Source: Dehalococcoidia bacterium
Lineage (GTDB): Bacteria; Chloroflexota; Dehalococcoidia; Lucifugimonadales; UBA3495
Length of the DNA: 64,000 bases
Reading direction: 5' to 3'
Assembly (NCBI GenBank): GCA_965203835.1
Contig: OZ241919.1
Coordinates: forward strand, 596,188 to 660,187
Part shown: positions 1 to 64,000 of the stretch, one piece after another
How positions within the stretch are numbered: the first letter of the stretch is position 1
Layout of the letters: each line of letters starts with the position of its first letter
The notes under the pieces: model-generated
Told to the model about the DNA's origin: nothing
What the model saw: the letters and a program-made list of their open reading frames with translations, nothing else
The model's database searches: none
Position numbers and translations under genes: made by a program

Positions 1-6
1 ACCAAC

Positions 7-2334
7 TTATGACCCCCCCACGATTGTGCTCGTTTGAGCCAAGACCATGCCGTCTGAGCCAACTACCACGACCAACGCCGCCTTTTCTTCATGCTCTGCA
101 TCTTCAACCAGGAGGAACAATTCACCTTGGTCCCCAAGCTCCTTACCACCCATAGCCAATGTGGTAGCGGGGTCGCCTCCTTTGGTACGGATGTCTACAC
201 GTGCGCCAGCCGCTGACCCCTCGATCATGATGTTGCACCGGAGCCGCCGCCACCTCACGTCACCAATGGACACGGTCGGCTGGGACGCTCGTCCGGATGC
301 CGCCAGAATCGGGACCACACACTCCTGTGGGCTGAGACCGCCGTGCTCGTATTCTTTGCCAGCTTCGTAGCAATGGATGCCTGGCGCGATGGCAATGCGG
401 ACGGTGGGGTCCCAGTGCCAAGATACAACCTGCTGGTCGGTTTGAGAGCCTTCCTTTAACCGCGCGCAGCGCCCTTTCCGTACCTCGGTAAGGTGTTCCG
501 GCAACTCAGCTTTGGGCAGGCCACCAGGCATCATCAGCCACCCGTGGTCAGTGACCACAACCACCTTTCCCCATCCGTGATCCAAGAGACTAGCTATCCT
601 ATCAACAAGACCTCGAAGTTCGGCGGCGGCATGGTGGACAATTCTCCACCCATGTTCGTGCCCGTATGTGTCGATGTTCCCCGACTCCAACCATGCGCGC
701 CCGGCGCTATCGCCAAGCTCCTCTGCTCCCAGTATCTGGAAGCCCTCATTACCTACCAGCCTCCGCAGTAGCCGGGCATTGACCTTCGCTCCGTTGGCCT
801 TTACAACAGTTTCAAAGCCCTCACCCCCGGCTAACTCGGAAGCTGCAGGAGAGACGGCCGGCTTTGCCGTAGCGGTTACTGATGGCAGAGCCGTCAGACG
901 TGGCTCCACTTCTACATCAATCCCCCTCTGCTCCAACATCGTTCCAAGCCGATGTGCCAAATCGAACCGAAGGCCGTCAACGAATAGCAGGCACGTTTCC
1001 TTGCCCACCTCCAGCGGAGGTCCTGTTTGGTAGCTGTCTGGCCCGGACACAGCAATGGCGTCCTGAAACGCCTCGACGATCCCTTCCAGCCACGGGTGAT
1101 ATACCGTCCGCGCGGCTGATCTCACGGCCCTGACGTCCTCCATTCTCTCGACCGAGGCAAGTGCGTCTAGGACAGCTAGGTCGGCAACCCATCCGTCATC
1201 AGCATATTTCTGCATAATCTCAGAAATAGATGTTCCCCATGCCATTCGTTCGGTGGCTCGCACCATTGTTGCAAGATGCTCAATGGCCTGGGCAAGAGGA
1301 GCGGACTCCAAGGAAGCCCATACCCAGCTTCGCCGCTCACCGTGGTGCTGCTCCAGTTCGAGAATCTTGCACCGAGCGGCATCAGGGTCTAAGCTCGACA
1401 AGCCTACCAGGGCGTCACGAAGAGCAACCTCTGCAGATTCATTGTTCTGGGGCCACGATTCCGAATGGTCGAGAAGCGGCAAAGTCATCTGTGGTTTGGC
1501 TTCTCGCAGCCGGTCGGGGATGGCTACGTAAAATGCGGGAGTTTCTGCGAAGCGACGCCAGACCATATCCCAATTGCCGTATTGCTGCCCCAATTTCTCG
1601 GCGGCTGCCACTTGGCCGTCCTTCTCCGGGTGGAAGTCGTAGTGACTTTCGCACAATGCCACAAATGCCGCCCACTCCTGGTCGGAGCACTCATCTTGAT
1701 ATTCTTTGGGGTCATTCATCCATCGAAGCACGTTCTTTACATTGTCGGGGTGGATCAATCCGTCCAGATAGAAGGCCCGTATTGGAGCGGCCCTACAGAT
1801 AGCCTCGATAGGCTCTTCCGCCAGCTTCAGAAGGGAACGCTGGAGTGCCTCTCTGGTCCCCTGGCCTCCATCTACCCCTATGCCAAGCCCTCCGTCCTTG
1901 GTCTGTAGGAATGCGTTGACTGTCCAGTCTCGGCCGTTCTTCTGGCTCCACAGCACTCCCCGGTATTGCAACTCAGCCAAGGGCTGCAACTGGACTGGGC
2001 AGGTCTCCAACGCCCGCATGTCCTGTCGTGAGTAGCCGGGCAAGTAGAGCACGGGCACCCTCTCCGGCGGTAGGCTGGGATGAGGAATCGTGCGGGCAAT
2101 AATGCACCTCAGCCAATAGGCTGGGCCGGTGTTCTCGTCTGGGGAGTATTTGCCCAGAACAAAGAGAGGCAACCGGTCCTTGAGCAAAGACAACAATTGC
2201 TCCCATTGCCGAGCCTCGTCCGTCCAGAGGACGGCGGCAGGTGGGACTTGGTCCTGCCTGTTGTGCGAGCTCGCACTCTCTAGCGCGTCGGCCAGAGCGT
2301 CGAGGAAGGTTCTGGAAACGGAGACGGTAGTCAC
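7..2334 (-). CDS. pglZ: BREX system PglZ (alkaline-phosphatase-fold protein)
   Basis: 775-aa ORF with PglZ-type blocks LLFVDGLRFD and VVVTDHGW. GTG start overlaps the pglX stop (GTGA). Last gene of the brxA-brxB-brxC-pglX-pglZ order. Confidence 0.9.
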   Translation of the reverse strand: MTTVSVSRTFLDALADALESASSHNRQDQVPPAAVLWTDEARQWEQLLSLLKDRLPLFVLGKYSPDENTGPAYWLRCIIARTIPHPSLPPERVPVLYLPGYSRQDMRALETCPVQLQPLAELQYRGVLWSQKNGRDWTVNAFLQTKDGGLGIGVDGGQGTREALQRSLLKLAEEPIEAICRAAPIRAFYLDGLIHPDNVKNVLRWMNDPKEYQDECSDQEWAAFVALCESHYDFHPEKDGQVAAAEKLGQQYGNWDMVWRRFAETPAFYVAIPDRLREAKPQMTLPLLDHSESWPQNNESAEVALRDALVGLSSLDPDAARCKILELEQHHGERRSWVWASLESAPLAQAIEHLATMVRATERMAWGTSISEIMQKYADDGWVADLAVLDALASVERMEDVRAVRSAARTVYHPWLEGIVEAFQDAIAVSGPDSYQTGPPLEVGKETCLLFVDGLRFDLAHRLGTMLEQRGIDVEVEPRLTALPSVTATAKPAVSPAASELAGGEGFETVVKANGAKVNARLLRRLVGNEGFQILGAEELGDSAGRAWLESGNIDTYGHEHGWRIVHHAAAELRGLVDRIASLLDHGWGKVVVVTDHGWLMMPGGLPKAELPEHLTEVRKGRCARLKEGSQTDQQVVSWHWDPTVRIAIAPGIHCYEAGKEYEHGGLSPQECVVPILAASGRASQPTVSIGDVRWRRLRCNIMIEGSAAGARVDIRTKGGDPATTLAMGGKELGDQGELFLLVEDAEHEEKAALVVVVGSDGMVLAQTSTIVGGS

Positions 2335-5300
2335 TCTGTCTTCGCCTCCTTCGCAGCGCGCTTCTGCGCCAAAGTAAAGTTCACGTCGTTCACCCGCTCG
2401 GAGCCGTCGGGGTCCCTACCGCGGTCCTTCTTCCAATTCACGTTTACTCGGCTGCGAAGAACGCCTGCGGCAACGAACGGACGGATGTTTAGCCGCACAC
2501 CGTCGTTGATGTCAGGATTCCAGCCCATTGGTTGTTCGCGTAGAGGCTTCCAGCGAACGTATATGTCGTAGGGCGGCTCCCCATCACGTATGGCTTCGAG
2601 CTTCCTTTGCAGTTCCAAGGCAGCTACTAACCGAGCGCTTGCCCCCGGAGTGCTAGATTCTTCGGCGGCTCGCTGAGTGCGAATCCACTCGCCCAAATAC
2701 GTGTATATGAGCCTGTCGAGATTGGCCACATCCAGCTTGTGGTAGTTCACAAGGGCCGAGAAACCGTCCCGCCGACCGTCCCAGACGTGCCAGATAAAGG
2801 GGCGCTGGTGGAACAGCTTGCAATGCTGGTTGAAGAAACCATCGCGGAGCCAGGCATCCAGTCCTTTGTCGGCGAAACCAACGTGTCGTAACAACTCGGC
2901 CTGATGCTCAACCGACCACCTTTCTCCATAAGCAGCCGCCAATATGTTCCGTAGTCTTTCGGAGCTAGGCTCCTGGCCTACGACCGGCGAGAGCGACAAT
3001 ATCCCATCAGAGATGGCCAGCGGGCTCAAGTCATCTGCTTTCCCTTCAGGCCACTGGTATCCAAGTAGCCTTCCCATCGCGACCTGTAGAGGTTCGCTAC
3101 TGTCTCTTGGGTCACCTCGGAAGAGCCACTGGGTTGGGTCCTCGGAGAAGGGCTCTGGAATGGGGCCGGTTGACTTGGCCGCCGCCTGCCAGTAGTCGAG
3201 ATCGAACGGCACCTTCTCAAAATATCGCACGTCCACACTTAGCTTCTGATTCACTTGCCGAACGCAAGTTGGGAATTCTCGTGATGAGCAAAACGCCCAT
3301 AATGCAGGAAGATGGGCAACATCCTTTGGCACTGCAACGCATATGATGTTCTCAAAGATTTCTCCAGTGTAGAGTGTCGCAGCAAGCCCGCGAGTGTAGG
3401 ATATTGCGATGCCCCTCCGCCCCCACGCCTCGCGACCTGCAATCGTCGCTCCTGCTCCCTGAGTTCTGGCGGCCAGAATCCCCGATCCATCCTCCCAAAA
3501 GATAACGCTCTCACGTCCGCCATAGAGGGTCGGTCCCGAGACTGTCAACTGTTCCGGTGTCCAAACTGCCCTCGGCAGAACTAATTCCCAGAAGAACCGG
3601 CGGAACCTTGGCGAGTCGCCTGTAGTGATCCCACCTCTGACGTAGGCGAACTTGCCAAGTACGCTATCGCGGTCAATGGGAGCAAAAGACACTATGGCAT
3701 CAGGATTGACTAACACCGATCCTTGTTTGACGGACACTAGAGAGGAATCTAGTAGTTGGCTTGACTTCGCTTCCGGGTCAGTTCCTTCAGAGACATCTAG
3801 GCCGACAAATTCATTAGTAAGAGAGGGCGTAACTTTGTCCACGATCAGCACCGCTGTGAAGGCACCAGCCGCGGCACTACTTGCAAATGCATGTTCTCCC
3901 AACTTGATTGCGGCCTTCCAAGTGTCCTGAGCGAGTGAGATCTCCCGCAATCTCGCATATCGTTTGAGAAATAGCCAGTTCTGAGGCGTGACCACCGCAT
4001 ATGTGCCCCCAGGTATGCAGAAGGCACCAGCGCGTACCATAAAGGCGGTGGCCAGATCCGCTCTCGCTTCTTCATAATGTTGCTCAATGAAATCCTTGAG
4101 TACATCTCCTTGCTTGCCGCGTGCGAGATACGGCACATTGGTCGCAACCAGAGTATATTGACGTGCCAGCAGTTCGGCGGCACGTGCAGCTCCCAGGGCG
4201 GCACTCCCAAAGACTGCCGCGACCGGGTCGTCAGCCCTCTCCTTTGCTAGCGCTCCTTCCAGGAGTGGCGCAACCTTGCCGAAGTCAGGCGTGAACATCC
4301 GCTCTGGGACCGGAACGTTCATAGGATCAATAAGACTGCCAAGGTCCGGCCCATTCACGAATAGCCCGTGCAGCCTCCCCAGGGTCTGTCGCATGTTGGC
4401 GTCGTCTCCTGCCAGCTTAGTCCATGCTTCACTCTGTCCACGAACCGCTATGCCTGAACATGCGAGATTCAGCGTAGGCAGTTCGCGGTAGCCCCCAACC
4501 TTCCATGCCGAGAGCGCAAGGGAAAAGGCAGCGATTTGTACGCACCGGGGGTCTATCTCCAGTCCGAATAGATTGTCACGAAGCACGGAGTCAGCCGCCT
4601 GAGTCTCACTGATGCCCTCTTCCTCCATACGCATCTGGCGGAGCATTTCGAACGCAACTACCAAGAAGTGACCCGAGCCACAGCACGGGTCCATCACAGT
4701 GACGTCCGCCGCCCTTTCTGGCCATCCTGGGAATGAACCGGTTGCCGGCGCTCCATCCTCCTGCAATCGAAGATACTTGAATCCCTTTACCAATGGACTT
4801 GCGGGATACCGTGCAGCCCACCATGCGCCAAGCGAGTTCTCCAGCAAGAACCGCACCATGTAGTCTTCGGTGAAGAGCTGAGAGTAAGCGGCCAAGTCCA
4901 GCTTCTCGATCTTTCGCCCGCTGCCGCTGACTTCCCTTTTCTTCTTCGACTGCCAGAACTGGTATACCCAGCCAAGGCCGTCGTCGGACGTGAAGACTGC
5001 AATGGGAAGGGTGCTCAGGATGTCCTCAAGGGCGGCGCGGTCTTCAGGAGCGAAAGTGACCTGGCCACTGGGGTCGTCGGAGGGAAAGATGCCTGGCAGC
5101 ATGTTGCCTGCGTACCGGGCTGCCGTTGCCCACCGGTCCGGGTCCCCCTCTTCCGAAGTCAGTTCCTCGCACTCCTCCAAAGTCACGGCCACACCGGCAG
5201 GGTGCATGAGCAAGTCGCTTTCGGCTAGGAACTGCGCGAACAGCATCCGATGCCACTGCACATACGCCACCTCCTCAACGAGCAAGGCGAATCCGGTGGA

Positions 5301-5504
5301 CTGGCTGCCGGAACCCAGTTGGCGGGCCTTTGCCCGCAACGCATTACGAAGCGCCCTCTGCTCGCTCGTAAGCGTTTCGAACGCCCTTTGCTGATTGACG
5401 GCCAGAACATCCAGGGCGGCGCGTGCCGCATCCTCGGCTTCCTCGCGTGCCGCTATGATAGCCTTCTCCAGGGCAGACCTTAGCGTGGATTCTAGCGTTG
5501 CCAT
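2331..5504 (-). CDS. pglX: BREX N6-adenine DNA methyltransferase PglX
   Basis: ORF 2331..5546; most likely ATG at 5504, preceded by GAGGTAAGGA. SAM-binding block MDPCCGSGHFLV and catalytic NVPY (NPPY-like) block. More than 1000 aa, as usual for PglX. Confidence 0.9.
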   Translation of the reverse strand: MATLESTLRSALEKAIIAAREEAEDAARAALDVLAVNQQRAFETLTSEQRALRNALRAKARQLGSGSQSTGFALLVEEVAYVQWHRMLFAQFLAESDLLMHPAGVAVTLEECEELTSEEGDPDRWATAARYAGNMLPGIFPSDDPSGQVTFAPEDRAALEDILSTLPIAVFTSDDGLGWVYQFWQSKKKREVSGSGRKIEKLDLAAYSQLFTEDYMVRFLLENSLGAWWAARYPASPLVKGFKYLRLQEDGAPATGSFPGWPERAADVTVMDPCCGSGHFLVVAFEMLRQMRMEEEGISETQAADSVLRDNLFGLEIDPRCVQIAAFSLALSAWKVGGYRELPTLNLACSGIAVRGQSEAWTKLAGDDANMRQTLGRLHGLFVNGPDLGSLIDPMNVPVPERMFTPDFGKVAPLLEGALAKERADDPVAAVFGSAALGAARAAELLARQYTLVATNVPYLARGKQGDVLKDFIEQHYEEARADLATAFMVRAGAFCIPGGTYAVVTPQNWLFLKRYARLREISLAQDTWKAAIKLGEHAFASSAAAGAFTAVLIVDKVTPSLTNEFVGLDVSEGTDPEAKSSQLLDSSLVSVKQGSVLVNPDAIVSFAPIDRDSVLGKFAYVRGGITTGDSPRFRRFFWELVLPRAVWTPEQLTVSGPTLYGGRESVIFWEDGSGILAARTQGAGATIAGREAWGRRGIAISYTRGLAATLYTGEIFENIICVAVPKDVAHLPALWAFCSSREFPTCVRQVNQKLSVDVRYFEKVPFDLDYWQAAAKSTGPIPEPFSEDPTQWLFRGDPRDSSEPLQVAMGRLLGYQWPEGKADDLSPLAISDGILSLSPVVGQEPSSERLRNILAAAYGERWSVEHQAELLRHVGFADKGLDAWLRDGFFNQHCKLFHQRPFIWHVWDGRRDGFSALVNYHKLDVANLDRLIYTYLGEWIRTQRAAEESSTPGASARLVAALELQRKLEAIRDGEPPYDIYVRWKPLREQPMGWNPDINDGVRLNIRPFVAAGVLRSRVNVNWKKDRGRDPDGSERVNDVNFTLAQKRAAKEAKTE

Positions 5505-5520
5505 CTTCTGATCCTTACCT

Positions 5521-8500
5521 CTACGGGATGAGCACGGGGTGCTCATCTACGTGGGCTAATAGCTGTTCCCTCAATCGTTGGATGTAGGCTTCTACTTCTT
5601 CGCGGCTATTCAGGGTTGCCGGATTGGGACGGACCGTGACTGCCTTCGGTGCCAGCAGACGGGCAGCTTCCTCTCTCGCGTGAGCAATCCGCGTTCTCAG
5701 GGCCAAGATTCGGTCATTCCATTCCTGTATGCCAACATCTTCGAGACATTCCATTAGCGCCTTGTCGGTGCCAATGTCGAGATCAGGAATCGGGCCTAGC
5801 CTGTTGGAAGCCAGGATCCCAGCGCCATCTCCAGGCTTTAACTTCAGCCAATCGTCCGACTTCTCAAGTTCAGTCACCTCTCGGTCGCGCTCCCCGCGTA
5901 GGTGTCCGTGTGCTTCAGAGACCGTCTTTCGCAAGGCAGCCGTCACCTGGCTGAGAAGCGGTGGAAGGGGGTTGGGATCAGTCAGCAGAGAACGTTGGGA
6001 CCGAATCGCTTCCAACTGGGGTTTCAATTCCTCTGCGATAGCCAAGTTGTGAGCATGATGCAGAAGTCTCTCCAGCCGAACCCACTCGGGCAGGCGTTCT
6101 TGTGCAGCCTCGCCAGCCGCCGCCCAATCCTTATGGTGGTTGACTAGGGTGTCCGACCTTTCGGCCACTCCAACGATCTGACGGTTCCCAGCCATTTCCC
6201 GAAGCTCCCTGACTATCGCGGCGTCCGGCTGTGCGGGAAGTGGAGCCTCCCCACCGGCAGCCTGGGCTTCGCTCTGGAGTCGATCCAAAATCGCCAACAC
6301 AGCCTCAGCTTCCTCTCCGCTCTTTGCTGGAAGGCCCATCACTGATGCGACCTTGCGAACCTCTATCCGCTGGGCAGCAGACACGACGACTCCCTCGCTG
6401 AAAAAATCGGTAACTCCTATCTGTTGCTGATTCAGATCCTTGGCAGCCATAGGCTGCCCGCTGCGAGCAGCCCGCAAGAACCCGCCTGCAAGCAGTGCCA
6501 AGAGAGCACCATCAACAGCGTCGCGTGACCACCCGTAAGGTGGGTCCGAAAAGTGACGGCGTACGTCGGAACCCTTCTTTCCTGCACCCCCGACAAAGCT
6601 CCGTATCTCTAGGCAAACAGGATGATTCTCCACGTCGGAAGAGTACCCGAGGGTTGAAAGTGCGTCGGCAGCACCCTGCAATGCCCTAGTTACTACTCTG
6701 TTCCAGCCGCTCTGGTCCGCATCTGAAAACTTGGGGAACAGCCTAATCAAGGCAGCCTCGACGGCCTGTCCGATGGCCTCAGAGAAGGACGCGGCAACGA
6801 TTTCGTTACCACCGCCCTGGTAGACCCGGGCGTTTCTGATGATGTTGTCCACGAGGTCGCTGACGCGCCTCCCTTCGACATCTATACGGGACTGCATTGC
6901 TCCTCTTGCTTCGATCCCTGCGCTGGTCTGCGGAACCGCTCGGGTGCTGACAGTCTCCTCAGCCGCACGGAGTCGACCGATAGCCTGTCGCAGCTCGTCA
7001 GCTTCAAGTCTCGGCAGGAAGACGAACACAGTAGGGTCATCAACCCCCGCTTGCCTAGCTTCTTCACGCACGGACCCGAGCGCCGCTGACCATTCATCTT
7101 GTACCCACAGAGGAACGCTGCTTCCGTCCGCTGCTGGCCTCTCTGAACCCAGGTACACTTCGTACTTGCGTGGTGTCCTAGTGGCTCCTTGTAAGAAGCT
7201 GAGCCCTCTAAGGGCCGTGGCTAGGGCTTCTCTTATAGCCGTTTCACGCTCGGCTGCCATCCGTACGTCATCCCCGAGAACACGGGATAGGCGGCTTCGG
7301 TAATCCGTCTCCCATTCGATACTCTCCGGAGTCTGGAGTCTGTATTCGCCATCGAACAAGATTAGCGTTCCTGCATCCACGAGACCCTGAAGCACAACCG
7401 GGACCTGTTGCCGCAGAGATGCGCTTCCGGCAGTTAGGTCATCGATCACTAGATCTGCTAGGGCATCAGAGGTGGCGCGGACTCCCGTTGCCAATGGACC
7501 TTCGTCCCGCTCCAGTTTGCCTATCATGAAAATCAGTGCGCAAAGACGGGACTTGAGCCTGCCATCCTCCGAGTCATCGTCTAGCTCCCGGATCAAGGTT
7601 GCCACATCACGCGGTAGGATAGCGCTCTGAAGCATCTCGGTCTCAACTTGCCAGTAAATCGCGTCCGCTCGTGCAACCGTGCCCAGTGGCTTTTCTGCAA
7701 CCTCACGGGCAGTGTCATGGACGATGCGTAGCTGGGTCCTCAACTGCCCGGCTGTCCCTGCACTATCGACTGACCGCAACATCCGTTCCCATAGACGCCG
7801 CCGCACGGGAAGCATCGGGTAGTCAGCTACACGGTCCTGGACATCACTGGGCTGGGGGCCGATTCTTGTACCTGCCAAGTGGCGGTCGATCTCACCACTG
7901 GCCGAATCGAGCACTTTCTTCACAGAAGCAACCTTGTCCGGCGTCTTTCGCAGGACCACTTCCCTTACAACCTTCTCGACATCGACGTCAGAGAGGGTCA
8001 CACGTATCGAGAATCGGCCCTGGAGCTTTGAAAGTTCCGTATTGGCTTGGAGTGCCGACTGCCCAGTGCCAACGAACAGGAGATGACTCCCGAACTGAGT
8101 AGCGCAGGCCTCGACAACGTTCTGTACATGAAGCGTTCGCTGCGGGTCGTTGCCTATGAACTGTTGGAGTTCGTCGAAAACGAGCAGCGTAAGGGGCGGT
8201 TTGTCGGGAGTGGTCGACTGGAGCGCGAGTACATCGGCAATTGCACTGTGCAGTTCAGCATCCGATATATCCTGGAGATTCGGGTACTGCTCCCGGAGCA
8301 ATGTACGGACATCCGGCGAACTGGAAGCCAAGCCTGGGATCACTTCTAGCAGGGATTCAGCCAGCGCCGGCGAGACGTACATATTTCGAAGTTCGTGGTT
8401 GAGAGTCTTGCTTCGCGCTTCAATTGCAGCGTCTACTGCGTCGTACCAGCCATTTTGCTTTAGCCATATGACAAGCCGGGCTGCCGGGTATTGTTCAGGC

Positions 8501-8985
8501 AAATTTGCGCCCCTGAAGAGGATAGCCAGCAACGCCAGTCTGACGGCGCCCGCACCAGACCCGAGAGTGCCCGCTGCGGACCACAGGCCCCCTTCTTGTC
8601 TACCTAATCGCGACAACTCCACAAGGTTGGCATCCAAGTCAGAGGGCAGCGTAACCAGGGAACGGGCCCGAGCACCATCAGGGAATTCCACATCCCGCCA
8701 AAGGTATTCGAGTACTCTGACTAGGTGGCTCTTTCCGCTACCGTAGAAGCCGCTCACCCAGACGGCCTGTTGTTGCGGCTGCGAGATGTTGGTGAGGAAC
8801 GCCGAGAGTATCCGGTCCAAGCCCTGTCGGTACTCGCCTTCACATACGAATGACTCTAGCTCGTACCTGAGGACGTTCCACTCGTTCTCCGACTGGGGCT
8901 GGATAACCTTAGTTACGCCGTCGTTTGGGATAACTGTCGTAAGTGGGTCTCTGGAGAGAACATCCCGGATTCTCATGTCTGGCAT
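5521..8985 (-). CDS. brxC: BREX ATPase BrxC/PglY
   Basis: 1154-aa ORF with Walker A GFYGSGKSH near the N-terminus and a Walker-B-like LLVFDELQ. Lies between brxB and pglX. Confidence 0.88.
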   Translation of the reverse strand: MPDMRIRDVLSRDPLTTVIPNDGVTKVIQPQSENEWNVLRYELESFVCEGEYRQGLDRILSAFLTNISQPQQQAVWVSGFYGSGKSHLVRVLEYLWRDVEFPDGARARSLVTLPSDLDANLVELSRLGRQEGGLWSAAGTLGSGAGAVRLALLAILFRGANLPEQYPAARLVIWLKQNGWYDAVDAAIEARSKTLNHELRNMYVSPALAESLLEVIPGLASSSPDVRTLLREQYPNLQDISDAELHSAIADVLALQSTTPDKPPLTLLVFDELQQFIGNDPQRTLHVQNVVEACATQFGSHLLFVGTGQSALQANTELSKLQGRFSIRVTLSDVDVEKVVREVVLRKTPDKVASVKKVLDSASGEIDRHLAGTRIGPQPSDVQDRVADYPMLPVRRRLWERMLRSVDSAGTAGQLRTQLRIVHDTAREVAEKPLGTVARADAIYWQVETEMLQSAILPRDVATLIRELDDDSEDGRLKSRLCALIFMIGKLERDEGPLATGVRATSDALADLVIDDLTAGSASLRQQVPVVLQGLVDAGTLILFDGEYRLQTPESIEWETDYRSRLSRVLGDDVRMAAERETAIREALATALRGLSFLQGATRTPRKYEVYLGSERPAADGSSVPLWVQDEWSAALGSVREEARQAGVDDPTVFVFLPRLEADELRQAIGRLRAAEETVSTRAVPQTSAGIEARGAMQSRIDVEGRRVSDLVDNIIRNARVYQGGGNEIVAASFSEAIGQAVEAALIRLFPKFSDADQSGWNRVVTRALQGAADALSTLGYSSDVENHPVCLEIRSFVGGAGKKGSDVRRHFSDPPYGWSRDAVDGALLALLAGGFLRAARSGQPMAAKDLNQQQIGVTDFFSEGVVVSAAQRIEVRKVASVMGLPAKSGEEAEAVLAILDRLQSEAQAAGGEAPLPAQPDAAIVRELREMAGNRQIVGVAERSDTLVNHHKDWAAAGEAAQERLPEWVRLERLLHHAHNLAIAEELKPQLEAIRSQRSLLTDPNPLPPLLSQVTAALRKTVSEAHGHLRGERDREVTELEKSDDWLKLKPGDGAGILASNRLGPIPDLDIGTDKALMECLEDVGIQEWNDRILALRTRIAHAREEAARLLAPKAVTVRPNPATLNSREEVEAYIQRLREQLLAHVDEHPVLIP

Positions 8986-9542
8986 TAGTTGTCCCCCTCT
9001 ATCGGCACCGCATGGTAGTTCCAGCCGTCACGGGCATTGAGCAGTCGCCAATTGGAGCCATCTCGCTGTCCTGGAAAAAACGCCAGCAGACGGCCGCGTA
9101 TCTCGGAATCGACCTTCGCAACAAGCTCAGCGACTCGTATGAGACCGAATAGCGATGCTAAGCCAAGCAGCGCCACCACTGTATCCTTAGCAAGATTCTC
9201 ATCAACGCCTGGGCGTTTCAATTCCTGCCGCACCCGTTCCGCCACATAATCGGAGAAATCAACGAGCGCCAGTTCCAGGTCTTCCGGATGCTCAAAGTAC
9301 GCATCCTTGTACTCGTGGTTAGCCATCCACTCTGCGAACCAATCGGTGATGTCTACCTGGTGCCACGTATGTCCGGCATCGGCCGTGGCAGTCTGAAACT
9401 CGCCGAGGCGTAGCCGCAGGCGACGCTCTTGGCCGGGATCATACCTTGCAAACCACACTCTTTGTGCCCCAGCAAGCTTAAAGTCCCAGGGAAGCTTCAC
9501 GTACCGCTCGTAGCGGCTCAGAAGATCCTCTATCTCACTCAT
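8985..9542 (-). CDS. brxB: BREX protein BrxB (DUF1788-like)
   Basis: 185-aa ORF translationally coupled on both sides (ATGA with brxA, TAATG with brxC). Size and position fit BrxB. Call rests on synteny, not on a motif I can verify by eye. Confidence 0.7.
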   Translation of the reverse strand: MSEIEDLLSRYERYVKLPWDFKLAGAQRVWFARYDPGQERRLRLRLGEFQTATADAGHTWHQVDITDWFAEWMANHEYKDAYFEHPEDLELALVDFSDYVAERVRQELKRPGVDENLAKDTVVALLGLASLFGLIRVAELVAKVDSEIRGRLLAFFPGQRDGSNWRLLNARDGWNYHAVPIEGDN

Positions 9543-10336
9543 AGTGCCGGCTCTCCTTGGTCACGCATAAGATGTTGAAAGCTCACCTCCACTACATCTC
9601 CAGCTGCTCTGTACTCGATCCAGCCCTGACGGGAAGCTATGACCGCCAAGGCTTTTAGTTCGTGAATCGGTGCGTCCAGCATATTAGCCCACAGCGTGGT
9701 GAAGAGGCCCTGACCGCGCTTGCCGCAGAGATCACCCAATAGGAGAGCGTAAGCGAGTGATGTCGGACGGGCACGCGATTTGGATCTTCTCTTTGTTAGC
9801 TGCCCAGACAATAGCCCGGCTTGCTCCCAGGAAGACGCCACATTCCTCCCGAGGCGTTGGCGGGAGCTTGCCACGAATTTCCCGGGGAATTGGTGCTCAG
9901 CTTCCTCCGCAAATTCATGGGGCGTGACCGTTGTGTCCATGGGAAGGCGAAGTACGAACGGAGTCATCGCTCGCAGGATTGGGTCTCTCGCGGTCGAACA
10001 TAGCAGGGCGATCATCGGCTGTGCGCTGCCATCGGCATCCCACAGGTCTTTAAGAGCTCTGAAGATCAGCATGTTGGGGTCCAGCCCATAGAGTTCGCGA
10101 AGCCGCTCGAAGGTGATGCGACGCGCAGAGGCCGTTGGTTTGCCCAACAGGTTTTGATCAACTATAGCGGCCTTGTAAGCATCCTCTGTAGCAGGCGCCG
10201 GGCGGCTGGCTAAGAGAATGCGTAGCTCCTCCAACTTCATGGTGCTACTCAGGTGAGTGCCAGTTGGGTCTATCCTTAGTCCGGAGGTCGAAGCTGATCG
10301 CGGCACTCGTGAATCCATGGTCGTCATAATCCTCAA
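9539..10336 (-). CDS. brxA: BREX protein BrxA (DUF1819-like)
   Basis: First gene of the cluster; size and position fit BrxA. Start is ambiguous: TTG 10336, ATG 10327, or ATG 10318, the last having the best-spaced GAGGA. Confidence 0.65.
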   Translation of the reverse strand: MRIMTTMDSRVPRSASTSGLRIDPTGTHLSSTMKLEELRILLASRPAPATEDAYKAAIVDQNLLGKPTASARRITFERLRELYGLDPNMLIFRALKDLWDADGSAQPMIALLCSTARDPILRAMTPFVLRLPMDTTVTPHEFAEEAEHQFPGKFVASSRQRLGRNVASSWEQAGLLSGQLTKRRSKSRARPTSLAYALLLGDLCGKRGQGLFTTLWANMLDAPIHELKALAVIASRQGWIEYRAAGDVVEVSFQHLMRDQGEPAL

Positions 10337-10361
10337 TATAGCCCTTAAATGGATTTGATGC

Positions 10362-10398
10362 TACAATAGCAGGAGAATTAACTTTAAAGTCTCCTGCT
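10362..10398. promoter_or_regulatory. Divergent brxA / PAPS-reductase control region: TACAAT box plus perfect 9-bp inverted repeat
   Basis: AT-rich 75-bp spacer. TACAAT at 10362-10367. AGCAGGAGA-N13-TCTCCTGCT at 10368-10398, immediately upstream of the AAGGAGG SD of the 10412 gene. Could be an operator or a 5'-UTR hairpin. Confidence 0.35.
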
Positions 10399-10411
10399 AA
10401 GGAGGTATCTA

Positions 10412-11158
10412 ATGTCAATCCGACACGTCCTGAGCTTTGGTGGGGGTGTGAACAGCGTAGCCCTCATGGTCGTCCTACTGCGAGAAGGGCTGCCCTTCGA
10501 TGAGGCGGTGTTCGCTGACACGGGAGGAGAGGTTCCCGAGACGTACCAATACCTGGAGATCGCCAAGCAGTACCTGGCCAATCATGAAATACCCCTCACT
10601 GAAGTATCCAAGCGGGGGCGCTCACTCTATGATACGGCGTGGGACCGTCGGGTATTTCCGTCAGCTATCTGGAGATGGTCTACCAGGGACTTCAAAATTA
10701 CGCCGATTCAACGGCATTACAGGTCGTTGGATGTTCACATCAACCAATACCTAGCTATCGCGTGGGATGAAGTCCATAGAATGAAGGACAGCCGGGTTGA
10801 CTATGTGACCAACCTGTATCCTCTAATTGACCGGCGTCTCACAAGGGCAGACTGTGTAGACATTATCCAGGAGGCTGGACTGCCCATCCCGCAGCGGAGC
10901 TCTTGTTTCTTCTGCCCGTTCAACTCCGTTGACCGGTGGCGCTGGTTATACGAAACCCACCCCGACCTCTTCGATAAGGCCATCGCACTTGAAGAAAACT
11001 CAAAGCACTTCCCCTCTCAGCGGCTCACAGATCAAGCCTTTCGTGAGAGGACTGACATCTCTCTCCGTTCCCTCGCCAAGATATTCGCTGACGGGAGTCC
11101 AATACTGGCTCAAACAGCCATCGAGCAACAGCCATGTGGGGCCGAGTGCGGGACATGA
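10412..11158 (+). CDS. PAPS-reductase / DndC-like PP-loop family protein
   Basis: N-terminal PP-loop block LSFGGGVNSVAL (SGGxDS-like, D replaced by N). C-terminal cysteine pair SSCFFCPF. Strong SD AAGGAGG. No CysH-type ECGLH C-terminus seen. Confidence 0.8.
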   Translation: MSIRHVLSFGGGVNSVALMVVLLREGLPFDEAVFADTGGEVPETYQYLEIAKQYLANHEIPLTEVSKRGRSLYDTAWDRRVFPSAIWRWSTRDFKITPIQRHYRSLDVHINQYLAIAWDEVHRMKDSRVDYVTNLYPLIDRRLTRADCVDIIQEAGLPIPQRSSCFFCPFNSVDRWRWLYETHPDLFDKAIALEENSKHFPSQRLTDQAFRERTDISLRSLAKIFADGSPILAQTAIEQQPCGAECGT

Positions 11159-11378
11159 GCAAATGGAAGCCTTTTTAGAGTCAGATAGTGGAAGCTCGCG
11201 AAGTTCCGCTGGCCCAGCCACGCTGGACTTAGCGCAAACCTCATCCCTCGTATCAGCATCCAAGCTGGAGTCCGTGCGGGTGCCAGTATGAGCACGGAGT
11301 GGATTACCCTCGGCCTTCCGAACCCGACGCGACTGGGTTGCTTTGCTTGAATGCTTCGAGTACGGGTCTCCCGCACAG

Positions 11379-11750
11379 CTATGCCATAGCCTGTATGACT
11401 ACTTCGCCCCCGCTTTCCACTTCAACGTTCAAGCTGTGCCCATCAAGCAACAGCATTCCTACCAGCGGAGTGCTGCCCGTCGCATCGGCTTCGATTTCCC
11501 GCGGCTCGTCATCCCACACGAGCGTAACGTTGTGAACGTTGAACTCCACTTGGTCGTCGTTGGCCAGGAATGCCCGGCCTACGTAAGCGAAAGGCAGCCC
11601 CAACTCGTTCACCAAAGTCGGCGGCAGGGTCAGGAAGCCGGTGTAGCCGGTGTCCACCACGGCCTCGATTTCCTGGGTCCGTCCTTCAGCACTCTGCAAG
11701 GTAAGGGATACTACCGCTTCATATGCGGCGTTCACCACGCCTTGGATCAC
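11379..11750 (-). CDS. Retropepsin-like (clan AA) aspartic protease
   Basis: 123-aa ORF with VVDTGYTGFLTLP (DTG active-site block) at the usual position. GTG start overlaps the upstream stop (GTGA). GGAGGA SD. Confidence 0.75.
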   Translation of the reverse strand: MIQGVVNAAYEAVVSLTLQSAEGRTQEIEAVVDTGYTGFLTLPPTLVNELGLPFAYVGRAFLANDDQVEFNVHNVTLVWDDEPREIEADATGSTPLVGMLLLDGHSLNVEVESGGEVVIQAMA

Positions 11751-12025
11751 CCGGTCCTCCGCAGGGACCCGGCACCGAAGCTGCGCAGCGCCCGGTATCC
11801 CACGCGCTCCATCAACACGTCAACCGCGCCGGGCCGCTGCGTCCGCAATCGCTCCAACGCTTCCTTCGCGCTGTTGGCGATGGCCCAGTCTCCGGTGTCC
11901 ACGTCGATAGCGGCGTACTTTCCAAAGTGACCGTCCTCGACCTTGGGCAGGACGTCGCGCTGGTAGATTTCCTGGCCCAAGCGGGCGATCTCTTCCTTCG
12001 GACGGGTTGGCGCGTTCACTGTCAA
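11747..12025 (-). CDS. Small partner protein of the aspartic protease (DUF5678-like, antitoxin-sized)
   Basis: ~90-aa ORF translationally coupled to the protease gene. Likely start is GTG at 12019, 8 nt after GAGGG. Function not recognisable. Confidence 0.5.
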   Translation of the reverse strand: MTVNAPTRPKEEIARLGQEIYQRDVLPKVEDGHFGKYAAIDVDTGDWAIANSAKEALERLRTQRPGAVDVLMERVGYRALRSFGAGSLRRTG

Positions 12026-12276
12026 AACCCTCGTGTTGGCCGGCTTCCGTGGCTGTCATTTTACACCGCCCGGCGGCCTTCGGACAAACCAAAAGGCCGA
12101 GCCTGCGGGCGTATCCGAGGCGGACCGCTGAATCAGCGGCCCACCCTTGTTCGTGCGTCCTGGCGGCCTGTGCCCACCGTTTCCGGCGGGTATCCCAGGT
12201 CTGCCCGCCCGCTGACTGTGGCTGAGCTTCCTGTCTCCGTTAGCAGGGAGGAGGCTGTTGGAACCGGGAGGCGGCG

Positions 12277-13458
12277 CTAAACGCCCTCCAGTTCACTCCG
12301 CTTCAGCATTGCGGAACAGCCCCGCTCGTCCACGATATGGTTCACCGACACCCGCCCCCGGCTGTCGTAGCCGGTGGTGTAGGCGAATTCCACTTGGGCG
12401 CCCCAGGGCACCCGGCCGCCGGTGCGGATGGTGCCGTCGCCAGGCTTGCCGTTGCTCCTCGGCCCACCGGCGCCCTTGATCACCACGCCCTTGCGGTCGT
12501 CCTTCTTCCAACCCATCACCCTGAGCCCCACCGGCGCCACCAACTCCGCCGCAGACGGCGCGAACAGAACCTGGTGCAGCCGCCGCAGCACGTCCCCCGA
12601 CGGCTTGCGCTGGCCGTTCATGACCAGGGAGAGCATGGCGGAACTGATGCCCGCCCGGCGGGCCGTCTCGTTCTGGCTGATGTCGTGAGCGTCCATGCGC
12701 TTCCACAGCACGCTGGGGTCCACGTCGGAGCACTGGGCGGACTCGACCTTCACCGGAGCCTCCAGCACCACCTCCATCCGGGCCTGGGCGGCGGGACTCA
12801 GACTGCGCTGGCCCCGGGACACCATGACCACGTGGCCGTAGCTCAATCCCGTCCGTTCCGCCACCTGCCGTAGGGTCATGCCCCGCTCCCGGGCCCGCTC
12901 CCGCAGGTAGGTACTCTCGCCGCCCTGGATCACGCTGCCCTGTCGGTTGGCGCACTCGGCGGGGGCGATCTCCACCGGACCGCCCAGCGCCTTCTCGACT
13001 CTGGCCTGGACCGCCGGACTCATGTGCCGCTTGCCCCGGGACACCTCCGACAAGTAGCCGGCGGACACGCCCACCAGGCCGGCCAGGGCCTTCATGTTCA
13101 GGCCCCGCTCCCGGGCGCGTTCCCGCAGGCAGGTGCTTTCGCTCTCTACGAGGTCGCCCTGTCGGTAGACCACGCCCTGCCCGGGCACCTCGCCAAGGAC
13201 CGCCTGCGCCCGTTCCCGCAGCATGGGAGACCAGGGGCGGCGCCCGCTGGCCACCGAGGACAGGTAGCCGTAGCTGACGCTCATCAGGTCAGCCAGTTCC
13301 CTGAGGGTGAGGCCCCTGCGCCGGGCGGCGGCGCGGAGTTCGCTCTCCGGCTTGCCCTGGTTGGGCTCCTGCTCTGCAGCGTTGGCGGAGTTGTAGTTGA
13401 CGTTTTTGACGTTGATCTTTGCCGTAGTGTCGATACCGGTATTGGAATTCGCCTTCAT
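12277..13458 (-). CDS. Transcriptional regulator with four tandem XRE-type HTH domains
   Basis: ORF track gives 12277..13917, but the ATG at 13458 has a GGAGGA SD and the upstream extension is Arg/Pro junk. Four repeats of the pattern RG(L/M)T(L)R..A...G(V/L)S.GY(L/V)S.V.RG.R..SP....R....L. Confidence 0.8.
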   Translation of the reverse strand: MKANSNTGIDTTAKINVKNVNYNSANAAEQEPNQGKPESELRAAARRRGLTLRELADLMSVSYGYLSSVASGRRPWSPMLRERAQAVLGEVPGQGVVYRQGDLVESESTCLRERARERGLNMKALAGLVGVSAGYLSEVSRGKRHMSPAVQARVEKALGGPVEIAPAECANRQGSVIQGGESTYLRERARERGMTLRQVAERTGLSYGHVVMVSRGQRSLSPAAQARMEVVLEAPVKVESAQCSDVDPSVLWKRMDAHDISQNETARRAGISSAMLSLVMNGQRKPSGDVLRRLHQVLFAPSAAELVAPVGLRVMGWKKDDRKGVVIKGAGGPRSNGKPGDGTIRTGGRVPWGAQVEFAYTTGYDSRGRVSVNHIVDERGCSAMLKRSELEGV

Positions 13459-13470
13459 GTCGTTTCCTCC

Positions 13471-13518
13471 AAAACGCAGAAAGCGGGGGCCGTCCTCGTC
13501 GATGAGGACGACCCCCGC
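13471..13518 (-). terminator. GC-rich hairpin with U-rich tail in the leader of the 4xHTH gene (terminator/attenuator candidate)
   Basis: Stem GCGGGGG(CC)GTCCTC / GAGGAC(GA)CCCCCGC at 13483-13518. On the minus strand it is followed by TTTCTGCGTTTT and then the SD. T-rich tails are present on both strands. Confidence 0.5.
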
Positions 13519-13868
13519 TTTGCTGTCAGCTGTTTGTTTTTTCAGTCGTCGGTGGCGTGGATGGCCGCGCCGGCGGCCCCATGGATGAGTGGTGGCGTCC
13601 GCCGTCCGGCGCAAGAGCGCCCAAGGTGGCGCCGGGGTTACGGTTTGTTCATGGGCATTCCTCCGTGGTCGTCGTAGTCGTGGATGTGGTCGTGGTGGCA
13701 GTAGCCGTCGCCGTGGTGGCATCGGCGGTTCACGCGAGGCCGTCCCTGCCGACAATGAGGTGGCGGCGCTGGCTGACCCGGCGCCGGTTTCGTCGTGTCG
13801 CAACTGGCAGAGACGCACGTCACCCCGGGACACAGGCCGGCCCGGAATGACGCGACGAGGAAGGGAAA

Positions 13869-14087
13869 GGGGAGAAAGGGTTGCGCCGTGGGGCAACGCC
13901 GTAACCGGCGATGACAAAGCGCAGAGCGCAACGAAGAGCGCCGCCGTGCCATCGGAGAACGACAGAGGCAGCGGAGAGAGGGAGGTCGGCTAAGCCAGGG
14001 AACGCCGGAGTTCATAGTCCGCGCAAACCCGGCGATGGCAATGAGCGAGGAACGGGGAGAGGGAGGGCTGCGCGGCCGGGGAACGCT
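13869..14087. repeat. Three imperfect direct repeats GGGGAGAG(A/G)GAGGG-N8-12-GGG(G/A)AACGC
   Basis: Copies at 13869-13900, 13971-14006 and 14052-14087, spaced roughly 80-100 bp. They lie in a ~1.2-kb stretch with no convincing ORF. Confidence 0.5.
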
Positions 14088-14739
14088 ATGTCAATGCCGA
14101 CGGCGCAGCAGAGGCACGATACCGGTCTGGCGCTGCCGCAATGCCGGAGCGTGGTATGAATGCCGCGACGTTGCTGTTGTTGAACAGCTACATCGCAGGC
14201 GTGAGGAAGCGGCCGGGGACGGCGATGCCCGTTCCAGCCGCTGAGTGAGGGGTGAGCGCTGTGTCCTGTGCGCTCGGAGAGTGAGTCAGACCGATTGGTT
14301 CAGGTCCTGGGTTGCCGTGTGGTTCTGGTTTTCACCTCCTGGACGATGTTGGCGACGCTGACGACCTGCGCCAGCATGGTGTGATGGTGTCCCGCATCGA
14401 CGTGGGCGCCGGAGGAGCAGGACTCAACCCCGGAGTGCCGCGTCACGCAGCGGGCAGGCGCTTGTCCCTGGTTGAGGCCGCCCGAGGGAGAGCGGGGCTC
14501 GATCCCTGGCGAACGGTCCGGGTCGGGGACGGACCCTCCAGCTTTCTGCGGGAAAACTGGCAAAAACCGTAAACTGCATTGATTATCACCCGCGCTCCCG
14601 CCGCAGGGAACGGTTACAGCGAGCACCTGGCCCGCCCCGACGGTGAATGCTTGCTCTACGCTCGCTGGAGGTTCGCTGGTATGCCGGAAACCTTGCCCGT
14701 CAGCATCGGCCCCGGCTTCGACCAACCACCACCAGCGGT

Positions 14740-15623
14740 CTAATCCCACCACGCCCCCAGGGTGAGGATCCGCCTGATCCAACGCAGCAGCGTGCGTTTC
14801 CTGATGGACACCTGGGTGCGGTACAGCGCCTTCCAGCGCCAGCGGGTGTGGTCCCCCGGGCCAAGCCCTTCACCGGCTGCAGCGCCGGCGGCACGGTCAA
14901 CTCGTGCTCTTCAAACATGGCCAACTCCAACGTCAGCAGCCGCTCCTGGTCCTCCAGCCAGGACAGGCTGCGGCCCCGGACGGGATGCCGGTCCTTGAGC
15001 TTGCGCCACTCCTGCACCAGGGGCCAGGCATCGCCGTAGACCTCCGGGTCGTCCTCGGCGGGTTGGCGGGTTACCATCTCCGGGTCCACGCGACGGCGGC
15101 GTGCCGGCCTGCCCGGTTTCAACCCCGCCACCGGCGGCGCCGTGGGCGTTACCGAGGCCGGGGTGTTTGCGTTGCCGCTTTCGGCCTCCGCCCCAGTCTG
15201 AGCCTCCCCTGTGTTCCCGCCGTCGCCGTCAGCGTCGCCGCGCACAACGTCCCGTCCCCCACCGGCCAACGGAGCCACGGGCAAAACATCGCCGCCCCTT
15301 TCCTCCAGGGCCGCCACACGCTCCGCCAGCCGCTCCACCTCCCCGCGCAGCCGCGCCACTTCAGAATCGCCGCCCGCGCCCAGCAGCAGTTCCAGGGCGT
15401 CGGCCACTCGCCCGGTGACCCGGTCCTCGTCCAGCGCCCGCGCCACGGTCTTGTAGTTCACCCCCAGCAGGGCCGCCGCCTCCATCCGTCCCTGCTGCCG
15501 CTCCAGCTCCCGCAGGAACCCCATCAGCTTGACCTCCCGCAGCCGCTCCACGTCCCCGTCCACGCCACCCGCACCGGCGCCATCCCCCGGCTGCGTCCCG
15601 TCCAACTCGCGCTCATCCATCAT
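14740..15623 (-). CDS. Hypothetical HTH/coiled-coil protein, apparent 1-nt frameshift near 14853-14857
   Basis: ATG at 15623 after GAGGAGG. HTH-like AAALLGVNYKTVARAL. Downstream of a C5 run, high third-position GC moves to another frame, which ends at TAG 14740 (...DHTRWRWKALYRTQVSIRKRTLLRWIRRILTLGAWWD). The uninterrupted ORF runs to 14700 with a low-complexity tail. Confidence 0.6.
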
Positions 15624-15644
15624 TGACCTCCTCGCCTTACCGTC

Positions 15645-15963
15645 CAATAGGGGGCTTGTCCTGTAGGGGGCCTTCCCGCTCCCCAACCAACCCCTTCCCC
15701 CCGATTGCTCTCTCCGATAGGGCTGGACGCTCACTTCCCAAAAGGGAAATGGCCCTGGCGTTTCCGGAACCGGCCCTCACCCCCAAGTGCTCGCCAATAG
15801 GGGATTCCGGCCCGGTTTCTTCCATCGGTTTTGAGTTCAAAAGGGCCGGAAAGTTCCCAAAAGGGAACTGACCCCAATCCCTGTACACGGGTATCACATC
15901 ACATCCGGCCCAATTCCTCCTATTCCCTATAAGGGAGGACGCCGGAGACCCTCCCTGTAGGGA
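15645..15963. promoter_or_regulatory. Motif array in a divergent intergenic region: six (A/G)TAGGG(G) sites plus two TTCCCAAAAGGGAA sites
   Basis: CCAATAGGGGG 15645; CTGTAGGGGG 15661; CCGATAGGG 15714; TTCCCAAAAGGGAA 15735 and 15854; CCAATAGGGGA 15794; CCCTATAAGGGA 15925; CCCTGTAGGGAA 15952. Confidence 0.45.
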
Positions 15964-16073
15964 ATTGGATTCCGCCCCCCGGCTTCCCACACTCGGTTGA
16001 GGGCGAATGCCCCCGGGACCGCCAACCGGCGGTCCCAAAACCCGGACATTCCGACGACATGGAGGCAGAATTT

Positions 16074-18745
16074 ATGAATATCAGCATCAGGAACATCTTC
16101 CTGGGCAACCAGCGGAAGAAGGAGCCGGTCCTGCTGTCCGTCACGCCGCCCCGCGACGGCGAGCGCACGCTTTTGGGCGTGGAGAACCTGCTGGCCTCCA
16201 TCGCCGTCCCCGAACCCTTCTCCCTGGAACTGGCCGGGGACGCCAACGGCGTCAGCCTCCTGGCCCGCTGCCTGGACGACCAGGTGGTGCGGGGGCAGAT
16301 CGCCGCCCGCTACCCCCAGGCCCGCATCACCACCCTTGAACCCGACGACGACCCGTTGCGGTTGCAGGACGGGGAGCAGGCGTGGGGCATGACGCTGCGG
16401 GCGGGAGGCCCGGAATACGCCCCGCTGCGCACCTTCCGGGATGACGACCTGCTGGACGCCGGCTCCGACCCCCTGATCGCCATCATCGGGGCGCTGTCCA
16501 GCCTGAACGACGGGGAGCGGGTGGTGGCCCGGCTGCTGCTGCGGTCCCTGGGACCGGAGTGGTCCCTGGTCCACCAGCAGAAGCTCCAGCGCCAGCAGCA
16601 GACGGGAACCGGCCAGACCGTCACCAACACCCAGGCGACCCAGGCCCAGATCAGCACCAAGGACGGCGTAACCCTGGCCATCCTGGGCGTGGCCGCCCTG
16701 GTGGGACTGCGGGGCTACCTGTGGTACCAGGACGGCGAACTGCTGAAGGCGTCGCTGCTGGGTTTGGGTACGGCCCTGGGGCTGGTTCTGGCCGGCTGGG
16801 GCTGGTGGCGCTGGAGACAGGCCCGCAGCCGGGTCTACGACCCCTTGATGATCAAGGAGAAGACCTCCCGCATCGCCTTCGACGGCGAGATCCAGCTCAC
16901 GGCCATCCTGCCCGAAAGCGCCGGTCCCGACCGGGCCAACGAACTGCTGGGGCCGGTGTCCGCCGCCTACCGCACTACGACAATCCCGCCGGGGCCAGGT
17001 TCCGGGTGGGCAAGGTCAAGCCCGCGTTGCCCGGCGCCCACCTGCACCCGGCCGGGCCGGGGCTGTTCGGGAGGCGCAGCGTCCTGGGGGTGAGAGAGGC
17101 CGCCGGCCTGTGGCACCCGCCGGGAGCCAGGGACGAGACGCCCCTGGTGGCCCGCGCCGGGTCCAGGGCGCTCTTGCCCTCGGCACGGGGCACCAGCGGC
17201 GGCGCCCTGGTGGGCGAGACCACCACCGGCCCGGCCAGGAAGATCCACTTTCCCCAGGACCTGCTGCGCCGCCACCACCTCTACGTGGCCCGCACCCGCA
17301 TGGGCAAGTCCACCCTGATGGAGCACGTCATCGCCCACAAGCTGAGGGAGAAGGCGGCGGGCAACGACCACGACGCCATCATCGTCGTGGACCCCCACGC
17401 CGACCTGGTGGGCAGCGTGCTGGGGCAGGTGCCCGAGAGCCTGGTCGAACAGGTGAAGCTCATCGACCTGGCCGACAAGCGGGGCTTTCCCGGCATCAAC
17501 CTGCTGGACACCCGCATCTTCGCCGACCGGGACCGCACCGCCGACTCGGTGGTGCGGGTGGCCCACGGCCTGTGGGAGCAGTGGGAACCGAGGATGCAGT
17601 CCATCCTGGAGCACGCGGTCAAGAGCCTGCACGAGGCCAACGGGAAGCGGACGCCGGAAAGCCAGTACACCATCATCGACGGACTGAGGCTGCTGGGCGA
17701 CGACGACTTCCGGGACGAGGTGATGGCCCAGGTGGACGACCACCACCTGCTCAGGTGGTGGGCAAGGGAGTTCGGGACCTGGCGCAAGGACTACCAGGGC
17801 ATGGCCCTGGCCCCGGTGCAGACCCGCCTGGCCTACTACGCATCGTCCAGGACGGCCCGGGCCATCCTGGGCCAAGCCCGCTCCAGCATCGACCTGCGGG
17901 AGACCATCCAGGGTGGCGGCATCCTGCTGGTGTCTACCGCCCAAGGCGCCGTGGGCCGGGACGTGGCGGCCCTGGTGGGCTCCTCCATCCTGAACCTGGT
18001 GGACGGGGTGATCCGGGAGCAGGGCAGCCTGCCGCCGGAGCAGCGGCGGGGCGCATTGGTCGTCGTGGACGAGATGCAGACCATGCCTGGCGTGGACTAC
18101 GAGTCCATGCTCAGTGAGCTGGGCAAGTTCGGGGCCAACTTCATCCTGGCCACCCAGAGCCTGGCCAAGCTGGAGGACCTGTCCCGCACCATGCGCGACA
18201 CCGTGCTGGCCAACGTGGGCTGCCTGGCCGCCTTCCAGATGGCGGGTACCGACGCGCGGCAGTTGGTGTGGGAGCTGGGCAAGGAACGGGTCAGCGAGGA
18301 CGACGTCACCTCCCTGGACGTGCACCAGTGCTACGTGCGGGCAACCGTGGGCGTCGAGCGCATGGACGCCTTCTCCATGCGGGTGCTGCCGCCGGAGCCG
18401 GGTGACCCGCAGGTGGCACAGCGCATCCGGGACCTGGCCCTAGGCTACCTGACGCCCGTGGACGATATCGGCCCCCAGGACGACGAGATGGGCAAGCTGG
18501 TGGAGAAGTACCGCCAGGAACTGGCGGAACTCCGGCAGGGACCGCGCCGCCGGAAGGAGAACCAGGCCAGCCCTCCGGCCCAGCCCAAGGCCAACAACCG
18601 GCGCAACCAGCGCAGCCGGCGGCAGGGGCACCCCGCACCAGGAACGGAGGCAGAGGCGGAAGGGGAGCAGGATAACGAGGAAGGGAGCGACGGTTGGGAA
18701 GAGGGCAGCGGTGAGCCGGACGGCGAGGGGGAGGGGGAGGAATGA
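16074..18745 (+). pseudogene. TraD/VirD4-like type IV coupling ATPase, interrupted by an apparent 1-nt frameshift at ~16971-16975
   Basis: ORFs 16059..17093 and 16559..18745 join into one sensible protein (...VSAAYR|HYDNPAGARFRVGKV...). Two N-terminal TM helices, Walker A ARTRMGKST, Walker B ALVVVDEMQ. GGAGG SD before the ATG at 16074. Could be a sequencing error rather than true decay. Confidence 0.75.
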
Positions 18746-20436
18746 CGCGGACGATGAACCGGAGCCAGGGAGAGCTGCTGCGCCTTCTGGCCCGGATGCC
18801 CTTCCTGGACCGGCTGGAAATGGCTGCCCTGGCCGGGCGGTCCAGGGGCGGGGTCTACGAGGCGGCTGACCGTCTGGAGGACGCCGGACTCGCCGCCTCC
18901 GTGCCCCACGGCACGCCCCTGCTGGCCTCCACCCGCCGGTACTACCTCACCGAAAAATGCGTGAACGCGCTGGGCCAGGAGGAGGTCCAGCCAGTGGCAA
19001 GCCTGCTACGCGAATATCCGCTGTCGCTGCGCTGGCGCCGCGTGCTGCTGGAACGGCTGGACACCGCCGCCGTCATCTACCGCCTGGCCTCCGCCCTGGC
19101 CGGCCTGGGCCACCCCGCCGGCTTCCGCTGGCACCGGGCGCTGCCCCAGGACGCAACCGTAATGCTCCCCGGTGATCGCGTCCTTGCCATCGTGCGGCAG
19201 GGTTCGACCGCCGAGCGCGCCGGTTTCGCCAAGCGCCTCTGGCGGCTGGCCCAGGGTCCCCGGCCAGGGGCTTACTTGGTAATGGTCCCCGATGAGGTGC
19301 GGCTGCGCCAGGCCCGCGAACTGCTGCGCGGCGTCCGCGCCCCGGCATCCTCGGCCCCGGCCCTCTTCGCGCTGGAGCGCCACGTCGCGGCGGCCGGCGG
19401 GGACGATCCGGTATGGCGGTCACTCTCGTCGGGCGCCGGCATATCCCTCGCCGAGGCCGTGGCCCGCGCCAATCCCGGCGGCGTGATGGCGACCGAGCCG
19501 CCCCTGCAACGGGTCTCACTACCCAGGGACATCGACACCGGGGAACTGGACGGGGGCGACGGGGGCGAAGGCGTCCCCGGCCACCTGCTGCCGGTCCTGT
19601 TGCGGTCCGCCGAAAAGCGCGCCCTGGACCTGCTGGCCGACTGGCCTTGGCTGGCGCGGCAGGATCTGGCCGGGCTGCTGAACGTTTCCAACTCCGGGGC
19701 GTCCCACCTCACCGGCGCCCTGGCACGCTTTGGGTTGGTGGCCGCCGTCCAGCGCGACAGCCGCCGCCTGGCCCTCACGGATAGGGGGCTGAAACTGCTG
19801 GCCCGCCGGGACCGCGTTTCCACCGGCGAGGCCCGGCAGCGCTGGAGCGTCAGCACTGACGACGGCGAGGACGACGGCAACCGGCCAACCGTATCCGGCC
19901 GGCGCAGCCGCCAACTGCTCCGGGACCTGGAGCACACCGCCGCCGTCCACCGCTTCATCGCCGCCCTGAACCGCCAAGCCCAGGGTCTCGGCTGGAATAT
20001 CGAGCAACTGGACCCGCCCCACCGGGCCTCCCGCTACTTCCGCCACTACGGCGGCCCCCTTTCCCTGCATCCCGACGCCTTCGGAACGTTGCGCCGCAAT
20101 GACCTGCTGCGTTCCTTCTTCCTGGAGTACGAACGCCGCGCCGTGCGCCCCGCCACCATGGCCCAGCGCCTGGCTCCCTACCTGCGCTACTACTCCTCCC
20201 ACCGGCCCGCCGACGACCATGGCCAGAGGCCCCTGGTCCTGGTGGTCTTCGATGATCCCGTCGCACCCACCCATTTCCTGGAGGTGGCACGGAGGGAGAT
20301 GGAGCGCGTTCGCGTGCCGCTGCCTCTGCTGGTTTCCCACCGGGAACTGCTGCAACGGGAGGGGCCGCTGGGTTCCGCCTGGCTGGCGCCGGACGGCGAT
20401 TTCCGGCCGGTTCAACCTCTGCACCGCTACCAGTGA
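18742..20436 (+). CDS. Replication-relaxation (Replic_Relax) family protein
   Basis: 564-aa ORF whose start overlaps the T4CP stop (ATGA). wHTH-like N-terminal repeats. C-terminal block HTAAVHRF...LHPDAFG...FFLEYERRA is typical of the family. Confidence 0.7.
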   Translation: MTRTMNRSQGELLRLLARMPFLDRLEMAALAGRSRGGVYEAADRLEDAGLAASVPHGTPLLASTRRYYLTEKCVNALGQEEVQPVASLLREYPLSLRWRRVLLERLDTAAVIYRLASALAGLGHPAGFRWHRALPQDATVMLPGDRVLAIVRQGSTAERAGFAKRLWRLAQGPRPGAYLVMVPDEVRLRQARELLRGVRAPASSAPALFALERHVAAAGGDDPVWRSLSSGAGISLAEAVARANPGGVMATEPPLQRVSLPRDIDTGELDGGDGGEGVPGHLLPVLLRSAEKRALDLLADWPWLARQDLAGLLNVSNSGASHLTGALARFGLVAAVQRDSRRLALTDRGLKLLARRDRVSTGEARQRWSVSTDDGEDDGNRPTVSGRRSRQLLRDLEHTAAVHRFIAALNRQAQGLGWNIEQLDPPHRASRYFRHYGGPLSLHPDAFGTLRRNDLLRSFFLEYERRAVRPATMAQRLAPYLRYYSSHRPADDHGQRPLVLVVFDDPVAPTHFLEVARREMERVRVPLPLLVSHRELLQREGPLGSAWLAPDGDFRPVQPLHRYQ

Positions 20437-20517
20437 AACGCCAACGGGGCCGGACGGTTTATTCCGTCCGGCCCCGTCATATTCGGGAAACTCCTTGCGC
20501 CCTGGTCAGTCCTGGAC

Positions 20518-20829
20518 TTACGTGTGCGCGGCGCTGGCCTCGCTTTCGGCATCCAAGTCAGTATCAACCTCCGGCTCTCCCGCCTCGGGCAGCAGGTGGT
20601 GGAGCAGCCCCAGCCGGGCGGCCAGGGCGAACAGCGACACGAGGTGGCCGGAGCCGACCCGGGAGCCGGCCTTCCAGCGCCTCACCGTTTCGGCATTGAC
20701 CCGCAGTTCCCGGGCCAGGCCCCGCCAGCTAAACCCGGCGGCCTGCCGGAAGCGGTCCATCCGGTCGGAAAAGTCCGCCGGGAACTCCTGGGGCTCCGTG
20801 TGGTAGACGTACTGCTGACGGCTTCCCAT
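20518..20829 (-). CDS. Small HTH protein (paralog family 1 of 3 genes)
   Basis: Block AGFSWRGLARELRVNAETVRRWKAGSRVGSG is shared with the 20833 and 21332 ORFs. Confidence 0.6.
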   Translation of the reverse strand: MGSRQQYVYHTEPQEFPADFSDRMDRFRQAAGFSWRGLARELRVNAETVRRWKAGSRVGSGHLVSLFALAARLGLLHHLLPEAGEPEVDTDLDAESEASAAHT

Positions 20830-20832
20830 CCT

Positions 20833-21360
20833 TCACCTCCGGTATGGCCAGGGTTCGTCGGAGTCCCGCAGCAGCACCTCGACGCCGCCCCGCACCGTGC
20901 AAGCCCACTCCAGGATGGCCCGCATTTCGGCGGCGGTGGGCACGTCGTAAAAGCGCAGCCGGTTGGCCCGCTCCAGGGGCAGACCCCACCGGCGGGTGAA
21001 GTCCTCCATGGACACGCCGGTGCGGTCCTCCAACCGCCCCAGCCGCACCCACCAGTCCTCGGGCAGGGGCGGCGGCGGATAGCCCTTGCTCAGGCTGGGC
21101 TCGTAGTTGTCGTTGTCGAAAGTCATGGGCGATTCCTCCTTGGTTTTCTTGGGGCGGTTCTGCGCGAGGTTCCCAGCGACGGCATCCCGGTTGGAGCCAG
21201 GGCCGGATAAACCGGCGCGGTGATTGACGCCGATGCGGGCCGCCAACCCCCGCCAGGTCAGGCCGCACTTTTCCTGCAAACGCTCCAGCCCTCCACCGAC
21301 GCGCTCCGCCGGCAATGGGGAAAAGGCGTCGTCAATAGGCGATCTTCCTTCCTTGGTCAT
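20833..21360 (-). CDS. Double-module HTH protein (paralog family)
   Basis: N-terminal module CGLTWRGLAARIGVNHR and C-terminal module TGVSMEDFTRRWGLPLERANRL. An internal in-frame ATG at 21126 has a strong AAGGAGGAA SD, so a shorter 97-aa product is also possible. Confidence 0.55.
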   Translation of the reverse strand: MTKEGRSPIDDAFSPLPAERVGGGLERLQEKCGLTWRGLAARIGVNHRAGLSGPGSNRDAVAGNLAQNRPKKTKEESPMTFDNDNYEPSLSKGYPPPPLPEDWWVRLGRLEDRTGVSMEDFTRRWGLPLERANRLRFYDVPTAAEMRAILEWACTVRGGVEVLLRDSDEPWPYRR

Positions 21361-21664
21361 GGTTCCACCTCCCAGGTTGATGGATTACGATCACGTCCTC
21401 GTCCGTAAGCAGAGCCAGGCCACCGGGCACCCACAGGGCCAGGCGCACCAGGGCCAGCATGGCGCCCCCGTTGGGCTGCACCCCGTGCCGCCGCCAGCGC
21501 CACAGCTGGCGGCTGTCCACCCCAATGGCCGCCGCCATCCCCTCCCACGAGAGGCCGGTCGGGCGCTTGATGGCCTCCAGCTTCTCCCGGAAGTCCTCCG
21601 GCAGCAGGGCCACGCCCGGCGGTATCACAATGGGCGTCTTCATATTCGCGGGGGAGCTACTCAT
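21332..21664 (-). CDS. Small HTH protein (paralog family)
   Basis: Block TGLSWEGMAAAIGVDSRQLWRWRRHGVQPNG. Overlaps both neighbouring genes, giving compact operon packing. Confidence 0.6.
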   Translation of the reverse strand: MSSSPANMKTPIVIPPGVALLPEDFREKLEAIKRPTGLSWEGMAAAIGVDSRQLWRWRRHGVQPNGGAMLALVRLALWVPGGLALLTDEDVIVIHQPGRWNHDQGRKIAY

Positions 21665-21899
21665 CGACCCGCTCCAGGACGAAGAGAACGTTGAAGTCGG
21701 TGACGCCCAGGGCGTCCATCAGGCGCTGGCGCACCCCGGGCGAGGCGAAGCGCTCTCCGCTCATCAGCTGGGACATGTAGCCCGACCTGATGCCGGCCCG
21801 GCGCGCCAGCTCGTTCTGGCTCATGTTGAGCCGGTTCAGCAGCTCCCACACCACCTCGGTGCGCAGCCTGGACCTGAAACAGGGCTTCCTGCGTTTCAT
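21657..21899 (-). CDS. XRE-family HTH protein
   Basis: 80-aa ORF with NMSQNELARRAGIRSGYMSQLMSGER. AAGGAGG SD. ATGA overlap with the upstream ORF. Confidence 0.75.
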   Translation of the reverse strand: MKRRKPCFRSRLRTEVVWELLNRLNMSQNELARRAGIRSGYMSQLMSGERFASPGVRQRLMDALGVTDFNVLFVLERVDE

Positions 21900-22168
21900 T
21901 CGGCTGCCTCCTTGTGGGAAAGGTCTCCATCGGCCCGCGCGACGGCGTTGACCATGGCATCGTCCTTGCCGACGTCCCCACTTCCGCCGTCGATGGTGCC
22001 GGTAGGAACGGGGTACAGTTCGGGGTGGGCCAGGTAGTGGCGGACGATGACGCGGGCCAGAGCCCGCAGGCCATCCATCCTCTGTCGCTCCTGCTCACCG
22101 GTAAGTCTTGGCCTGGTACTCAAGGGAAACGTCTCTCCGTTGCCGCCGCATATCATTTCCCGTGTCAT
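21896..22168 (-). CDS. Hypothetical protein, first gene of the leftward HTH operon
   Basis: ORF 21896..22327. The start is unclear (ATG 22168, 22156 or 22078); third-position GC is only high from about MDGLRALARVIV onward. Confidence 0.4.
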   Translation of the reverse strand: MTREMICGGNGETFPLSTRPRLTGEQERQRMDGLRALARVIVRHYLAHPELYPVPTGTIDGGSGDVGKDDAMVNAVARADGDLSHKEAAE

Positions 22169-22298
22169 CCGGGGATTGGCCGGGGACCGGCCGGTGGGGT
22201 ATACTGGGCAGCAATTACGATTGGATGTTCTACTTGCTAGAGTGTAACAATCAGCAAACCAGATAGACAAGGACTCACTGCCACTAACGCACTGTTTC

Positions 22299-22328
22299 TT
22301 GACTGATTGCTCGCTGTGATGTAACAAT
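22299..22328 (+). promoter_or_regulatory. Sigma70-like promoter candidate for the XRE/ImmA operon
   Basis: TTGACT at 22299-22304, 18-nt spacer, AACAAT at 22323-22328. Lies in the only AT-rich patch of the element. Confidence 0.4.
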
Positions 22329-22332
22329 AATG

Positions 22333-22354
22333 CGACAAGAATCCGACAAGAATC
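22333..22354. repeat. Perfect 11-bp tandem direct repeat CGACAAGAATC x2 (operator candidate)
   Basis: Located just downstream of the candidate -10. In addition, the 9-bp TGTAACAAT occurs twice, at 22243 and 22320. Confidence 0.5.
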
Positions 22355-22409
22355 TGACTATTATCCCGTAGACTGGGAGCAGCAGACTGCGGGAAAGGAG
22401 GGAAGCATC

Positions 22410-22847
22410 ATGGGCGAGCCTGACCAACACCAGTCTGGCCCAACCGATGGGGAGGCAGAACTGTACGGCAACGAGGAGATCGGCCCCCTACTGAGAAGGC
22501 TCAGGAGACCCCTCAGCCTGAGAGACGTGAACCGCCGCACCGGGGTCTCCGGCTCCTACCTCTCCCAGATCGAAAACGGAGAGCGCAAGCCCGGGGCCAA
22601 CATCGTGCGCAAGCTGGCCGCCCTCTACCGGGTGGACCCCGACGAACTCCTGAAGCGGGCCGGCCACGGCCCCAGGCCCGACCCCCACGGCGACGAGACC
22701 CTGGAGGTGGAGCGGGCCTACCGCTACGTGCTGGACGACCCCAACTTCAGGGTGGGAACCCGGCCCGACGGCCCCCTGTCCCTGAACGCCAAGCGGTTCA
22801 TCGTGGAGATGTACGAGAAACTAACCGGCAAGAGGCTTTTGGAATGA
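22410..22847 (+). CDS. XRE-family transcriptional regulator
   Basis: HTH LSLRDVNRRTGVSGSYLSQIENGERKP. SD AAAGGAGGGAAG. Stop overlaps the start of the downstream ImmA-like gene. Confidence 0.85.
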   Translation: MGEPDQHQSGPTDGEAELYGNEEIGPLLRRLRRPLSLRDVNRRTGVSGSYLSQIENGERKPGANIVRKLAALYRVDPDELLKRAGHGPRPDPHGDETLEVERAYRYVLDDPNFRVGTRPDGPLSLNAKRFIVEMYEKLTGKRLLE

Positions 22848-23782
22848 ACGAAACCCTGGGCGGCTTCTGCCGCGACCTGCTGGATGAACACCATTGTTGC
22901 CCAGGCCAGGAACCCAGCCTGGAGGCCGTCGCCGCCCGCTTCGTGGAACGCTTCGGTGTGTCAGCCCGGCCTAACCTGGAGGAACTCAAGGCCCTGCTGC
23001 GCGACGCCGGTTTCGGGGAGGTGGTGGAGATGAGCATGGAGGGCAGTCCCAAGGGACTGCACGTGGGGATCGCGGGGCAGGAGTGCCACATCTACTACAA
23101 GGAAGAGTTGTGGCAGGGCGCCAGGGACTACACCGTGCTCCATGAGAGCTACGAGATCATGCACGAGACCCTGTGCGACCTGGCCACGGGAACCAAGGCG
23201 GAGCAGGAGGTGTGCCGGGAGGCGAACCGCTTCGCGGCGGGTGTGCTGATGCAGCCGGGGGAGTTCCGGGAGTTGGCCCTGGCGTTGGGACTGGACGTGA
23301 TCGCCCTGCAACGGGAGTACCGCTACGCCTACGCTGCCGTGACCATGAGACTCACCGAGGTGGTGCGCAACTTCCCCTACTCCGTGGTCCTCTACGAGCG
23401 TCCGGGCCGCACCGACCCGGCGATGTGGCCCAGGGGAGACGACCTGGCCGCGCTGCGGGCCACGGTGGTCCGGCGGACCAAGGGCATGGGGCCTCCCGCC
23501 TCCAAGCTCATCACCGGAAAGCGGGGCGGCATTCCCCAGAGGTACAAGCGGGTGCCCGCCGGGTCCCTGGCGGAGCGGGCGGCCCGCACGGGCGAGCCGG
23601 AGTACGCTGAGGCCGACGGTCTGGCCGTGGTCGCCAGGTCCGTCCGCTGGAAGGGGCGTCTGGCCAAGCTGGCGGTGGTGGCCGTGCCATTGGAGTTCCG
23701 GGCGGTGCTGGCCCCGCAGTTGGGCCGGCGGAGGCAGACCCGTCCCTTGACCAACCCCAGGGCGCTGACCGCCACGTCTTGA
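22844..23782 (+). CDS. ImmA/IrrE (M78)-like metallopeptidase domain protein
   Basis: Classic XRE + ImmA gene pair. Downstream family block EANRFAAGVLMQP is present. The zinc motif is non-canonical: LHESYEIMHE instead of HEXXH. Confidence 0.7.
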   Translation: MNETLGGFCRDLLDEHHCCPGQEPSLEAVAARFVERFGVSARPNLEELKALLRDAGFGEVVEMSMEGSPKGLHVGIAGQECHIYYKEELWQGARDYTVLHESYEIMHETLCDLATGTKAEQEVCREANRFAAGVLMQPGEFRELALALGLDVIALQREYRYAYAAVTMRLTEVVRNFPYSVVLYERPGRTDPAMWPRGDDLAALRATVVRRTKGMGPPASKLITGKRGGIPQRYKRVPAGSLAERAARTGEPEYAEADGLAVVARSVRWKGRLAKLAVVAVPLEFRAVLAPQLGRRRQTRPLTNPRALTATS

Positions 23783-23852
23783 CCGATGGGGCCGGATGCC
23801 GGATAATAATAGTAAGACAAACACTTATCCCACGAGGCAAAAAAAGGGGACT

Positions 23853-24083
23853 ATGCCGCCACGCCGCAAATCCAGGACCATCACCTTCTCGCTGCCGCCG
23901 GAGATGTACCAGGAGGTGCAGCGGGTCAAGGAAGAAGAGGGCCGCGACATGAGCGAGCTGGTGCGGGAAGCCCTGCGTTTGTACATGGAAGACCGGGAAC
24001 TGCGCCGTGAGCAGCGCCTGGAACGGCTGCGTTCCCGGCAGGCTGTACCGGAGACAAATGAACGAGGTGAGAGCAATGAGTAG
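23853..24083 (+). CDS. Ribbon-helix-helix (CopG-like) protein
   Basis: MPPRRKSRTITFSLPPEMYQEVQRVKEEEGRDMSELVREALRLYM matches an RHH beta-alpha-alpha pattern. Overlaps the recombinase start by 8 nt. Confidence 0.7.
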   Translation: MPPRRKSRTITFSLPPEMYQEVQRVKEEEGRDMSELVREALRLYMEDRELRREQRLERLRSRQAVPETNERGESNE

Positions 24084-25716
24084 GAATACCGACCTGGCCC
24101 CGGTGGCCCTGTACGCCCGGGTGTCCAGCGACCGCCAGGACGTGGACCTGTCCGTGGCCGCCCAGCTTCGGGCCTTGCGAGACTACGCCGACAAGAACGG
24201 CTACCTGGTGGTCCGCGAGTTTGTCGACGAAGCCGAGAGCGGGCGCATAGCCGATAGGCCCCAGTTCCGCAAGATGCTGGACGAGGCCGGCAAGCCGGAG
24301 GCCCCTTTTAGCGAGATTTTGGTCTGGAAATTCTCTCGCTTCACCCGCAAGCGGGAACACGCCGTGGCTTTCAAGTCCATGCTCCGGCGCAAGGGCATCC
24401 GCGTCGTGTCCATCACCGAGCACGCCGACGACACCCCCACCGGCAAGCTCATGGAGGCCATCATCGAGTCCGTGGATGAATTTTACTCGGAAAATTTAGC
24501 TCAAGAAGTGACGCGGGGAATGCGGGAAGCCGCCTCCCGGGGCTTTTGGATGAACGCCAGCGCCCCCTACGGCTACCGGCGGGTCTACGTCCAGGACGGG
24601 GCCAAGAAGCGGCCCCGGCTGGAACTCAACCCGCCCCACGACGCCGTGGTCCGCCGCATCTTCGACCTCACCCTCCAGGGCCGGACCTCCCTGGACATCC
24701 TCAAGACCCTGAACGCCGAGGGCATCCCCTCCCCCAAGGGCAGGCAGTGGCGCAAGACGACCGTTCACAAGGTGCTGACCAACGAAGCCTACACGGGCAG
24801 CCTTGTATGGGGCCAGAAGGCCAGGGACGGACAGGAGCCGGTTCGCGTGGAGAACGCCTTCCCCGCCATCGTGTCAGCGGACGAGTTCGACCGGGCCAGG
24901 AGGCTGTTGGAGTCGCGGGCGCCCAAGGTGACCCACCCCCGCCGCGCCGCCAATCCCTACCTGCTCAGTGGGTTGGCCAAGTGCGAGTCCTGCAACAAAG
25001 CCCTCACCGCCGCCGAGGCCAAGAGCGGCAAGTACACCTACTACGTCTGCCAGTCTTTGCTCAAGCAGGGCAGCGGGTCCTGCGACACCCCCAGGCTGAA
25101 CGCCAAGAACTTCGAGGGCATCATCGTCTCCAACATCCGTGAGAACATTCTCACCGAGTCCAACGTCCGCGACCTGGTGCGGCTGGTGGACGAGGAGATG
25201 GACGGCATCGCCCGTGAACAGCGGCAGAACCTGGAAACCATCGAGGCCGAACTGGAAGAGGTGAAGCGGAAGCTGGACCGCATCTGGCACTTCGTCGAGA
25301 GCACCGACCTGGACATGGCCGACGCCTCGGAGCGCATCCTGGAACACCGCCACCGGCGGGAGCAACTGGAAGCCGCCGCCGAGGAAGCGCGGGCTGTGCT
25401 GTCCCAGCGGCGGGAATTGCTGGACAGCGCCGACGTAATCGCCGCCTTCGCCCGAGACATGAGCGAGTTTCTCAAGACCAGCGAACTCACCGAGACCAAA
25501 GCCTTCGTGCGGTCCTTCGTGAAGGAGGTGCTGGTGCGGCCCGGCGGGGCGACGATTATCTACACGATCCCCACGCCGGAAGATAGTCCCATAGGGGGCA
25601 AGGACGCTGCTGAAATCGCCTTGGATGGCGGAGTTCGCAGTAATAGATACGGTGGTGGAGGTGAGGGGAATCGAACCCCTGGCCCCCTGCGTGCAAAGCA
25701 GGTGCTCTCCCGCTGA
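24076..25716 (+). CDS. Large serine recombinase (integrase)
   Basis: Catalytic block ALYARVSSDRQ. Recombinase domain. Zinc-ribbon cysteines CESC...YYVC...GSC. Coiled-coil C-terminal region. GAGGTGA SD. The ORF stops 64 nt inside tRNA-Ala. Confidence 0.9.
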   Translation: MSRNTDLAPVALYARVSSDRQDVDLSVAAQLRALRDYADKNGYLVVREFVDEAESGRIADRPQFRKMLDEAGKPEAPFSEILVWKFSRFTRKREHAVAFKSMLRRKGIRVVSITEHADDTPTGKLMEAIIESVDEFYSENLAQEVTRGMREAASRGFWMNASAPYGYRRVYVQDGAKKRPRLELNPPHDAVVRRIFDLTLQGRTSLDILKTLNAEGIPSPKGRQWRKTTVHKVLTNEAYTGSLVWGQKARDGQEPVRVENAFPAIVSADEFDRARRLLESRAPKVTHPRRAANPYLLSGLAKCESCNKALTAAEAKSGKYTYYVCQSLLKQGSGSCDTPRLNAKNFEGIIVSNIRENILTESNVRDLVRLVDEEMDGIAREQRQNLETIEAELEEVKRKLDRIWHFVESTDLDMADASERILEHRHRREQLEAAAEEARAVLSQRRELLDSADVIAAFARDMSEFLKTSELTETKAFVRSFVKEVLVRPGGATIIYTIPTPEDSPIGGKDAAEIALDGGVRSNRYGGGGEGNRTPGPLRAKQVLSR

Positions 25717-25727
25717 GCTACACCCCC
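25653..25727 (-). tRNA. tRNA-Ala (anticodon UGC), CCA encoded
   Basis: Hand-folded cloverleaf. Acceptor GGGGGTG/CACCTCC with the G3:U70 alanine identity pair. Anticodon loop TTTGCAC. T-arm AGGGG-TTCGATT-CCCCT. 3' ACCA. Confidence 0.92.
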
Positions 25728-25865
25728 ATGGTCTACATCAATTATACCGGATAGCCGCGGGATACGGCATTGGTACTGACGGGAGTTCTTCCGATAGCTC
25801 CGTAGTGCGCAGGGGTATCCTGTGATGAGTAAGGCGGCCTTATGTCGCCAGGGGCTGGTTTTTTG

Positions 25866-26852
25866 TTAGCTGGTGCCACGCAGCCTGGGGTCCAGCACGT
25901 CCCTGAGGGCGTCGCCCAACAGGTTAACGCTGAATACTGCCATACAAATAACCAAGCCGGGGAACAGCAACAACCAGGGAGAGACCTCAATGAAGTTGTT
26001 GCCGGCGACGGAAAGCATCCCGCCCCATGTCGGGTCGTCCGGCGGGGCGCCCACGCCCAGGAAGCTGAGGGCGGCCTCTACGACTATGGCGTAGCCAAGG
26101 TTGGCGGTAGCGAAAACGATGTAGGGGGCGGCGCAATTAGGGGCGATATGGCGCAGGATGATCCGTACTGGACCGGCGCCTACCGCGGTAGCCGCCAGCA
26201 CGTAGTCCGTCTCTCTTATGGCCATAGCTTGGGCCCGAATCACTCGCCCTGACCCGGTTATAAAAATTACTATCAACGCCAGGATAACGTTGGTGATGGA
26301 CGCACCGAAAGCGGCCACGATTGCCAAGGCAAGGATAATCACCGGGATGGACATCAGGGTGTCCAGAAGGCGCTGGACCACCAAGTCGATGATACCCCCG
26401 AAATAGGCGCTGGCCATTCCTATCAACGCCCCGGTGGTGACGCCAACTAATACGCTGATCGCAGCTACGCGAATAGAGGTTTTGGCGCCGTGAAGCAACC
26501 TGCTCAAGGTGTCTCGCCCCAACTGGTCTGCTCCCAGCCAGAAAGTCTTGCCGAAGTTTTCCCTGCAGGCCGTCTCGGAATTACATACGACGCCGGGACC
26601 GGCGTACTTGAACTTTCCATGCGGCGAGTAGGGGTCAAAGGGAGCGACCGCGGGCCCGATGGGTATAAGTAGTAGCATTACCACGAAGATGACCCCGCCA
26701 ACGGCGCCCAGCGGCTTCTTTCTAGCGAAATCGGTCAGGGCCTTTCCGGTTGTCTTTACCGCATAGGCGGCCGCCTGTGGGGCGTTGCGGGATAGCGTAG
26801 CTCCCGGTCCCTGTTGGTCGACCGGGCTAAGCATACCTGATCCTAGGGTCAA
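25866..26852 (-). CDS. ABC transporter permease (DppC/OppC-like)
   Basis: Multi-TM protein typical of peptide/nickel ABC permeases. Follows the first permease with a short overlap. Confidence 0.85.
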   Translation of the reverse strand: MTLGSGMLSPVDQQGPGATLSRNAPQAAAYAVKTTGKALTDFARKKPLGAVGGVIFVVMLLLIPIGPAVAPFDPYSPHGKFKYAGPGVVCNSETACRENFGKTFWLGADQLGRDTLSRLLHGAKTSIRVAAISVLVGVTTGALIGMASAYFGGIIDLVVQRLLDTLMSIPVIILALAIVAAFGASITNVILALIVIFITGSGRVIRAQAMAIRETDYVLAATAVGAGPVRIILRHIAPNCAAPYIVFATANLGYAIVVEAALSFLGVGAPPDDPTWGGMLSVAGNNFIEVSPWLLLFPGLVICMAVFSVNLLGDALRDVLDPRLRGTS

Positions 26853-27783
26853 TCCAAGCGAGGGCCAGATCCACCAGCAGGTTGACGGTCAACACTGACA
26901 CCGAGAACACTATGACCACTCCCTGCACCAGGTTGTAGTCCCGCTGCCCAATGCTTTCTATCAACAGCCTGCCCAAGCCGGGAACAACGAAGATTTGCTC
27001 GATGATTACGGAGCCGCCCAGCAAAATGGCCAAGGACCAACCGGCCACTCCGAATATGGGCAGCAGCGCGTTTTTGAGAGCATGGCGGGCCAGGACTACC
27101 CTTTCGTGAAGGCCCTTGGACTTGGCGGTGCGTATATAGTCTTCGCGGAGCACCTCCAGCATCGCTGAACGGGTGACCCTGGCGGTGAAATTCATCTGGA
27201 ATATGGCAAGGGTCAAGGCCGGGAAGAAAATTTGTTGCAGGTTTTCCCACGGCGCTTCCCAAAGTTTGGCGTAACCGAACGGAGGCAGCCAGTTGAACAC
27301 ACGGGCCAGGATGTAAATCGACACTATGCCGGTTACGAAGATGGGAACGCTGATGCCGAAGATGGTGAAGCCTCTGCCAATGTAGTCGAACAGGGAGTCT
27401 TGAGCAATGGCCGAAGCTATGCCCAACGGCACGGCGAGGACGATGCTGATGATCATCGCCAGAATGGCTATCTCGAAGGTGATAGGGATGCGCGGGCTGA
27501 GTTCCTCGCTTACCGGCCTCTGGTAGTACAGGGCCTTGCCCATATCCCCTCTGAGCATCCCCCATATCCAGTCGACATATTGCACGGGGAGCGGGCGGTC
27601 TATACCAAGTTCGGCCCGTTTCTTGGCCAGGTCCTCCTCGGTGTAGCTGGCATCGCCCCCGGCGGCCAGAAGCTGTATAGCCGGGTCGCCGGGAATCACC
27701 CGCATTAGCAGGAATACCAGAACCGTAATAAGCGCCAGAGTGGGGAAGTAAAGCAGAACCCTCTTTACAATATATTGTCTCAA
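26827..27783 (-). CDS. ABC transporter permease (DppB/OppB-like)
   Basis: 318-aa, 6-TM protein. N-terminal MRQYIVKRVLLYFPTL and C-terminal DPRIRY are typical of the DppB family. Confidence 0.85.
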   Translation of the reverse strand: MRQYIVKRVLLYFPTLALITVLVFLLMRVIPGDPAIQLLAAGGDASYTEEDLAKKRAELGIDRPLPVQYVDWIWGMLRGDMGKALYYQRPVSEELSPRIPITFEIAILAMIISIVLAVPLGIASAIAQDSLFDYIGRGFTIFGISVPIFVTGIVSIYILARVFNWLPPFGYAKLWEAPWENLQQIFFPALTLAIFQMNFTARVTRSAMLEVLREDYIRTAKSKGLHERVVLARHALKNALLPIFGVAGWSLAILLGGSVIIEQIFVVPGLGRLLIESIGQRDYNLVQGVVIVFSVSVLTVNLLVDLALAWIDPRIRYA

Positions 27784-27815
27784 CAGCCTGCTCCCCTGCT
27801 TCGCTTAAACCCGGG

Positions 27816-29624
27816 CTATTCCTCTATCCAGATGTGCTCGACTATTGAACCGACCGCGGTCTGGATGGTGTCAGGGACGACATAGCCGCCAGCGGCAGTC
27901 TTCATCTTGTTGTTGACCACGTTGTAAAAGGGCCGCCACTGGAAGATTATGTTCCCGTGACCTTCCCCGGTAAGCAAGTAGTCCTCAATTTTTCTGAGAA
28001 TCTCTTTCCTTTTCTCTAAGTCCAGTTCGGCGCTCTGCTGCTGGAACCACTCGACGTATTCAGGCGGCGGCTGCCAGCGGCTCCAGGCACGGTCAGTGGG
28101 CATGAACTGGGCGTTCACGAAGTCGTCCGGGTCCAGTATGTTAATACCGTATCCGGAACCGCCAATGGCGTAACTGCCCGAGATGTGCTCCGGGTTGACG
28201 GCTGCCAAGTCCTTGATGACCAGCTTGATGTCCAAACCCAGGTTCCGTTTCATCTGTTCCTTGAACAAAGCCATATAGTCCGGGAACCCGGCGGCAGTGA
28301 AGCTGGAGAGGGTAATTTCTCCGATGGCGCTGGGCGGGTCGTAACCCGCCTCTTTCATCACCGCCACCGCATCGTCTATATCATCCTGTTTGGTCCGGGG
28401 GCAACCGTCACAACCGCCGAAACCGGGAAATTGCTTCAATTCCTCCGTAGAGTAGGAGTACCACTGGTCGGGGATGAATGGGGCCCCAACGGCGTTCTTG
28501 CCATCCCCGAAGGTTTCCTGGAATTCCCAACGGTCAAGTGCAAGCCACAGTGCTTTCCGCAGCTTCGGATTGCTCCAGACTGGGTCATTGGTGTTCATGA
28601 TTATGTCGCCCAGAGTCGCCGTCTTGGTGTAGTAAGCAGCCAGGAACGGCTCTTGCTCCAGTTCGGCCACGTCTTCAGCAGAGATGTTCATAACAGTAGT
28701 GCTGGACATCATCAGCCGCTCGGTCTTGTAACCGGCTACTATCGTGCCCGCGTCGACCATTGTGAAGGACTTGTAGCCGTCCAGGTAGGGCACCCCTTCT
28801 TTGAAATAGTCGGGGTTTCTCTCGAACTCATAGAAGCTTCCCCGCTGCCATTCCTTCACCTTGAAGGGACCGCTGCCCATCACGTCTTCAAATCGTTCGA
28901 ACCCCTGCTCTTTCTGCGCCTCGGGGAGAATCAACATGAAGTCCACACCCATCAACTGAAGGATGGCGGCGGAAGCGTATTTGAGGTGGATATCGACGGT
29001 GGTTTCGTTCACGACCTCAGCCCGGTCGATATAGGGGCGCAACAGGCCTGTCCTGGGCCTGGGTTCGCCGGGTTCAATCCAGCGGTTGATACTGAACGCC
29101 ACGTCGGTGGCCGTCAAAGGGGTGCCATCCCACCACGAAGCGTTGTCGTGGATGACAAAGGTGTACTTGGAGCCGTCGTCGGCCAGCGTCCAGCTTTTGG
29201 CCAGGTCCGCCACCAACTCGGAGGTGTTGGTCGGGTCAAAGTACACCAATTGATTGTGCAACGGGCTGCGGAATTGGGAGGACTGGAGGGTGCCCGCCGC
29301 GTGGACGTCGAACAGCTCAACGTCACCGTAATTCACCATGTTGACGGTACCACCCTGCTTGCCGGGAACAGCCTCCAGCACGGGGGCATCTTCCGCCATC
29401 GACTCGGACTCCGCGGCGGGCTCCGTTGCCATCATGGCCTTGGTAGGTTCCATTGCCTCCGTAGGCTCCGGCATTGCGGGCGCTTCGGTTGGCGCGGCTG
29501 TGGGCGGCTGGGTTGCCGGTGGGGCCGCCTCAGGCTCCGACGTGCAGGCTATCCCAATCACAAGGACAAGCACCAACAGAGTCGATAGAAGCAGATTGGT
29601 CTTAAGCCACGGGGAGAAACGCAT
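27816..29624 (-). CDS. ABC transporter substrate-binding lipoprotein (family 5, peptide/nickel type)
   Basis: 602 aa. Signal peptide with lipobox IGIAC. Pro/Ala/Thr/Glu-rich linker. Family-5 SBP body. Confidence 0.85.
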   Translation of the reverse strand: MRFSPWLKTNLLLSTLLVLVLVIGIACTSEPEAAPPATQPPTAAPTEAPAMPEPTEAMEPTKAMMATEPAAESESMAEDAPVLEAVPGKQGGTVNMVNYGDVELFDVHAAGTLQSSQFRSPLHNQLVYFDPTNTSELVADLAKSWTLADDGSKYTFVIHDNASWWDGTPLTATDVAFSINRWIEPGEPRPRTGLLRPYIDRAEVVNETTVDIHLKYASAAILQLMGVDFMLILPEAQKEQGFERFEDVMGSGPFKVKEWQRGSFYEFERNPDYFKEGVPYLDGYKSFTMVDAGTIVAGYKTERLMMSSTTVMNISAEDVAELEQEPFLAAYYTKTATLGDIIMNTNDPVWSNPKLRKALWLALDRWEFQETFGDGKNAVGAPFIPDQWYSYSTEELKQFPGFGGCDGCPRTKQDDIDDAVAVMKEAGYDPPSAIGEITLSSFTAAGFPDYMALFKEQMKRNLGLDIKLVIKDLAAVNPEHISGSYAIGGSGYGINILDPDDFVNAQFMPTDRAWSRWQPPPEYVEWFQQQSAELDLEKRKEILRKIEDYLLTGEGHGNIIFQWRPFYNVVNNKMKTAAGGYVVPDTIQTAVGSIVEHIWIEE

Positions 29625-29763
29625 AAGATAACCTCCAGACAGTAATCCTTGAAGCTGGTATCCTGTTGGACGGTTGCCCCGGTAGAGGCAGGGGCTGGTT
29701 CGCAGCGTTTGGGTGATATTAAGAGTCCACTATATTATTGTCAACCACACAAGGAGGCCCTCA

Positions 29764-30519
29764 ATGGCTGTACGCAAACGTATCGGGGTGATGATGCCCA
29801 CGACGAATACCACCGTCGAACCCGACTTCAACCGCATCGCCCCGCCGGGCGTGACGATTCACGCCCAGCACCTGTGGATTTCGTCCTTCAGGGAAGGGCC
29901 GGACGCCATCCGGGACGCTATGGACGAGATGAACGCCCAGCTTGAGCAGGGGGCTTGGTACCTGTCTCAAGGGAAGGTGGAAGTCGTCAGCATGGTGGGC
30001 ACCACGAACAGCTTCTACCGGGACCGGGCGTGGAGCAATGAGATGGAGCAGATTATGTCCAAGGCTGCCGGGGGCTTGCCCGCGGTGGCGACCAGCCCGT
30101 CGGTGGTGCAGGCCCTCAACCACTTCGGCGCAAAGAAAATCTCCGTGGCCACGCCCTACCCAGACTGGAGCAACGAGCGGTTGAAGCTCTACTTCGACTC
30201 CGCCGGGTTCGACGTCCTCAATGTGGAAGGGGAGCCTTGGGCGGCCCAAGCCGGCCCACAAGGAATGAACGATCAGGACCCGGAGTTGATAGTGGAGTTT
30301 GCGTCGAAGGTATGCCGCGACGACGCCGACGCGCTTTTCTGCGCCTGTACCGGCTGGCGGGCCATGGAGGCCGCCGCCGAGCTTGAGCAGCGCCTCGGCA
30401 AGCCGGTGGTGACGTCAGTCCAAGCAACCGCTTGGCGCACCTTCCGCAAGGTTGGCATCACCCAGTCAATCAGCGGCTCCGGCAGCCTTCTGGAGCAGAT
30501 GCCGCCAGTGGCGGACTAA
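29764..30519 (+). CDS. Asp/Glu racemase superfamily protein (maleate isomerase / arylmalonate decarboxylase-like)
   Basis: AGGAGG SD before the ATG at 29764. RIGVMMPTTNTTVEPDF N-terminus and the two Cys-containing half-domains are typical of the family. Confidence 0.7.
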   Translation: MAVRKRIGVMMPTTNTTVEPDFNRIAPPGVTIHAQHLWISSFREGPDAIRDAMDEMNAQLEQGAWYLSQGKVEVVSMVGTTNSFYRDRAWSNEMEQIMSKAAGGLPAVATSPSVVQALNHFGAKKISVATPYPDWSNERLKLYFDSAGFDVLNVEGEPWAAQAGPQGMNDQDPELIVEFASKVCRDDADALFCACTGWRAMEAAAELEQRLGKPVVTSVQATAWRTFRKVGITQSISGSGSLLEQMPPVAD

Positions 30520-30623
30520 TCGACAGGGGATGCAGCACGGGTTATCATACCCCCGACGACACGGAGGCAGGCTCTGTTGTTGCATCCGTCCGTCGGAATT
30601 TTCGTTATTGAAGAGAGGAAAAA

Positions 30624-31823
30624 ATGCGAGAAGTCGCTATCGTTTCACCCGTCCGGACGCCCGTGGGAGGGTTTGGCGGCAGTATGCGCGGTGTCTCGGC
30701 GGCAGAGCTGGCCAGCATAGTCATCCAGGAATCCCTGAACCGCGCCGGCCTCGAGGCCGACAAGGTTGACGACGTCATCCTGGGCCACGGCTATCCCAGC
30801 GGCGAGAACCCCGCCATCGGACGGCTGGCCGGGTTGAAAGCGGGCCTACCGATAGAGGTCCCCGGCTACCAGTTGGACCGCCGTTGCTCCTCCGGCCTTC
30901 AAGCCATCCTCAACGCCTCCATGCTGGTGCAGACGGAGAACGCCGACGTGGTAATAGCCGGCGGCGTGGAGAGCATGAGCAACGCCGAGTTCTACACCAA
31001 CGAGACCCGCTGGGGCGCCCGCTTCGGCTCGGTGACCATGCACGACCGCCTGAACCGGGCCAGGGAGACCATGTCGCCGGACGAGCGGTTCGGCTACATA
31101 TCCGGCATGATCGAGACCGCCGAAAACCTGGCCAAGCAGTACGAAATCACGCGGCAGGAGCAGGACGAGTACGCCCTGCGCAGCCACCAGCGGGCGGTCG
31201 CCGCTTCCGAAGGCGGCGTCTTTCAAGACGAGATAGTTGCGGTGCCAGTCCCGCAGCGCCGCGGCGATCCAGTGCCCTTCGGCAAGGACGAAGGCCCCCG
31301 GGCCGACACGTCCATGGAGGTGCTGGGCCGGTTGCGTCCCATCATACGAGAGGGCACCGTGACCGCCGGCAACGCCAGCAGCCAGAATGACGCCGCATCC
31401 GTGTGCTTGGTGGTGGCGGCGGACAAGCTGGAGGAGCTGGGCTTGAAGGCTATGGGCTACCTGCGCGGATGGGCCGTCACCGGATGCCACCCGGCCTACA
31501 TGGGCATCGGCCCCGTGGGGGCGGTGTCCAAGGTCATGGGCAAGGTGGGCCTCTCCTTGGACGACATGGACCTGATAGAACTCAATGAGGCCTTCGCCGC
31601 CCAGGTGCTCTCCGTCCTGCGCGAGTGGAAGCTGCCCAACGAGGACAAGCTCAACGTCAACGGGTCAGGCATTTCCTTGGGCCATCCCATCGCCGCCACT
31701 GGCGCCCGCATCCTCACCACCCTTCTCCACGAAATGGAGCGACGGGACGCCCAGTTCGGCCTGGAGACCATGTGCGTCGGCGGCGGGCAGGGCGTCGCGG
31801 CGGTCTTCGAGCGCAAGAATTAA
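30624..31823 (+). CDS. Acetyl-CoA C-acetyltransferase (thiolase)
   Basis: Active-site Cys block RRCSSGLQAI. GHP(I/L)GATG block. C-terminal CVGGGQGVA. Confidence 0.92.
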   Translation: MREVAIVSPVRTPVGGFGGSMRGVSAAELASIVIQESLNRAGLEADKVDDVILGHGYPSGENPAIGRLAGLKAGLPIEVPGYQLDRRCSSGLQAILNASMLVQTENADVVIAGGVESMSNAEFYTNETRWGARFGSVTMHDRLNRARETMSPDERFGYISGMIETAENLAKQYEITRQEQDEYALRSHQRAVAASEGGVFQDEIVAVPVPQRRGDPVPFGKDEGPRADTSMEVLGRLRPIIREGTVTAGNASSQNDAASVCLVVAADKLEELGLKAMGYLRGWAVTGCHPAYMGIGPVGAVSKVMGKVGLSLDDMDLIELNEAFAAQVLSVLREWKLPNEDKLNVNGSGISLGHPIAATGARILTTLLHEMERRDAQFGLETMCVGGGQGVAAVFERKN

Positions 31824-31858
31824 ATGCTATTTCACAACTCGTTGCGGCGCACCGACTC

Positions 31859-31912
31859 GTCATTCCCGCGCAGGAACGTCACCCTCGCGCAGGCGGGGGC
31901 GGGAATCCATAC
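31859..31912. repeat. REP-like palindromic element (copy with internal duplication)
   Basis: GTCATTCCCGCGCAGG[AACGTCACCCTCGCGCAGG]CGGGGGCGGGAATCCATAC, downstream of the thiolase gene. Confidence 0.8.
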
Positions 31913-31992
31913 ACGTTTAATTCGTGTGCAAACGGGTGTTAAACAAGAGCGATAGGGTTCAGGGTAGTCCCTTAGACATCACAGGAGGATAT

Positions 31993-33588
31993 ATGGCCAC
32001 TGACCATGACATTGCCGACGTTTTAGTCATCGGAGGCGGCGCTTCCGGCGCCGCCTTTACTTGGAGCATGAGCCAGGCCGGCATCAAGGTGGTCTGCTTG
32101 GAACAGGGGGGATGGGTGCCTCCGGATGCCTTCCCCACCAGCGAGCCCGACGCCCAGATTCACTGGCAGACCGACTTCCACCCCAGCCCCAATGTCCGGG
32201 GACTGCCGGAGGACTACCCGCTCAACGAGTCGGAAACGCCCATCTCGCCCCTGATGTTTAACGCCGTAGGCGGCAGCACCATTCACTGGGGGTCTCACAT
32301 CCCGCGGTTTCATCCGTCGGACTTCCGGTTGCAGACAATGGATGGGGTGGCCGACGACTGGCCCTTGTCCTACTCGGAACTGGAACCCTATTACGACCAG
32401 AACGACCGGATGATCGGTATCTCCGGGTTGCGCGGCGACCCGGCTTATCCTCCCAAGCCCGAGCGGCCCTGTCCGCCGCTGTCCATCCGTCCCGGAGGGC
32501 AGGCGCTGGCCAAGGGGTTCGACAAACTCGGCTGGCACTGGTGGTCGTCGGACACCGCCCTTTCGTCCGTCCCCTATGACGGCCGAATGCCCGACAACGG
32601 CGGCTACCTGCGGTCTTCCGCAGCGACCGACTTGAACTACTGGCCCAAGGCGTTGCGGCAGAACGCCCGACTGGTGACCCACGCCCGCGTACGGGAAATC
32701 CTGGTTGACAAGACGGGCCGCGCCACCGGCGCCCTGTACTATGACAGCGAAGGCAACCTGCTGGAGCAACGGGCCAAGGTCGTGGTCATGGCCTGCAACG
32801 GCGTGGGCACCGCCCGCCTGCTGCTGAACTCCAAGTCCAACCTGTTCCCCGATGGCTTGGCCAACAGCTCAGGCTTGGTGGGCAAGAACCTGATGCACCA
32901 CCCCGCCGGCGTGGTGGTCGGGTTCGTCGACGAGTGGCTGGGAGTTGACGACGGCCCTCGGGGCAGCACCATGTTGAGCCAGGAGTTCTACGAGACCGAC
33001 GCCAGCAGGGGCTTTGTCCGGGGCTATGACATGCAGGTGATGGGGCAAGGTTCCTCGCCATTAGCTACCGCCCTCGGCGGTCTCCTGGGCATACGGGTGC
33101 CTTGGGGGGCGGGCCACCACCAGACCTTCCGCGAGAGGTTCGGCCACGCTATCGGCATCACCATCATGACCGAAGACCTGCCCGAGGAACACAACCAAGT
33201 AACGCTGGACCCGGATCTCACCGACAGCCACGGGATACCGGCCCCCAGGATACAGTACACCCTCAGCGAGAACACCAGCCGGATGCTGGACCACGGCTTG
33301 GCTCGAGCATCCGAAGCCCTGGAAGCTGCCGGCGCCAAGAACCTCTTGTCGGACAAAGTGCGCCGCAACGCGGGCTGGCATCTGCTGGGTACAGCAAGGA
33401 TGGGGAACGATCCATTCACCTCGGTGGTGGACCGCTGGGGCCGCGCCCACGACGTCCCCAACCTGTTCATTATCGACGGCAGCATCTTCACCACCGGCGC
33501 TTGTATCAACCCCACTCCCACTATTCAATCGCTGGCCCTGCGCTCCGCCGACTATCTCAAGGGCGAGGGGCAGGATACCATACGCTGA
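31993..33588 (+). CDS. GMC family FAD-dependent oxidoreductase
   Basis: AGGAGG SD. N-terminal DVLVIGGGASGAA dinucleotide-binding fold. C-terminal GMC block NLFIIDGSIF. Confidence 0.88.
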   Translation: MATDHDIADVLVIGGGASGAAFTWSMSQAGIKVVCLEQGGWVPPDAFPTSEPDAQIHWQTDFHPSPNVRGLPEDYPLNESETPISPLMFNAVGGSTIHWGSHIPRFHPSDFRLQTMDGVADDWPLSYSELEPYYDQNDRMIGISGLRGDPAYPPKPERPCPPLSIRPGGQALAKGFDKLGWHWWSSDTALSSVPYDGRMPDNGGYLRSSAATDLNYWPKALRQNARLVTHARVREILVDKTGRATGALYYDSEGNLLEQRAKVVVMACNGVGTARLLLNSKSNLFPDGLANSSGLVGKNLMHHPAGVVVGFVDEWLGVDDGPRGSTMLSQEFYETDASRGFVRGYDMQVMGQGSSPLATALGGLLGIRVPWGAGHHQTFRERFGHAIGITIMTEDLPEEHNQVTLDPDLTDSHGIPAPRIQYTLSENTSRMLDHGLARASEALEAAGAKNLLSDKVRRNAGWHLLGTARMGNDPFTSVVDRWGRAHDVPNLFIIDGSIFTTGACINPTPTIQSLALRSADYLKGEGQDTIR

Positions 33589-33626
33589 CCGGGTTACGAG
33601 TACCGGACAACCCGCCGGGAACGCCA

Positions 33627-33665
33627 AGGGCAACGATATTTTCATGTCGTTGCCCTTTGTGTTTT
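33627..33665 (+). terminator. Intrinsic terminator after the GMC oxidoreductase gene
   Basis: 10-bp stem AGGGCAACGA/TCGTTGCCCT, 10-nt loop, then TTTGTGTTTT. Confidence 0.75.
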
Positions 33666-33690
33666 CGGGGTTGAGAAAAAGGCTGGGCCA

Positions 33691-33719
33691 TTGACACCCC
33701 GAAAGCCAAACTTTAGGAT
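33691..33719 (+). promoter_or_regulatory. Sigma70-like promoter candidate for the NHL gene
   Basis: TTGACA at 33691-33696, 17-nt spacer, TAGGAT at 33714-33719. Confidence 0.45.
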
Positions 33720-33804
33720 AGCCGAGTGTCGGGGCAGTCCGGCAACGCCCCTTTTCCTTTCTGGCATCCAGCATTTAACCGCTACAACAGCGAGGTGATT
33801 TCTA

Positions 33805-34752
33805 ATGGCTGACGAGGTTTACGGGTCTGGCGATTTCCAGTACAAGTTCGTGGAAGACTGGGCCAAGATTCCCGACGGCATGGCCTTCCATGAGTGCCCC
33901 GGCGTGGCCGTCGACTCCCAGGACAACGTTTACGTCCTGACCCGCGGCGAGCACCCCATCATGGTGTTCGACCGGGAAGGCAACTTCATCCGCAGCTTCG
34001 GCGAGGGGCTGTTCAGCAACCGCACCCACGGCCTGTACATAGCCCATGACGATTCCCTTCTTGCTGCCGACGACGGTATCCACACCATCCAGAAGTTCAA
34101 TCCTGAAGGCGACAAGCTGATGGAGATCGGCGAGCGGAACCAGCCCGCCCCGGCTTGGAGCGGACAGGCCTTCAACCGCCCCACCTCCGCCGCCATCATG
34201 CCCAGCAACGGCGACGTCTACGTCTCCGACGGCTACGGCAACTCCCGCATCCACGTATTCACCGGCTCAGGCGAGTACAAGTTCTCCTGGGGCGAACCCG
34301 GTATCGACGCCGGCCAGTTTATCCGACCCCACAACATCGCCGTTGACAGCAACGACCGGGTCTACGTGGTAGACCGCGAGGCTCACCGCATCCAGATTTT
34401 CGACCCCCAAGGCAACTTCATAACCATGTGGAACAACATCCACCGCCCGGACTCCATGGTGCTGTGGCAGGACCATATCTACGTCGGCGAGTTGAACGGC
34501 ATGGGCGGCGTGGACGAGGCTCCGGGGCTGGGCCACCGGGTCACGATTTACGACTTGGAAGGCAACCGGGTCTGCATGTTCGGCACGCCTGAAGAGGGCG
34601 AAGGCCCCGGCCAGTTCATTGCCCCCCACGGCATCGCGGTGGACTCGAAGGGAGACCTCTACGTGGCCGAAGTGTCCTTCACCATTCGCGGCTCCAAGAT
34701 GGACCCGCCCAAGGTGTTGCGGAGCTTCTCCAAGTACGAGCGCCAGTGGTAG
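33805..34752 (+). CDS. NHL-repeat beta-propeller protein (peptidyl-alpha-hydroxyglycine lyase-like)
   Basis: Repeated blades such as NGDVYVSDGYGNSRIHVF, NDRVYVVDREAHRIQIF and KGDLYVAEVS. Confidence 0.8.
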   Translation: MADEVYGSGDFQYKFVEDWAKIPDGMAFHECPGVAVDSQDNVYVLTRGEHPIMVFDREGNFIRSFGEGLFSNRTHGLYIAHDDSLLAADDGIHTIQKFNPEGDKLMEIGERNQPAPAWSGQAFNRPTSAAIMPSNGDVYVSDGYGNSRIHVFTGSGEYKFSWGEPGIDAGQFIRPHNIAVDSNDRVYVVDREAHRIQIFDPQGNFITMWNNIHRPDSMVLWQDHIYVGELNGMGGVDEAPGLGHRVTIYDLEGNRVCMFGTPEEGEGPGQFIAPHGIAVDSKGDLYVAEVSFTIRGSKMDPPKVLRSFSKYERQW

Positions 34753-34804
34753 GCTATAAAGCGACGCCGACGCCGTAATATAACGGTGCGACGATGGTGA
34801 ATAT

Positions 34805-35137
34805 ATGGTAACAGTTGAGGTCTTCGTCGGGGCTTGGCTATCCTTGATCCTTTTGGGCGCCGGAGCTTTCTACTGGGTGATGTCGGAATTCCGGGCGTTG
34901 CGAACGGAAATTCGGGCAACTCGCGAGGAACTGCACCAGGAAATTCGGGCAACTCGCGAGGAACTGCACCAGGAAATCCGGGCAACTCGCGAGGAACTGC
35001 ACCAGGAAATCCGGGAGGAATCTCAAGAACGCCGGTCGGATACCCAGCGCATATTGGAGGCGCTTTATTTCCATCGCCACGATTCCGACGGTGCAGCCAT
35101 ATTCTACCCGCCCACACAGACCCCACAAGCAGACTGA
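34805..35137 (+). CDS. Small membrane-anchored coiled-coil protein with 11-aa repeats
   Basis: N-terminal TM helix followed by EIRATREELHQ x3, encoded by a 33-bp DNA tandem repeat. Confidence 0.55.
   Translation: MVTVEVFVGAWLSLILLGAGAFYWVMSEFRALRTEIRATREELHQEIRATREELHQEIRATREELHQEIREESQERRSDTQRILEALYFHRHDSDGAAIFYPPTQTPQAD
34907..35016. repeat. 33-bp tandem repeat, about 3.3 copies
   Basis: GAAAT(T/C)CGGGCAACTCGCGAGGAACTGCACCAG at 34907, 34940 and 34973, plus a partial fourth copy. Confidence 0.9.
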
Positions 35138-35175
35138 CCTAAGGTAGAGGGAAACCGTACAGGAGTAGCAGACCA

Positions 35176-36234
35176 TTGAGTGACATCGGTGAAACGACTG
35201 CCGTAAGCTGGGACGATGCCCTGGAAGCCATCGAACGTTGCTACGAACTCGGGTGGACCGACGGCCTTCCGGTGGTCCCTCCGACGGAGCAACGGGTGGC
35301 GCAATTCTTGGAACACAGCGGTCGTCCGGCGTCGGAGGTCGTCGGGGAACTACCGGAGCGGCGCAGGGAAATCACCGTGGGCAAAGTGGCCGCCAACGCG
35401 GTTATGGCCGGGTGCCTGCCCGAATACATGCCGGTAGTGCTGACCGCCACTTCCGCAATGCTCGACCCCACCTTCAACCTCATCGGCCCTTCCTCCAGCA
35501 TGGGCGGCGCGGGCATACTGGTCATAGTAAACGGCCCAAAGACCCGGGAGTTGGGCATCAACTCCCGCAACAACCTATTCGGGCCGGGCAACCGGGCCAA
35601 CGCCACCATCGGAAGGGCCATCAGGCTGATCCTGATGAACGCCTGCGCGTCCATCCCCGGCCTGTTCGACCGCAGCGTCATCGGGCATCCGGGCAAGTAC
35701 AGCTATTGCATCGCCGAGGCTGAAGCGGATACCCACTGGAATCCTCTGCACGTAGAGCGGGGATTTGCCGCCGAGCAAAGCACGGTAACGGTGTTTGCAT
35801 CCGAGGGACCACGCCAGGTCCGTGCGGTAGGGCATCCGAACGCAATACTGGATAGCATCGTTGACGCCGCCTCCACCCTGGGAACAAGCATGTCCATGAC
35901 CGGCTCCGTGGGAGACCGGCACGACGATATACGGCAGGGACAGATCGCAGTGACCATTGCCGGCAACTCCAGGCTGTGGCAGGACTGGACCAAGAAACAG
36001 GTGCGGGAGTACCTGCACAACCGCATCCGCCGCTCGGTGGCCGATTTGAAGAGGGTACACGGCTTGCCGGGAGACCTGGAAAGCGGCGACGAAGACAGCT
36101 ATGTATCGTTGATTCCGACCCCGGATGACATACTCTTGGTGTTCGCTGGCGGCGAAGAGTCCAACGCTGCGTCGGTAATACCGAGTTGGGGCCCCAAGAT
36201 AGGCTCCACGGCGGTGACTCACGAGATAAAATAG
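35176..36234 (+). CDS. Conserved hypothetical protein upstream of the UGSC selenoprotein gene
   Basis: 352-aa ORF with a TTG start after AGGAG. No family I can name with confidence. Confidence 0.6.
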   Translation: MSDIGETTAVSWDDALEAIERCYELGWTDGLPVVPPTEQRVAQFLEHSGRPASEVVGELPERRREITVGKVAANAVMAGCLPEYMPVVLTATSAMLDPTFNLIGPSSSMGGAGILVIVNGPKTRELGINSRNNLFGPGNRANATIGRAIRLILMNACASIPGLFDRSVIGHPGKYSYCIAEAEADTHWNPLHVERGFAAEQSTVTVFASEGPRQVRAVGHPNAILDSIVDAASTLGTSMSMTGSVGDRHDDIRQGQIAVTIAGNSRLWQDWTKKQVREYLHNRIRRSVADLKRVHGLPGDLESGDEDSYVSLIPTPDDILLVFAGGEESNAASVIPSWGPKIGSTAVTHEIK

Positions 36235-36308
36235 GTGCCGGTCAACGAATACCCTCCAAGTTGACGGCCCGTCCCAACGTTACCCAAGCAAGGTTTCAGG
36301 AGGTCAAA

Positions 36309-36854
36309 ATGACCCAGACCAATGAGTACACCCTGGTAAATCCCACGACCCAAGCCATAGTGGCCCCATTCGACGGCGCGCCCCGTCTGCCGACCTTGGC
36401 GGGCACCACGGTGGGCATCATCGACGACTGCAAGCCCAACGCCGACGTGCTGCTGGAGGAATTGGTTGAAGTCCTCCGCACCCGGTACGAGATTTCCGAC
36501 GTTCGCTGGCACCGCAAGACCAGCGCCTCCAGGCCCGCGGTGGCCGAGGCAATCAAGGAGTTGGCGGAGAACTGCGACTCGGTGATTGTAGGGGTGGGTG
36601 ATTGAGGGTCCTGCAGTGCGTGCAGTGTGCACGACGGAATTCACGTAGAGAACGCGGGCATCCCTTCAGCCACCATTTGCACCGACCGGTTCATCCCCAC
36701 CGCTGAGGGAATGGCCAAGATGTGGGGCGCTCCCGATTACCCCACGATTTTCACCCAGCATCCCATCGAGAACCTGAACAGGGACCAGATACGCCAGCGG
36801 GCCGAGGACTTGGCCCCCAAGGTGGTCAGCATCCTCATCGGCGACAATCTGTAG
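36309..36854 (+). CDS. UGSC-family selenoprotein (in-frame TGA = Sec at 36603-36605)
   Basis: ORFs 36186..36605 and 36627..36854 are in the same frame with only one TGA between them. Context is GVGD-U-GSCSACS. AGGAGG SD before the ATG at 36309 and none before the GTG at 36627. Hairpin starts 11 nt after the TGA. Confidence 0.7.
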
Positions 36855-36971
36855 ACGGAACATCGTCCTCAAAGAGCTATGTAGGCCCCAATCGTCTGCT
36901 GGGTTGCGGCGGTTGGGGCCACACGTTGCTCATTCAGAAACTACCTCAAGCCATGTCGCGGCGCCCAACCC

Positions 36972-36999
36972 GTCATTCCCGCACAGGCGGGAATCCATA
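36972..36999. repeat. REP-like palindromic element
   Basis: GTCATTCCCGCACAGGCGGGAATCCATA, between convergent genes. Confidence 0.85.
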
Positions 37000-37057
37000 G
37001 ACCTCGGTCAGTGACGCGGGGAGATCAGAGAGACTGATTTGTTTCGAGATGGTCCCT

Positions 37058-37246
37058 TTAGCCCTGTACCCGCATCTCCGGCGGCAACAGGTTGGGTATA
37101 GAGTCGTCAATGGGGTAAGTCTCGTCACACTTGTGGCAAGCCAATCCGCCCCTTATCACGTCGTCGCCCTCTTCCTCCTCCACGCTCAACTCCAGCTCGC
37201 CCTTGCAGACCGGACAGGCCAGTATCTCCATCAGTTCCTTTTTCAA
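37058..37246 (-). CDS. Trm112 family protein
   Basis: 62 aa. LACPVCKG...CHKC zinc-ribbon pattern and IPNLLP tail, typical of Trm112/DUF343. Confidence 0.85.
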   Translation of the reverse strand: MKKELMEILACPVCKGELELSVEEEEGDDVIRGGLACHKCDETYPIDDSIPNLLPPEMRVQG

Positions 37247-37269
37247 ACCGCCTCCAGGAATCCGTCAAC

Positions 37270-37752
37270 TTAACCGGAAAGGCCCCACTCGAACAGGGCG
37301 TCCAACACGTCCGACAGGCCGATTATCAGCACTCCGTAGATTAGTAACGCGGTGGGCCCGGTGAGCCTAGATCGTGCTTTGGCAAACCAGCCGGTCCACG
37401 ACTCCGCGTCTCCGGGATAGACGCCGGGGCGAAGGAACCGCACCACGTAGAACATGTACAAGGCCAGCGCGACCTTGATGACAAGCGCAGCGACGTAAGG
37501 AGCCGTAACCGCGCTGTCGGTAAGCCGGCTTACCGACAGGATAACTCCCGTCAGCAACAATACTGCTATCGCAGTATTGACCACCCCCCGGAACTCCTCG
37601 CCGATGGCCCTGTTAGCCTCCGCGTTGCTATTGGAACGCCGCAACGCCGGTCGCAGCACCAGCAGGTAAAATATGCCGCCGCCCACCCAAGCGACGGCCG
37701 CCAGGGCGTGGGCCCAGCGAATAGCCACCAGAATCCAGTCTAGGACGTTCAT
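37270..37752 (-). CDS. Integral membrane protein (about 4 TM helices)
   Basis: Hydrophobic-helix pattern. Likely start is MNVLDW at 37752. Function unknown. Confidence 0.55.
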   Translation of the reverse strand: MNVLDWILVAIRWAHALAAVAWVGGGIFYLLVLRPALRRSNSNAEANRAIGEEFRGVVNTAIAVLLLTGVILSVSRLTDSAVTAPYVAALVIKVALALYMFYVVRFLRPGVYPGDAESWTGWFAKARSRLTGPTALLIYGVLIIGLSDVLDALFEWGLSG

Positions 37753-37802
37753 AAAGTGTGGGCCGGCTTGCGGCGCCCCAGTATCCAATAGGCAAACATG
37801 GG

Positions 37803-38333
37803 CTAGCCCGTAGGCATCTCACGGATGATGCTGCCGAGCTTTTCCGCGTCCAGGGTGCTTATGTCAGTCCGGTAAATCCTGCCCGACCTGTCAATGAATA
37901 TGCTGGTTGGGTAGTACATTATCTCGTAAGCCCGGGCTATTTCCCCTCGGACATCCGTCGCGAAGTCGTAGGTCAATCCCAACTCCTCTATGAAATCCCT
38001 CGCGTCCTGCTCCGAATCAAATCCCTGGGGCACGAACAAACCGAGAAATCGTATATCGTCGCCCTGCACTCGCTCCCACGCCCTCTGAAATCCGGGCATC
38101 TCCGCCCGGCAGGGAGGGCAGGACGGGAACCAGAAGTTGAGGACTACCGCCCGTTGACCGGCGTCGTCGGATAACCGGAAGGGACTGCCGTCGAACAGCG
38201 TAACCTCGAAATCAGGTGTTTGCGACCACGTCCTTTCAATAAAGCCACATGACGTGGTCAACATCCCAACACACAGAAGGACTCCCCACAAGGCGGGATG
38301 AAAGCTTGCTTTGAAGTGGGACCACCGTAACAT
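37803..38333 (-). CDS. TlpA-like thiol:disulfide oxidoreductase (thioredoxin fold)
   Basis: N-terminal membrane anchor. Redox motif FWFPSCPPCRAEMP. Confidence 0.85.
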   Translation of the reverse strand: MLRWSHFKASFHPALWGVLLCVGMLTTSCGFIERTWSQTPDFEVTLFDGSPFRLSDDAGQRAVVLNFWFPSCPPCRAEMPGFQRAWERVQGDDIRFLGLFVPQGFDSEQDARDFIEELGLTYDFATDVRGEIARAYEIMYYPTSIFIDRSGRIYRTDISTLDAEKLGSIIREMPTG

Positions 38334-38419
38334 CAGAATTACCGTACAACAGCGTTAACGCTCCGGGGTCATTCTATAGGTCACGAATAGCGGCGGCAAT
38401 CCGACGCATTCCCGCAACC

Positions 38420-38447
38420 TTGACGGGTCAAACCCAGCCCGTATAAT
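38420..38447 (+). promoter_or_regulatory. Sigma70-like promoter candidate for the tandem SDR genes
   Basis: TTGACG at 38420-38425, 16-nt spacer, perfect TATAAT at 38442-38447. Confidence 0.55.
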
Positions 38448-38476
38448 CGTCACATTGCAGCGCGGGAGGCAGTGGA

Positions 38477-39229
38477 ATGCGTTTGGAGAATAAAGTGGCG
38501 TTCATCAGCGGCGGGGCCAGGGGCATGGGCGCCGTCGAAGCCAAGCTGTTCAGCAGCGAAGGCGCCAAGGTGGTTATCGGCGACATTCTGAACGAAGACG
38601 GCCGGCGCACCGAGGCCGAGATCAACGAGGCTGGCGGCGAGTGCCTCTTCGTTCACTTGGATGTAACCAGCGAGTCTAGTTGGCAGGAAGCCATAGCTGC
38701 TGCCGTGGGTCGGTTCGGCAAGCTGGACGTGCTGGTCAACAACGCCGGCATCTTCCGCACCGAGGGCGTCCTGGAGACCAGCGAGGCCCTGTGGGACGAG
38801 ATGCTGGAAATCAACGGAAAGGGCGTATTCCTGGGCACAAAGTGCGCCATCCCGGAAATGCGCAAGGCCGGCGGCGGCTCCATTATCAACATCTCATCCG
38901 TGGCAGGCTTGGTGGGAGGGCCGGGATCGGCAGCCTACAGGACCTCCAAGGGCGCGGTGCGCTTGTTTACCAAGGCGACCGCAATCCAGTATGCCGGAGA
39001 GGGCATCCGGGCCAACTCGGTGCATCCCGGCATCATCGAAACACCCATGACCACTCCCAACCTTCTGGCGGATGAGGCCGCCCGGCAGCGGGCCATCGCC
39101 CGTGCTCCCTTGGGCAGGTACGGTCAGCCGGAAGACGTGGCCTATGGAGTACTGTACTTGGCCAGTGACGAATCTTCTTTCGTCACCGGCAGCGAACTGG
39201 TGATTGACGGCGGCGTTACTGCCCAATAG
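38477..39229 (+). CDS. SDR family oxidoreductase (copy 1)
   Basis: GGARGMG cofactor motif, NNAG, and the S...YxxxK catalytic pattern (AAYRTSKGA). Confidence 0.9.
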   Translation: MRLENKVAFISGGARGMGAVEAKLFSSEGAKVVIGDILNEDGRRTEAEINEAGGECLFVHLDVTSESSWQEAIAAAVGRFGKLDVLVNNAGIFRTEGVLETSEALWDEMLEINGKGVFLGTKCAIPEMRKAGGGSIINISSVAGLVGGPGSAAYRTSKGAVRLFTKATAIQYAGEGIRANSVHPGIIETPMTTPNLLADEAARQRAIARAPLGRYGQPEDVAYGVLYLASDESSFVTGSELVIDGGVTAQ

Positions 39230-39269
39230 GGGCCGTACAGAGTCGTCATCTACGGCATGGAGGCCGGAT

Positions 39270-40016
39270 ATGCGCTTGGAGAATAAGGTTGCTTTCATCA
39301 GCGGCGGCGCCCGGGGGATGGGCGCGGTGGAAGCCAAGCTCTTCGCCCAGGAGGGCGCCAGGGTCGTCATTGGAGACATCCTGGATGAGGAGGGCCGCAA
39401 GACCGAAGCCGAGATTAACGAGGCGGGCGGTGAGTGCTTGTTCGTTCACTTGGACGTGACCAGTGAGGCCGAGTGGCAGCAGGCCATCGACGCCACCGTT
39501 GCCAGGTTCGGCAATCTGGACATACTGGTCAACAACGCCGGAATCTTCCGCAGCGAACGGGTGGAGGAGATAAGCGGCGAGTTGTGGGACCAAGTGATGG
39601 AGATCAACGTCAAGGGCGTGTTCCTGGGGACCAAGGCCGCTATCCCCGAGATGCGCAAGGCCGGAGGCGGCTCCATAATCAACATCTCCTCCGTTGCCGG
39701 TCTCATAGGAGACGTTATCTCGGCGGCATACACCAGTTCCAAAGGGGCGGTCAGGTTGTTCACCAAGTCTACCGCCATTCAATACGCGCCCGACGGCATC
39801 CGGGCCAACTCCATCCACCCCGGCACCATCGACACGCCTATGACTGCCGAAATGCTGCTCGGCTGGTACCGCGACGACCGCATCAACCGCACGCCCCTGC
39901 GCCGCATAGGCACAGCCGAGGACGTGGCCTACGGCGCCCTGTACCTGGCTTCCGACGAGGCTTCCTTCGTCACTGGCGCCGAACTGGTTATAGACGGCGG
40001 GCGGACGGCCGAATAG
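39270..40016 (+). CDS. SDR family oxidoreductase (copy 2, tandem paralog)
   Basis: Same motifs as copy 1. The N-terminal 25 residues are identical to copy 1 and similarity is high throughout. Confidence 0.9.
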   Translation: MRLENKVAFISGGARGMGAVEAKLFAQEGARVVIGDILDEEGRKTEAEINEAGGECLFVHLDVTSEAEWQQAIDATVARFGNLDILVNNAGIFRSERVEEISGELWDQVMEINVKGVFLGTKAAIPEMRKAGGGSIINISSVAGLIGDVISAAYTSSKGAVRLFTKSTAIQYAPDGIRANSIHPGTIDTPMTAEMLLGWYRDDRINRTPLRRIGTAEDVAYGALYLASDEASFVTGAELVIDGGRTAE

Positions 40017-40041
40017 TCGCCCAAGCGGGAATTGCCCAGAC

Positions 40042-40395
40042 ATGTTGTTCGAAGTAGAGGTAGAGGCCACCGGAAACAGTCCAATGGACCTCAACAGGGT
40101 CTTCGATCTGCTGTCGGAGCCGAAGGCCATCACCCGCGTATTTACTGCGGACCTGTCGGGGCAGGACGCGTGGTGCGAAGTGACCGGCTGGAGCCAAGTT
40201 GGCCCCTGCCCAGCCTACGCAGCATTGTCAGAAGACTCGGGGGAAGGCGTAGTGCTCTTGGTCTACGGCGGGGACGACGGCATACGGCTCAAGCCCGCCG
40301 GTTCCCTTGAGGACTGGGACTTGGCCAACATCAACCAATGGGGCGAGCCGTGCCTGATGCTGGGCAAGGATACCCCGTTGGTGGAAGCGATGTAG
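40042..40395 (+). CDS. Hypothetical protein
   Basis: 117-aa ORF with no recognisable motif. Confidence 0.4.
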   Translation: MLFEVEVEATGNSPMDLNRVFDLLSEPKAITRVFTADLSGQDAWCEVTGWSQVGPCPAYAALSEDSGEGVVLLVYGGDDGIRLKPAGSLEDWDLANINQWGEPCLMLGKDTPLVEAM

Positions 40396-40413
40396 AGAGT
40401 ATTTTGAATCCTC

Positions 40414-41556
40414 TTAACGTTCCGTGAACGACGGCATCACCTCTTCGGCGAACCGGGAAAGCTGGTCGCGGAACTCCGGCCAAGGCATTCCTTCCGGCCA
40501 CTGCAGGACTACATCCTCCAAGCCGGGATATTGCTCCTCCACCTCACGCAGAAACTCCACGAATCCGCTTGACGGGCCGCAATACCACACCTTTTGCTCC
40601 ACGCCCTCCTCGATGGTGGGCACGCGGGAAGGCGCACCGGGAGTGCCCCAAGCGCGGCCTTCGGAGTCGGTGTACCGCACGAAGCCGAAGGGAGCGAACC
40701 ACTTGTAACGTTCATCGTGGTAAGGCCGGACGGAGTCGATGGCCTTCTGCTGGGTGTCGGCGATATAGTACCCGAACCCCAAGGCCATGTCCTGTCCCAA
40801 AGCCAGTTCCCGGCCTGCCTCGGCGGCGATGCCCTGGTACTGACGGAAAAGCTGGTCCACCAGCAAACGGCCGCTGAGGGCCACCATGCCCTTGATGCCA
40901 TTGCGGGCGATGTACTCCAGCGTGCGACCGCTGGCGATGGGCTGCCAGATTTCTACAGGCAGGTTCACCGGCCGCGGGACCATTGTCACGTCCTCGAGTT
41001 GATAGCCCCTGTAGGGGACGTCGGGGGGAATGTTGTAGTACTTTCCGTGGTGGTTGAAGGACTCTTCGTTGAAGGCCTTGAAGATAACCTCCATCTGCTC
41101 TTCGAACAACTCTTTGTTGGCGTCGTTGTCGATGACAGGAAAACCGAATGTCTCCACCTCCCGCGAGTGGTAACCCCGGCCAACACCGAATATCAAGCGC
41201 CCGCCGGTCATTATGTCCGCCATTGCGAAGTCCTCGGCCAAGCGGAGGGGGTGCCACATGGGGACAATGTTGAACGCAGAGCCGAATTTCAGCCGCTTGG
41301 TCAGGCCCGCGAGGTGTACGCCCAGGAGGATCAAGTTGGGAAAACACTCGTAGCCTTCCCTCTGGAAGTGGTGCTCCGCAGTCCACATGCAATAGTAGCC
41401 AAGCTCATCCATGTGCTTGGCCAATCCTTCAGCGTTTTCGTACGCTTGGACCAACCGTTCGTTGGGATACCTGCGCTGGTCGGCGGGAGTCCCGTCCAAG
41501 CCAGTGTTTTCCAAGTCTATTTGACCGACGTACAGCACTGAAAACCGTTTGATCAT
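40414..41556 (-). CDS. LLM-class (luciferase-like) flavin-dependent oxidoreductase
   Basis: 380 aa with blocks WTAEHHF and GRLIFGVGRGY, typical of the family. Confidence 0.85.
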   Translation of the reverse strand: MIKRFSVLYVGQIDLENTGLDGTPADQRRYPNERLVQAYENAEGLAKHMDELGYYCMWTAEHHFQREGYECFPNLILLGVHLAGLTKRLKFGSAFNIVPMWHPLRLAEDFAMADIMTGGRLIFGVGRGYHSREVETFGFPVIDNDANKELFEEQMEVIFKAFNEESFNHHGKYYNIPPDVPYRGYQLEDVTMVPRPVNLPVEIWQPIASGRTLEYIARNGIKGMVALSGRLLVDQLFRQYQGIAAEAGRELALGQDMALGFGYYIADTQQKAIDSVRPYHDERYKWFAPFGFVRYTDSEGRAWGTPGAPSRVPTIEEGVEQKVWYCGPSSGFVEFLREVEEQYPGLEDVVLQWPEGMPWPEFRDQLSRFAEEVMPSFTER

Positions 41557-41642
41557 ATCGCGAGACTCCCCTTAATTTCACTGTGATTTTCGCCCGGCCA
41601 AGGCTCGAATCTCAGTCCGACCCTCGGCCTGAAAGCGGCCAT

Positions 41643-41651
41643 ATTATAGCA
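41643..41651 (-). promoter_or_regulatory. Extended -10 promoter candidate (TGCTATAAT) for the LLM gene
   Basis: The minus strand reads TGCTATAAT about 85 nt upstream of the ATG at 41556. No good -35 box. Confidence 0.45.
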
Positions 41652-41665
41652 TGGGGCATTTCTGC

Positions 41666-44374
41666 TCATCCGCTTTCTCTGGCGGCGGGTCGGTTGGCGA
41701 CCAAGAGCAGCAGGGACGGCAGGACGAGAAGGGCTGCGACAGCCGCGAGCAGTATCATTGCCGCCGTGATGACCCCATAGGCGGAAAACAAGGGCATTGG
41801 GGCAAAACCCATTACGGCGAACCCGATAACGCTGGAAGCGGCGGACCCGACGAGGGCCACACCCGTTCCTGCAGCGGTCGCCCGCAGGGCCTCTTCAGTG
41901 GACGGCTGCCGGGCCAATTCCTGGCGGAACCGCTGGGTTACGTGGATGGAGTAGTCGATGCCCACCCCGATAGACACCGCAGCTACAGTAGCGGTGACGA
42001 AATTGAGATGGAACCCGGCCAGGTACATGAAGGCATAAAGCCAGGATACAACCAACGCAATGGGGACCACCGTCACGATTGCATAGCGCACCGAGTGCGC
42101 CCAGAGGGCCAGCAGGACGAAACAACCCGCTATGGCCACGGGCAACGAAATGTTCAAGGCCCGGGTTGCCGCGGTCAATGACGCCTCCCTGGTGAGTGGA
42201 GAGCCGGTCAGTCCGGCGAACTCAATGGAGTCAGTGTCCCTCAGGGGGGCCAGCGCCTGCTCCAAGGCCCGTCGGGCAGAGGCAATATTGGCCTGCTCAC
42301 GCGCCCCCAACACGCCGACCGTTATGACTATCTCCTGGGCTGCGGCGCTGCCAGGCTCGTGATAAAGGACCTCCCGCACCTGCGCCGGCTCCAAGGCCAG
42401 AGTTTCGCTGTCGTCCGGTATCCCGAACTGCACCATGTAGTCGTATGCCGCCCGCATCTGCTCTGCATCGTCAGGGACCTGATCGCCATCCGCGTCGGTA
42501 AGCGCAATGCCGGTTTGGTCATAGACTTCAGAAATGGCGTATTGACTGCGCATAAGCAACGCCAGCAATTCAAACAAGGTGATTGAGTAGAATGACACTT
42601 CTCCATCCTGGCGCCTGCCCACTTGCTCTATACCGTTGAGTCTTTCTACCAACTCTCCAATCGCGGACAAGGACTCGGTGGTGGTCAAGTCCCCCCGGAT
42701 GTAGATAATGGCCGGTTCCCCGGCTACAGACGGAGACCTGTGCTGGTACAGTTTATCTATTCCTTTGACGAAGTCGGACTCAGAGTCGAAAAAGTCCTTC
42801 ACATCCAGCTTCGGCTCCAACTGAAACGCCAGGAACGTCGACCCTGCGGTGACCACCGCAACCAAAGGTAGGGTCACCAAGCGCATCCGGGCGGTAGTCA
42901 ATACCACTGAGGCCACGAGGCCGCGGATTCCCGCGCAGGCGGGAATGACAGGTTGTGGCTTAGGGTCATCCCGTTGGGGATTGGGGTCCTCTGGGTGTGG
43001 GCTGGGGATGCCGGGTTGGGGGTTGGGAATGGTTGGTTGCGAGCCGAGGGCAACAGTCGCAGGCGGGCCGCTGGGGACGATGTCAGTGCCTGCGGCGGCG
43101 TGAGCACCGCGCTGGTCCAGTCTCATAACGAGCAACGGCAGGAATACACCCATGATCACGTAGCTGGAACCCACTGCGATACCCGCCGCGACTCCAAACC
43201 CGATAATTACCTCGATGCCGGAAGTAACGTTGGCCAGGAAAGCGATTCCGTCGGAAAGCATGGCCAGCGTCAAGGCTCCCAAAACTCCTCCAAGGCCAGC
43301 TCGGAGCGCCAACCGCGGGACGGTAAACCGGTGGCGTTCTTCCCGGTAGCGGGCGACCGCGTGAATGAGGAAGTCAACCCCCAAGGAAATCATCGCAATC
43401 GGCACGACCAAGTCCAGGATGATGGATGACTTGAGCCCTGCAAGGTTGGACAGTCCTTTGAGCCATACCAAGAGCATAACGAGGCCGAAAAAGGCCAGTC
43501 CGACAATGCTAACTGATCTCAAGGTGATCCCGACTACTATCAGTACCAGTACGACCGTCGCCGCGATGAACGGTATAGCAGTTTTGCCCTGCTCCTCCGA
43601 CACAAGGTTGATGTCAATGGCAACGCCCCAAAGCCGGTAATTGGCTTCCTCCCCGCGCAATATGGCGTACATCCGGCGGTTGAACCGCTCCTTGCGCAGC
43701 GCGTCCTTTTCGCCTGTCACGTTGAAGGTCAACGGTCCGCCGCCGAGCATGGAGTTGTCTGACGCCACAAAGATAGAGAGCGCAGCAGATTTCCAGGACT
43801 GCACCCCCACTCCATCAACGGTCATGGTCTCAAATACGGCATCCTTGGAAAGGGACTCCCGCAACGTCAATCCCAAAGGGCTGTCGATTACACGGGCCAC
43901 GGCGGCTTTGACTTGCAGATCCGTGGCATTTTCCAGGCTTGCTTCCGGCCCCAAGTCCAGTGCCAGGAAGTCCTGTACTGCATCCGCCATGGTGTAAATG
44001 CCCAGTATCGGCGTCCGGTTTTGAGCATCGTAACCCGAGTACAGAAACCCGCCCAAGTCCGACTCGCGCAGTCTCTGCTCATTCCGGTATAACTCCCACA
44101 GCGGCGCTTGCCGAAGAACGTCTCCTTCATGGTCCTCGACAATGAAGCCGGTTATGTGAAGTTGAGGAGGAAACTTGTCGTGTACGAGGTCCGCCAAGTC
44201 GAACACCGGCCCGCCCGGGTCCTGGGACGCCGGCTCCGTAGGCGCCATGAAGAATATCGGGAATATGAGCAGGACGGTCAGGCTAATGACGCCGAGGATG
44301 AACCAACCGGAATACCTGACCAAGTATTCGGCGATGCGGTCGGCCAGCGTGTTACCCAGCGGAATGTTCATCAT
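41666..44374 (-). CDS. MMPL/RND-superfamily membrane transporter
   Basis: 902 aa. Two 6-TM bundles, each preceded by a large soluble domain. The central linker is Pro-rich and contains a REP copy. Confidence 0.85.
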   Translation of the reverse strand: MMNIPLGNTLADRIAEYLVRYSGWFILGVISLTVLLIFPIFFMAPTEPASQDPGGPVFDLADLVHDKFPPQLHITGFIVEDHEGDVLRQAPLWELYRNEQRLRESDLGGFLYSGYDAQNRTPILGIYTMADAVQDFLALDLGPEASLENATDLQVKAAVARVIDSPLGLTLRESLSKDAVFETMTVDGVGVQSWKSAALSIFVASDNSMLGGGPLTFNVTGEKDALRKERFNRRMYAILRGEEANYRLWGVAIDINLVSEEQGKTAIPFIAATVVLVLIVVGITLRSVSIVGLAFFGLVMLLVWLKGLSNLAGLKSSIILDLVVPIAMISLGVDFLIHAVARYREERHRFTVPRLALRAGLGGVLGALTLAMLSDGIAFLANVTSGIEVIIGFGVAAGIAVGSSYVIMGVFLPLLVMRLDQRGAHAAAGTDIVPSGPPATVALGSQPTIPNPQPGIPSPHPEDPNPQRDDPKPQPVIPACAGIRGLVASVVLTTARMRLVTLPLVAVVTAGSTFLAFQLEPKLDVKDFFDSESDFVKGIDKLYQHRSPSVAGEPAIIYIRGDLTTTESLSAIGELVERLNGIEQVGRRQDGEVSFYSITLFELLALLMRSQYAISEVYDQTGIALTDADGDQVPDDAEQMRAAYDYMVQFGIPDDSETLALEPAQVREVLYHEPGSAAAQEIVITVGVLGAREQANIASARRALEQALAPLRDTDSIEFAGLTGSPLTREASLTAATRALNISLPVAIAGCFVLLALWAHSVRYAIVTVVPIALVVSWLYAFMYLAGFHLNFVTATVAAVSIGVGIDYSIHVTQRFRQELARQPSTEEALRATAAGTGVALVGSAASSVIGFAVMGFAPMPLFSAYGVITAAMILLAAVAALLVLPSLLLLVANRPAARESG
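42925..42949. repeat. REP-like palindromic element inside the MMPL coding sequence
   Basis: GGATTCCCGCGCAGGCGGGAATGAC, translated in frame as VIPACAGIRG. Confidence 0.85.
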
Positions 44375-44586
44375 CTAAAGACATGGTATCCGAAACCCCG
44401 GTAAATTATAGTCTGTGGGCACCTGAGCATGAATGTTGTTGCGGGTGCGCGGCCTGGGGCAAGAGGCTATAATCGGCGTGGCCTTTCTTGTGCATGGCGA
44501 CAGTCATGGCCGGTTGTGCCGAAGCAAGTGCGCATGATCGATTTGCGGCGTGTCATGTACTTACAGGTACGCATCAGGAGGAAGTC

Positions 44587-45363
44587 ATGGACTTAGGGAT
44601 AGACGGCAAGGTTGCGATGATAACCGGCGGGAGCCGGGGCTTGGGGAGACAAGCGGCGTACTCCTTGGCTCGAGAGGGCTGCAAGGTCTCAATATGCGCC
44701 AGGAGCCAGGACCAACTGGACGCAACGGTCGGCGAAATGGCGGCTGCCGGCTACCAGGTCCACGGCACCCAAGGGGACGTAACCGTAGAGGCCGACGCCG
44801 TGCGGTTTCACCAGGATACTGTTGACCACTTGGGGCAGCCCGACATCCTGGTGAACAACGTGGGGGGCCGCCGTGGTTCGGTCATTTTCGAGGAGACCAG
44901 CCTGGAGCAGTTCCGCGAAGGGCTGGAGGTAAACCTTGTCAGCGCCTACAGGATGATTGCCTTGGTGCTTCCTCACATGAGAGAGCAGGGGTGGGGCCGC
45001 ATTATCAATATTTCTTCCATCTACGGGCGCGAACACGGCGGTTCCATCGACTACATGGCGGCGAAAGCGGGGTTGATAGCCTTGTCCAAGCACCTGGCGT
45101 TGCAACTGGCGCCCATCAACGTGCGGGTCAACTCAATCGCGCCGGGGTCGATAGACTTCCCGGGTAGCACCTGGGACAGGTTCCAGCAGAACAACCCGCC
45201 CGAGGTGGTCAATGAGTTTATCTCCCGGAACCTCCCTGCCGGGCGCTTCGGCTGGCCCGAACCCATAGGCGAAATGGTGGCCTTCCTGTCGTCCGACCGG
45301 GCCGACCTGGTGACGGGCACCTGCATCAACATAGACGGCGGCCAGTCCAAGTCATTGTTTTAG
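44587..45363 (+). CDS. SDR family oxidoreductase
   Basis: AGGAGGAAG SD before the ATG at 44587. TGGSRGLG, NNVG and S...YxxxK (DYMAAKAG) motifs. Confidence 0.88.
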   Translation: MDLGIDGKVAMITGGSRGLGRQAAYSLAREGCKVSICARSQDQLDATVGEMAAAGYQVHGTQGDVTVEADAVRFHQDTVDHLGQPDILVNNVGGRRGSVIFEETSLEQFREGLEVNLVSAYRMIALVLPHMREQGWGRIINISSIYGREHGGSIDYMAAKAGLIALSKHLALQLAPINVRVNSIAPGSIDFPGSTWDRFQQNNPPEVVNEFISRNLPAGRFGWPEPIGEMVAFLSSDRADLVTGTCINIDGGQSKSLF

Positions 45364-45430
45364 GGAACGCTACCAAGGTTCCCGCCAGTTCCTTGCTCGC
45401 AGACTGTCTCCGGGTCACCGACCGTAGCTT

Positions 45431-45460
45431 ATAGATTCCCGCCTTCGCGGGAATGACGGG
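45431..45460. repeat. REP-like palindromic element
   Basis: ATAGATTCCCGCCTTCGCGGGAATGACGGG. Confidence 0.85.
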
Positions 45461-45512
45461 TTAGGCGCTGTTCCATGTTTATTGGGTGCTGCGTCAATTT
45501 TTAAGATAGTTT

Positions 45513-45869
45513 CTAACTTTGATCGGCAAGCGGGATGGAGATGGATACCCTGGTCTTGTCGCCGTAAACGGCGGTGGTGTGCCCTCTTCCGGTCCGGTCG
45601 TCGGCCAGCAACACGTCGCCGGGGTTGAAGATGCGCTTGGTGCCGTCGCCAAGGCCGATTTCCATCTGGCCTTCCAGCGTAATCACGTACTGGCGGCGTG
45701 GAGCATTGTGCCAGTCGCTGAAACTGCCGGGAGGGGTGCGACGGAACTGGATGCCGGTGGTCTCCTGCATCGCAGTGCGTTCGGCCTCTTCGATTTTCTC
45801 GTAAGGCAGTTCCAACTCTTCGAAGTGCGCCTCCCCGTCAGACCCGGTGTATATTCGGACTACCTGCAT
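45513..45869 (-). CDS. Cupin domain protein
   Basis: 118 aa with a small beta-barrel pattern (HNAPRRQYVITLEG...GDVLLADD). Confidence 0.6.
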   Translation of the reverse strand: MQVVRIYTGSDGEAHFEELELPYEKIEEAERTAMQETTGIQFRRTPPGSFSDWHNAPRRQYVITLEGQMEIGLGDGTKRIFNPGDVLLADDRTGRGHTTAVYGDKTRVSISIPLADQS

Positions 45870-45890
45870 TATGCTTCCTCCTGTTCCGGC

Positions 45891-46601
45891 TTACTTCAGA
45901 GTATTTTCTACATCTCCACCGTTTTGTCCAGTGACGCAGACCTGCCGCAGGCAGCATCCGGCGCAGCGGGGGACTTTGGCGCAGGCATCCTTGGCGTGCC
46001 GGTCAAGCAGGGCGTGGTACTCGTTGAACAGATTGGCGTCTGCGGGCAGGTGGTCTTGAAACAAGGCTTGGTAGACGGAGTAGGAATTGCCCAAACCCTC
46101 CGGCGCTACGCCCAGCCGTTGCACGATCCGGCGAGTGTAGGCGTCGATGACAAAGGATGGTTTGCCCGCAGCGTAAACTATAATGTCGTCCGCCGTCTCC
46201 GGGCCGATACCGTAAATTGAAAGGAGTTCAACCCTCAACTCTTCAACCGGCTGAGCCAAAAGCCTTTCGAGACTGCCTTGGTAATTGGCTTCCACATGCC
46301 GGGCAAAGGCCTTGAGCTTGCGCGCCTTGGCGTTGAAATAGCCGGAGGGGCGGATGATGGCGGCCAGTTCCTGCTCCGGCAGGTGGTCAATCTCCTGCAA
46401 CGACCAGCAACCGGCGTTCTTCATGTTGGCGATTGCCATCTCCACGTTGGTCCAAGCCGCCGCTTGGGTCAGGATAGCTCCAATTACCACATCCAGCGGG
46501 CCGTCGCCGGGCCACCATCCCTGGGGTCCGTAACGTTGGTACAGAAGATTGTAGACCTCCTTTAGCAACCGGGAGAGGTCATTCCGGTCAAGGGGTTTCA
46601 C
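45891..46601 (-). CDS. Endonuclease III-like HhH-GPD base-excision repair protein
   Basis: HhH block LLSIYGIGPETADDII. C-terminal Fe-S cysteine cluster CAKVPRCAGCCLRQVC. The GTG at 46601 overlaps the sfsA stop (GTGA). Confidence 0.8.
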   Translation of the reverse strand: MKPLDRNDLSRLLKEVYNLLYQRYGPQGWWPGDGPLDVVIGAILTQAAAWTNVEMAIANMKNAGCWSLQEIDHLPEQELAAIIRPSGYFNAKARKLKAFARHVEANYQGSLERLLAQPVEELRVELLSIYGIGPETADDIIVYAAGKPSFVIDAYTRRIVQRLGVAPEGLGNSYSVYQALFQDHLPADANLFNEYHALLDRHAKDACAKVPRCAGCCLRQVCVTGQNGGDVENTLK

Positions 46602-47287
46602 AAGCGCACCGGCAGGGGAGAGTCCAATTCGACAGACTGCTCCGAAACGCGGCAATTGTAGGCGAAGACCTCAACTCCACAGGACAGGGAATGGCGCAAG
46701 GCCGCGCCAAAGTTGGGGTCTGCCGTGTCATGCGGGGCAAATGCCACGGCATCGGGCCGTTGAACCACAAATACCACGGCGGCGCGGTGACCCTCCGCAA
46801 CCGCTTGGTCCAAGCTTCTCATGTGCTTGGCGCCCCGCTCCGTAGGGGCGTCGGGGAACAGGCCTACGCCATCAACCACCAAGGTAACCGACTTGGTTTC
46901 AATGTAACACCGACCGTTCGGACCTTCCAACATCAAGTCCAATCGGCTCTCGCCGAACTGCACTTCGCGGTTGACCTTCGAGTATTCGGCGAACTGGCTC
47001 AGGCATCCCCTTTCGAGAGCTTCGGCCACAAGGGCGTTGGGCAGCCTGGCATCCGCCGACGAAAGAGCAAATCCCAAGTCGACCAACGCCAAATCGAACC
47101 TGGTCTTTCTATGCTCCCCGGCACGGGGTTTCAAGAGAACCCGGAAGCCGGGGACGAACAGTTCCCGCATACGCCCGGAGTTGGCCACGTGGACCAATTC
47201 TTCCCGTCCGTCAACGTCCACCAAGGCGGCGAAGCGGTTGAGGCGGGCAATGAAACGGCCTTCCACAAGATCGTTGCCCAACTGCAT
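46598..47287 (-). CDS. sfsA: Sugar fermentation stimulation protein SfsA
   Basis: N-terminal GRFIARLNRFAALVDVDG...VHVANSGRM and overall length are typical of SfsA. Confidence 0.85.
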   Translation of the reverse strand: MQLGNDLVEGRFIARLNRFAALVDVDGREELVHVANSGRMRELFVPGFRVLLKPRAGEHRKTRFDLALVDLGFALSSADARLPNALVAEALERGCLSQFAEYSKVNREVQFGESRLDLMLEGPNGRCYIETKSVTLVVDGVGLFPDAPTERGAKHMRSLDQAVAEGHRAAVVFVVQRPDAVAFAPHDTADPNFGAALRHSLSCGVEVFAYNCRVSEQSVELDSPLPVRL

Positions 47288-47422
47288 CTACAAACTCGGC
47301 GCCCGCCTTGTTGCCGGAGGACTAGCAGACGGATGGCGGAGCGATTAACATGGTAGCAAGCCCTGCCAAGTGCATCAACAAGGATACCCCTTGACCCGGG
47401 TCTGGGCTCGACTACTCAAATA

Positions 47423-48301
47423 ATGGCGGGAACCGTGATCAACGCCAACAATATTTCGGACTTTGTGAGTCGTCTCGACCACTCTTGTTCCTCCAACCGT
47501 TCGTTGGTTTGCGTTGGCTTGGACGTCGACCCGGAACGGATGCCAGTGAAGGACCCGCTGGAGTTCAACCGGGCAATCGTAGATGCAACCGCCGACCTGG
47601 TCTGTGCCTACAAGCCGAACATGGCCTTCTACGAGGCCTTGGGCATGGACGGGCTGCGGGCGCTCGAGGGAACTATAGACCACATCCGCCAGTCCGCGCC
47701 CAACGCAATTATATTAGGCGATTCCAAGAGAGGGGACATCGGATCGACCGCTCCGGCCTATGCGAAAGCGATGTTCCAAGTATGGGGTTTTGACGCCGTT
47801 ACGGTAAACGCTTGGGGAGGCCACGACGGCTTGGAGCCGTTCCTCAAAGACCCGACACGGGGAGTGTTCATCTGGTGCCGGGGGTCCAACCCCGGTTCCG
47901 CCGACCTCCAGGACCTGACCGTGAGCACACCCGATGGGCCGATGCCCCTGTACCAGCGCTTGGCGCGTTCCGCGGCCGGTTGGAACCGCAATGGCAACAT
48001 TGGGCTGGTAATGGGGGCTACCAACCCGGACCAACTTGCGGACGTGCGACGCCTGTGCCCCGATATGCCTTTGCTTGTACCCGGCGTGGGCGCCCAGGGA
48101 GGCGATCTGGAGGACGCAGTGCAGGCGGGGACCGACGGGAACGGAAGACGGGCCCTGATCAACTCCTCGCGGGGAATCATATATGCCCGTCCGGAGTCGG
48201 GCGAGAGCGGGGACTTCGCAGCGGCAGCCCGGCAAGCAGCGGACAGGCTGCGGGGGCAAATCAACCGAATTTTGACGGATGCGGGTAAGGGATGGCTTTA
48301 G
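47423..48301 (+). CDS. pyrF: Orotidine 5'-phosphate decarboxylase (type 2)
   Basis: Blocks [19 protein letters not shown] and [11 protein letters not shown]. Confidence 0.9.
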
Positions 48302-48492
48302 AGCTGAAGGTAGGGGACGTGGTCAGGATGAAGAAGCCACACCCATGCGGCAACCACCTGTGGCTGGTGACACGCTTGGGAGCGGACATCGGGCTGACCT
48401 GCCAGAAGTGCCAACGCCACGTAATGCTTGCCCGCTCTCACTTGGAACGGAGAGTCAAAGAGGTCATTCCCAGGACCTCCAAGGTCCTTTAG
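48292..48492 (+). CDS. DUF951 family protein
   Basis: 66 aa. [14 protein letters not shown]...CQKCQR pattern. Overlaps the pyrF end by 10 nt. Confidence 0.75.
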
Positions 48493-48547
48493 ATGCTACC
48501 TCAACTCCACTGCCTCGGCTGACAACTCGTCTTCGTTGATTGGGGCT

Positions 48548-48578
48548 TATGGATTCCCGCCTTCGCGGGAATGACGGG
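48548..48578. repeat. REP-like palindromic element
   Basis: TATGGATTCCCGCCTTCGCGGGAATGACGGG. Confidence 0.85.
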
Positions 48579-48636
48579 CGGGACAGTGGGCCAGGATTCA
48601 AGATAGTCGCCTATGGGTTCAAGAGACCGGGCTGTC

Positions 48637-49560
48637 TTATTCCGCAGGAGACTTGCCCCAGTCCAGCAACTCGGCATGGAACCCTCGCATCTGGTCGGAT
48701 ACGGTATCGATAAAGTTACGCACCGCCCTGCCGATGAATTTGCCCTTCAGCGTGCACACGCCTATTACAGAGCTATCAAAAAGGTGGTCCAAGAGAACCA
48801 CGCCAAGCTTGTCATGGTCTTCCGCATGGAGGGTGAAATCGCTGGTGATGGCCAGTCCCATACCAATTTCGACGTAACGCTTTATGGACTCGGTGTCATC
48901 CATCGCCAGGACAACATCATATGCGAGGCCTTTACTTCGCAACGACTGTTCGACCCGTTGCCTGGTGAGACTCCCAGGACCTGCCAGGATCATGGGCCAT
49001 TCCACAATGTCTTCCAACGCGATTGGCTGCTTCTCGAGAAGCGGGTGGCCTGGGGGAGTCAACAGCACCACGTTGTACTCGAAGAGTTCCTGGAACTCCA
49101 AAGAAAGCTCCTCTGCCGGTGGCGGCGAGCAAAAGGCCAAGTCCAACTCGCCGGACTTCACCAACTGAATGAGCGGAGAATAAGCCCTTGCCAGTAGCCT
49201 GATCCGCACATCGGGATATTCGGTGCGGAACTGCTGGATCCCTTTGGGCAGGTGGTGCATCACCAGGTCCTGGTAGGCTCCTACCACGAAAGACCCCAAA
49301 CGTTCCGAGTAGTCCATCTGCGTCTTCAGGTTGTCCACTGCGTTGACAACGGGCGTGACCAGTTCAAGCAGAGTGATTCCTTCAGAGGTCAAATGGATTG
49401 GCCTCTTTATCCGGTCGAAAAGCGTGATGCCGAACTCGCTCTCCAATTTTCTCAGGTGGGTAGTGACGGTGGGTTGACCCAATTCCAGCGTCCGCGCAGC
49501 TTTGGACACGCTGCGAAGACGGGCTACGTGGTAAAAGCTAACAAGCTCTCTCAACTCCAT
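48637..49560 (-). CDS. LysR family transcriptional regulator
   Basis: N-terminal HTH FYHVARLRSVSKAARTLELGQPTVTTHLRKLE plus a substrate-binding domain. Confidence 0.9.
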   Translation of the reverse strand: MELRELVSFYHVARLRSVSKAARTLELGQPTVTTHLRKLESEFGITLFDRIKRPIHLTSEGITLLELVTPVVNAVDNLKTQMDYSERLGSFVVGAYQDLVMHHLPKGIQQFRTEYPDVRIRLLARAYSPLIQLVKSGELDLAFCSPPPAEELSLEFQELFEYNVVLLTPPGHPLLEKQPIALEDIVEWPMILAGPGSLTRQRVEQSLRSKGLAYDVVLAMDDTESIKRYVEIGMGLAITSDFTLHAEDHDKLGVVLLDHLFDSSVIGVCTLKGKFIGRAVRNFIDTVSDQMRGFHAELLDWGKSPAE

Positions 49561-49619
49561 ACATCATGCTCCCCCAAGCTGACTTACGGCGTTTAATAGA
49601 ATATATCATATTGTATTGC

Positions 49620-49649
49620 TTGACAAAATACAGTGGGCAATTTAAGAAT
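49620..49649 (+). promoter_or_regulatory. Sigma70-like promoter candidate for the ferredoxin gene, in the LysR-divergent region
   Basis: TTGACA at 49620-49625, 18-nt spacer, AAGAAT at 49644-49649. An AT-rich dyad-like AATAGAATATATCATATT lies just upstream. Confidence 0.4.
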
Positions 49650-49736
49650 AGGTTGGGTATTGTCGGCGGGCTTTCCGAATCCCTGCCGGTCAGCTGGCGT
49701 AACCTAAGCCATTATCCTGTTAGTGGTGCTGGTATT

Positions 49737-49976
49737 ATGCCTTACGTTATCACCGAGCCATGTGTTGGCGTTAAAGATGCATCCTGCTTGGACGTGTGTC
49801 CAGTGGACTGTATTGCCACGACCGATGAAGCCGATATGTACCACATAGACCCTGAAATCTGCATTGACTGCTCGTATTGCGAGTCGGTGTGCCCGGTGAA
49901 TGCCATATTCGACGAGTTCGCAGTTCCGGCCAAGTGGCGGGACTACATCCGCAAGAACCGGGACTTCTTCAAATAA
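49737..49976 (+). CDS. Ferredoxin (7Fe-type, 3Fe-4S + 4Fe-4S pattern)
   Basis: CVGVKDASCLDVCP and CIDCSYCESVCP cysteine motifs. Confidence 0.88.
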   Translation: MPYVITEPCVGVKDASCLDVCPVDCIATTDEADMYHIDPEICIDCSYCESVCPVNAIFDEFAVPAKWRDYIRKNRDFFK

Positions 49977-50030
49977 GGCGGGGCGTTTTCTCCACGCCGC
50001 CTGACGCTCCATACCTCCAGGAAGCGAATA

Positions 50031-50630
50031 TTGTTCTCCAAGCCTCAGGCTGCCGTTTTAGTAGACAGCGTAATCCCGGTTAACGACCGAGTTCTCAGGG
50101 CAGCCAGAGACGTTGCCCTGATCGTTGCCGCCAGCCTCTTCGTGGCCCTGATGGCCCAGTTGGTGATTCGCCTGCCGTTCACCCCGGTGCCAATCACGGG
50201 GCAAACGCTGGCGGTGTTGCTTGTCGGCGCGGCCTTGGGAAGCTGGCGTGGCGGGGCCGCCCTGTTTCTTTACCTGATCGAAGGCAGCTTCCTGCCGTTC
50301 TACGCCGGGGGCGCGTCGGGCTTGGTGTGGACCCTGGCATCCGGCGGATACATCATCGGCTTCATACCGGCCGCGTTCGTCGTTGGGTTCCTGAGTGAAC
50401 GCGGTTGGGACCGCAGCGTATGGGTTATCCTTGCCATGCTGGCCGGAAACGTCATCCTGTACGTTCCGGGGCTTATCCAGTTGTCCTACTTCGTGCCCGA
50501 GGGCAAAGTACTGGAGTTCGGCCTTTATCCCTTCATCCTCGGCGACTTGGTAAAGCTGTACATCGCTTCGCTGGCCCTCCCAACCGCTTGGGCGGTCGTC
50601 AACCGTTTTCAACCGCCATCGAATCGTTAG
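50031..50630 (+). CDS. bioY: Biotin transporter BioY
   Basis: TTG start. PVPITGQTLAVLLVG and GGYIIGFIPAAFVVG blocks are typical of BioY. Confidence 0.85.
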   Translation: MFSKPQAAVLVDSVIPVNDRVLRAARDVALIVAASLFVALMAQLVIRLPFTPVPITGQTLAVLLVGAALGSWRGGAALFLYLIEGSFLPFYAGGASGLVWTLASGGYIIGFIPAAFVVGFLSERGWDRSVWVILAMLAGNVILYVPGLIQLSYFVPEGKVLEFGLYPFILGDLVKLYIASLALPTAWAVVNRFQPPSNR

Positions 50631-50775
50631 CTCCTTTTACGCTCCCGGCGTTGCGGCTAACCCGATTCTTCGACACGGTTATCGCTATTTGTCAATCACG
50701 GGCAGCAACGATAAACTAATGCCTGCTTCACAGACAGTAATCGCGGCGACTCTCGACCATCATTAGGAGGAAACC

Positions 50776-51729
50776 ATGGCGCTGTTCTTGCGGGATGAAG
50801 ACGTATCACGGGCTGTCCAGATGGACGATATGCTGGGAGCCATTGAATCGATGCAAAGCCATTTCGGGCAGGGGGAGGCGATGAACCTGGCCCGACGCAA
50901 GATAATCGCCAGCGGCGGTATGCTGTCCGTGATGGGCGGCGGCATGTTTCACGAGGGTGTACTGGGCGTCAAGACCTATACGGTCGTCCGGGGCACCTAC
51001 TCCTTCCAGGTGAGCCTTTACGACGCTGACACGGGTCAGTTGCTCTGTTATACCCAAGCCAACCGGTTGGGCCAGTTGCGCACCGGGGCCACTACCGGCA
51101 TAGCGGTGAAGCATCTCTCCAACGCCGATTCCGGCACCCTGGGAATAATCGGCACCGGGTACCAAGCCCCTACCCAATTGGAAGCGGTAACGAAGGTAAG
51201 AGACATCAAGCGGATAAAGGCCTACAGCCGGACGCAAGACCGGCGAGAGGCCTTCGCCCGGTCAATGGGCGACACGCTGGGAGTGGAAGTGGAAGCGGTG
51301 TCCAACAACGCCGAAGCAGTACGGGACTGCGACGTCGTTGTATGCATAGCGGCCACAACCGATCCGGTGGTGGAAGGGGACTGGCTGGACACAGGGTCGA
51401 CGGTAATCGGCGCGGGCCCTACGACGTGGCGCGTGAGGGAGGTGGACGACGCCGTCATCTCCCGGGCCGACAAGATATTCGTGGACTCGGCCGAGCAAGC
51501 CCGAGACGAGGCGGGGGATATGGCAAGCGCCGTGGACCGGGGCCTGTTGCAGTGGAGCAACCTGGTCGAGCTGCGCTACGCGGTGGCCGGGTTGGTTTCC
51601 GGCAGGGACAACCCCGGTCAGATTGTTTACGCCAAGCTGATGGGCACAGGGGTCGCCGATGTGGCCGCGGCCAAGTTGGCCTACGAAAAGGCCAAGACAA
51701 TGGGCTTGGGCATGGAGATGGACTGGTAG
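50776..51729 (+). CDS. Ornithine cyclodeaminase / mu-crystallin family protein
   Basis: Rossmann block LGIIGTGYQAPTQLEAV and overall family pattern. Confidence 0.8.
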   Translation: MALFLRDEDVSRAVQMDDMLGAIESMQSHFGQGEAMNLARRKIIASGGMLSVMGGGMFHEGVLGVKTYTVVRGTYSFQVSLYDADTGQLLCYTQANRLGQLRTGATTGIAVKHLSNADSGTLGIIGTGYQAPTQLEAVTKVRDIKRIKAYSRTQDRREAFARSMGDTLGVEVEAVSNNAEAVRDCDVVVCIAATTDPVVEGDWLDTGSTVIGAGPTTWRVREVDDAVISRADKIFVDSAEQARDEAGDMASAVDRGLLQWSNLVELRYAVAGLVSGRDNPGQIVYAKLMGTGVADVAAAKLAYEKAKTMGLGMEMDW

Positions 51730-51770
51730 GGGCGGGTTTCACACCGATCCACGCCAGTGACCGGAAAGAA

Positions 51771-51838
51771 TATGGATTCCCGCCTGCGCGGGAATGACGG
51801 TTGGGTGCGGGAGTTACGGGTTAGACGGGAATGACGGA
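51771..51838. repeat. REP-like palindromic element plus a partial second copy
   Basis: TATGGATTCCCGCCTGCGCGGGAATGACGG, followed by GACGGGAATGACGGAG. Confidence 0.85.
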
Positions 51839-51868
51839 GTGGGCGCTGCGCCGGTTTTGAGATAGTTT

Positions 51869-54800
51869 CTAAAAGCCGCCGGTGCGGTACTCTTCGGTGC
51901 GCCTGACATTGTAGGTGCCGCGTTCGACCAGCAGGCTTTCCACCGCTGCCCGCGCGGTATCCAAGGAAGTAAAGCAGGGAATTTGACGCTCCACAGCAGC
52001 CCGGCGTATAAAAAACCCGTCCTGCAAGACCGACGTGTCCCCTGACAGAGTGTTTATCACCGCTCCCACGCTGCCATCGTTGACCACATCCACCACGTTG
52101 GGATGACCTTCATCCATCCTTTTGGTTGCCATCGTCACGGGAATGCCCATGGCGGTAATCATGGCGGCGGTCCCTTCGGTGGCATAGAGCGGGCATCCCG
52201 CTTCCCCCAATGCCCGGACCAGTGTTACGGCTTCGGCCTTGTCCTGGTCGGCGATGCTGAGCAGCACGCCCGCTTTCTCGCGCAGATTCAGATTGGCGGC
52301 CAAGAGCGCTTTCGACAACGCACTGGAGAAGTCGAGATCGATGCCCATAACTTCGCCCGTGGATATCATCTCAGGCCCCAAGTGCCAGTCCACGCCTACC
52401 AGCTTGCCCATTGAAAAGACCGGAGCCTTTATCCCTACCAAATTCTGGCGCGGCCAAAGCCCCCCCTCATAGCCTTGATCGGCCAAGGACTGTCCCAGCA
52501 TGACCCGCGTGGCGATAGCGGCAGCAGGGACCCCGGTAACCTTGGAAATAAAGGGAGTAGTGCGGCTTGCCCTGGGGTTGACCTCGAGGACATAGACCGT
52601 AGTAGCGTCTCCGGCGCCTGTAGGCAGGTTGGGGCTGCGATACGGGGGTCCACCCAGGATAACGAACTGAATGTTCATCAACCCTCGCACTTCCAGCGCC
52701 AGTCCTATCCTGGTGGTGTAGTCGACGATGGTGTTGACCTCTTCCGACGTAAGGTTCAGCCCAGGGTAGATCGCCATCGAGTCTCCGCTATGAACACCGG
52801 CCCTCTCGATGTGCTCCATGATTCCGGGAATCAATACCTGCTCGCCGTCGCATATAGCGTCGACTTCGCACTCCTTTCCTTCCATGTAACGGTCTATCAG
52901 CACCGGTTGGTCCGGCGCGAGAGCAGCGGCGGCGGTCAAGTAGCGGATAAGCTCCGATGCGTTCTGTACAATTTCCATGGCCCGTCCGCCGAGCACGTAG
53001 CTGGGCCGTACCACGGCGGGGTAACCGATATTCTGGGCTACCTGAAGCGCCTCGCTCACGGAAGTGACCGCGGCGCCGGGCGGTTGGGGAATCCCCAACC
53101 GGGACAGGAATTCTTCGAACTTGTGGCGGTCCGACGCCGTATCAATGGCGCCGGCGCTCGACCCCAGGATAGGCAGTCCTGCCATTGCCAGCGACTGAGA
53201 AAGGTTAATAGCGGTCTGGCCGCCAAACTGCACCAGCGAGGATGGAGCCTCGTCGTCCACCGTCTCATTCTCGACGATGTCCCGCACCGCCTCTTCATCC
53301 AAAGGCTCAAAGTAAAGGCGGTCACTGGAGTCGAAATCCGTGGAAACGGTCTCGGGGTTGGAGTTGATCATAATGCTGCGGACGCCCGAATCGGACAGGG
53401 CACGGGCGGCATGAACACTGCAATAGTCGAATTCTATCCCTTGACCAATCCTTATCGGCCCACTGCCGATGACTACCGCCTTCTCTCCCTGCAGGGGAAA
53501 GGCCTCGTTTTCCTGATCGTAGGTACTGTAGAAGTAAGGGGTGACCGCCTCGAATTCGGCGGCGCAGGTGTCCACTGTCTTGTACACCGGCCTCAGTCCC
53601 CATTGATGCCGCATGTTACGGACCTGTTCCGGCAGCATATCGGCAAGTGTGCCGACCTGTTCGTCGGTGAATCCAAGACGTTTGGCGCGGAGCAGCAAGT
53701 CGGGATCGAGCGGCTCGGCCAGCAGCCTCCTCTCCATCGCAACCAGACGCTCCAGGGCGGCGATGAACCACGGGTCTATCAACGTGCGATGCACCATGCG
53801 GGCCGTGCCAACGTCCCTGCGTATGCCGGCCATCAAAGCCCACAGGCGCAGGTCGTTGGGGTCCAGCGGCAATGGGTCCAACGGGTCGGGTGTTTCGGTA
53901 CGCCAGTCCGGGTGCTCCCACAAAAGGGTGCGGCCTCCCATTTCCAGCGAGCGCACGGCTTTTTGCAGGGCAGCTTCGAAAGACCGGTCGATAACCATCA
54001 CTTCCCCGGTAGCCTTCATCTGCGTGGTAATACCGCGGTCGCCGTGGGGAAACTTGTCGAAAGGCCAGCGTGGAATCTTTACGACACAATAGTCCAGGGC
54101 CGGCTCGAATGCCGCCTTGGTCTTGTCGGTAACCGCGTTGGGAATATCGTCCAATCGTTTCCCAACGGCGATTTTGGCCGCCACCCGTGCTATAGGGTAC
54201 CCGGTAGCCTTGCTGGCCAGCGCTGAACTGCGGCTGACCCTTGGATTGACTTCTATCACGTAGTAAGGAGACGCGGAGAGGGCTGCGGGCCCGATGGCTT
54301 CCGCCACTTGGGGATGCGGCATCAAAGCGAACTGGATGTTACAGCCGCCCTCTATTCCAAGGCCGCGGATAATCTTGAGACTGGCGCTCCTCAGCATCTG
54401 GTAGTCTTTATCGGTCAGGGTCTGGCTTGGAGCCACCACGATGCTGTCGCCGGTGTGGACGCCCATCGGGTCCAGGTTCTCTATGTTGCAGATGGTGATA
54501 CAGTTGTCGGCCCCGTCCCGCATCACCTCGTATTCGATTTCTTTCCAGCCGACCAAGGACCGTTCGAGCAGCACTTGAGATATGGGGCTGGTTGCGAGAC
54601 CGCTGGCGACGATGGCGTCGAACTCTTCCCAAGTGCGGGCAAAGCCTCCGCCGCTGCCGCCCAGGGTATAAGCGGGCCTTACAACCATCGGCAGGCCAAC
54701 CTCCCGGCCAAGGGCCTTCGCTTCTTCCAGCGACGACGCGATAACGCCGCTGGGCTCCGGTTCGCCGATGCTGCGCAGGAAGTCACGGAACAACTGCCGG

Positions 54801-55201
54801 TCCTCACAGCGGCGAATGGTGTCCAGTTGTGTCCCCAGCAGGCGAATGCCGTACTTGTCCAGAACGCCGGCATCCGCCAGGGCTACGGCAAGATTCAGGC
54901 CGGTCTGCCCCCCAAGAGTGGGGAGCAGACCGTCAGGCCGCTCACGGTCAAGGATACGGTCCAATACCTCAACGGTAAGCGGCTCCACGTAAACGCGGTC
55001 CGCCGTCGTCTGGTCGGTCATAATGGTAGCCGGGTTGGAATTGACCAGCACGGTATAGACACCCTCGTCACGGAGGGCTTTGCAGGCTTGAGTACCGGCA
55101 TAGTCGAACTCCGCAGCTTGACCAATGACGATCGGCCCGGAGCCGATAACCAGCACTTTGCCCGGTTGAGTAGAGATGCTAATCCTATCCTCTCCCTTCA
55201 C
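51869..55201 (-). CDS. carB: Carbamoyl-phosphate synthase large subunit
   Basis: Canonical VLVIGSGPIVIGQAAEFDYAGTQA start region and duplicated ATP-grasp halves. The ORF extends to 55345, but that extension is translated REP sequence. The GTG at 55201 is my best guess for the start. Confidence 0.9.
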   Translation of the reverse strand: MKGEDRISISTQPGKVLVIGSGPIVIGQAAEFDYAGTQACKALRDEGVYTVLVNSNPATIMTDQTTADRVYVEPLTVEVLDRILDRERPDGLLPTLGGQTGLNLAVALADAGVLDKYGIRLLGTQLDTIRRCEDRQLFRDFLRSIGEPEPSGVIASSLEEAKALGREVGLPMVVRPAYTLGGSGGGFARTWEEFDAIVASGLATSPISQVLLERSLVGWKEIEYEVMRDGADNCITICNIENLDPMGVHTGDSIVVAPSQTLTDKDYQMLRSASLKIIRGLGIEGGCNIQFALMPHPQVAEAIGPAALSASPYYVIEVNPRVSRSSALASKATGYPIARVAAKIAVGKRLDDIPNAVTDKTKAAFEPALDYCVVKIPRWPFDKFPHGDRGITTQMKATGEVMVIDRSFEAALQKAVRSLEMGGRTLLWEHPDWRTETPDPLDPLPLDPNDLRLWALMAGIRRDVGTARMVHRTLIDPWFIAALERLVAMERRLLAEPLDPDLLLRAKRLGFTDEQVGTLADMLPEQVRNMRHQWGLRPVYKTVDTCAAEFEAVTPYFYSTYDQENEAFPLQGEKAVVIGSGPIRIGQGIEFDYCSVHAARALSDSGVRSIMINSNPETVSTDFDSSDRLYFEPLDEEAVRDIVENETVDDEAPSSLVQFGGQTAINLSQSLAMAGLPILGSSAGAIDTASDRHKFEEFLSRLGIPQPPGAAVTSVSEALQVAQNIGYPAVVRPSYVLGGRAMEIVQNASELIRYLTAAAALAPDQPVLIDRYMEGKECEVDAICDGEQVLIPGIMEHIERAGVHSGDSMAIYPGLNLTSEEVNTIVDYTTRIGLALEVRGLMNIQFVILGGPPYRSPNLPTGAGDATTVYVLEVNPRASRTTPFISKVTGVPAAAIATRVMLGQSLADQGYEGGLWPRQNLVGIKAPVFSMGKLVGVDWHLGPEMISTGEVMGIDLDFSSALSKALLAANLNLREKAGVLLSIADQDKAEAVTLVRALGEAGCPLYATEGTAAMITAMGIPVTMATKRMDEGHPNVVDVVNDGSVGAVINTLSGDTSVLQDGFFIRRAAVERQIPCFTSLDTARAAVESLLVERGTYNVRRTEEYRTGGF

Positions 55202-55230
55202 CCACCGTGACCAAGCTTGCCCCCGCCTGC

Positions 55231-55343
55231 CTCCCGCCTGCACGGGAAAGACGGAGCCTGCCCCCGTGGAGACGGGGGAAGTGGGGACGCCAGGCGGCGT
55301 CCCGCCAGGCTTGCCCCCAGGTTCCCGCCTTCGCGGGAAAGAC
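55231..55343. repeat. Cluster of degenerate REP-like palindromes
   Basis: CTCCCGCCTGCACGGGAAAGACGGAG; CCCCCGTGGAGACGGGGG; GACGCCAGGCGGCGTC; GTTCCCGCCTTCGCGGGAAAGAC. Confidence 0.75.
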
Positions 55344-55357
55344 AAAGTGGGGGACTG

Positions 55358-55774
55358 CTAAAAGGTGGGCAGAACGCCAGGCAGGGTAATAAGCCCTCGC
55401 CTTTGCAGCATGTTCAGAATCTGGGACATGAACGATCCCAGATAAAGTCCCTCCGGGTCCGCCTCAAAATACTCACTGGGCGACTCCCTATCTCTCGGGG
55501 GAATGGCGAACCGTACTTCATCGTTGTCCAAACAGTCAACTTCAATGCGGCCAATCGAAGGATTTGGGCCGCCGCGACGCACCGAATTGATCAACCTTAT
55601 GGTTAACTCCCAACGCTCGCGCAGTTGCGTCCTGACCGCGGTTAGTTGGTACTCGTGTCCGTCGTGTGAAAACCAGGGAACCTCTTCATCCAAGAGCGAT
55701 ATAACGCTCGACAAGTCGCCAGGAATCTCCACCTCCACACCTTCCTCCACCAACACTAAGGAGAATGAAGACAT
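55358..55774 (-). CDS. Hypothetical protein inserted between carA and carB
   Basis: 138-aa ORF with a strong GGAGG SD 8 nt before the ATG. No recognisable motif. Flanked on both sides by REP clusters. Confidence 0.6.
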   Translation of the reverse strand: MSSFSLVLVEEGVEVEIPGDLSSVISLLDEEVPWFSHDGHEYQLTAVRTQLRERWELTIRLINSVRRGGPNPSIGRIEVDCLDNDEVRFAIPPRDRESPSEYFEADPEGLYLGSFMSQILNMLQRRGLITLPGVLPTF

Positions 55775-55826
55775 CAGGAAACCTCCAAATATTACAAACA
55801 GCCAGCACCTGCCCCTGCCTGCCCCA

Positions 55827-55879
55827 ATGGATTCCCGTCTACACGGGAAAGACGGGAAGGGGGCGGGAAAGACGGGGGG
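55827..55879. repeat. Cluster of degenerate REP-like palindromes
   Basis: ATGGATTCCCGTCTACACGGGAAAGACGGGAAGGGGGCGGGAAAGACGGGGGG. Confidence 0.75.
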
Positions 55880-56008
55880 TAAGGCTTGTTATACCTCCTG
55901 CCCTGCCATGCGGCCAGCGGGGGCGTAATTCAGGGTTATATGTCCGGTATTCGTTATGTAAACTCTCCTCCTTAACGGGATTGGACCGTGTAATGCCCGC
56001 TTTCTATT

Positions 56009-57103
56009 TTAACGTGCTTGGCTGACCATCTGAACGAAGCGATCGAACAGGTATTCGTTATCTTGAGGGCCTGGCGACCCTTCGGAGTGATATTGGATAG
56101 TAAAAACGGGCATGTCCCGGTGCCGCAATCCCTCTATGGTGCCGTCGTGCAAGTTAATGTGGGATACTTCCAATCCCGGGGGCAGGGAACCGGCCGACAC
56201 GGCGTAGCCATGGTTTTGCGCCGTTATATAAACTCGGCCGTCAGTCAGGTCTTTAACCGGGTGGTTGCCGCCCCGGTGCCCGAACTTCAATTTGAACGTA
56301 TCAGCCCCCAAGGCCCTGGCGACGATCTGGTGTCCCAAGCAAATGCCCATGATGGGGACTTTGCCCAGCAGTCTGCCCACGTTGTCCACCAGGTACTCAA
56401 GGAGTTGCGGGTCCCCCGGACCCGGGGACAACAGCAATCCGTCCGGTTCCAGGGCCAGCATCTCTTCAGCGGGGGCCGATGCCGGCATGGCGATGACCTG
56501 GCATCCGCGCTGTCGCAACAATCTAAGGATGTTGTACTTCAGTCCGCAGTCCGTTACCAGTATCCGGTATCCCGGCGCTCCGGGCGGCAATGGCGGATTG
56601 TCCCATTCGTAGCCTGCGGCAGTGGTTACGGTGCTTACGAAGTCCACGTCGTCATAGCGCGTTGACGCAGCCAGACGGGCTGCCGCGAGTTCCGGCGCGT
56701 CGGTAGTGATGGCCCCCATCATTACGCCCCGGTCCCGCAAACGCCGGGTGATGGCCCTGGTGTCGACGCCGCTGATACCGGGGATATTCTGGCTTTCTAG
56801 AAACTCGTGGAGAGTTCTTTCACTGGCGACGTGACTGGGGCGGTCGCAGTGCTCGCGCACGATAAACCCGGACACCTGAATACGCCGGGACTCGAAGTCT
56901 TCCTTGTTGATGCCGTAGTTGCCCACAAGAGGGTATGTCAACGTGACCAGTTGGCCGGCGTAGGACGGGTCCGTCAACACTTCCTGGTATCCCGTCATGC
57001 TGGTGTTGAACACCACCTCGCCCTGGCTTTCAACCTCGCCTCCGAAGGTCTCTCCACGAAATACCGATCCATCTTCCAGCACCAAGTAAGCCGCCTTAGC
57101 CAT
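56009..57103 (-). CDS. carA: Carbamoyl-phosphate synthase small subunit (glutamine amidotransferase)
   Basis: MAKAAYLVLEDGSVFRG start after a G-rich SD. Amidotransferase Cys block GICLGHQ. The ORF-track extension to 57211 is translated REP sequence. Confidence 0.9.
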   Translation of the reverse strand: MAKAAYLVLEDGSVFRGETFGGEVESQGEVVFNTSMTGYQEVLTDPSYAGQLVTLTYPLVGNYGINKEDFESRRIQVSGFIVREHCDRPSHVASERTLHEFLESQNIPGISGVDTRAITRRLRDRGVMMGAITTDAPELAAARLAASTRYDDVDFVSTVTTAAGYEWDNPPLPPGAPGYRILVTDCGLKYNILRLLRQRGCQVIAMPASAPAEEMLALEPDGLLLSPGPGDPQLLEYLVDNVGRLLGKVPIMGICLGHQIVARALGADTFKLKFGHRGGNHPVKDLTDGRVYITAQNHGYAVSAGSLPPGLEVSHINLHDGTIEGLRHRDMPVFTIQYHSEGSPGPQDNEYLFDRFVQMVSQAR

Positions 57104-58532
57104 TATCCCCCCTGGCCCCGGCGTGATGCCCGCCCCCGTCTCCCCCGCGCAGGCGGGGGCCGAGGGCAGGCTCTGCGCGGGCATGACGGGAAGGGGCTTC
57201 CCGGTAGACAACTTTGCCTTCCACCAGCGTTGCCACTACCTTCCCCTTCAACGTGGTCCCTTCCAAAGGAGTGTTCTTTCCCATGGACAGGAAGTCTCTG
57301 GTGTCTACCACCCATTCACGGTTGGGGTCGAACACAACGATGTCCGCCGGCGTACCCGGTTGCAACGTAGCAAGCGGCTGGAACGACTGCCCCAGCACCT
57401 CGGCCGGCCCTGCGGTCATCCGTTCCACAACGGCGTTCAGGGTCATCGTCCCTTGGTGGACCAACTGAAGGGCCGATCCCAAGGCAGTCTCCAGCACACT
57501 GATGCCGGATGCTGCGTCCTGATACGTTACCCGCTTGGCGGTCAACTCGTGGGGGGCGTGGTCGGTGGCGATGCAATCAATAACTCCGTCGGCCAGCCCC
57601 TGAATCAAGGCGTCCACATCCGTTTGGCTTCTCAACGGAGGGTACACCTTGGTGTAGGTGTCGTAGGCATAACCATGTGAAGCGCCACCCCCCATGCCCC
57701 TGTTGCCCAATACCCATTCATCGGTGATGGTAAGGTGATGAGGGCAGACCTCGGAGGTAACAGGTATGCCGCGTTCCTTTGCTTCCCGCACCAGCCGCAC
57801 ACTGCCCGCGGTGCTCAAATGGGCCAGATGTATCCTGCCTCCGGTCAACTCCGCCAACAGTATATCCCTGGAAACCATCGCCTCTTCCACAGCCGCAGTA
57901 ATACCAGGCAAGCCCAAGTGGGTGGCTATACGCCCTTCCGCCATGACTCCGTTGCCGCTGAGGCACAGGTCCTGGCAGTGATTGGAGATCGGTATTCCAA
58001 GGTCCATACTATACGTGAGGGCTAGGCGCATCAGGTTGGGATCACTGACCGGGTCTCCGTCGTCGCTGAAGGCCACTACTCCGGCTGAAGCCAACTCCTC
58101 CATCTCCGACAACTCTTTGCCCTTACGTCCCTTGGTAACGCACCCGATTGGGAATACCCGGACGACGGCATCGGCCTTGGCTCGGTCGAGTACGAAGCCG
58201 ACCATGCCGGCGTTATCAATGGGAGGGTCGGTGTTTGGCATGGCGCACAAGCTGGTGAACCCTCCTCGGGCACCGGCGAGACTTCCGCTGCGAATGGTCT
58301 CTTTGTACTCGAAACCCGGCTCGCGGAGATGGCAATGCAGGTCAATGAACCCTGGGCTGGCAACCAAGCCTCCTGCCTCAATGGTGACGCACCCATCGGG
58401 AATATCATCGGGCGCGATGCGGCCACAGGCGGCGATCTCGCCGCCGGCCACCAGGATATCCCCCACCTCGTCCACGCCGCGGCCGGGATCGACGATCCTG
58501 GGACTCCTGATCAACACCGCGTCCAAGGCCAT
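57096..58532 (-). CDS. pyrC: Dihydroorotase, with a ~45-aa REP-derived C-terminal extension
   Basis: DLHCHLREPG metal-binding block. The homologous body ends near ...LVEGKVVYRE. The tail SRHARAEPALGPRLRGGDGGGHHAGARGDNG is encoded by the REP at 57126-57195. Overlaps the carA start by 8 nt. Confidence 0.88.
   Translation of the reverse strand: MALDAVLIRSPRIVDPGRGVDEVGDILVAGGEIAACGRIAPDDIPDGCVTIEAGGLVASPGFIDLHCHLREPGFEYKETIRSGSLAGARGGFTSLCAMPNTDPPIDNAGMVGFVLDRAKADAVVRVFPIGCVTKGRKGKELSEMEELASAGVVAFSDDGDPVSDPNLMRLALTYSMDLGIPISNHCQDLCLSGNGVMAEGRIATHLGLPGITAAVEEAMVSRDILLAELTGGRIHLAHLSTAGSVRLVREAKERGIPVTSEVCPHHLTITDEWVLGNRGMGGGASHGYAYDTYTKVYPPLRSQTDVDALIQGLADGVIDCIATDHAPHELTAKRVTYQDAASGISVLETALGSALQLVHQGTMTLNAVVERMTAGPAEVLGQSFQPLATLQPGTPADIVVFDPNREWVVDTRDFLSMGKNTPLEGTTLKGKVVATLVEGKVVYREAPSRHARAEPALGPRLRGGDGGGHHAGARGDNG
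57126..57195. repeat. Nested REP-like palindrome at the pyrC/carA junction
   Basis: ATGCCCGC...CCCCCGCGCAGGCGGGGG...GCGGGCATGACGGGAAGGGG. Confidence 0.8.
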
Positions 58533-58619
58533 CAGTATTCCCCACAGAGAGGCAAGCTTTGACAGGCCGTGCCAATAAGGCCGCTGGCGGCAATTGTATT
58601 CACCGAACTTGGGCTCACG

Positions 58620-59636
58620 CTAGTCCGTTCCGGCCGACAGGTGGTACAACAACGCCATACGAATGGCTACGCCGTTGGTCACTTGTTGCTCAATTACCGA
58701 ACTGGAGCCGTGAGCGATGCTGGAACTGATTTCGATGCCCTCGTTCATGGGACCGGGATGCATCACCATGGCCTGGCTGTTGGCGCGGGACAAACGGGCG
58801 TCTGTGACCTGCCAACGCCGTATGTACTCCCGGATGCTGGGCAGGAAACCACTGTCTTGCCGCTCCGCTTGCAGCCGCAGGGCCATTACCACGTCAGCCC
58901 CTTCGATGGCCCGGTCGAGGTTGGTGTCGATGGATACGGTCGACAAAGGACTAGTACCGCTTCCGTTGTTGGCGGCTCGCAGCATGTCCAAAGGCAGCAG
59001 GGTGCTCGGCCCACAGAGCACCACGTTGGCCCCCATCTTGGCGAACCCCCAGATGTTGGACCGCGCCACCCGGCTGTGCAGAACATCTCCGACCATCACA
59101 ACCTTCAGTCCTTCCAAGGAACCGCGTTTCTCCTGCACTGTGTAGAGGTCCAGCAGCGACTGGGTGGGATGAGCGTGGATGCCGTCGCCGGCGTTGATGA
59201 TGCCAACTTTGTCCAAGTGTTGCGCGAGCAGGTAAGGCGCCCCCGAATGAGGATGGCGGACGACAATGATGTCTACGCCCATTGCTTGGATGGTCAACCC
59301 GGTGTTGAGCAGCGATTCACCCTTCTCAGCGCTGCTGCCCGACTCCGACATGTTGATGACGTCGGCGCTGAGGATTTTGCCAGCCTCTTCGAAAGAGATT
59401 CGAGTGCGGGTGCTGGCTTCGTAAAAGAGGGTTACGATGACCCGGCCCCGCAAGGCAGGCACTTTCTTTATGTCCCGGTTCAGGACTTCCGACATACCCT
59501 GGGCAGACGCAAGCACTGTCTCAATTTCTTCACGGGAGAAGTCATCCAAGTCCAGGACGTGCCTGCGGCGCCATCCCACACTTCCGACTTCGTCGTTATC
59601 GGCTACCGGAGCGGTTACTGTGTGCAAAAGACTCAT
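58620..59636 (-). CDS. pyrB: Aspartate carbamoyltransferase catalytic subunit
   Basis: Blocks EASTRTR and [14 protein letters not shown] overlap with pyrR. Confidence 0.92.
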
Positions 59637-60178
59637 AGCACTCTATCCTCTACCCGGACGATTGCCACTTCGTCGACTCCATCGGTTTCGACCAGCCGGA
59701 CCCTGACGCGCTCGTCCTGGGCAGTGGGAACGTTCTGCCCCACGTAGTCGGCGCGCAGGGGCAACTCCCTGTGGCCGCGGTCCAGCAGGATGGCCAATTG
59801 TACCTGCCGGGGGCGGCCGTAATCGTTCAAAGCGTCCATAGCCGCCCGAACGGTGCGGCCCGTATACAGCACATCGTCCACCAAGACCACCTTCTTGTCT
59901 TGCACTCCGACCGGCATTCTGGTAGGACGGACAACGGGGCCGGCCCGCGCCTTCAGGTCGTCCCGGTACAAGCTGATGTCCAACGCCGCCACCGGCACCT
60001 CACTGCCCTCGAAGTCCAATAGATTGCGAGCCAACCGCTTGGCCAGAGGAACACCCCGGGTATAGACTCCCACAATGACCAATTCCTGAGCTCCGCGGTT
60101 CCTCTCCAGGATTTCGTGGGCCACACGCGCCAACGCCCGGCGTATGTCCTGGTCGTTCATTATCTGGCGTTCAACCAT
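59633..60178 (-). CDS. pyrR: Bifunctional pyr operon regulator / uracil phosphoribosyltransferase PyrR
   Basis: PRPP-binding block [13 protein letters not shown] and the [15 protein letters not shown]-terminus. Start is ATG 60178 or 60160. Confidence 0.9.
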
Positions 60179-60217
60179 TGAATACCTGTCAACTTCGTCG
60201 ATTGACGAAACCGGCGC

Positions 60218-60252
60218 AAAAAAATCCCCTTGCCCTGAAGCTGGCAAGGGGG
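60218..60252 (-). terminator. Attenuator terminator in the pyr leader
   Basis: The minus strand reads CCCCTTGCC-AGCTTCAG-GGCAAGGGG followed by ATTTTTTT, about 40 nt upstream of the pyrR start. Confidence 0.8.
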
Positions 60253-60305
60253 TTCCGCGCCATGGGTCCATCTCGACCGCACACAGCCGAAGAAGGGACG
60301 CTAAA

Positions 60306-60333
60306 CTTTGCCAGCCTCACAGGACTGTCTTAA
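60306..60333 (-). promoter_or_regulatory. PyrR binding loop (anti-antiterminator) candidate
   Basis: The minus strand reads UUUAAGACAGUCCUGUGAGGCUGGCAAAG. This resembles the conserved PyrR box (...UUUAA...AGUCCAGAGAGGCU...) upstream of the terminator. Confidence 0.65.
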
Positions 60334-60418
60334 AAGCCTCACCATCCGCTCTCGGATGGCATCACGACCCGATTAACTATTTTGTACCGGATATGTTATC
60401 AGATGTTATGCCCTGGCC

Positions 60419-60931
60419 TCAAGCCTCCACCTGGGGCAACGCCGCAATGTCCAACGCCTGCTCTTCGGCCACCAGGATGGGATCACGGTTCGTCAGCCGC
60501 CTCATGCGCCGTTCCCATATACGGCCTTCGGGCACCACTGTAGGAGGCGGGATGGTGCGGATGCGCTCCAGTTCGTCCCGCAACTCCCGGCAGCGGTCAA
60601 TGCGGTGCTGCAAAGTATCCGGTTCCAGGCGGTTCTCATAAAAGTTGGTATGCAATTTCTCTGCAACGTCGAATCGGTCCAGGATATAAGTACTGTTGGT
60701 CTGCCATTGAAGCACGGTGGCCAAGTCCTCCAGAAGAAGATGGTGATGATGGTTCCATCCTCTCAAGGCAGCAATGGACTTGAGGCCGTGGGCAACGGCG
60801 CCCCAAGCCTTTTCGGACGCTTGAATCAGGTCGTCACCCCGGTCCAGTTCTTGCTGGGCTTTTTGAATGAGACGCCTGCTCATTTCAAGGTAACGGCTTG
60901 ACAGTTCTTCGGGTGTAGCCATTCGCTGCAT
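60419..60931 (-). CDS. PaREP1-like helical protein (tentative)
   Basis: 170 aa, all-helical. The block ASEKAWGAVAHGLKSIAALRGWNHHHH resembles the PaREP1 family signature. Low certainty. Confidence 0.4.
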   Translation of the reverse strand: MQRMATPEELSSRYLEMSRRLIQKAQQELDRGDDLIQASEKAWGAVAHGLKSIAALRGWNHHHHLLLEDLATVLQWQTNSTYILDRFDVAEKLHTNFYENRLEPDTLQHRIDRCRELRDELERIRTIPPPTVVPEGRIWERRMRRLTNRDPILVAEEQALDIAALPQVEA

Positions 60932-60940
60932 CGACCTCCG

Positions 60941-62968
60941 CTATGCGACCCGTTTCCGACGGTTGTTCACGTAGTCCACAAGGACGTACTCGCCCAGGTT
61001 GGACGAGCTGGAGTAGAAGGCCCTGCCGCGGTTGATGCGGGTCAAGCGGTCGACGAAGTTGACCAGTTGGTAGGAGTTCTCCAGCATGAAGGTGTTTATC
61101 CGGATGTCCTCCTGCGTGCACCGCTTGACCTCTTTCAAGGTCTCTTGCTCGGTGCGGTAGCTGGGAGGATAGCTGAAGAATGACCGATCGCCCTCCAAGT
61201 GGGCGGTGGGTTCCCCGTCGGTAATCAACAGTACCTGCCGCGTGCTGCCTTTTTCCTTGCTCAACAGTTTCCGGGCCAGCAGCAGGGCGTGGTGCAGGTT
61301 GGTGCCGGAGACCCACGCATTCCAGCTTGACTTGGCCAGGTCTTCCTCGGCGATCTCACGGGCGTAGTCGGAGAAGCCGATGACGAACACCTTGTCCCTG
61401 GGGTATTGAGTCCGGATAAGCGCCATCAACGCCAGGGTCACTTTCTTGGCCGATTGGAAGTTATCGAACAAGCCCATCGACCGGCTCTGGTCTAACAACA
61501 CCGCCGTAGCGGCGCGGGTGACGTGCTCGTTGCGGTAAATCTCGAAGTCCTTGATGTCCAAGCGTACCGGCAACTCTGATCCGCCACGCAGGACGGCGTT
61601 TTTCAGGGTGGCCTGGAGGTCTACTTGGAAGGGATCGCCAAACTCGTAGGGCTTGGTCTCCCCCAGCACGTCGCCGTTGGAGCCGCGAACGTCCATCTGG
61701 TGGTCGCCCACCCGGTCCTTCTTGAGGTGGGTGAAAACCTCTCGCAATGCCTTCTGACCGATGCGCCGGATTCCCCTAGCGGTCAGGTCCATCCTATCGT
61801 CGTTGGTGACGTAACCCGCATCCTGCAAAAGCTGTCGCAGCCGGTCGAGCTCCTCCCAAGCGCGCCGGGCCTCTTCCCCAAGCAACTCAGCTAACTGCTC
61901 AGGGTCGATGTCGTCCAACTGCCCCGTCCGCATCGCTTGCTGGAGCGCCTGCTCGAGTTGGTCCAAGTCCTGAAGTTGACGCATCATCTCCATGGCCTGC
62001 TCCATGGTCATGGAGTCGTCGCCCAGGAACGGGTACTGGCGGCGCAACTCGTCCATGGGCATAAGCTGTTCCATCAGCGCGGCGAACTGGGCCATCTGCC
62101 GCCGCATCTGTGGGTCAAGGGCCGCCTCCATAGCATCTTCCAACTCCCTGCGCATCTCCGGGGACATGCTTTCCATCAGCGACTGCATCTGGGCAAGTTG
62201 CTGTTGCAACATCTCCATCAGCTCTTCGAAGCTCTGGGGAGGGTTGGGGCCGAATGCGCCGCCGAACTGTTCCATGAAGCCGTCGAAATCCGGTTCCAGT
62301 CCTTCCAGTTTGTCCCGTATCATCTGGTTGAGCTGGCGCATCATCTCCTGCATTGCCGCCATTTGATCGGGAGTCATGCCCTGTATCTGGTCCCGCATCT
62401 GCTGGGACATGTTCTGGGCCATCTGGCTCTTGAGCATGTCCAACAGTTCCTGGAACTTCTGCTGGGCCTCCGGGTCCATGAAGTCGTACTCCATGAGTTC
62501 CTGGATCTGGCCGCCAACGCCTTCGGGCAGAGCGTCCAGCTTTTCCCGGTTGCGCTGGGCCCGTTGCTCCAGCAAGTCATACAGGCTTTCCTGCTGGGAC
62601 TTCTCGGCATCGTCGGCGCTGTCGACCTGTTCCCGCGCCTCTTCCATCCGCCGTTGAATGCCCTCGCGTTCGGTCTTGATTATGTCTTCCAGCCGCTCCT
62701 TGAGGTCATCGACCACCGAGTCCATGTTGTATTGCTGTAGCTGCTGACGGCGCTGGTTCTTCAACTGCTCCATCAAGTCCCGCAGGCCGGGCATTTGCTG
62801 CCCATCCCTGGTCTGCAATCCGCGGCGGAACATCTCCCGCAGCGCGCGCATAACATCGCCCTGTTTCAGGATCTCCTCCGACAGCCGGTCCATCAGTTCA
62901 TCGGCGTCCAAGTCGAATATGCGCTGGGAGCCGTCCCATTGGGAATAACGAAAAGTGCGGTAGAGCAT
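60941..62968 (-). CDS. VWA domain-containing protein with a long Gln/Glu/Met-rich helical region
   Basis: C-terminal MIDAS block VLLDQSRSMG...LITDGEPTAH. The N-terminal ~400 aa are a low-complexity coiled coil. Confidence 0.8.
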   Translation of the reverse strand: MLYRTFRYSQWDGSQRIFDLDADELMDRLSEEILKQGDVMRALREMFRRGLQTRDGQQMPGLRDLMEQLKNQRRQQLQQYNMDSVVDDLKERLEDIIKTEREGIQRRMEEAREQVDSADDAEKSQQESLYDLLEQRAQRNREKLDALPEGVGGQIQELMEYDFMDPEAQQKFQELLDMLKSQMAQNMSQQMRDQIQGMTPDQMAAMQEMMRQLNQMIRDKLEGLEPDFDGFMEQFGGAFGPNPPQSFEELMEMLQQQLAQMQSLMESMSPEMRRELEDAMEAALDPQMRRQMAQFAALMEQLMPMDELRRQYPFLGDDSMTMEQAMEMMRQLQDLDQLEQALQQAMRTGQLDDIDPEQLAELLGEEARRAWEELDRLRQLLQDAGYVTNDDRMDLTARGIRRIGQKALREVFTHLKKDRVGDHQMDVRGSNGDVLGETKPYEFGDPFQVDLQATLKNAVLRGGSELPVRLDIKDFEIYRNEHVTRAATAVLLDQSRSMGLFDNFQSAKKVTLALMALIRTQYPRDKVFVIGFSDYAREIAEEDLAKSSWNAWVSGTNLHHALLLARKLLSKEKGSTRQVLLITDGEPTAHLEGDRSFFSYPPSYRTEQETLKEVKRCTQEDIRINTFMLENSYQLVNFVDRLTRINRGRAFYSSSSNLGEYVLVDYVNNRRKRVA

Positions 62969-63066
62969 TCTAACCTCGCCGGACCCGGATACGGCCGCTC
63001 ATGGGCCGGTCAAATGGTTGCCTCATAATACGCTCAGGAATCTTGTGACAGCAAGGGCGGCGCCCT

Positions 63067-63609
63067 TTATAACTCAGTGGGCAACACGAATTGTTTGATG
63101 ATCGTTTCCGCGGCTTCCGCCGGTTGGGTCAGGGAAGTGTCTATGGTCAACAGGGTGTTGGGGACGGGCGGGTACTGGAACGCCTCCGAGTCCCGCAGGG
63201 AACGGTATAGGGCCAGCGAGTGGACCTTGCCGTACTGGAAACGAGAGCAGTCCTCCATCCGCCGCTCCAGCTCCTCCTCAGGGCAGGTGAGTTCGATGAA
63301 TATGACCTCGGCTCCTGCGGCCTGCATGGTTTCGGCAAGGCGTCCTATGAAGTCACGGTGGACGGTACGTTCAGGAGTGAAGGTGAAGACCACGCCGGCA
63401 AGGAGTTCCTCAGCGGCCGCAGTAAGCACCTTCAGCCATACATGCTCCCGGAGTTCAACGAAGGGCGCGCTGCCGAAACCGAATACGGACGTAAGCATGT
63501 CCACCACCAAGTGGTTGTGGAATACCGGAAACCCCGTCCTGGCTCCCAGTTCCCGGGCCACAGTCAGCTTTCCGGAAGCGGCGGGGCCGTAGATACACAA
63601 GAGCAACAT
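63067..63609 (-). CDS. P-loop kinase-like ATPase
   Basis: Walker A IYGPAASGKLT at the N-terminus. 180 aa, a small-kinase-fold size. Confidence 0.65.
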   Translation of the reverse strand: MLLLCIYGPAASGKLTVARELGARTGFPVFHNHLVVDMLTSVFGFGSAPFVELREHVWLKVLTAAAEELLAGVVFTFTPERTVHRDFIGRLAETMQAAGAEVIFIELTCPEEELERRMEDCSRFQYGKVHSLALYRSLRDSEAFQYPPVPNTLLTIDTSLTQPAEAAETIIKQFVLPTEL

Positions 63610-63641
63610 GCAGCGGGTCTATGCCGGCTCTACCTGGCGTT

Positions 63642-64000
63642 TCAGGTGAGCTTTGCTCCCAGAACCCGCTGCAAATGTCCCAAGGCCCACTCGTGCTGCT
63701 CGGGATCGAAAGAGGCGACGCAGTCCGCCGGAATGTCCACCGGGTAGTCCCGGTTGCGGGCGTCGGACGTGGTATGGAGCACACACACATTAGTGGCGAC
63801 GCCGCAGAGGATCAGCTTGTCGGGTTGCAGCCGATCCAAGCGTTGCTCCAGATCGGTGTTGAAGAAGCCGCTGTAACGGTTCTTGGGTATCACGTTCCCA
63901 TCGGTCACAAAACCGGTCAGTTCCTCAATTACATTGGGTTCCTCGGTCCCCTTGACACAGTGGACCGGGAACATCTGGAACTCCAGGTCGTCGGGGTCGT
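63642..64000 (-). CDS. Isochorismatase/cysteine hydrolase family protein (5' end beyond the window)
   Basis: Catalytic block LILCGVATNVCV. The reading frame stays open to the right edge. Confidence 0.75.
   Translation of the reverse strand, partial: DPDDLEFQMFPVHCVKGTEEPNVIEELTGFVTDGNVIPKNRYSGFFNTDLEQRLDRLQPDKLILCGVATNVCVLHTTSDARNRDYPVDIPADCVASFDPEQHEWALGHLQRVLGAKLT

Follow-up and report, generated by a model that had tools for sequence, protein, structure and literature searches.

The SspD-like gene and the neighbouring BREX operon

The window, i.e. the whole 64-kb stretch of DNA that was analysed, carries on its forward strand a gene for a stand-alone, SspD-like protein of the PAPS-reductase/PP-loop fold (10412-11158, 248 aa, ATG start), which is positioned head-to-head with a BREX operon on the reverse strand. 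This operon comprises brxA (9539-10327, PADLOC BrxA 1.2e-82), brxB (8985-9542, PADLOC BrxB 2.2e-66), brxC (5521-8985, NCBIfam BREX_BrxC 730 bits, PADLOC BrxC 1322 bits), the adenine methyltransferase gene pglX (2331-5546, PADLOC PglX 1307 bits), and a pglZ of BREX-1 type B (7-2334, NCBIfam BREX_PglZ_1_B 860 bits for a cutoff of 400). The PADLOC and NCBIfam matches thus give the type-1 set brxA-brxB-brxC-pglX-pglZ in a single operon, in line with the type-1 BREX named by the first-pass annotation. Since base 7 is already the end of pglZ, brxL, if present, is beyond the window edge; a related locus (L020), whose PglZ is 67% identical, exhibits a Lon-like brxL of 683 aa. BrxC is a P-loop ATPase with the Walker A motif GFYGSGKS. 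PglX shows DPCCGSG as motif I and the variant NVPY as motif IV. The possibility that this variant (NVPY for NPPY) marks a degenerate enzyme was rejected, as NVPY or NVPF is kept across the BREX subfamily, with or without the SspD-like gene. Since PglX retains this subfamily-wide catalytic motif, nothing has been replaced in the operon, unlike in type-4 BREX.

With regard to the start of brxA, the longest open reading frame begins at the TTG at 10336, and only this start gives the 75-bp spacer announced previously. The N-terminus MTT.DSRVPRSAS is conserved in all BrxA orthologs, so the start is most likely the ATG at 10327, which yields a protein of 262 aa and a spacer of 84 bp. A start at MKLEEL (10241) was also considered and rejected, because conservation extends over the 30 residues that precede it.

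The N-terminus of the SspD-like protein is MSIRHVLSFGGGVNSVALM, and its nucleotide-binding block, LSFGGGVNSVAL, corresponds to residues 7-18. In the alignment, its PP-loop reads SFGGGVNS where SspD exhibits SLSGGKDS, the last six residues being SGGKDS. The canonical SGGxDS loop is therefore altered at two positions: the replacement of Asp by Asn had already been reported for this reading frame, and the first Ser is also replaced, by Gly. Given these two changes, ATP pyrophosphatase activity should not be assumed. The cysteine pair CFFCPF is found at residues 165-170, as part of SSCFFCPF (163-170), and the C-terminus is QQPCGAECGT, with CGAECGT at the very end. Within the family of the SspD-like protein, the nucleotide loop, the cysteines, including C242 and C246, and many further residues are invariant. 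In the alignment, C165, C168, and C246 are invariant across this family, SspD, and the phage and actinobacterial homologs, whereas the second C-terminal cysteine, C242, is offset by one residue with respect to SspD and the others (Cx3C instead of CxxC). The absence of an ECGLH tail of the CysH type, noted at first pass, thus holds literally, but a cysteine tail does exist, and its C246 is shared with SspD.

The PAPS-reductase assignment was confirmed by Pfam, with PF01507 (PAPS_reduct) matching residues 5-108 at 27.1 bits for a cutoff of 22.5, which is weak but above threshold. The AF2 model (pLDDT 83, pTM 0.81) is closest to CysH structures in Foldseek (probability 1.0, TM 0.47-0.51, identity 16-20%), with the Fe-S sulfurtransferases TtuA, LarE, and NcsA coming next. 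These top fold matches, the Pfam family, and the N-terminal SFG, which is akin to a degenerate CysH loop, could suggest an assimilatory PAPS/APS reductase (CysH) acting in sulfate reduction. We consider such a role highly improbable: the TM scores are only about 0.5 at 16-20% identity, the ECGLH motif is absent, no NCBIfam CysH match is obtained, and the family is located on mobile genetic elements and in defence islands. Moreover, neither the window nor any locus examined for gene content exhibits sulfate-assimilation neighbours, and the gene stands outside this pathway, as initially proposed. The family profile had no significant match among PDB sequences, the top one being 'PptA' (21fy, E 0.049) in the CxxC region, and nothing relevant on PptA was found in the literature searched. 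No contig matched an exact-sequence lookup of the window protein, and 880 homologs were collected.

Relationship of the protein to SspD, BrxP, DndC and phage proteins

Among the defence profiles of PADLOC, the best match is SspD (111 bits, 1.8e-32, profile positions 1-204 of 277). To calibrate this score we used bona fide SspD proteins encoded in the sspBCD operon of the Thermomicrobium roseum megaplasmid (L161) and on a Chlorohelix plasmid, which reach 368 and 388 bits, respectively, on the same profile. As the SspD-like protein attains only about a third of the true score and does not match the profile over its full length, it is, judging from these scores, SspD-like yet outside the core SspD family. 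The nearest homolog in an annotated context is the SspD of T. roseum (37.7% identity by tblastn, about 36% in the alignment), and SspD forms the sister group of the family in the tree. The likeness to SspD thus comprises the PAPS-reductase fold, the best profile match, and the shared CxxC and C-terminal cysteine tail; in contrast, Cys148 is an additional conserved cysteine of the SspD-like protein. The neighbourhoods differ as well: a DUF4007/SspB or SspC gene adjoins SspD, whereas the genes studied here adjoin BREX or ParB-like genes. No sspB (DUF4007) or sspC was found beside the SspD-like gene, BrxA gives no SspB match, and the N-terminus of BrxC is only weakly similar to SspC (PADLOC E 0.003) and to DUF6079 (E 8e-4). 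According to published work, the partners of SspD, SspB and SspC, correspond by fold or homology to BrxA and BrxC (PMC12839542, PMC12914056).

BrxP of type-4 BREX is likewise a PAPS-reductase-domain protein attached to BREX, and the locus had been read at first pass as a possible hybrid of types 1 and 4. However, BrxP takes the place of PglX and, at about 780 aa, combines its PAPS-reductase domain with DUF4007 and additional domains in one fusion protein, whereas the protein in the window has 248 aa, stands alone without a DUF4007 fusion, and lies beside a retained PglX with conserved motifs. The PADLOC BrxP profile matches it at 33.8 bits (2.6e-9) over the PP-loop region only (profile positions 136-250 of 779). 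We therefore rejected BrxP as its identity.

The resemblance to DndC, also put forward at first pass, is not borne out either: there is no PADLOC DndC match at E<=0.01, no Dnd genes are found in the neighbourhood, and the nearest characterised relative is SspD. DndC and DndB nonetheless offer a parallel, in that a PAPS-reductase-like enzyme is paired with a DNA-binding regulator of the ParB superfamily, which mirrors the presumed ancestral state of the SspD-like family. The difference is that dndD and dndE are absent and that the partner is of Spo0J/Noc type (E 1e-18 to Spo0J) rather than a DGQHR-type DndB.

Among the PHROGs profiles, phrog_424 ('PAPS reductase') matches the protein at 150 bits. 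The loop GGGV(N/Q)S and the cysteine pattern are common to the SspD-like protein and its phage and actinobacterial relatives in the alignment. IbrA and IbrB are PAPS-reductase-like and ParB-like proteins that control eib expression in E. coli. Pairs of this type and the PAPS-reductase-like proteins of phages and plasmids (phrog_424, e.g. gp05 of Thermus phage P23-77) belong to the same domain family and share with the SspD-like family a habitat on mobile elements and a frequent ParB association. They differ in sequence, the viral relatives being at most 40% identical, and the SspD-like protein is devoid of a DUF3440-type extension (no Pfam match). Such relatives are abundant in viruses and plasmids, with at least 581 matches in IMG/VR, all of them distant (<=40% identity); no close homolog was found there. 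The function of the phage and plasmid proteins is unknown, and a CysH-like accessory protein of type IV-B CRISPR-Cas provides an example of a PAPS-reductase homolog recruited to defence (PMC11437467). The latter accessory is attached to another defence system than the SspD-like protein.

Genomic contexts of the family and the GCAGGAG repeat

From the 197 relatives found in a scan of one genome per species, we retained 80 loci. The head-to-head arrangement with brxA, together with brxB, brxC, pglX, and pglZ, was found in 13 of 13 informative genome loci from Dehalococcoidia, Caldilineaceae, and other Chloroflexota metagenome-assembled genomes, at 70-95% identity to the SspD-like protein of the window, and two metagenome loci bring the total to 15. 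This arrangement is constant while the genes of the far flank differ, and adjacency to BREX is kept down to 47-60% BREX protein identity with the other flank turning over. Across the 15 head-to-head loci, the identity of the SspD-like protein tracks that of BrxA and BrxC (rho 0.88-0.89), with a mean conservation of 84% for the SspD-like protein against 78% for BrxA and BrxC. Two other arrangements involve members of ParB-type branches that again adjoin the same BREX subfamily: in L020 the gene is convergent with the Lon-like brxL, and in the archaeal L033 it lies between two brxA-like genes, with one ParB-like gene kept. The link to type-1 BREX is therefore real and recurs in at least three architectures, in bacteria and archaea.

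Most members of the family are found elsewhere. Homologs at 47-62% identity, from Chloroflexota, Bathyarchaeia, Thermoplasmata, Nitrosomirales, and Poribacteria, are mostly devoid of BREX. In Chloroflexota and archaea, most family members instead lie beside a ParB/Noc-like pair, and some lie in small-ORF arrays. In the ParB cassette, the genes for a ParB_N/Spo0J-like protein (about 272 aa) and an HTH_ParB-like protein (about 190 aa) are accompanied by a small third one, which in some archaea is restriction-endonuclease-like or Ntn-hydrolase-like. The genome scan revealed the ParB_N and HTH_ParB pair at 20 loci, to which L164 and L166 are to be added, and the pair is absent from the window and from L001-L014; the window contains neither a ParB-like gene nor a cysteine desulfurase. 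The family is thus mobile and mostly ParB-partnered rather than BREX-partnered. The neighbours of the actinobacterial homologs (35% identity) include a cysteine desulfurase, an SF2 helicase, a GHKL ATPase, a PLD nuclease, and a 'DNA phosphorothioation-associated methyltransferase'. The assignment of one locus, L079 of Streptomyces yokosukanensis, to the published SspABCD-SspFGH system was dropped, as this strain is not in the paper concerned.

A counter-census was performed from BrxA in metagenomes, among 54 loci with at least 800 nt upstream of brxA. The SspD-like gene was missing from 52 of these BREX operons of the same subfamily, and the two that possess it are the two closest ones (BrxA 62-64% identical). 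Among the homologs at 71-75% identity, four belong to long runs of small ORFs that share one direction and are flanked by Band_7 genes and ruvAC, and a fifth has no such company. These arrays match only two PHROG families, both of unknown function, which makes a phage origin of the arrays no more than putative. We consequently dropped the view that all orthologs of at least 70% identity are BREX-adjacent. The single BREX-linked clade of an earlier tree was rejected as well: when metagenomic homologs are included, the BREX-linked genes form a clade in 0 of 100 bootstraps, with the array and lone homologs nested among them. As most BREX operons of the subfamily do without the gene, and most family members do without BREX, neither partner needs the other, and the SspD-like gene changes context often.

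Such a distribution could be explained by an independent hitchhiker, i.e. an orphan modification or anti-restriction gene derived from a mobile genetic element, which has its own operator-controlled promoter, is merely co-localised with BREX in defence and mobile islands, and has no functional interplay with it. The predominance of BREX-free members, whether ParB-linked or, at 71-75% identity, in arrays or alone, the abundance of distant relatives in viruses and plasmids, and the 52 operons without the gene are in line with this explanation, as is the integrated element at a tRNA-Ala that the island of the window adjoins. However, mere co-localisation does not readily account for the recurrence of adjacency to one and the same BREX subfamily in bacteria and archaea, for its persistence among divergent BREX proteins while the other flank turns over, or for the absence of the ParB partners precisely where BREX is present (the window and L001-L014). 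We regard a mere hitchhiker as somewhat unlikely.

The spacer between brxA and the SspD-like gene contains the promoter elements and the repeat that the first-pass annotation had described, at 10362-10405. A -10-like box, TACAAT (10362-10367, forward strand), with a TG two bases upstream (TGCTACAAT), directly abuts a perfect inverted repeat of 9-bp arms, AGCAGGAGA (10368-10376)-N13-TCTCCTGCT (10390-10398), which is a candidate operator of the SspD-like gene and overlaps its likely transcription start. The repeat is followed by the Shine-Dalgarno sequence AGGAGG (10400-10405, forward strand), located 6 nt before the ATG and largely conserved in the alignment. A sigma-70 consensus scan found no full promoter; most orthologous loci nevertheless exhibit a -10-like hexamer that ends 1-2 nt ahead of GCAGGAGA, and TACAAT is probably the -10 box of the gene. 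The 64-kb window has a single copy of the pattern GCAGGAGA-N-TCTCCTGC, and none of 100 shuffles produced one. As RNA, the repeat could form a hairpin of 10 bp (-15.7 kcal/mol, z = -2.5), and no Rfam family was found in 10200-11450.

Of the 13 genome loci with the head-to-head arrangement, 12 have invariant arms GCAGGAGA and TCTCCTGC and one (L008) has near-invariant arms, while neither the loop nor the remaining spacer can be aligned. The repeat is always equally far from the ATG of the SspD-like gene, whereas between about 85 and about 290 bp separate it from brxA. In the 150 nt that precede the family genes, GCAGGA[G/C] is present at least once in 33 of 40 loci and at least twice in 27 of 40, for an expected 0.06 per locus; its copies in the window span 10369-10397. 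The motif also precedes homologs without BREX, whether ParB-linked or partner-less, in bacteria and archaea, and often directly follows a -10-like box or an archaeal TATA-like box. Its copies are arranged as inverted repeats of varying spacing, as an everted palindrome of 20 bp, or as two to four direct repeats. It is absent where the family gene is internal to an operon, and no depletion of GCAGGAG is observed across the window.

These observations argue for a putative protein-bound operator that belongs to the SspD-like gene itself, rather than for an RNA hairpin or a BREX element: the sequence is invariant without covariation, its geometry is variable, it overlaps the promoter, and it travels with the gene in bacteria and archaea. 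As the repeat is missing at operon-internal genes, it probably acts on the promoter of the gene only. The co-regulated divergent transcription of the gene and brxA suggested at first pass finds no support here: the distance to brxA varies, and the motif also occurs in loci devoid of BREX. A repeat that accompanies the gene wherever it is located, with no fixed distance to brxA, is also what would be expected of an independently moving gene.

The SspD-like enzyme is the only protein common to all contexts of the repeat and may therefore bind it. Taken further, this could mean that the protein is a DNA-binding (auto)regulator similar to IbrA/IbrB, which binds the GCAGGAG repeat and tunes itself and perhaps BREX. 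The promoter half-sites of 33 among 40 family loci from bacteria and archaea, their persistence where the ParB genes are gone and the enzyme is left as the only common protein, and the head-to-head position with brxA are compatible with such a regulator. In contrast, the invariant nucleotide loop, cysteines, and other residues are typical of an enzyme, no recognisable DNA-binding domain is apparent in the AF2 model, the repeat keeps no constant spacing to brxA, and the absence of the repeat at operon-internal genes indicates an action on the gene's own promoter only. A purely regulatory role thus appears quite improbable.

Possible function and evolution of the SspD-like enzyme

Based on these observations, we tentatively favour an accessory DNA sulfur-modification enzyme that is functionally attached to BREX. 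The family would be a mobile nucleic-acid-modification gene that in most members is accompanied by two ParB/Noc-like DNA-binding proteins; the lineage to which the window belongs would have lost these ParB partners and fixed the gene head-to-head with the type-1 BREX operon. Its product would be a DNA sulfur-modification enzyme of the phosphorothioate type, similar to SspD or DndC. A housekeeping cysteine desulfurase would load sulfur onto the CxxC and the C-terminal Cx3C, possibly with the participation of an Fe-S cluster, and the glycine-rich nucleotide loop would bind ATP and activate the DNA phosphate. DNA targeting would be provided by partners, ancestrally by the ParB-like pair and here by BrxA and BrxC.

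Several known correspondences make BrxA and BrxC plausible partners. BrxA has the same tripartite fold as SspB (PMC12839542), DUF4007/SspB has a BrxA-like fold, BrxC resembles SspC, and BrxP corresponds to a fusion of SspD and SspB (PMC12914056, PMC12839542); moreover, type-4 BREX has been shown to make phosphorothioate (PMC12914056). Given these correspondences, BrxA, BrxC, and the SspD-like protein would reconstitute an SspBCD-like set beside PglX. In this way, methylation by PglX would be complemented by a second self-mark or by a helper activity. Expression would be set by a factor that binds the GCAGGAG half-sites over the promoter of the gene, and this factor may be the enzyme itself.

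In favour of the sulfur role, we counted the placement next to SspD with its shared cysteines, the fold matches to CysH, TtuA, LarE, and NcsA, the cysteine desulfurase neighbourhood of the actinobacterial homologs, and the archaeal restriction-endonuclease-like gene; against it, the altered PP-loop, the SspD score at a third of that of true SspD, and the lack of a cysteine desulfurase in the window. The attachment to BREX is favoured by the 15 head-to-head loci with their changing far flank, the arrangements of L020 and L033, the correlation with BrxA and BrxC, the high conservation of the SspD-like protein, and the absence of ParB partners next to BREX. Against the attachment to BREX, we counted the 52 of 54 operons without the gene, the many family members without BREX, the 0 of 100 bootstraps, and the fact that defence genes cluster in islands anyway.

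A bolder version of the favoured reading, which we consider unlikely, is a dual-mark BREX. In this case, the enzyme would use BrxA and BrxC to write a phosphorothioate or another sulfur mark beside the N6-adenine methylation by PglX, and the locus would be a living intermediate between type-1 BREX and Ssp or type-4 BREX. Moreover, GCAGGAG would be recognised by the enzyme, whose promoter would thereby read out modification or occupancy, a feedback kept from Chloroflexota to Bathyarchaeia.

As stated or implied by two studies of 2026, the PAPS-reductase module defines type-4 BREX, is confined to it, and is absent from type 1 (PMC12914056, PMC12839542). In a limited literature search, we found no description of a type-1 BREX operon with an SspD-like neighbour, nor of a ParB-linked family with a GCAGGAG operator. 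The SspD-like gene beside type-1 BREX may add a second DNA mark. A type-1 operon that keeps PglX and has stably acquired an SspD-like enzyme would show how parts are exchanged between the methylation and the phosphorothioate branches of BREX and Ssp. With this locus, one could also examine directly if BrxA and BrxC are able to assist an enzyme that inserts sulfur in the manner of SspB and SspC. For the large PAPS-reductase-like family of phages, plasmids, and archaeal viruses, it would provide a handle in the form of a defined partner pair and a cis element, GCAGGAG.

Genomic surroundings of the SspD-like gene

The target gene, which encodes a 248-aa SspD-like protein with a PAPS-reductase fold, is followed by a two-gene pair on the minus strand (11379-12025). 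This pair consists of a 92-aa ORF and then a 123-aa clan AA (DTG) aspartic protease (TIGR03698, 58 bits), and is also found after the target in six of the BREX-linked loci (L001-L005 and L012). It is present in L020 too (1343-1971), the locus in which the homolog is convergent with brxL. With regard to the type 1 BREX operon itself, PglX (2331-5546) exhibits NVPY at residues 470-473 as its motif IV, the usual form being NPPY. Nearly all the examined PglX proteins of this BREX subfamily keep this variant, as NVPY or NVPF.

The BREX island directly adjoins a high-GC block (12277-25727), with a GC content of 67-73% versus about 57-60% in the surrounding DNA. The block encodes a protein of 546 aa in which four HTH_3 domains are present (12277-13917, minus strand), as well as a coupling protein resembling TrwB (16559-18745) and a Replic_Relax protein (18742-20436). 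It also includes a large serine recombinase (24007-25716), the end of which overlaps a tRNA-Ala (25653-25727, minus strand). This block looks like an integrated mobilisable element. The GCAGGAG motif, the half-site of the inverted repeat upstream of the target, occurs 6 times on the plus strand and 15 times on the minus strand of the whole window, about 6.5 being expected on each, and this strand asymmetry is mild.

Ssp and putative phosphorothioate-type gene sets

A full sspB-sspC-sspD operon is present on the Thermomicrobium roseum plasmid NC_011961 (L161, 90215-103182). Immediately after it come a second gene of the DUF4007 family, two genes of 166 aa and 1401 aa, the latter without a match to the PADLOC profiles, and a PglZ-domain gene. 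This arrangement, in a relative of the Chloroflexota, has the appearance of an Ssp system to which a PglZ system is joined. The SspC of this plasmid matches the BrxC profile as well.

An actinobacterial gene set (L047-L080; e.g., L053, 3004-10795) comprises a cysteine desulfurase, an SF2 helicase, a GHKL (MzaB-like) ATPase, a PLD nuclease, a 230-aa HTH protein and a PAPS-reductase-like protein, the latter scoring just 58 bits to SspD. The 'phosphorothioation-associated methyltransferase' TIGR04096 is often present. This set looks like an uncharacterised defence system of the phosphorothioate type.

Chain C of PDB 21fy ('PptA', 270 aa) weakly matches the CxxC region (E 0.049), and a related enzyme may thereby have its first solved structure. 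No paper on this 'PptA' was present in the literature collection searched.

Possible orphan copies and archaeal modules

In the metagenome contigs L167, L168 and L170-L172, homologs with 71-75% identity are found within a conserved array in which more than 20 small ORFs point the same way, delimited by two Band_7 genes and by ruvA-ruvC. No repeat was found upstream of these homologs. Among ten ORFs of the array that were scanned, only two gave matches to phage families, both of unknown function. The array may represent a mobile element, so far unrecognised, with an orphan copy of the enzyme as cargo.

The archaeal BREX locus L033 (11500-20611) exhibits the order brxA-brxB-pglX-brxC-pglZ, with brxC after pglX, and a second brxA-like gene is located upstream of its PAPS-reductase-like gene. 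In the archaeal ParB-linked modules (L027-L030, and L026, L031, L034 and L035), the third gene is of two kinds. One encodes a 315-aa protein with weak similarity to a nicking endonuclease of type II, and the other a protein of 220 aa that is Ntn-hydrolase/proteasome-like. These similarities suggest that the third gene of these modules provides a restriction-like or effector partner.

Follow-up and report, generated by a model that had tools for sequence, protein, structure and literature searches.

The locus analysed here raises the question of how the gene of a large serine recombinase came to end inside a tRNA gene. Serine integrases are the main tools for the insertion of large DNA. tRNA genes are treated in textbooks and databases as targets of tyrosine integrases only (PMC4383910), and no description of serine integrases targeting tRNA genes was found in the searchable literature; the statement of the first-pass annotation that such enzymes rarely target tRNA genes agrees with that source. 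The window, meaning the whole stretch of DNA that was analysed, comprises 64,000 nucleotides from a Dehalococcoidia bacterium (assembly GCA_965203835.1, contig OZ241919.1, 596,188-660,187, forward strand), and coordinates are window positions unless otherwise indicated. The overlap is very probably the right junction (attR) of an integrative element of ~36 kb whose serine integrase has an attP straddling the end of its own gene. Its position at the very end of tRNA-Ala would follow from an integrase that recombines within the final codons of the gene encoding it.

Recombinase gene, junction and attachment arms

The features of the junction are as follows.

24076..25716, + strand: gene of the large serine recombinase in its integrated form, 546 aa (ORF, Pfam and PDB matches)
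25630..25658, + strand: P arm, GGAGTTCGCAGTAATAGATACGGTGGTGG, shared by attP and attR (present five times in the genome with at most 6 mismatches)
25653..25727, - strand: tRNA-Ala(UGC), intact, carrying the B' half of attR (ARAGORN)
25655..25658, unstranded: common core GTGG, equivalent to tRNA C74, A73, C72 and C71 (overlap of P arm and P' arm)
25659..25676, + strand: B' half-site, which reads the acceptor and T arms in antisense; the T-loop motif TCGAAC occupies 25671-25676 (invariant columns)

The recombinase reading frame extends from the ATG at 24076 to a TGA at 25714-25716 and the protein ends in ...GGGGEGNRTPGPLRAKQVLSR. The CCA of the tRNA is gene-encoded (25653-25655, ARAGORN). Since the stop codon ends at 25716 and the convergent tRNA 3' end lies at 25653, the overlap amounts to 64 nt, exactly as described in the first-pass annotation (ORF call, ARAGORN). 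Residues 1-528 are common to the integrated and excised states, and the tRNA, translated in antisense, accounts for residues 529-546. Pfam matches were obtained for Resolvase (PF00239, 3e-33, residues 10-156), Recombinase (PF07508, 1e-23) and Zn_ribbon_recom (PF13408, 2e-10), and the motif YARVSSDRQ is present in the N-terminal resolvase domain, where the catalytic serine is retained. PDB matches include SPbeta SprA/YokA, the TP901-1 integrase and resolvase-domain structures, the SPbeta SprA alignment spanning residues 52-409. The AlphaFold model displays long helices at residues 361-450 which, at low confidence, fit a zinc ribbon with an inserted coiled coil. These matches give the enzyme the catalytic, Recombinase and zinc-ribbon domains of a large serine recombinase, and its att sites are short, as in that family.

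The junction was placed at GTGG (25655-25658) by comparing five paralogous copies in the genome. GTGG is the overlap of the two conserved arms, P reaching as far as 25658 and P' starting with GTGGGCC. The core and the final 27 nt that the element itself contributes to the coding sequence make up the P arm. Its copies all form the 3' ends of paralogous recombinase genes and cease to match one another straight after ...GGTGGTGG. Eight P' arms are present in the 4.6-Mb genome. Two of them are located, correctly oriented, at the far ends of the present element (A) and of a paralogous one (B), and another directly follows a truncated recombinase, forming an intact P-core-P' site. The attP is a quasi-palindrome, GTTCGCA-N36-TGCGAAC, centred on GG. 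The crossover, which would involve 2 bp, is expected within GTGG as GT or GG, site symmetry favouring GG at 25657-25658. The TGGT and TCGAAC columns are invariant across all 49 recombinase/tRNA junctions collected and may constitute the recognition motif of the B' half-site, the T-loop GTTCGA presumably being read ~6 bp further towards the centre than GTTCGC is in attP.

The proposed mechanism can be summarized as follows. The conserved coding sequence would supply the P half-site from its final ~27 nt, GTGG would be where the crossover takes place, and the stop codon would lie beyond it in the P' half-site. The attB would be the extreme 3' end of the tRNA gene, crossed over at positions 71-74 beside ACCA. 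After integration the tRNA would remain intact, with at most its final 2-4 nt supplied by the element, and the integrase frame would read on along the antisense strand of the tRNA gene to whatever stop occurs by chance. Of the two anatomies suggested in the first-pass annotation, one located attP inside the 3' end of the recombinase gene, which holds, and had the element supply a replacement tRNA segment, which does not, as at most 2-4 nt (A73-A76) are contributed. The other correctly had the C-terminal tail differ by state but set the junction just left of 25653, whereas it is found 2-5 nt to the right. An overlap devoid of any island and a junction far from the tRNA had been named as observations against both; an island is present and the junction lies at the tRNA.

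Predicted exchange of the C-terminal tail

The junction being inside the 3' end of the gene, the C-terminal tail differs between the integrated and excised forms; with attP inside the last codons, integration swaps the tail of the enzyme. Rejoined P and P' arms predict an excised-form enzyme of 543 aa ending in ...GGPKCTVLRTFRWEVSM, and integration is thereby predicted to remove a conserved tail of 15 residues, PKCTVLRTFRWEVSM, and to put 18 arbitrary antisense-tRNA residues in its place. In six of the eight P' arms of the same genome a stop occurs 15-16 codons past the junction, and in 59 of the 79 arms from other genomes it occurs at codon 18 or 19 (TGA, TAG or TAA). Among these 79 arms, entropy is 0.30 at the second codon position, 0.67 at the first and 0.97 at the third, and climbs to 1.7 immediately past the stop. 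Conservation reaches ~55 nt from the centre (n=79), against a usual half-site of ~25 bp; the reading frame is kept across a 3-nt indel, and TGA, TAG and TAA interchange at one position. Conservation of coding type that ends at the stop codon shows the predicted excised-form tail to be a conserved peptide.

Whether the exchange has a function, such as the built-in state sensor put forward in the first-pass annotation, is a separate matter. It is quite possible, at somewhat less than an even chance, that the anatomy is as described and the tail exchange a neutral by-product, there being simply no stop before the crossover and neither tail being functional. This view was taken for the integrase DsiB by McMurdie et al., who reported divergent DsiB C-termini (PMC3146451). 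It is consistent with an integrated-form tail that is dictated by the tRNA and varies between targets, and with a P' arm that would be conserved in any case as a binding site. Very low AlphaFold2 confidence over the last ~40 residues fits as well; the model, of a homologue in intact-attP form (44 sequences, mean pLDDT 62.9), has a pLDDT below 50 from residue 507 onwards and is uninformative about the tail. The extent of P'-arm conservation, its codon-type entropy, the maintained frame and the collapse past the stop argue against neutrality.

A bolder proposal, which we regard as rather unlikely, is that the clade recognises features common to many tRNA genes and that the conserved tail works in the control of directionality or stability. 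Recognition would involve the ACCA end and the T-loop GTTCGA, read at attB-type spacing, with the crossover at positions 71-72, and many tRNAs would in this way become landing sites for nearly identical enzymes. The conserved peptide, encoded across attP and lost upon integration, would, for example, be needed for integration or serve as a degron limiting the free form, and the physical state of the element would set enzyme activity, without or together with the ribbon-helix-helix (RHH) protein encoded upstream. Either the tail or this RHH protein may act in directionality. A gene rewired by its own reaction offers a simple test case for whether an integrase can sense the integrated versus the excised state.

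Extent, content and predicted excision of the element

The window contains the right part of the element, with the following modules.

1..25658, + strand: integrative element (~36.3 kb in all), its right 25.7 kb (arms, paralogous layout)
7..11158, - strand: cargo, type-1 BREX genes pglZ, pglX, brxC, brxB and brxA (PADLOC, 2e-66 to 0)
10412-11158, + strand: SspD/PAPS-reductase-like gene within the cargo (PADLOC)
12274..25658, + strand: conserved backbone, GC 65-73% (blastn against the genome, composition)
16059..20436, + strand: transfer module, TraD/TrwB-like coupling ATPase followed by a Replic_Relax protein (Pfam)
22410..23782, + strand: control module, made up of an XRE-type HTH gene and, after it, an ImmA/IrrE-like (M78) gene (Pfam)
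23796..24083, + strand: RHH (CopG-like) gene overlapping the recombinase start (PF01402, 1.6e-7)

The left end (attL, P' arm GTGGGCCTAAGTGTACCGTATTGCGAACTTTTCGGTGGGAGG) was mapped to position 585524 of the genome, which puts it 10,664 nt to the left of the first window position, and brxL lies just beyond the left edge of the window. The backbone is 87-89% identical (blastn) to that of element B, inserted at tRNA-Ala(GGC); the backbone is common to both elements and the cargo differs. The transfer module is supported by TrwB_AAD_bind (2e-7) and Replic_Relax (2e-8) and the control module by HTH_31 (1e-13) and Peptidase_M78 (5e-4, under the Pfam cut-off). An RHH gene directly precedes the recombinase in most copies (16 genomes) and its product is a candidate regulator or directionality factor; small HTH genes are also found among the genes upstream of the integrase. 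The element is probably mobilizable. The coupling ATPase is split into two overlapping ORFs and its gene is probably frameshifted; together with an insertion sequence in the cargo, this suggests that the present copy may no longer move.

It is very improbable that the island is limited to the 13.6-kb high-GC block (~12,000-25,658), the left P' arm being unrelated. The GC content does rise from ~58% to ~68% near 12,000, but a left boundary there was rejected: no P'-like arm or att-like sequence was found near this position, and element B likewise has variable cargo between the backbone and a correctly oriented P' arm, located 17 kb past the shared backbone. As only eight P' arms exist in 4.6 Mb, two so well placed by chance would be unlikely (~1 in 1000 by our estimate).

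Excision would join ...GATACGGTG-GTGG-GCCTAAGTG..., with a predicted attP junction of ...GTAATAGATACGGTG-GTGG-GCCTAAGTGTACCGTATTGCGAAC... in the circle and a predicted attB junction of ...CAACTACGGCAGAAA-GTGG-AGGTGAGGGGAATCGAACC... in the chromosome. In three genomes of the same genus, tRNA-Ala(UGC) and its right flank are 83-96% conserved; none has an empty site at tRNA-Ala, and the DNA downstream of the tRNA differs in each. The left-flank orthologue is found 53-695 kb away in same-genus genomes, and the sole match of the G003 flank in the genome under study is a paralogue located elsewhere. The rebuilt attB had no match in a metagenome scan, and neither an empty attB nor a circular attP was observed (three same-genus genomes, with the metagenome scan for attB). 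The candidate attL flank reads ...AGAAA followed by GTGG, and the rebuilt attB therefore lacks the CA of CCA, which sits uneasily with the 50 of 54 tRNA genes of this genome that encode CCA.

A crossover deep in the tRNA, with the element bringing a replacement tRNA 3' segment in the manner of tyrosine integrases, is highly improbable. A short stretch of attP, TGGTGGGCC or TGGTACCCC, does imitate the end of a tRNA. Against such a segment, the window contains no long or informative direct repeat and no second tRNA-Ala segment of at least 20 nt (up to 3 mismatches allowed), no duplicate tRNA fragment was found at the far end of the element, and the paralogous copies diverge right after GGTGGTGG, so that position 70 inward is target DNA. 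The attL and attR of the element have only GTGG in common, and the shared core is 4-9 bp in these tRNA-targeting elements.

Recurrence and comparison with known systems

Of 80 homologous loci (71-95% identity), 49 share with the present one a convergent tRNA 3' end located 1577 or 1580 nt from the recombinase start codon, and this offset recurs in eight of nine more distant homologues (45-68%); tRNAs likewise adjoin the homologues of 45-49% identity found in small closed Dehalococcoidia genomes. Three further recombinase copies of the same genome share the offset: paralogues of 91-95% identity adjoin tRNA-Ala(GGC) and tRNA-Lys(UUU), and a 62% copy adjoins tRNA-Ile. The family targets at least 13 tRNA species (13 anticodons). 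Stop codons are few in GC-rich antisense tRNA sequence, but the in-register recurrence at 13 tRNA species excludes a chance overlap on sequence grounds and, with no tyrosine recombinase at 585-622 kb of the genome (PF00589 has eight matches elsewhere in it, and a tyrosine integrase was rejected as the agent), leaves next to no probability for an annotation artefact or for a different recombinase having put the element at the tRNA. The window holds a single tRNA (ARAGORN). The P' arm covaries with the target acceptor stem, reading ACCCC where the element targets tRNA-Arg(CCU), and retargeting appears to proceed through a 5-nt change in attP. Tail-to-tail recombinase pairs do not match a simple attP x attP product in the orientation of their core. 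Such a large, diversified clade on conserved tRNA ends would represent a natural enzyme set for near-universal landing sites, and would help to explain both the spread of defence islands such as BREX across Dehalococcoidia and the frequency of tRNA-flanked plasticity regions in this class.

An att site inside the end of an integrase gene has been published only for one tmRNA-targeting relative, DsiB of the Dehalococcoides mccartyi ssrA islands (McMurdie et al. 2011, PMC3146451), the closest precedent, compared here by its published description. Both come from one bacterial class and are large serine recombinases (~540 aa) whose gene 3' end overlaps the att site, with the stop outside the island (for DsiB, in ssrA or the neighbouring island); both enter tRNA-like RNA genes at the 3' end, and both occur in tandem arrays. 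Unlike DsiB, the present family has many true tRNA targets instead of a single tmRNA gene, a shared core of 4-9 bp instead of a 20-bp direct repeat, and an excised-form tail shown to be conserved as a peptide. The element lacks DsiA (a small serine recombinase), RecF-like, ParB, Mom and an embedded tRNA-like locus, and carries RHH, XRE/ImmA, T4CP and Replic_Relax genes in their place.

With canonical serine integrases (phiC31, Bxb1, A118/LI, TP901-1, SPbeta SprA) the enzyme shares the domain set, a short quasi-palindromic attP, junctions without long repeats, a likely non-palindromic central dinucleotide and an outer motif closer to the centre in attB than in attP. This motif spacing resembles the ~5-bp shift of the zinc-ribbon domain of the LI integrase. 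Canonical enzymes have one target, usually within a protein-coding gene or intergenic, and an attP outside the int coding sequence, whereas the present attP extends across the int stop region and many tRNA gene ends serve as targets. As in tRNA islands of tyrosine integrases, the 3' side of the tRNA gene is entered, the tRNA is left intact and defence cargo is carried; the enzyme family is unrelated, however, and those islands duplicate 15-50 or more nt of the tRNA where at most 4-9 nt are shared here. Among SSV1-type archaeal integrases, the attP of SSV1 lies inside a gene of the element, int, which is split on entry into a tRNA gene, and in the integration-dependent immunity of mycobacteriophage BPs integration truncates the phage repressor, removing a C-terminal degradation tag. 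The present element resembles both in having attP within one of its genes and a product altered by integration. SSV1 and BPs use tyrosine integrases, whereas the exchange predicted here is confined to the final 15-18 codons of a serine integrase gene.

Overlap of the integrase gene with tRNA 3' ends

The integrase studied here is a large serine recombinase located at the right end of an integrative element, where its gene converges with a tRNA gene:

24076 (ATG) to 25714-25716 (TGA), + strand: large serine recombinase ORF, 546 residues, ending ...SNRYGGGGEGNRTPGPLRAKQVLSR
25653-25727, - strand: tRNA-Ala(UGC), found with ARAGORN, CCA encoded at 25653-25655

The ORF and ARAGORN coordinates confirm exactly the 64-nt antisense overlap of these genes reported by the first-pass annotation, and ARAGORN detects no other tRNA in the window. 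The integrase displays the Pfam domains Resolvase (3e-33), Recombinase (1e-23) and Zn_ribbon_recom (2e-10), which is the domain set of a large serine recombinase. Its best relatives of solved structure are resolvase-type catalytic domains, SPbeta SprA and the TP901-1 integrase.

The genome, a single contig of 4.6 Mb, contains four close integrase paralogues plus some fragments. The following paralogues end inside a convergent tRNA gene:

4.42 Mb, 94% identity: tRNA-Ala(GGC)
4.49 Mb, 95% identity: tRNA-Lys(UUU)
2.40 Mb, 62% identity: tRNA-Ile(GAU)

Homologues sharing 71-95% identity with the integrase were gathered from 80 loci in other genomes. In 49 of these, a convergent tRNA has its 3' end 1577 or 1580 nt past the start codon, in the same register as in the window, and both TGGT (complement of ACCA) and TCGAAC (complement of the T-loop GTTCGA) are invariant across the 49 aligned junctions. 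In a phylum-wide sample, distant homologues (45-68% identity) occur not only in small closed Dehalococcoidia genomes but also in two genomes from other classes; a convergent tRNA adjoins the integrase in 8 of the 9 fetched. The targets seen are Ala(UGC, GGC, CGC), Ile(GAU), Met(CAU), Lys(UUU), Arg(CCU, UCG), Val(UAC, GAC, CAC), Leu(UAG) and Glu(CUC). The overlap is systematic, not due to chance, and represents a genuine arrangement that recurs in a clade of serine integrases targeting tRNA ends.

Attachment sites and tRNA recognition

The P arm is the 3' end of the integrase gene at attR, and the P' arm is the other end of the element, at attL. The five close integrase copies are alike at their 3' ends up to ...GGAGTTCGCAGTAATAGATACGGTGGTGG, after which each continues as its own, wholly different tRNA; the element side therefore ends at 25658. 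A truncated copy at 4.558 Mb goes on with GCCTAAAGGGGCCATACTGCGAACTTTTCGGTGGGAGG instead of a tRNA, a sequence holding the reverse complement of the P-arm motif GTTCGCA. The genome contains eight copies of the P' arm, conserved over ~42 nt from GTGGGCC onward and unrelated further out, among them:

genome 585524, plus orientation: P' arm to the left of the tRNA-Ala(UGC) junction, 36.3 kb away
matching orientation: P' arm at a distance of 38 kb from the tRNA-Ala(GGC) junction

GTGG (25655-25658; tRNA C74, A73, C72 and C71) is common to the P and P' arms. This gives attP as ...GTTCGCA-N36-TGCGAAC..., which is quasi-palindromic about the GG at 25657-25658. Both the site symmetry and the covariation at positions 71-72 point to 25657-25658 as the probable crossover, with GT at 25655-25656 as a less likely candidate.

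No empty site or circular form was seen in the same-genus genomes compared or in a metagenome scan for the rebuilt attB. The attL flank is AGAAA|GTGG, and the rebuilt attB would therefore be a tRNA gene that lacks CCA and has a T-rich trailer. Most tRNA genes of this genome encode CCA (50/54), CCA-less ones being rare (4/54). In the latter, such as tRNA-Val(UAC) at 376,815 and tRNA-Thr(UGU) at 851,768, a 'C' precedes a T-rich trailer, and the attB rebuilt for three attL sites resembles these genes. The missing CA of a CCA-less target would come from the P arm upon integration. TG is likewise absent from two of the five attL-like arms starting with GTACC in the tRNA-Arg genomes.

The GTTCGC and GCGAAC motifs of attP are each 18 nt away from the central dinucleotide, against 12 nt for the universal T-loop TCGAAC in the tRNA half of attB. 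The integrase may read the T-loop motif at attB-type spacing and the attP motifs further out. In the LI/A118 integrase, a shifted zinc-ribbon motif sets attB apart from attP; similarly, the outer motif is here ~6 bp nearer the centre in attB.

All targets share A73 and the ACCA end in the junction alignment. Elements sited at tRNA-Arg(CCU) in three genomes display the junction TGGTACCCC, and 5 of the 9 P' arms aligned from tRNA-Arg(CCU) genomes start with GTACC (GTACCCC in four, GTACCGC in one), not GTGGGCC; a 9-bp stretch of attP thus imitates the target end and co-varies with the target. Near-identical integrases with the GGGCC arm are located at Ala, Lys and Ile tRNA genes, and specificity is therefore loose.

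Exchange of the C-terminal tail

Residues 1-527 of the integrase are encoded by the element, and the next one is Gly (G528) whether the element is integrated or excised. In the integrated form, G528 is followed by GEGNRTPGPLRAKQVLSR, a stretch of 18 residues translated from antisense tRNA sequence. The predicted excised-form tail, obtained when the P' arm at 585524 is placed directly after the P arm, is PKCTVLRTFRWEVSM and then a stop, and 6 of the 8 P' arms of the genome provide a stop 15-16 codons past G528, with tails such as GPKGAILRTFRWEVAL.

Coding and binding-site conservation were distinguished using 79 arms of a related P' type, taken from Dehalococcoidia genomes other than this one. 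A stop falls at codon 18 or 19 in 59 of the 79, these two classes being a 3-nt indel apart; the stop codons given for the related arms are TGA (52), TAG (8) and TAA (7). Computed on the codons left free by the search pattern used to gather the arms, mean entropy is 0.30-0.43 at the second position, 0.67-0.89 at the first and 0.96-0.97 at the third; directly past the stop, entropy is ~1.7. Such a pattern is the signature of a translated peptide, with the consensus GGP(K/I)(L/W)T(V/I)(D/G)RT(I/V)FE(M/L)W(L/M)G.L. Conservation extends ~55 nt from the centre, past the usual half-site. This reach and the coding-type conservation therefore indicate that the excised-form tail is conserved, and lost on integration. 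The AlphaFold model of the tail is poor.

The published precedent for the integrase/att layout is DsiB, a ~540-aa serine recombinase of Dehalococcoides ssrA islands whose overlap was regarded as non-functional (McMurdie et al. 2011, PMC3146451). Layout and bacterial class are common to both systems; the present one differs by its true tRNA targets, much shorter shared core, other accessory module and conserved excised-form tail. A review of integrative mobilizable elements locates serine-recombinase sites inside protein-coding genes (PMC5704250). In the literature searched, no tRNA-targeting serine integrase was described from Chloroflexota, and both the targeting of tRNA genes and the conserved swappable tail appear undescribed.

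Element content and related loci

The element is ordered as attL, variable cargo, conserved backbone, integrase, attR and tRNA. Window positions 12,274-25,732 are common to the element at tRNA-Ala(GGC) with 87-89% identity (blastn), and the DNA from backbone to P' arm is different in the tRNA-Ala(UGC) and tRNA-Ala(GGC) elements. According to Pfam, the backbone also encodes Replic_Relax, small HTH genes, an XRE + ImmA-like pair and a ribbon-helix-helix gene which overlaps the integrase start and lies immediately upstream of the integrase in most copies (16 genomes).

12277-13917, - strand: four-fold XRE-HTH protein, 546 aa, left edge of the conserved backbone
16059-18745: TraD/TrwB-like coupling ATPase, two overlapping ORFs (16059-17093 and 16559-18745)
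window 7-11158 plus genome 594,138-596,177: complete type-1 BREX cargo (brxA, brxB, brxC, pglX, pglZ, brxL)
genome 592,805-594,042, outside the window: IS (HTH + DDE ORFs) inside the cargo

The XRE-HTH protein combines four tandem XRE-type HTH domains with a long low-complexity N-terminus. The split coupling-ATPase ORFs suggest a frameshift, and this element copy may have lost the ability to transfer. Five BREX genes lie inside the window and brxL just left of it; the BREX cargo also includes an SspD/PAPS-reductase-like gene, and a type-IV-restriction-like HNH gene, also cargo, is found further left. The IS has at least 4 further copies in the genome (99.7-100% identity). No tyrosine recombinase was found within the element.

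At ten tRNA-less loci (L039, L060, L066, L082, L091-L093, L104, L106, L108), a second integrase of 56-57% identity is positioned tail-to-tail with the integrase. A similar pair, comprising a close integrase paralogue and a second large serine recombinase, occurs outside the window at 2,497,603-2,500,733 of the same genome. The right att half of this paralogue is the reverse complement of the 3' end of the partner gene (GGACTGGACAAAATCAAGAACC). Arms of the GGACTGGACAAAATCAAGAACC type also follow tRNA-Met at genome 1,562,196 and tRNA-Ala(UGC) in a same-genus genome, in both cases without a recombinase nearby. The core orientation in the tail-to-tail pairs is at odds with an origin by simple attP x attP exchange.

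The left flank of 12 of the 79 related P' arms (L115, L118, L138, L139, L145, L146, L156, L171, L173, L175, L184, L186) carries GTTCRA, a mirror image of the tRNA T-loop, at attB-type spacing, exactly 9 nt ahead of GGTGGGCC. ARAGORN found no tRNA at these 12 arms, and the flank may be what is left of a tRNA-like sequence, or else a symmetric half-site of attB type. Finally, an orphan P' arm at genome 2,738,182-2,738,965 follows a tyrosine-recombinase gene by ~400 bp, with tRNA-Ser(CGA) 1.6 kb away, which suggests that elements of different kinds have stacked up or decayed at a single site.

Follow-up and report, generated by a model that had tools for sequence, protein, structure and literature searches.

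Organization of the locus

The window analyzed here, a stretch of 64,000 nucleotides from a Dehalococcoidia bacterium, carries on its forward strand a gene for a 352-aa protein followed by a reading frame that a single TGA codon interrupts. The features that we assigned to the two coding regions are listed below, and those of the RNA element downstream of the TGA are given with the analysis of that element.

35176..36234, + strand: gene for the 352-aa candidate partner protein, with an 'Unknown_1'-like domain; start TTG 35176 provisional; no Pfam/NCBIfam family
36298..36303, + strand: Shine-Dalgarno (SD) sequence AGGAGG, 5 nt before ATG 36309; an SD-like motif and ATG lie at the same place in 78 of 81 loci
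36309..36854, + strand: very probable UGSC family selenoprotein gene; 181 codons including Sec99; stop TAG 36852-36854
36600..36602, + strand: Asp codon GAT before the UGA; GAT in 81 of 81 SAR202-type sequences
36603..36605, + strand: UGA very probably read as selenocysteine (the U of U-G-S-C); TGA in 81 of 81 SAR202-type and 6 of 6 distant Sec-type genes, Cys in Cys-type homologues
36612..36614, + strand: Cys102 codon TGC, the C of UGSC; at least 90% conserved in 89 family members

The ORF listing placed the open reading frames 36186..36605 and 36627..36854 in one frame, and translation of 36309-36854 met only one internal stop, the TGA at 36603-36605. The initial annotation of this DNA had described the two ORFs as lying in the same frame and being split by a single TGA, and both the listing and the translation agreed with that description. 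With the TGA written as U, the fused product around it reads ...SVIVGVGD-U-GSCSACSVHDGIHVENAG..., and the residues flanking Sec99 are ...VGVGD-U-GSCSACSVHDGIHVENAGIPSATICTDR. The strong AGGAGG SD that had been claimed for ATG 36309 was found at 36298-36303, and the SD-like motif with its ATG sits 97-98 codons upstream of the TGA in the 78 of 81 orthologous loci that have it. The second ORF had been said to depend on a GTG start without an SD, and the window sequence indeed holds no GGAGG-like motif before GTG 36627.

The fused product belongs to the UGSC family

We scored the fused product against profile HMMs with Cys written in place of the TGA codon. It reached 160.4 bits with NCBIfam NF041046, "UGSC family (seleno)protein" (cut-off 125; residues 32-176), and 198.8 bits with Pfam PF24696, "UGSC" (cut-off 25; residues 9-177), and the PF24696 match was one domain running across the TGA. 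The motif GD-U-GSC of the window falls at the U/C-G-S-C column of the family, where C99, like C102, is at least 90% conserved in the 89 members. The initial annotation had named exactly this family and had added that Cys-containing (CGSC) homologues exist. Both scores, with the Pfam match extending across the TGA, upheld the name, and the homologues described in the next section upheld the addition.

The family was known before 2008, the year in which Zhang and Gladyshev catalogued it as 'UGSC-containing protein', and their report describes mostly Sec and fewer Cys forms (255 Sec vs 21 Cys in GOS), aquatic or marine bacteria as hosts, and in some organisms a fusion to an unnamed conserved domain, 'Unknown_1' (PMC2398784). 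A 2026 review lists the family together with NF041046 and calls its functions largely uncharacterised (PMC13188914). The window gene has the same U-G-S-C motif at the same column as the catalogued family (PMC2398784), shares the aquatic or marine setting described there, and has no feature that sets it apart; in Dehalococcoidia/SAR202 it encodes a stand-alone protein of 181 aa, and its partner is a separate gene upstream. Earlier work had thus already described the family with its Sec/Cys dimorphism and a fusion partner, standard NCBI rules assign it a name, and the window gene is a further member. Ever since the GOS survey the UGSC family has been abundant in metagenomes of aquatic origin, and what is known of it in principle is unchanged by the window gene; the by-products of the present analysis are a defined SECIS core, the systematic truncation of the family in public gene calls and a firm link to the partner domain.

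The TGA codon is retained among relatives

We scanned one genome per species for relatives that align over both halves of the gene and obtained 80 loci, all from Dehalococcoidia/SAR202 MAGs. The closest of these, OY761541.1, had 86-88% DNA identity to the window over ~20 kb of shared gene order. The site was TGA in all 80 loci as well as in the window, and never TAA, TAG or a sense codon. In every one of these 81 SAR202-type sequences the frame stayed open for 80-86 codons past the TGA, and in 78 of them it terminated with TAG or TAA. Codon analysis of the 81 sequences indicated purifying selection on the C-terminal half with free synonymous change, and since the amino acids downstream were conserved while synonymous sites changed freely, the C-terminal half is translated. 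The in-frame UGA was kept among orthologues together with conserved coding sequence downstream of it.

Six more distant Sec-type UGSC genes, all of them fusion genes, were recovered via their split gene calls: one from a deltaproteobacterial MAG, two from Methylomirabilota MAGs and three from contigs without a recorded organism. Each of the six had the TGA and the hairpin described below at the same place and in the same register, so that TGA occupied the site in 87 of 87 Sec-type genes (81 SAR202-type and 6 distant). We also ran an exhaustive profile search, with a profile made from the two halves of the window product and their database hits, and at E up to 1e-3 it gave 2322 clusters (50% identity). 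Of the representatives of the 149 best clusters of these 2322, 116 had Cys at the Sec column, typically as GD-C-GSC, and 17 ended exactly before it. Alignment to UGSC/CGSC homologues, which the initial annotation had proposed as a check, thus placed Cys at the TGA codon.

The public gene calls embody another reading, in which the TGA is a real stop that leaves a 98-aa protein and a separate 75-aa protein from GTG 36627, or else a decaying pseudogene. Nearly all public records are annotated in this way, with 100-aa products and, in P0074, a product that starts MHDGIHVEN, and Sec machinery was not seen in the window. On the other hand, the same TGA, the open downstream frame and the purifying selection were kept in 80 species, neither TAA nor TAG ever occupied the site, and the 7 codons that separate the TGA from the GTG were perfectly conserved both as protein and as DNA. 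A start at GTG 36627 would moreover lack an SD, a single Pfam domain spans the TGA, and the Cys-type homologues are continuous. We therefore consider a real stop or a pseudogene extremely improbable, and we conclude with high confidence that 36309-36854 is a single gene encoding a 181-residue UGSC-family selenoprotein in which the UGA at 36603-36605 is recoded as Sec.

For annotation this means that one selenoprotein gene should replace the two hypothetical proteins. Of the 76 nearest database homologues, about 70 were 100-aa fragments ending ...GD, an end which indicates that the gene callers stopped at the TGA; with so many of the closest entries cut there, the UGSC family is systematically mis-annotated in Dehalococcoidia/SAR202 genomes. 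Gene finders routinely split TGA-recoded genes.

A conserved hairpin follows the TGA codon

The codon analysis covered 117 columns with a conserved amino acid and a degenerate codon in the 81 sequences. The median codon entropy across these columns was 1.41 bits, which indicates that synonymous sites were well mixed. Only 7 of the 117 columns had a single codon, namely the GAT before the TGA and six consecutive codons at 36618-36635, and a run of six invariant codons was reached by 1 of 1,000,000 permutations. The fixed codons are partly rare ones, since elsewhere in the gene AGT makes up 3% of Ser and GCG 25% of Ala codons. For Asp, GAC is preferred elsewhere in the gene (76%), as against the GAT at 36600-36602; the codon before the UGA in the six distant Sec-type genes was GAC or CAC, so that GAT at this position is a clade-level feature. 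The frozen block of six codons, 15-32 nt after the TGA, and the hairpin that we propose within it are as follows.

36618..36635, + strand: 18-nt block GCG TGC AGT GTG CAC GAC; every position invariant, synonymous sites included, in 81 of 81 sequences
36619..36633, + strand: putative SECIS core hairpin CGUGCA-GUG-UGCACG; stem 36619-36624 with 36628-36633, loop G36625 U36626 G36627

Numbered from the U of the UGA, the loop residues G36625 U36626 G36627 are G23 U24 G25. The hairpin alone had a predicted energy of -6.3 kcal/mol. Stems were counted in 87 sequences, of which 58 were distinct. The six core pairs of 36619-36624/36628-36633 were 100% paired in the 58 distinct sequences, with one compensatory pair: pair 21-27 was C-G in the SAR202-type sequences and in L086, a gene of a different lineage, and G-C in five other-lineage genes, and was unpaired nowhere. 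This covariation is that of a single pair and probably reflects one or two evolutionary events. The element common to the Sec-type genes was thus a stem 17-22/26-31 with the loop G23 U24 R25.

When 36597-36665 was folded, it did no better than shuffled sequences (z = 0.01); the hairpin by itself is hence no evidence, and the weight rests on the comparison. No SECIS-like family of Rfam matched, either in the whole window at gathering thresholds or in 36500-36750 when E values as high as 10 were allowed. In three Cys-type control genes the hairpin was not kept, and one of them codes for the same peptide, WSVHD, with AGC and CAT as codons, and so lacks U24 and one pair of the stem. The Cys forms, too, conserved the peptide that the hairpin specifies, S-[C/W]-S-[V/I]-H-D, so that amino-acid constraint explains part of the nucleotide conservation, though not that of the synonymous sites.

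The initial annotation had drawn two hairpins after the TGA, and both can be drawn; the register it preferred, 36616-36632, did not hold up, as its pair 15-29 was unpaired in 36 of the 58 distinct sequences and it had no covariation, and the conserved register is 36619-36633. Its alternative fold, 36611-36625, was 95.9% paired and yet did not stand out as a conserved element beyond shuffles (48 of 500).

The frozen stretch 36618-36635 might instead be conserved for a reason other than a SECIS, either as a regulatory site or because the hairpin 36611-36625 is the functional one. The latter hairpin is well paired and lies partly within the invariant block, where it would compete with the stem that we propose. 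It would nevertheless leave the invariance of 36627-36635 unexplained and would bury G23, its pairing was matched in the 48 of 500 shuffles, and 4 of the 6 distant Sec-type genes cannot form one of its pairs (11-21). The 17-22/26-31 stem, by contrast, was kept with a compensatory change across phyla, and in Sec-type genes only. We regard a non-SECIS origin of the conservation as very unlikely and take 36619-36633 as the probable SECIS core.

The E. coli fdhF SECIS served as the reference, and the sequence used for it was checked against 5419 E. coli genomes, in which it matched 100% inside fdhF. According to a review, the upper hairpin of this element spans 17 nt and lies 11 nt from the UGA, with U17, G23 and U24 as conserved positions, of which U17 and G23 are the SelB-binding sites (PMC8659212). 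Like the fdhF element, that of the window lies in coding sequence just 3' of the UGA; its apical loop carries G23 and U24 with the same spacing to the UGA, and the two elements share the 3' arm U26-G-C-A-C30 in both sequence and position. The window element differs from that of fdhF in that its loop has 3 nt (GUG or GUA) and not 4 (GGUC), in the absence of the bulged U17, and in a conserved part limited to a stem of 6-7 bp, the lower helix not being conserved. With its comparative support, the core could seed searches for further selenoproteins in the group.

Decoding of the UGA codon

SelB-dependent recoding of UGA through a 3' hairpin is the standard bacterial mechanism. At this locus, the UGA at 36603-36605 would escape being read as a stop during translation, and the mRNA hairpin 36619-36633, 14-28 nt downstream of the UGA codon, would present G23 and U24 in its apical loop. 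As the sequence signature suggests, SelB carrying Sec-tRNA(Sec) would bind this hairpin and deliver selenocysteine to the ribosome.

We searched the surroundings of the gene for components of such a system. ARAGORN found no tRNA-Sec, the window having one tRNA (tRNA-Ala) and the 80 loci tRNA-Ala and tRNA-Ile only. Tblastn with E. coli SelA, SelB and SelD sequences as queries gave no match in the 64-kb window and, in a total of 1.5 Mb of sequence flanking the related loci, only weak GTPase-domain matches in three loci, so that selA, selB and selD were not found there either. Pfam assignments detected no Sec machinery among the 30 window genes. The window and the loci were also scanned for other selenoprotein genes, taken as an in-frame TGA that has coding signal both before and after it, whether or not there was a GU-loop hairpin; there were none, the remaining matches being singletons in non-coding frames. 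With the machinery missing from the window and the flanks, we infer from the gene and its conservation that the organism decodes Sec, and the result would imply selenocysteine use in this lineage.

Cys insertion at Sec codons under selenium limitation is known in other systems. The UGA might be read through with a residue other than Sec, with Cys or Trp being inserted by a near-cognate or mischarged tRNA, or TGA might be reassigned throughout the lineage. A global reassignment conflicts with the use of TGA as the ordinary stop in 6 of the 30 other family-supported genes of the window, which shows that the codon is not reassigned genome-wide and that any recoding is site-specific. The site also has the hallmarks of the SelB type, namely a Cys-aligned position within UxxC and a hairpin whose G23-U24 has the spacing seen in fdhF, and the family is catalogued as a selenoprotein family (PMC2398784, PMC13188914). 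Read-through with a residue other than Sec is accordingly highly improbable, and recoding as Sec is the reading that we retain.

The upstream gene encodes a partner of the UGSC protein

The 352-aa gene was found directly upstream of the UGSC gene and on the same strand in 80 of 80 loci, with a median identity of 76%; since synteny among these relatives is broad, the adjacency is weaker as an argument by itself. Fusion proteins of 485-657 residues supplied further evidence. In these, the domain after a Cys-type UGSC domain shares 31-50% identity with the 352-aa protein (E 1e-26 to 1e-68). A search with the fusion alignment had 120 proteins among the matches listed, almost all of them fusions, and the few named hosts were Beta-/Alphaproteobacteria, Deltaproteobacteria and Methylomirabilota. 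Two of the fusions carry the NCBI name "UGSC family (seleno)protein". Both orders of the two domains exist: P0455 has the partner first and then UGSC, ending ...GSGD at its TGA, and P0459, P0460 and P0462 are the post-TGA parts of UGSC(Sec)-partner fusions.

These data strongly support the upstream gene as a true functional partner of UGSC, a role that the initial annotation had suggested as a possibility for the gene at 35176-36234 and that adjacency in all 80 loci and fusion in many other bacteria now favor. The fusion is probably the "UGSC/Unknown_1 fusion" mentioned in the 2008 paper (PMC2398784). The UGSC protein and the 352-aa product would then probably be two subunits of one enzyme that form a complex.

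At least 8000 partner homologues were scored. Cys178 of the partner was invariant and Cys80 nearly so, and several Arg, Lys, His and Glu residues were conserved. The partner domain had no Pfam/NCBIfam match at E<0.1 in 70 members, and neither the UGSC protein nor the partner had a PDB relative by sequence. That 70-member search likewise gave no support to the partner being a pyruvoyl proprotein of the GrdE/PrdA type. The pairing of UGSC with a large partner domain family that has no model or known fold points to an uncharacterised enzyme.

Predicted structures

We modelled a natural Cys-type fusion, P0457, which has the motif GDCGSC, with AlphaFold2 from 131 aligned sequences (pLDDT 88.1, pTM 0.90). 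The UGSC domain of the model has five beta-strands alternating with helices. The counterpart of Sec99 of the window is Cys106, which stands two residues past the end of the strand 98-104 and immediately in front of the helix 107-122. The U-G-S-C of the window is expected, on this model, to occupy the position of Cys106 of P0457, with Cys102 three residues past Sec99. The end of a strand and the start of a helix is the usual site of a redox-active selenol/thiol pair.

Thioredoxin-fold UxxC/CxxC oxidoreductases also have their redox U/CxxC where a beta-strand gives way to a helix, at the N-terminus of the latter, as the UGSC domain does in the model. They differ in fold, as the weak PDB matches of the UGSC domain of P0457 are flavodoxin-like: Foldseek against the PDB with the fusion model gave WrbA, flavodoxin and lumazine synthase with E of at least 2e-3. 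An earlier guess of a thioredoxin-like fold for the UGSC domain was not supported, as no thioredoxin was among the best 50 PDB matches and the model alternates beta and alpha elements. The model of the window partner protein had a pLDDT of 86.7. Its best PDB match reached only E 1.4e-3 with TM 0.28-0.33, and homology of the partner to class I fumarate hydratase alpha was accordingly dismissed.

Relationship to selenoprotein B and possible chemistry

The only secondary family that recurred among the 89 UGSC members was the selenoprotein B group of the glycine, sarcosine, betaine and D-proline reductases, with GrdB (TIGR01917) matching 26 of them (E<0.01) and PrdB matching 9. Residues 72-160 of the window protein align to positions 319-402 of the GrdB model and bracket Sec350; the Sec of GrdB is residue 350 of 436 in C. 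sticklandii (PMC3091704). The scores of the window protein, 23 bits with TIGR01917 (cut-off 602.2) and 19 bits with TIGR01918 (cut-off 65.45), led us to reject membership in the GrdB/PrdB families themselves. These matches suggest a remote relationship of the UGSC domain to that part of GrdB/PrdB which bears the Sec.

The selenoprotein B group (GrdB, GrdF, GrdH and PrdB; TIGR01917, TIGR01918 and TIGR04483) resembles UGSC in having a UxxC motif with Sec first, and in working with a second, separately encoded protein, as UGSC would with its partner. It differs in that only ~90 residues align, with scores far below the cut-offs, and in its hosts, since those of UGSC (SAR202, Proteobacteria, Methylomirabilota) are not Stickland fermenters.

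Reductases of the GrdB type use Sec for the attack on the substrate, and the selenoether is then resolved by a cysteine within the same protein, which leaves a Se-S bond (PMC3091704). Because of the remote kinship to GrdB/PrdB, a reduction initiated by Sec would be the most likely chemistry for UGSC. Sec99 might thus initiate the reduction, with either a substrate or a cysteine of the partner as its target; the intermediate might be resolved through a Se-S bond to Cys102, and a thiol system might re-reduce the pair. By analogy with GrdB, Cys102 is probably the resolving cysteine, and the Sec99/Cys102 couple could act on a substrate that the partner holds or on one of the partner's own cysteines.

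The neighbouring genes offer hints of the substrate. Those that recurred in distant loci encode a family III CoA-transferase, TctA/TctC transporters, an enoyl-CoA hydratase and an acyl-CoA synthetase, and the neighbours in the window encode a thiolase, a GMC oxidoreductase and short-chain dehydrogenases, which hints at carboxylic-acid or acyl-CoA metabolism. We tentatively propose, as a reading whose correctness we consider doubtful, that UGSC and its partner constitute a widespread two-component or fused selenoenzyme whose Sec module is an offshoot of GrdB/PrdB and which performs reductive chemistry on a substrate of the carboxylic-acid or acyl-CoA type in SAR202, Proteobacteria and Methylomirabilota. 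Were this so, a catalytic principle of the Stickland type would operate in lineages that are not Stickland fermenters.

The motif itself varied among subfamilies. Some, with the motifs C-G-T-S or H-C-G-A-S, were without the second Cys, as was the Sec form of L085 with U-G-S-S; the absence of the second Cys in these subfamilies indicates that the first position of the motif is the essential one.

Variation in the UGSC motif and its fusions

Most of the UGSC-partner fusions among the matches listed (P0350-P0450) had C-G-T-S or H-C-G-A-S in place of C-G-S-C, and the second cysteine was gone in both variants. One Sec-type gene of a distant lineage (L085:2666-2710) carried U-G-S-S. Loss of the second cysteine in the fusions, together with the U-G-S-S of L085, indicates that the first (Sec/Cys) position of the motif is the predicted conserved catalytic residue. 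Since this loss extends across UGSC subfamilies, the proposed 'resolving' cysteine would, judging from these motifs, be dispensable in whole subfamilies. In the 206-aa homologue P0001, encoded on a 790-bp contig, the Sec position was occupied by Arg (VGVGD-R-SSCSACS). The corresponding codon would be CGA or AGA, a single base off TGA. Either Sec has truly been lost here, or the Arg is a variant introduced by sequencing or assembly.

A second type of UGSC fusion, of ~275 aa, was found in the database proteins P0211, P0223, P0227, P0242 and P0343, and also in P0289 and P0328. In these proteins a domain of ~90 residues lay C-terminal to UGSC; it carried a conserved C-x-x-C-(M/V/L)-P motif and recalls NifU-like redox domains.

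Genes near the UGSC-partner pair

Three minus-strand genes (37058-38333) were convergent with the UGSC gene, and two adjacent, overlapping short-chain dehydrogenase genes were also identified.

Genes downstream of the UGSC gene
37058-37246, minus: Trm112p-like zinc-ribbon protein
37270-37788, minus: CopD/urate-oxidase-N-like membrane protein
37803-38333, minus: AhpC/TSA-type redoxin with a CPPC motif
38477-39229: short-chain dehydrogenase paralogue
39204-40016: short-chain dehydrogenase paralogue

The membrane protein and redoxin genes were kept in 72-74 of the 80 related loci. The redoxin could be a reductant for UGSC, or else be unrelated to it. The N-terminal sequences of the two dehydrogenases were near-identical, which suggests that the pair (38477-40016) arose by recent tandem duplication. 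A small ORF (34805-35137) separated the NHL-repeat gene from the partner gene. Its translation contained the peptide REELHQEIRAT three times in tandem, and the ORF was present in only 6/80 related loci.

In unrelated lineages (L081, L084, L086 and L087), a family III CoA-transferase (PF02515) recurred beside the UGSC-partner genes, often with TctA/TctC transporter, enoyl-CoA hydratase or acyl-CoA synthetase genes. This recurrent neighbourhood may hint at the class of substrate.

A putative mobile element and a possible defence island

The block at 12277-25727 had a raised third-position G+C (0.8-0.89) and was missing from the synteny with the related loci L001-L003.

Features of the block and of the region 7-11158
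7-2334, minus: PglZ-domain protein
2331-5546, minus: first of two very large ORFs, adjoining the PglZ-domain gene
5521-8985, minus: second very large ORF, beside the PglZ-domain gene
10412-11158: PAPS-reductase-like protein
12277-13917, minus: multi-HTH proteins
16559-18745: TrwB-like coupling protein
18742-20436: replication-relaxation protein
24007-25716: large serine recombinase
25653-25727, minus: tRNA-Ala, at the end of the block

The recombinase ORF overlaps the tRNA-Ala gene, and the block has the appearance of an integrative mobile element with this gene as its insertion site. The region 7-11158, flanking this putative element, may be a BREX-like defence island.
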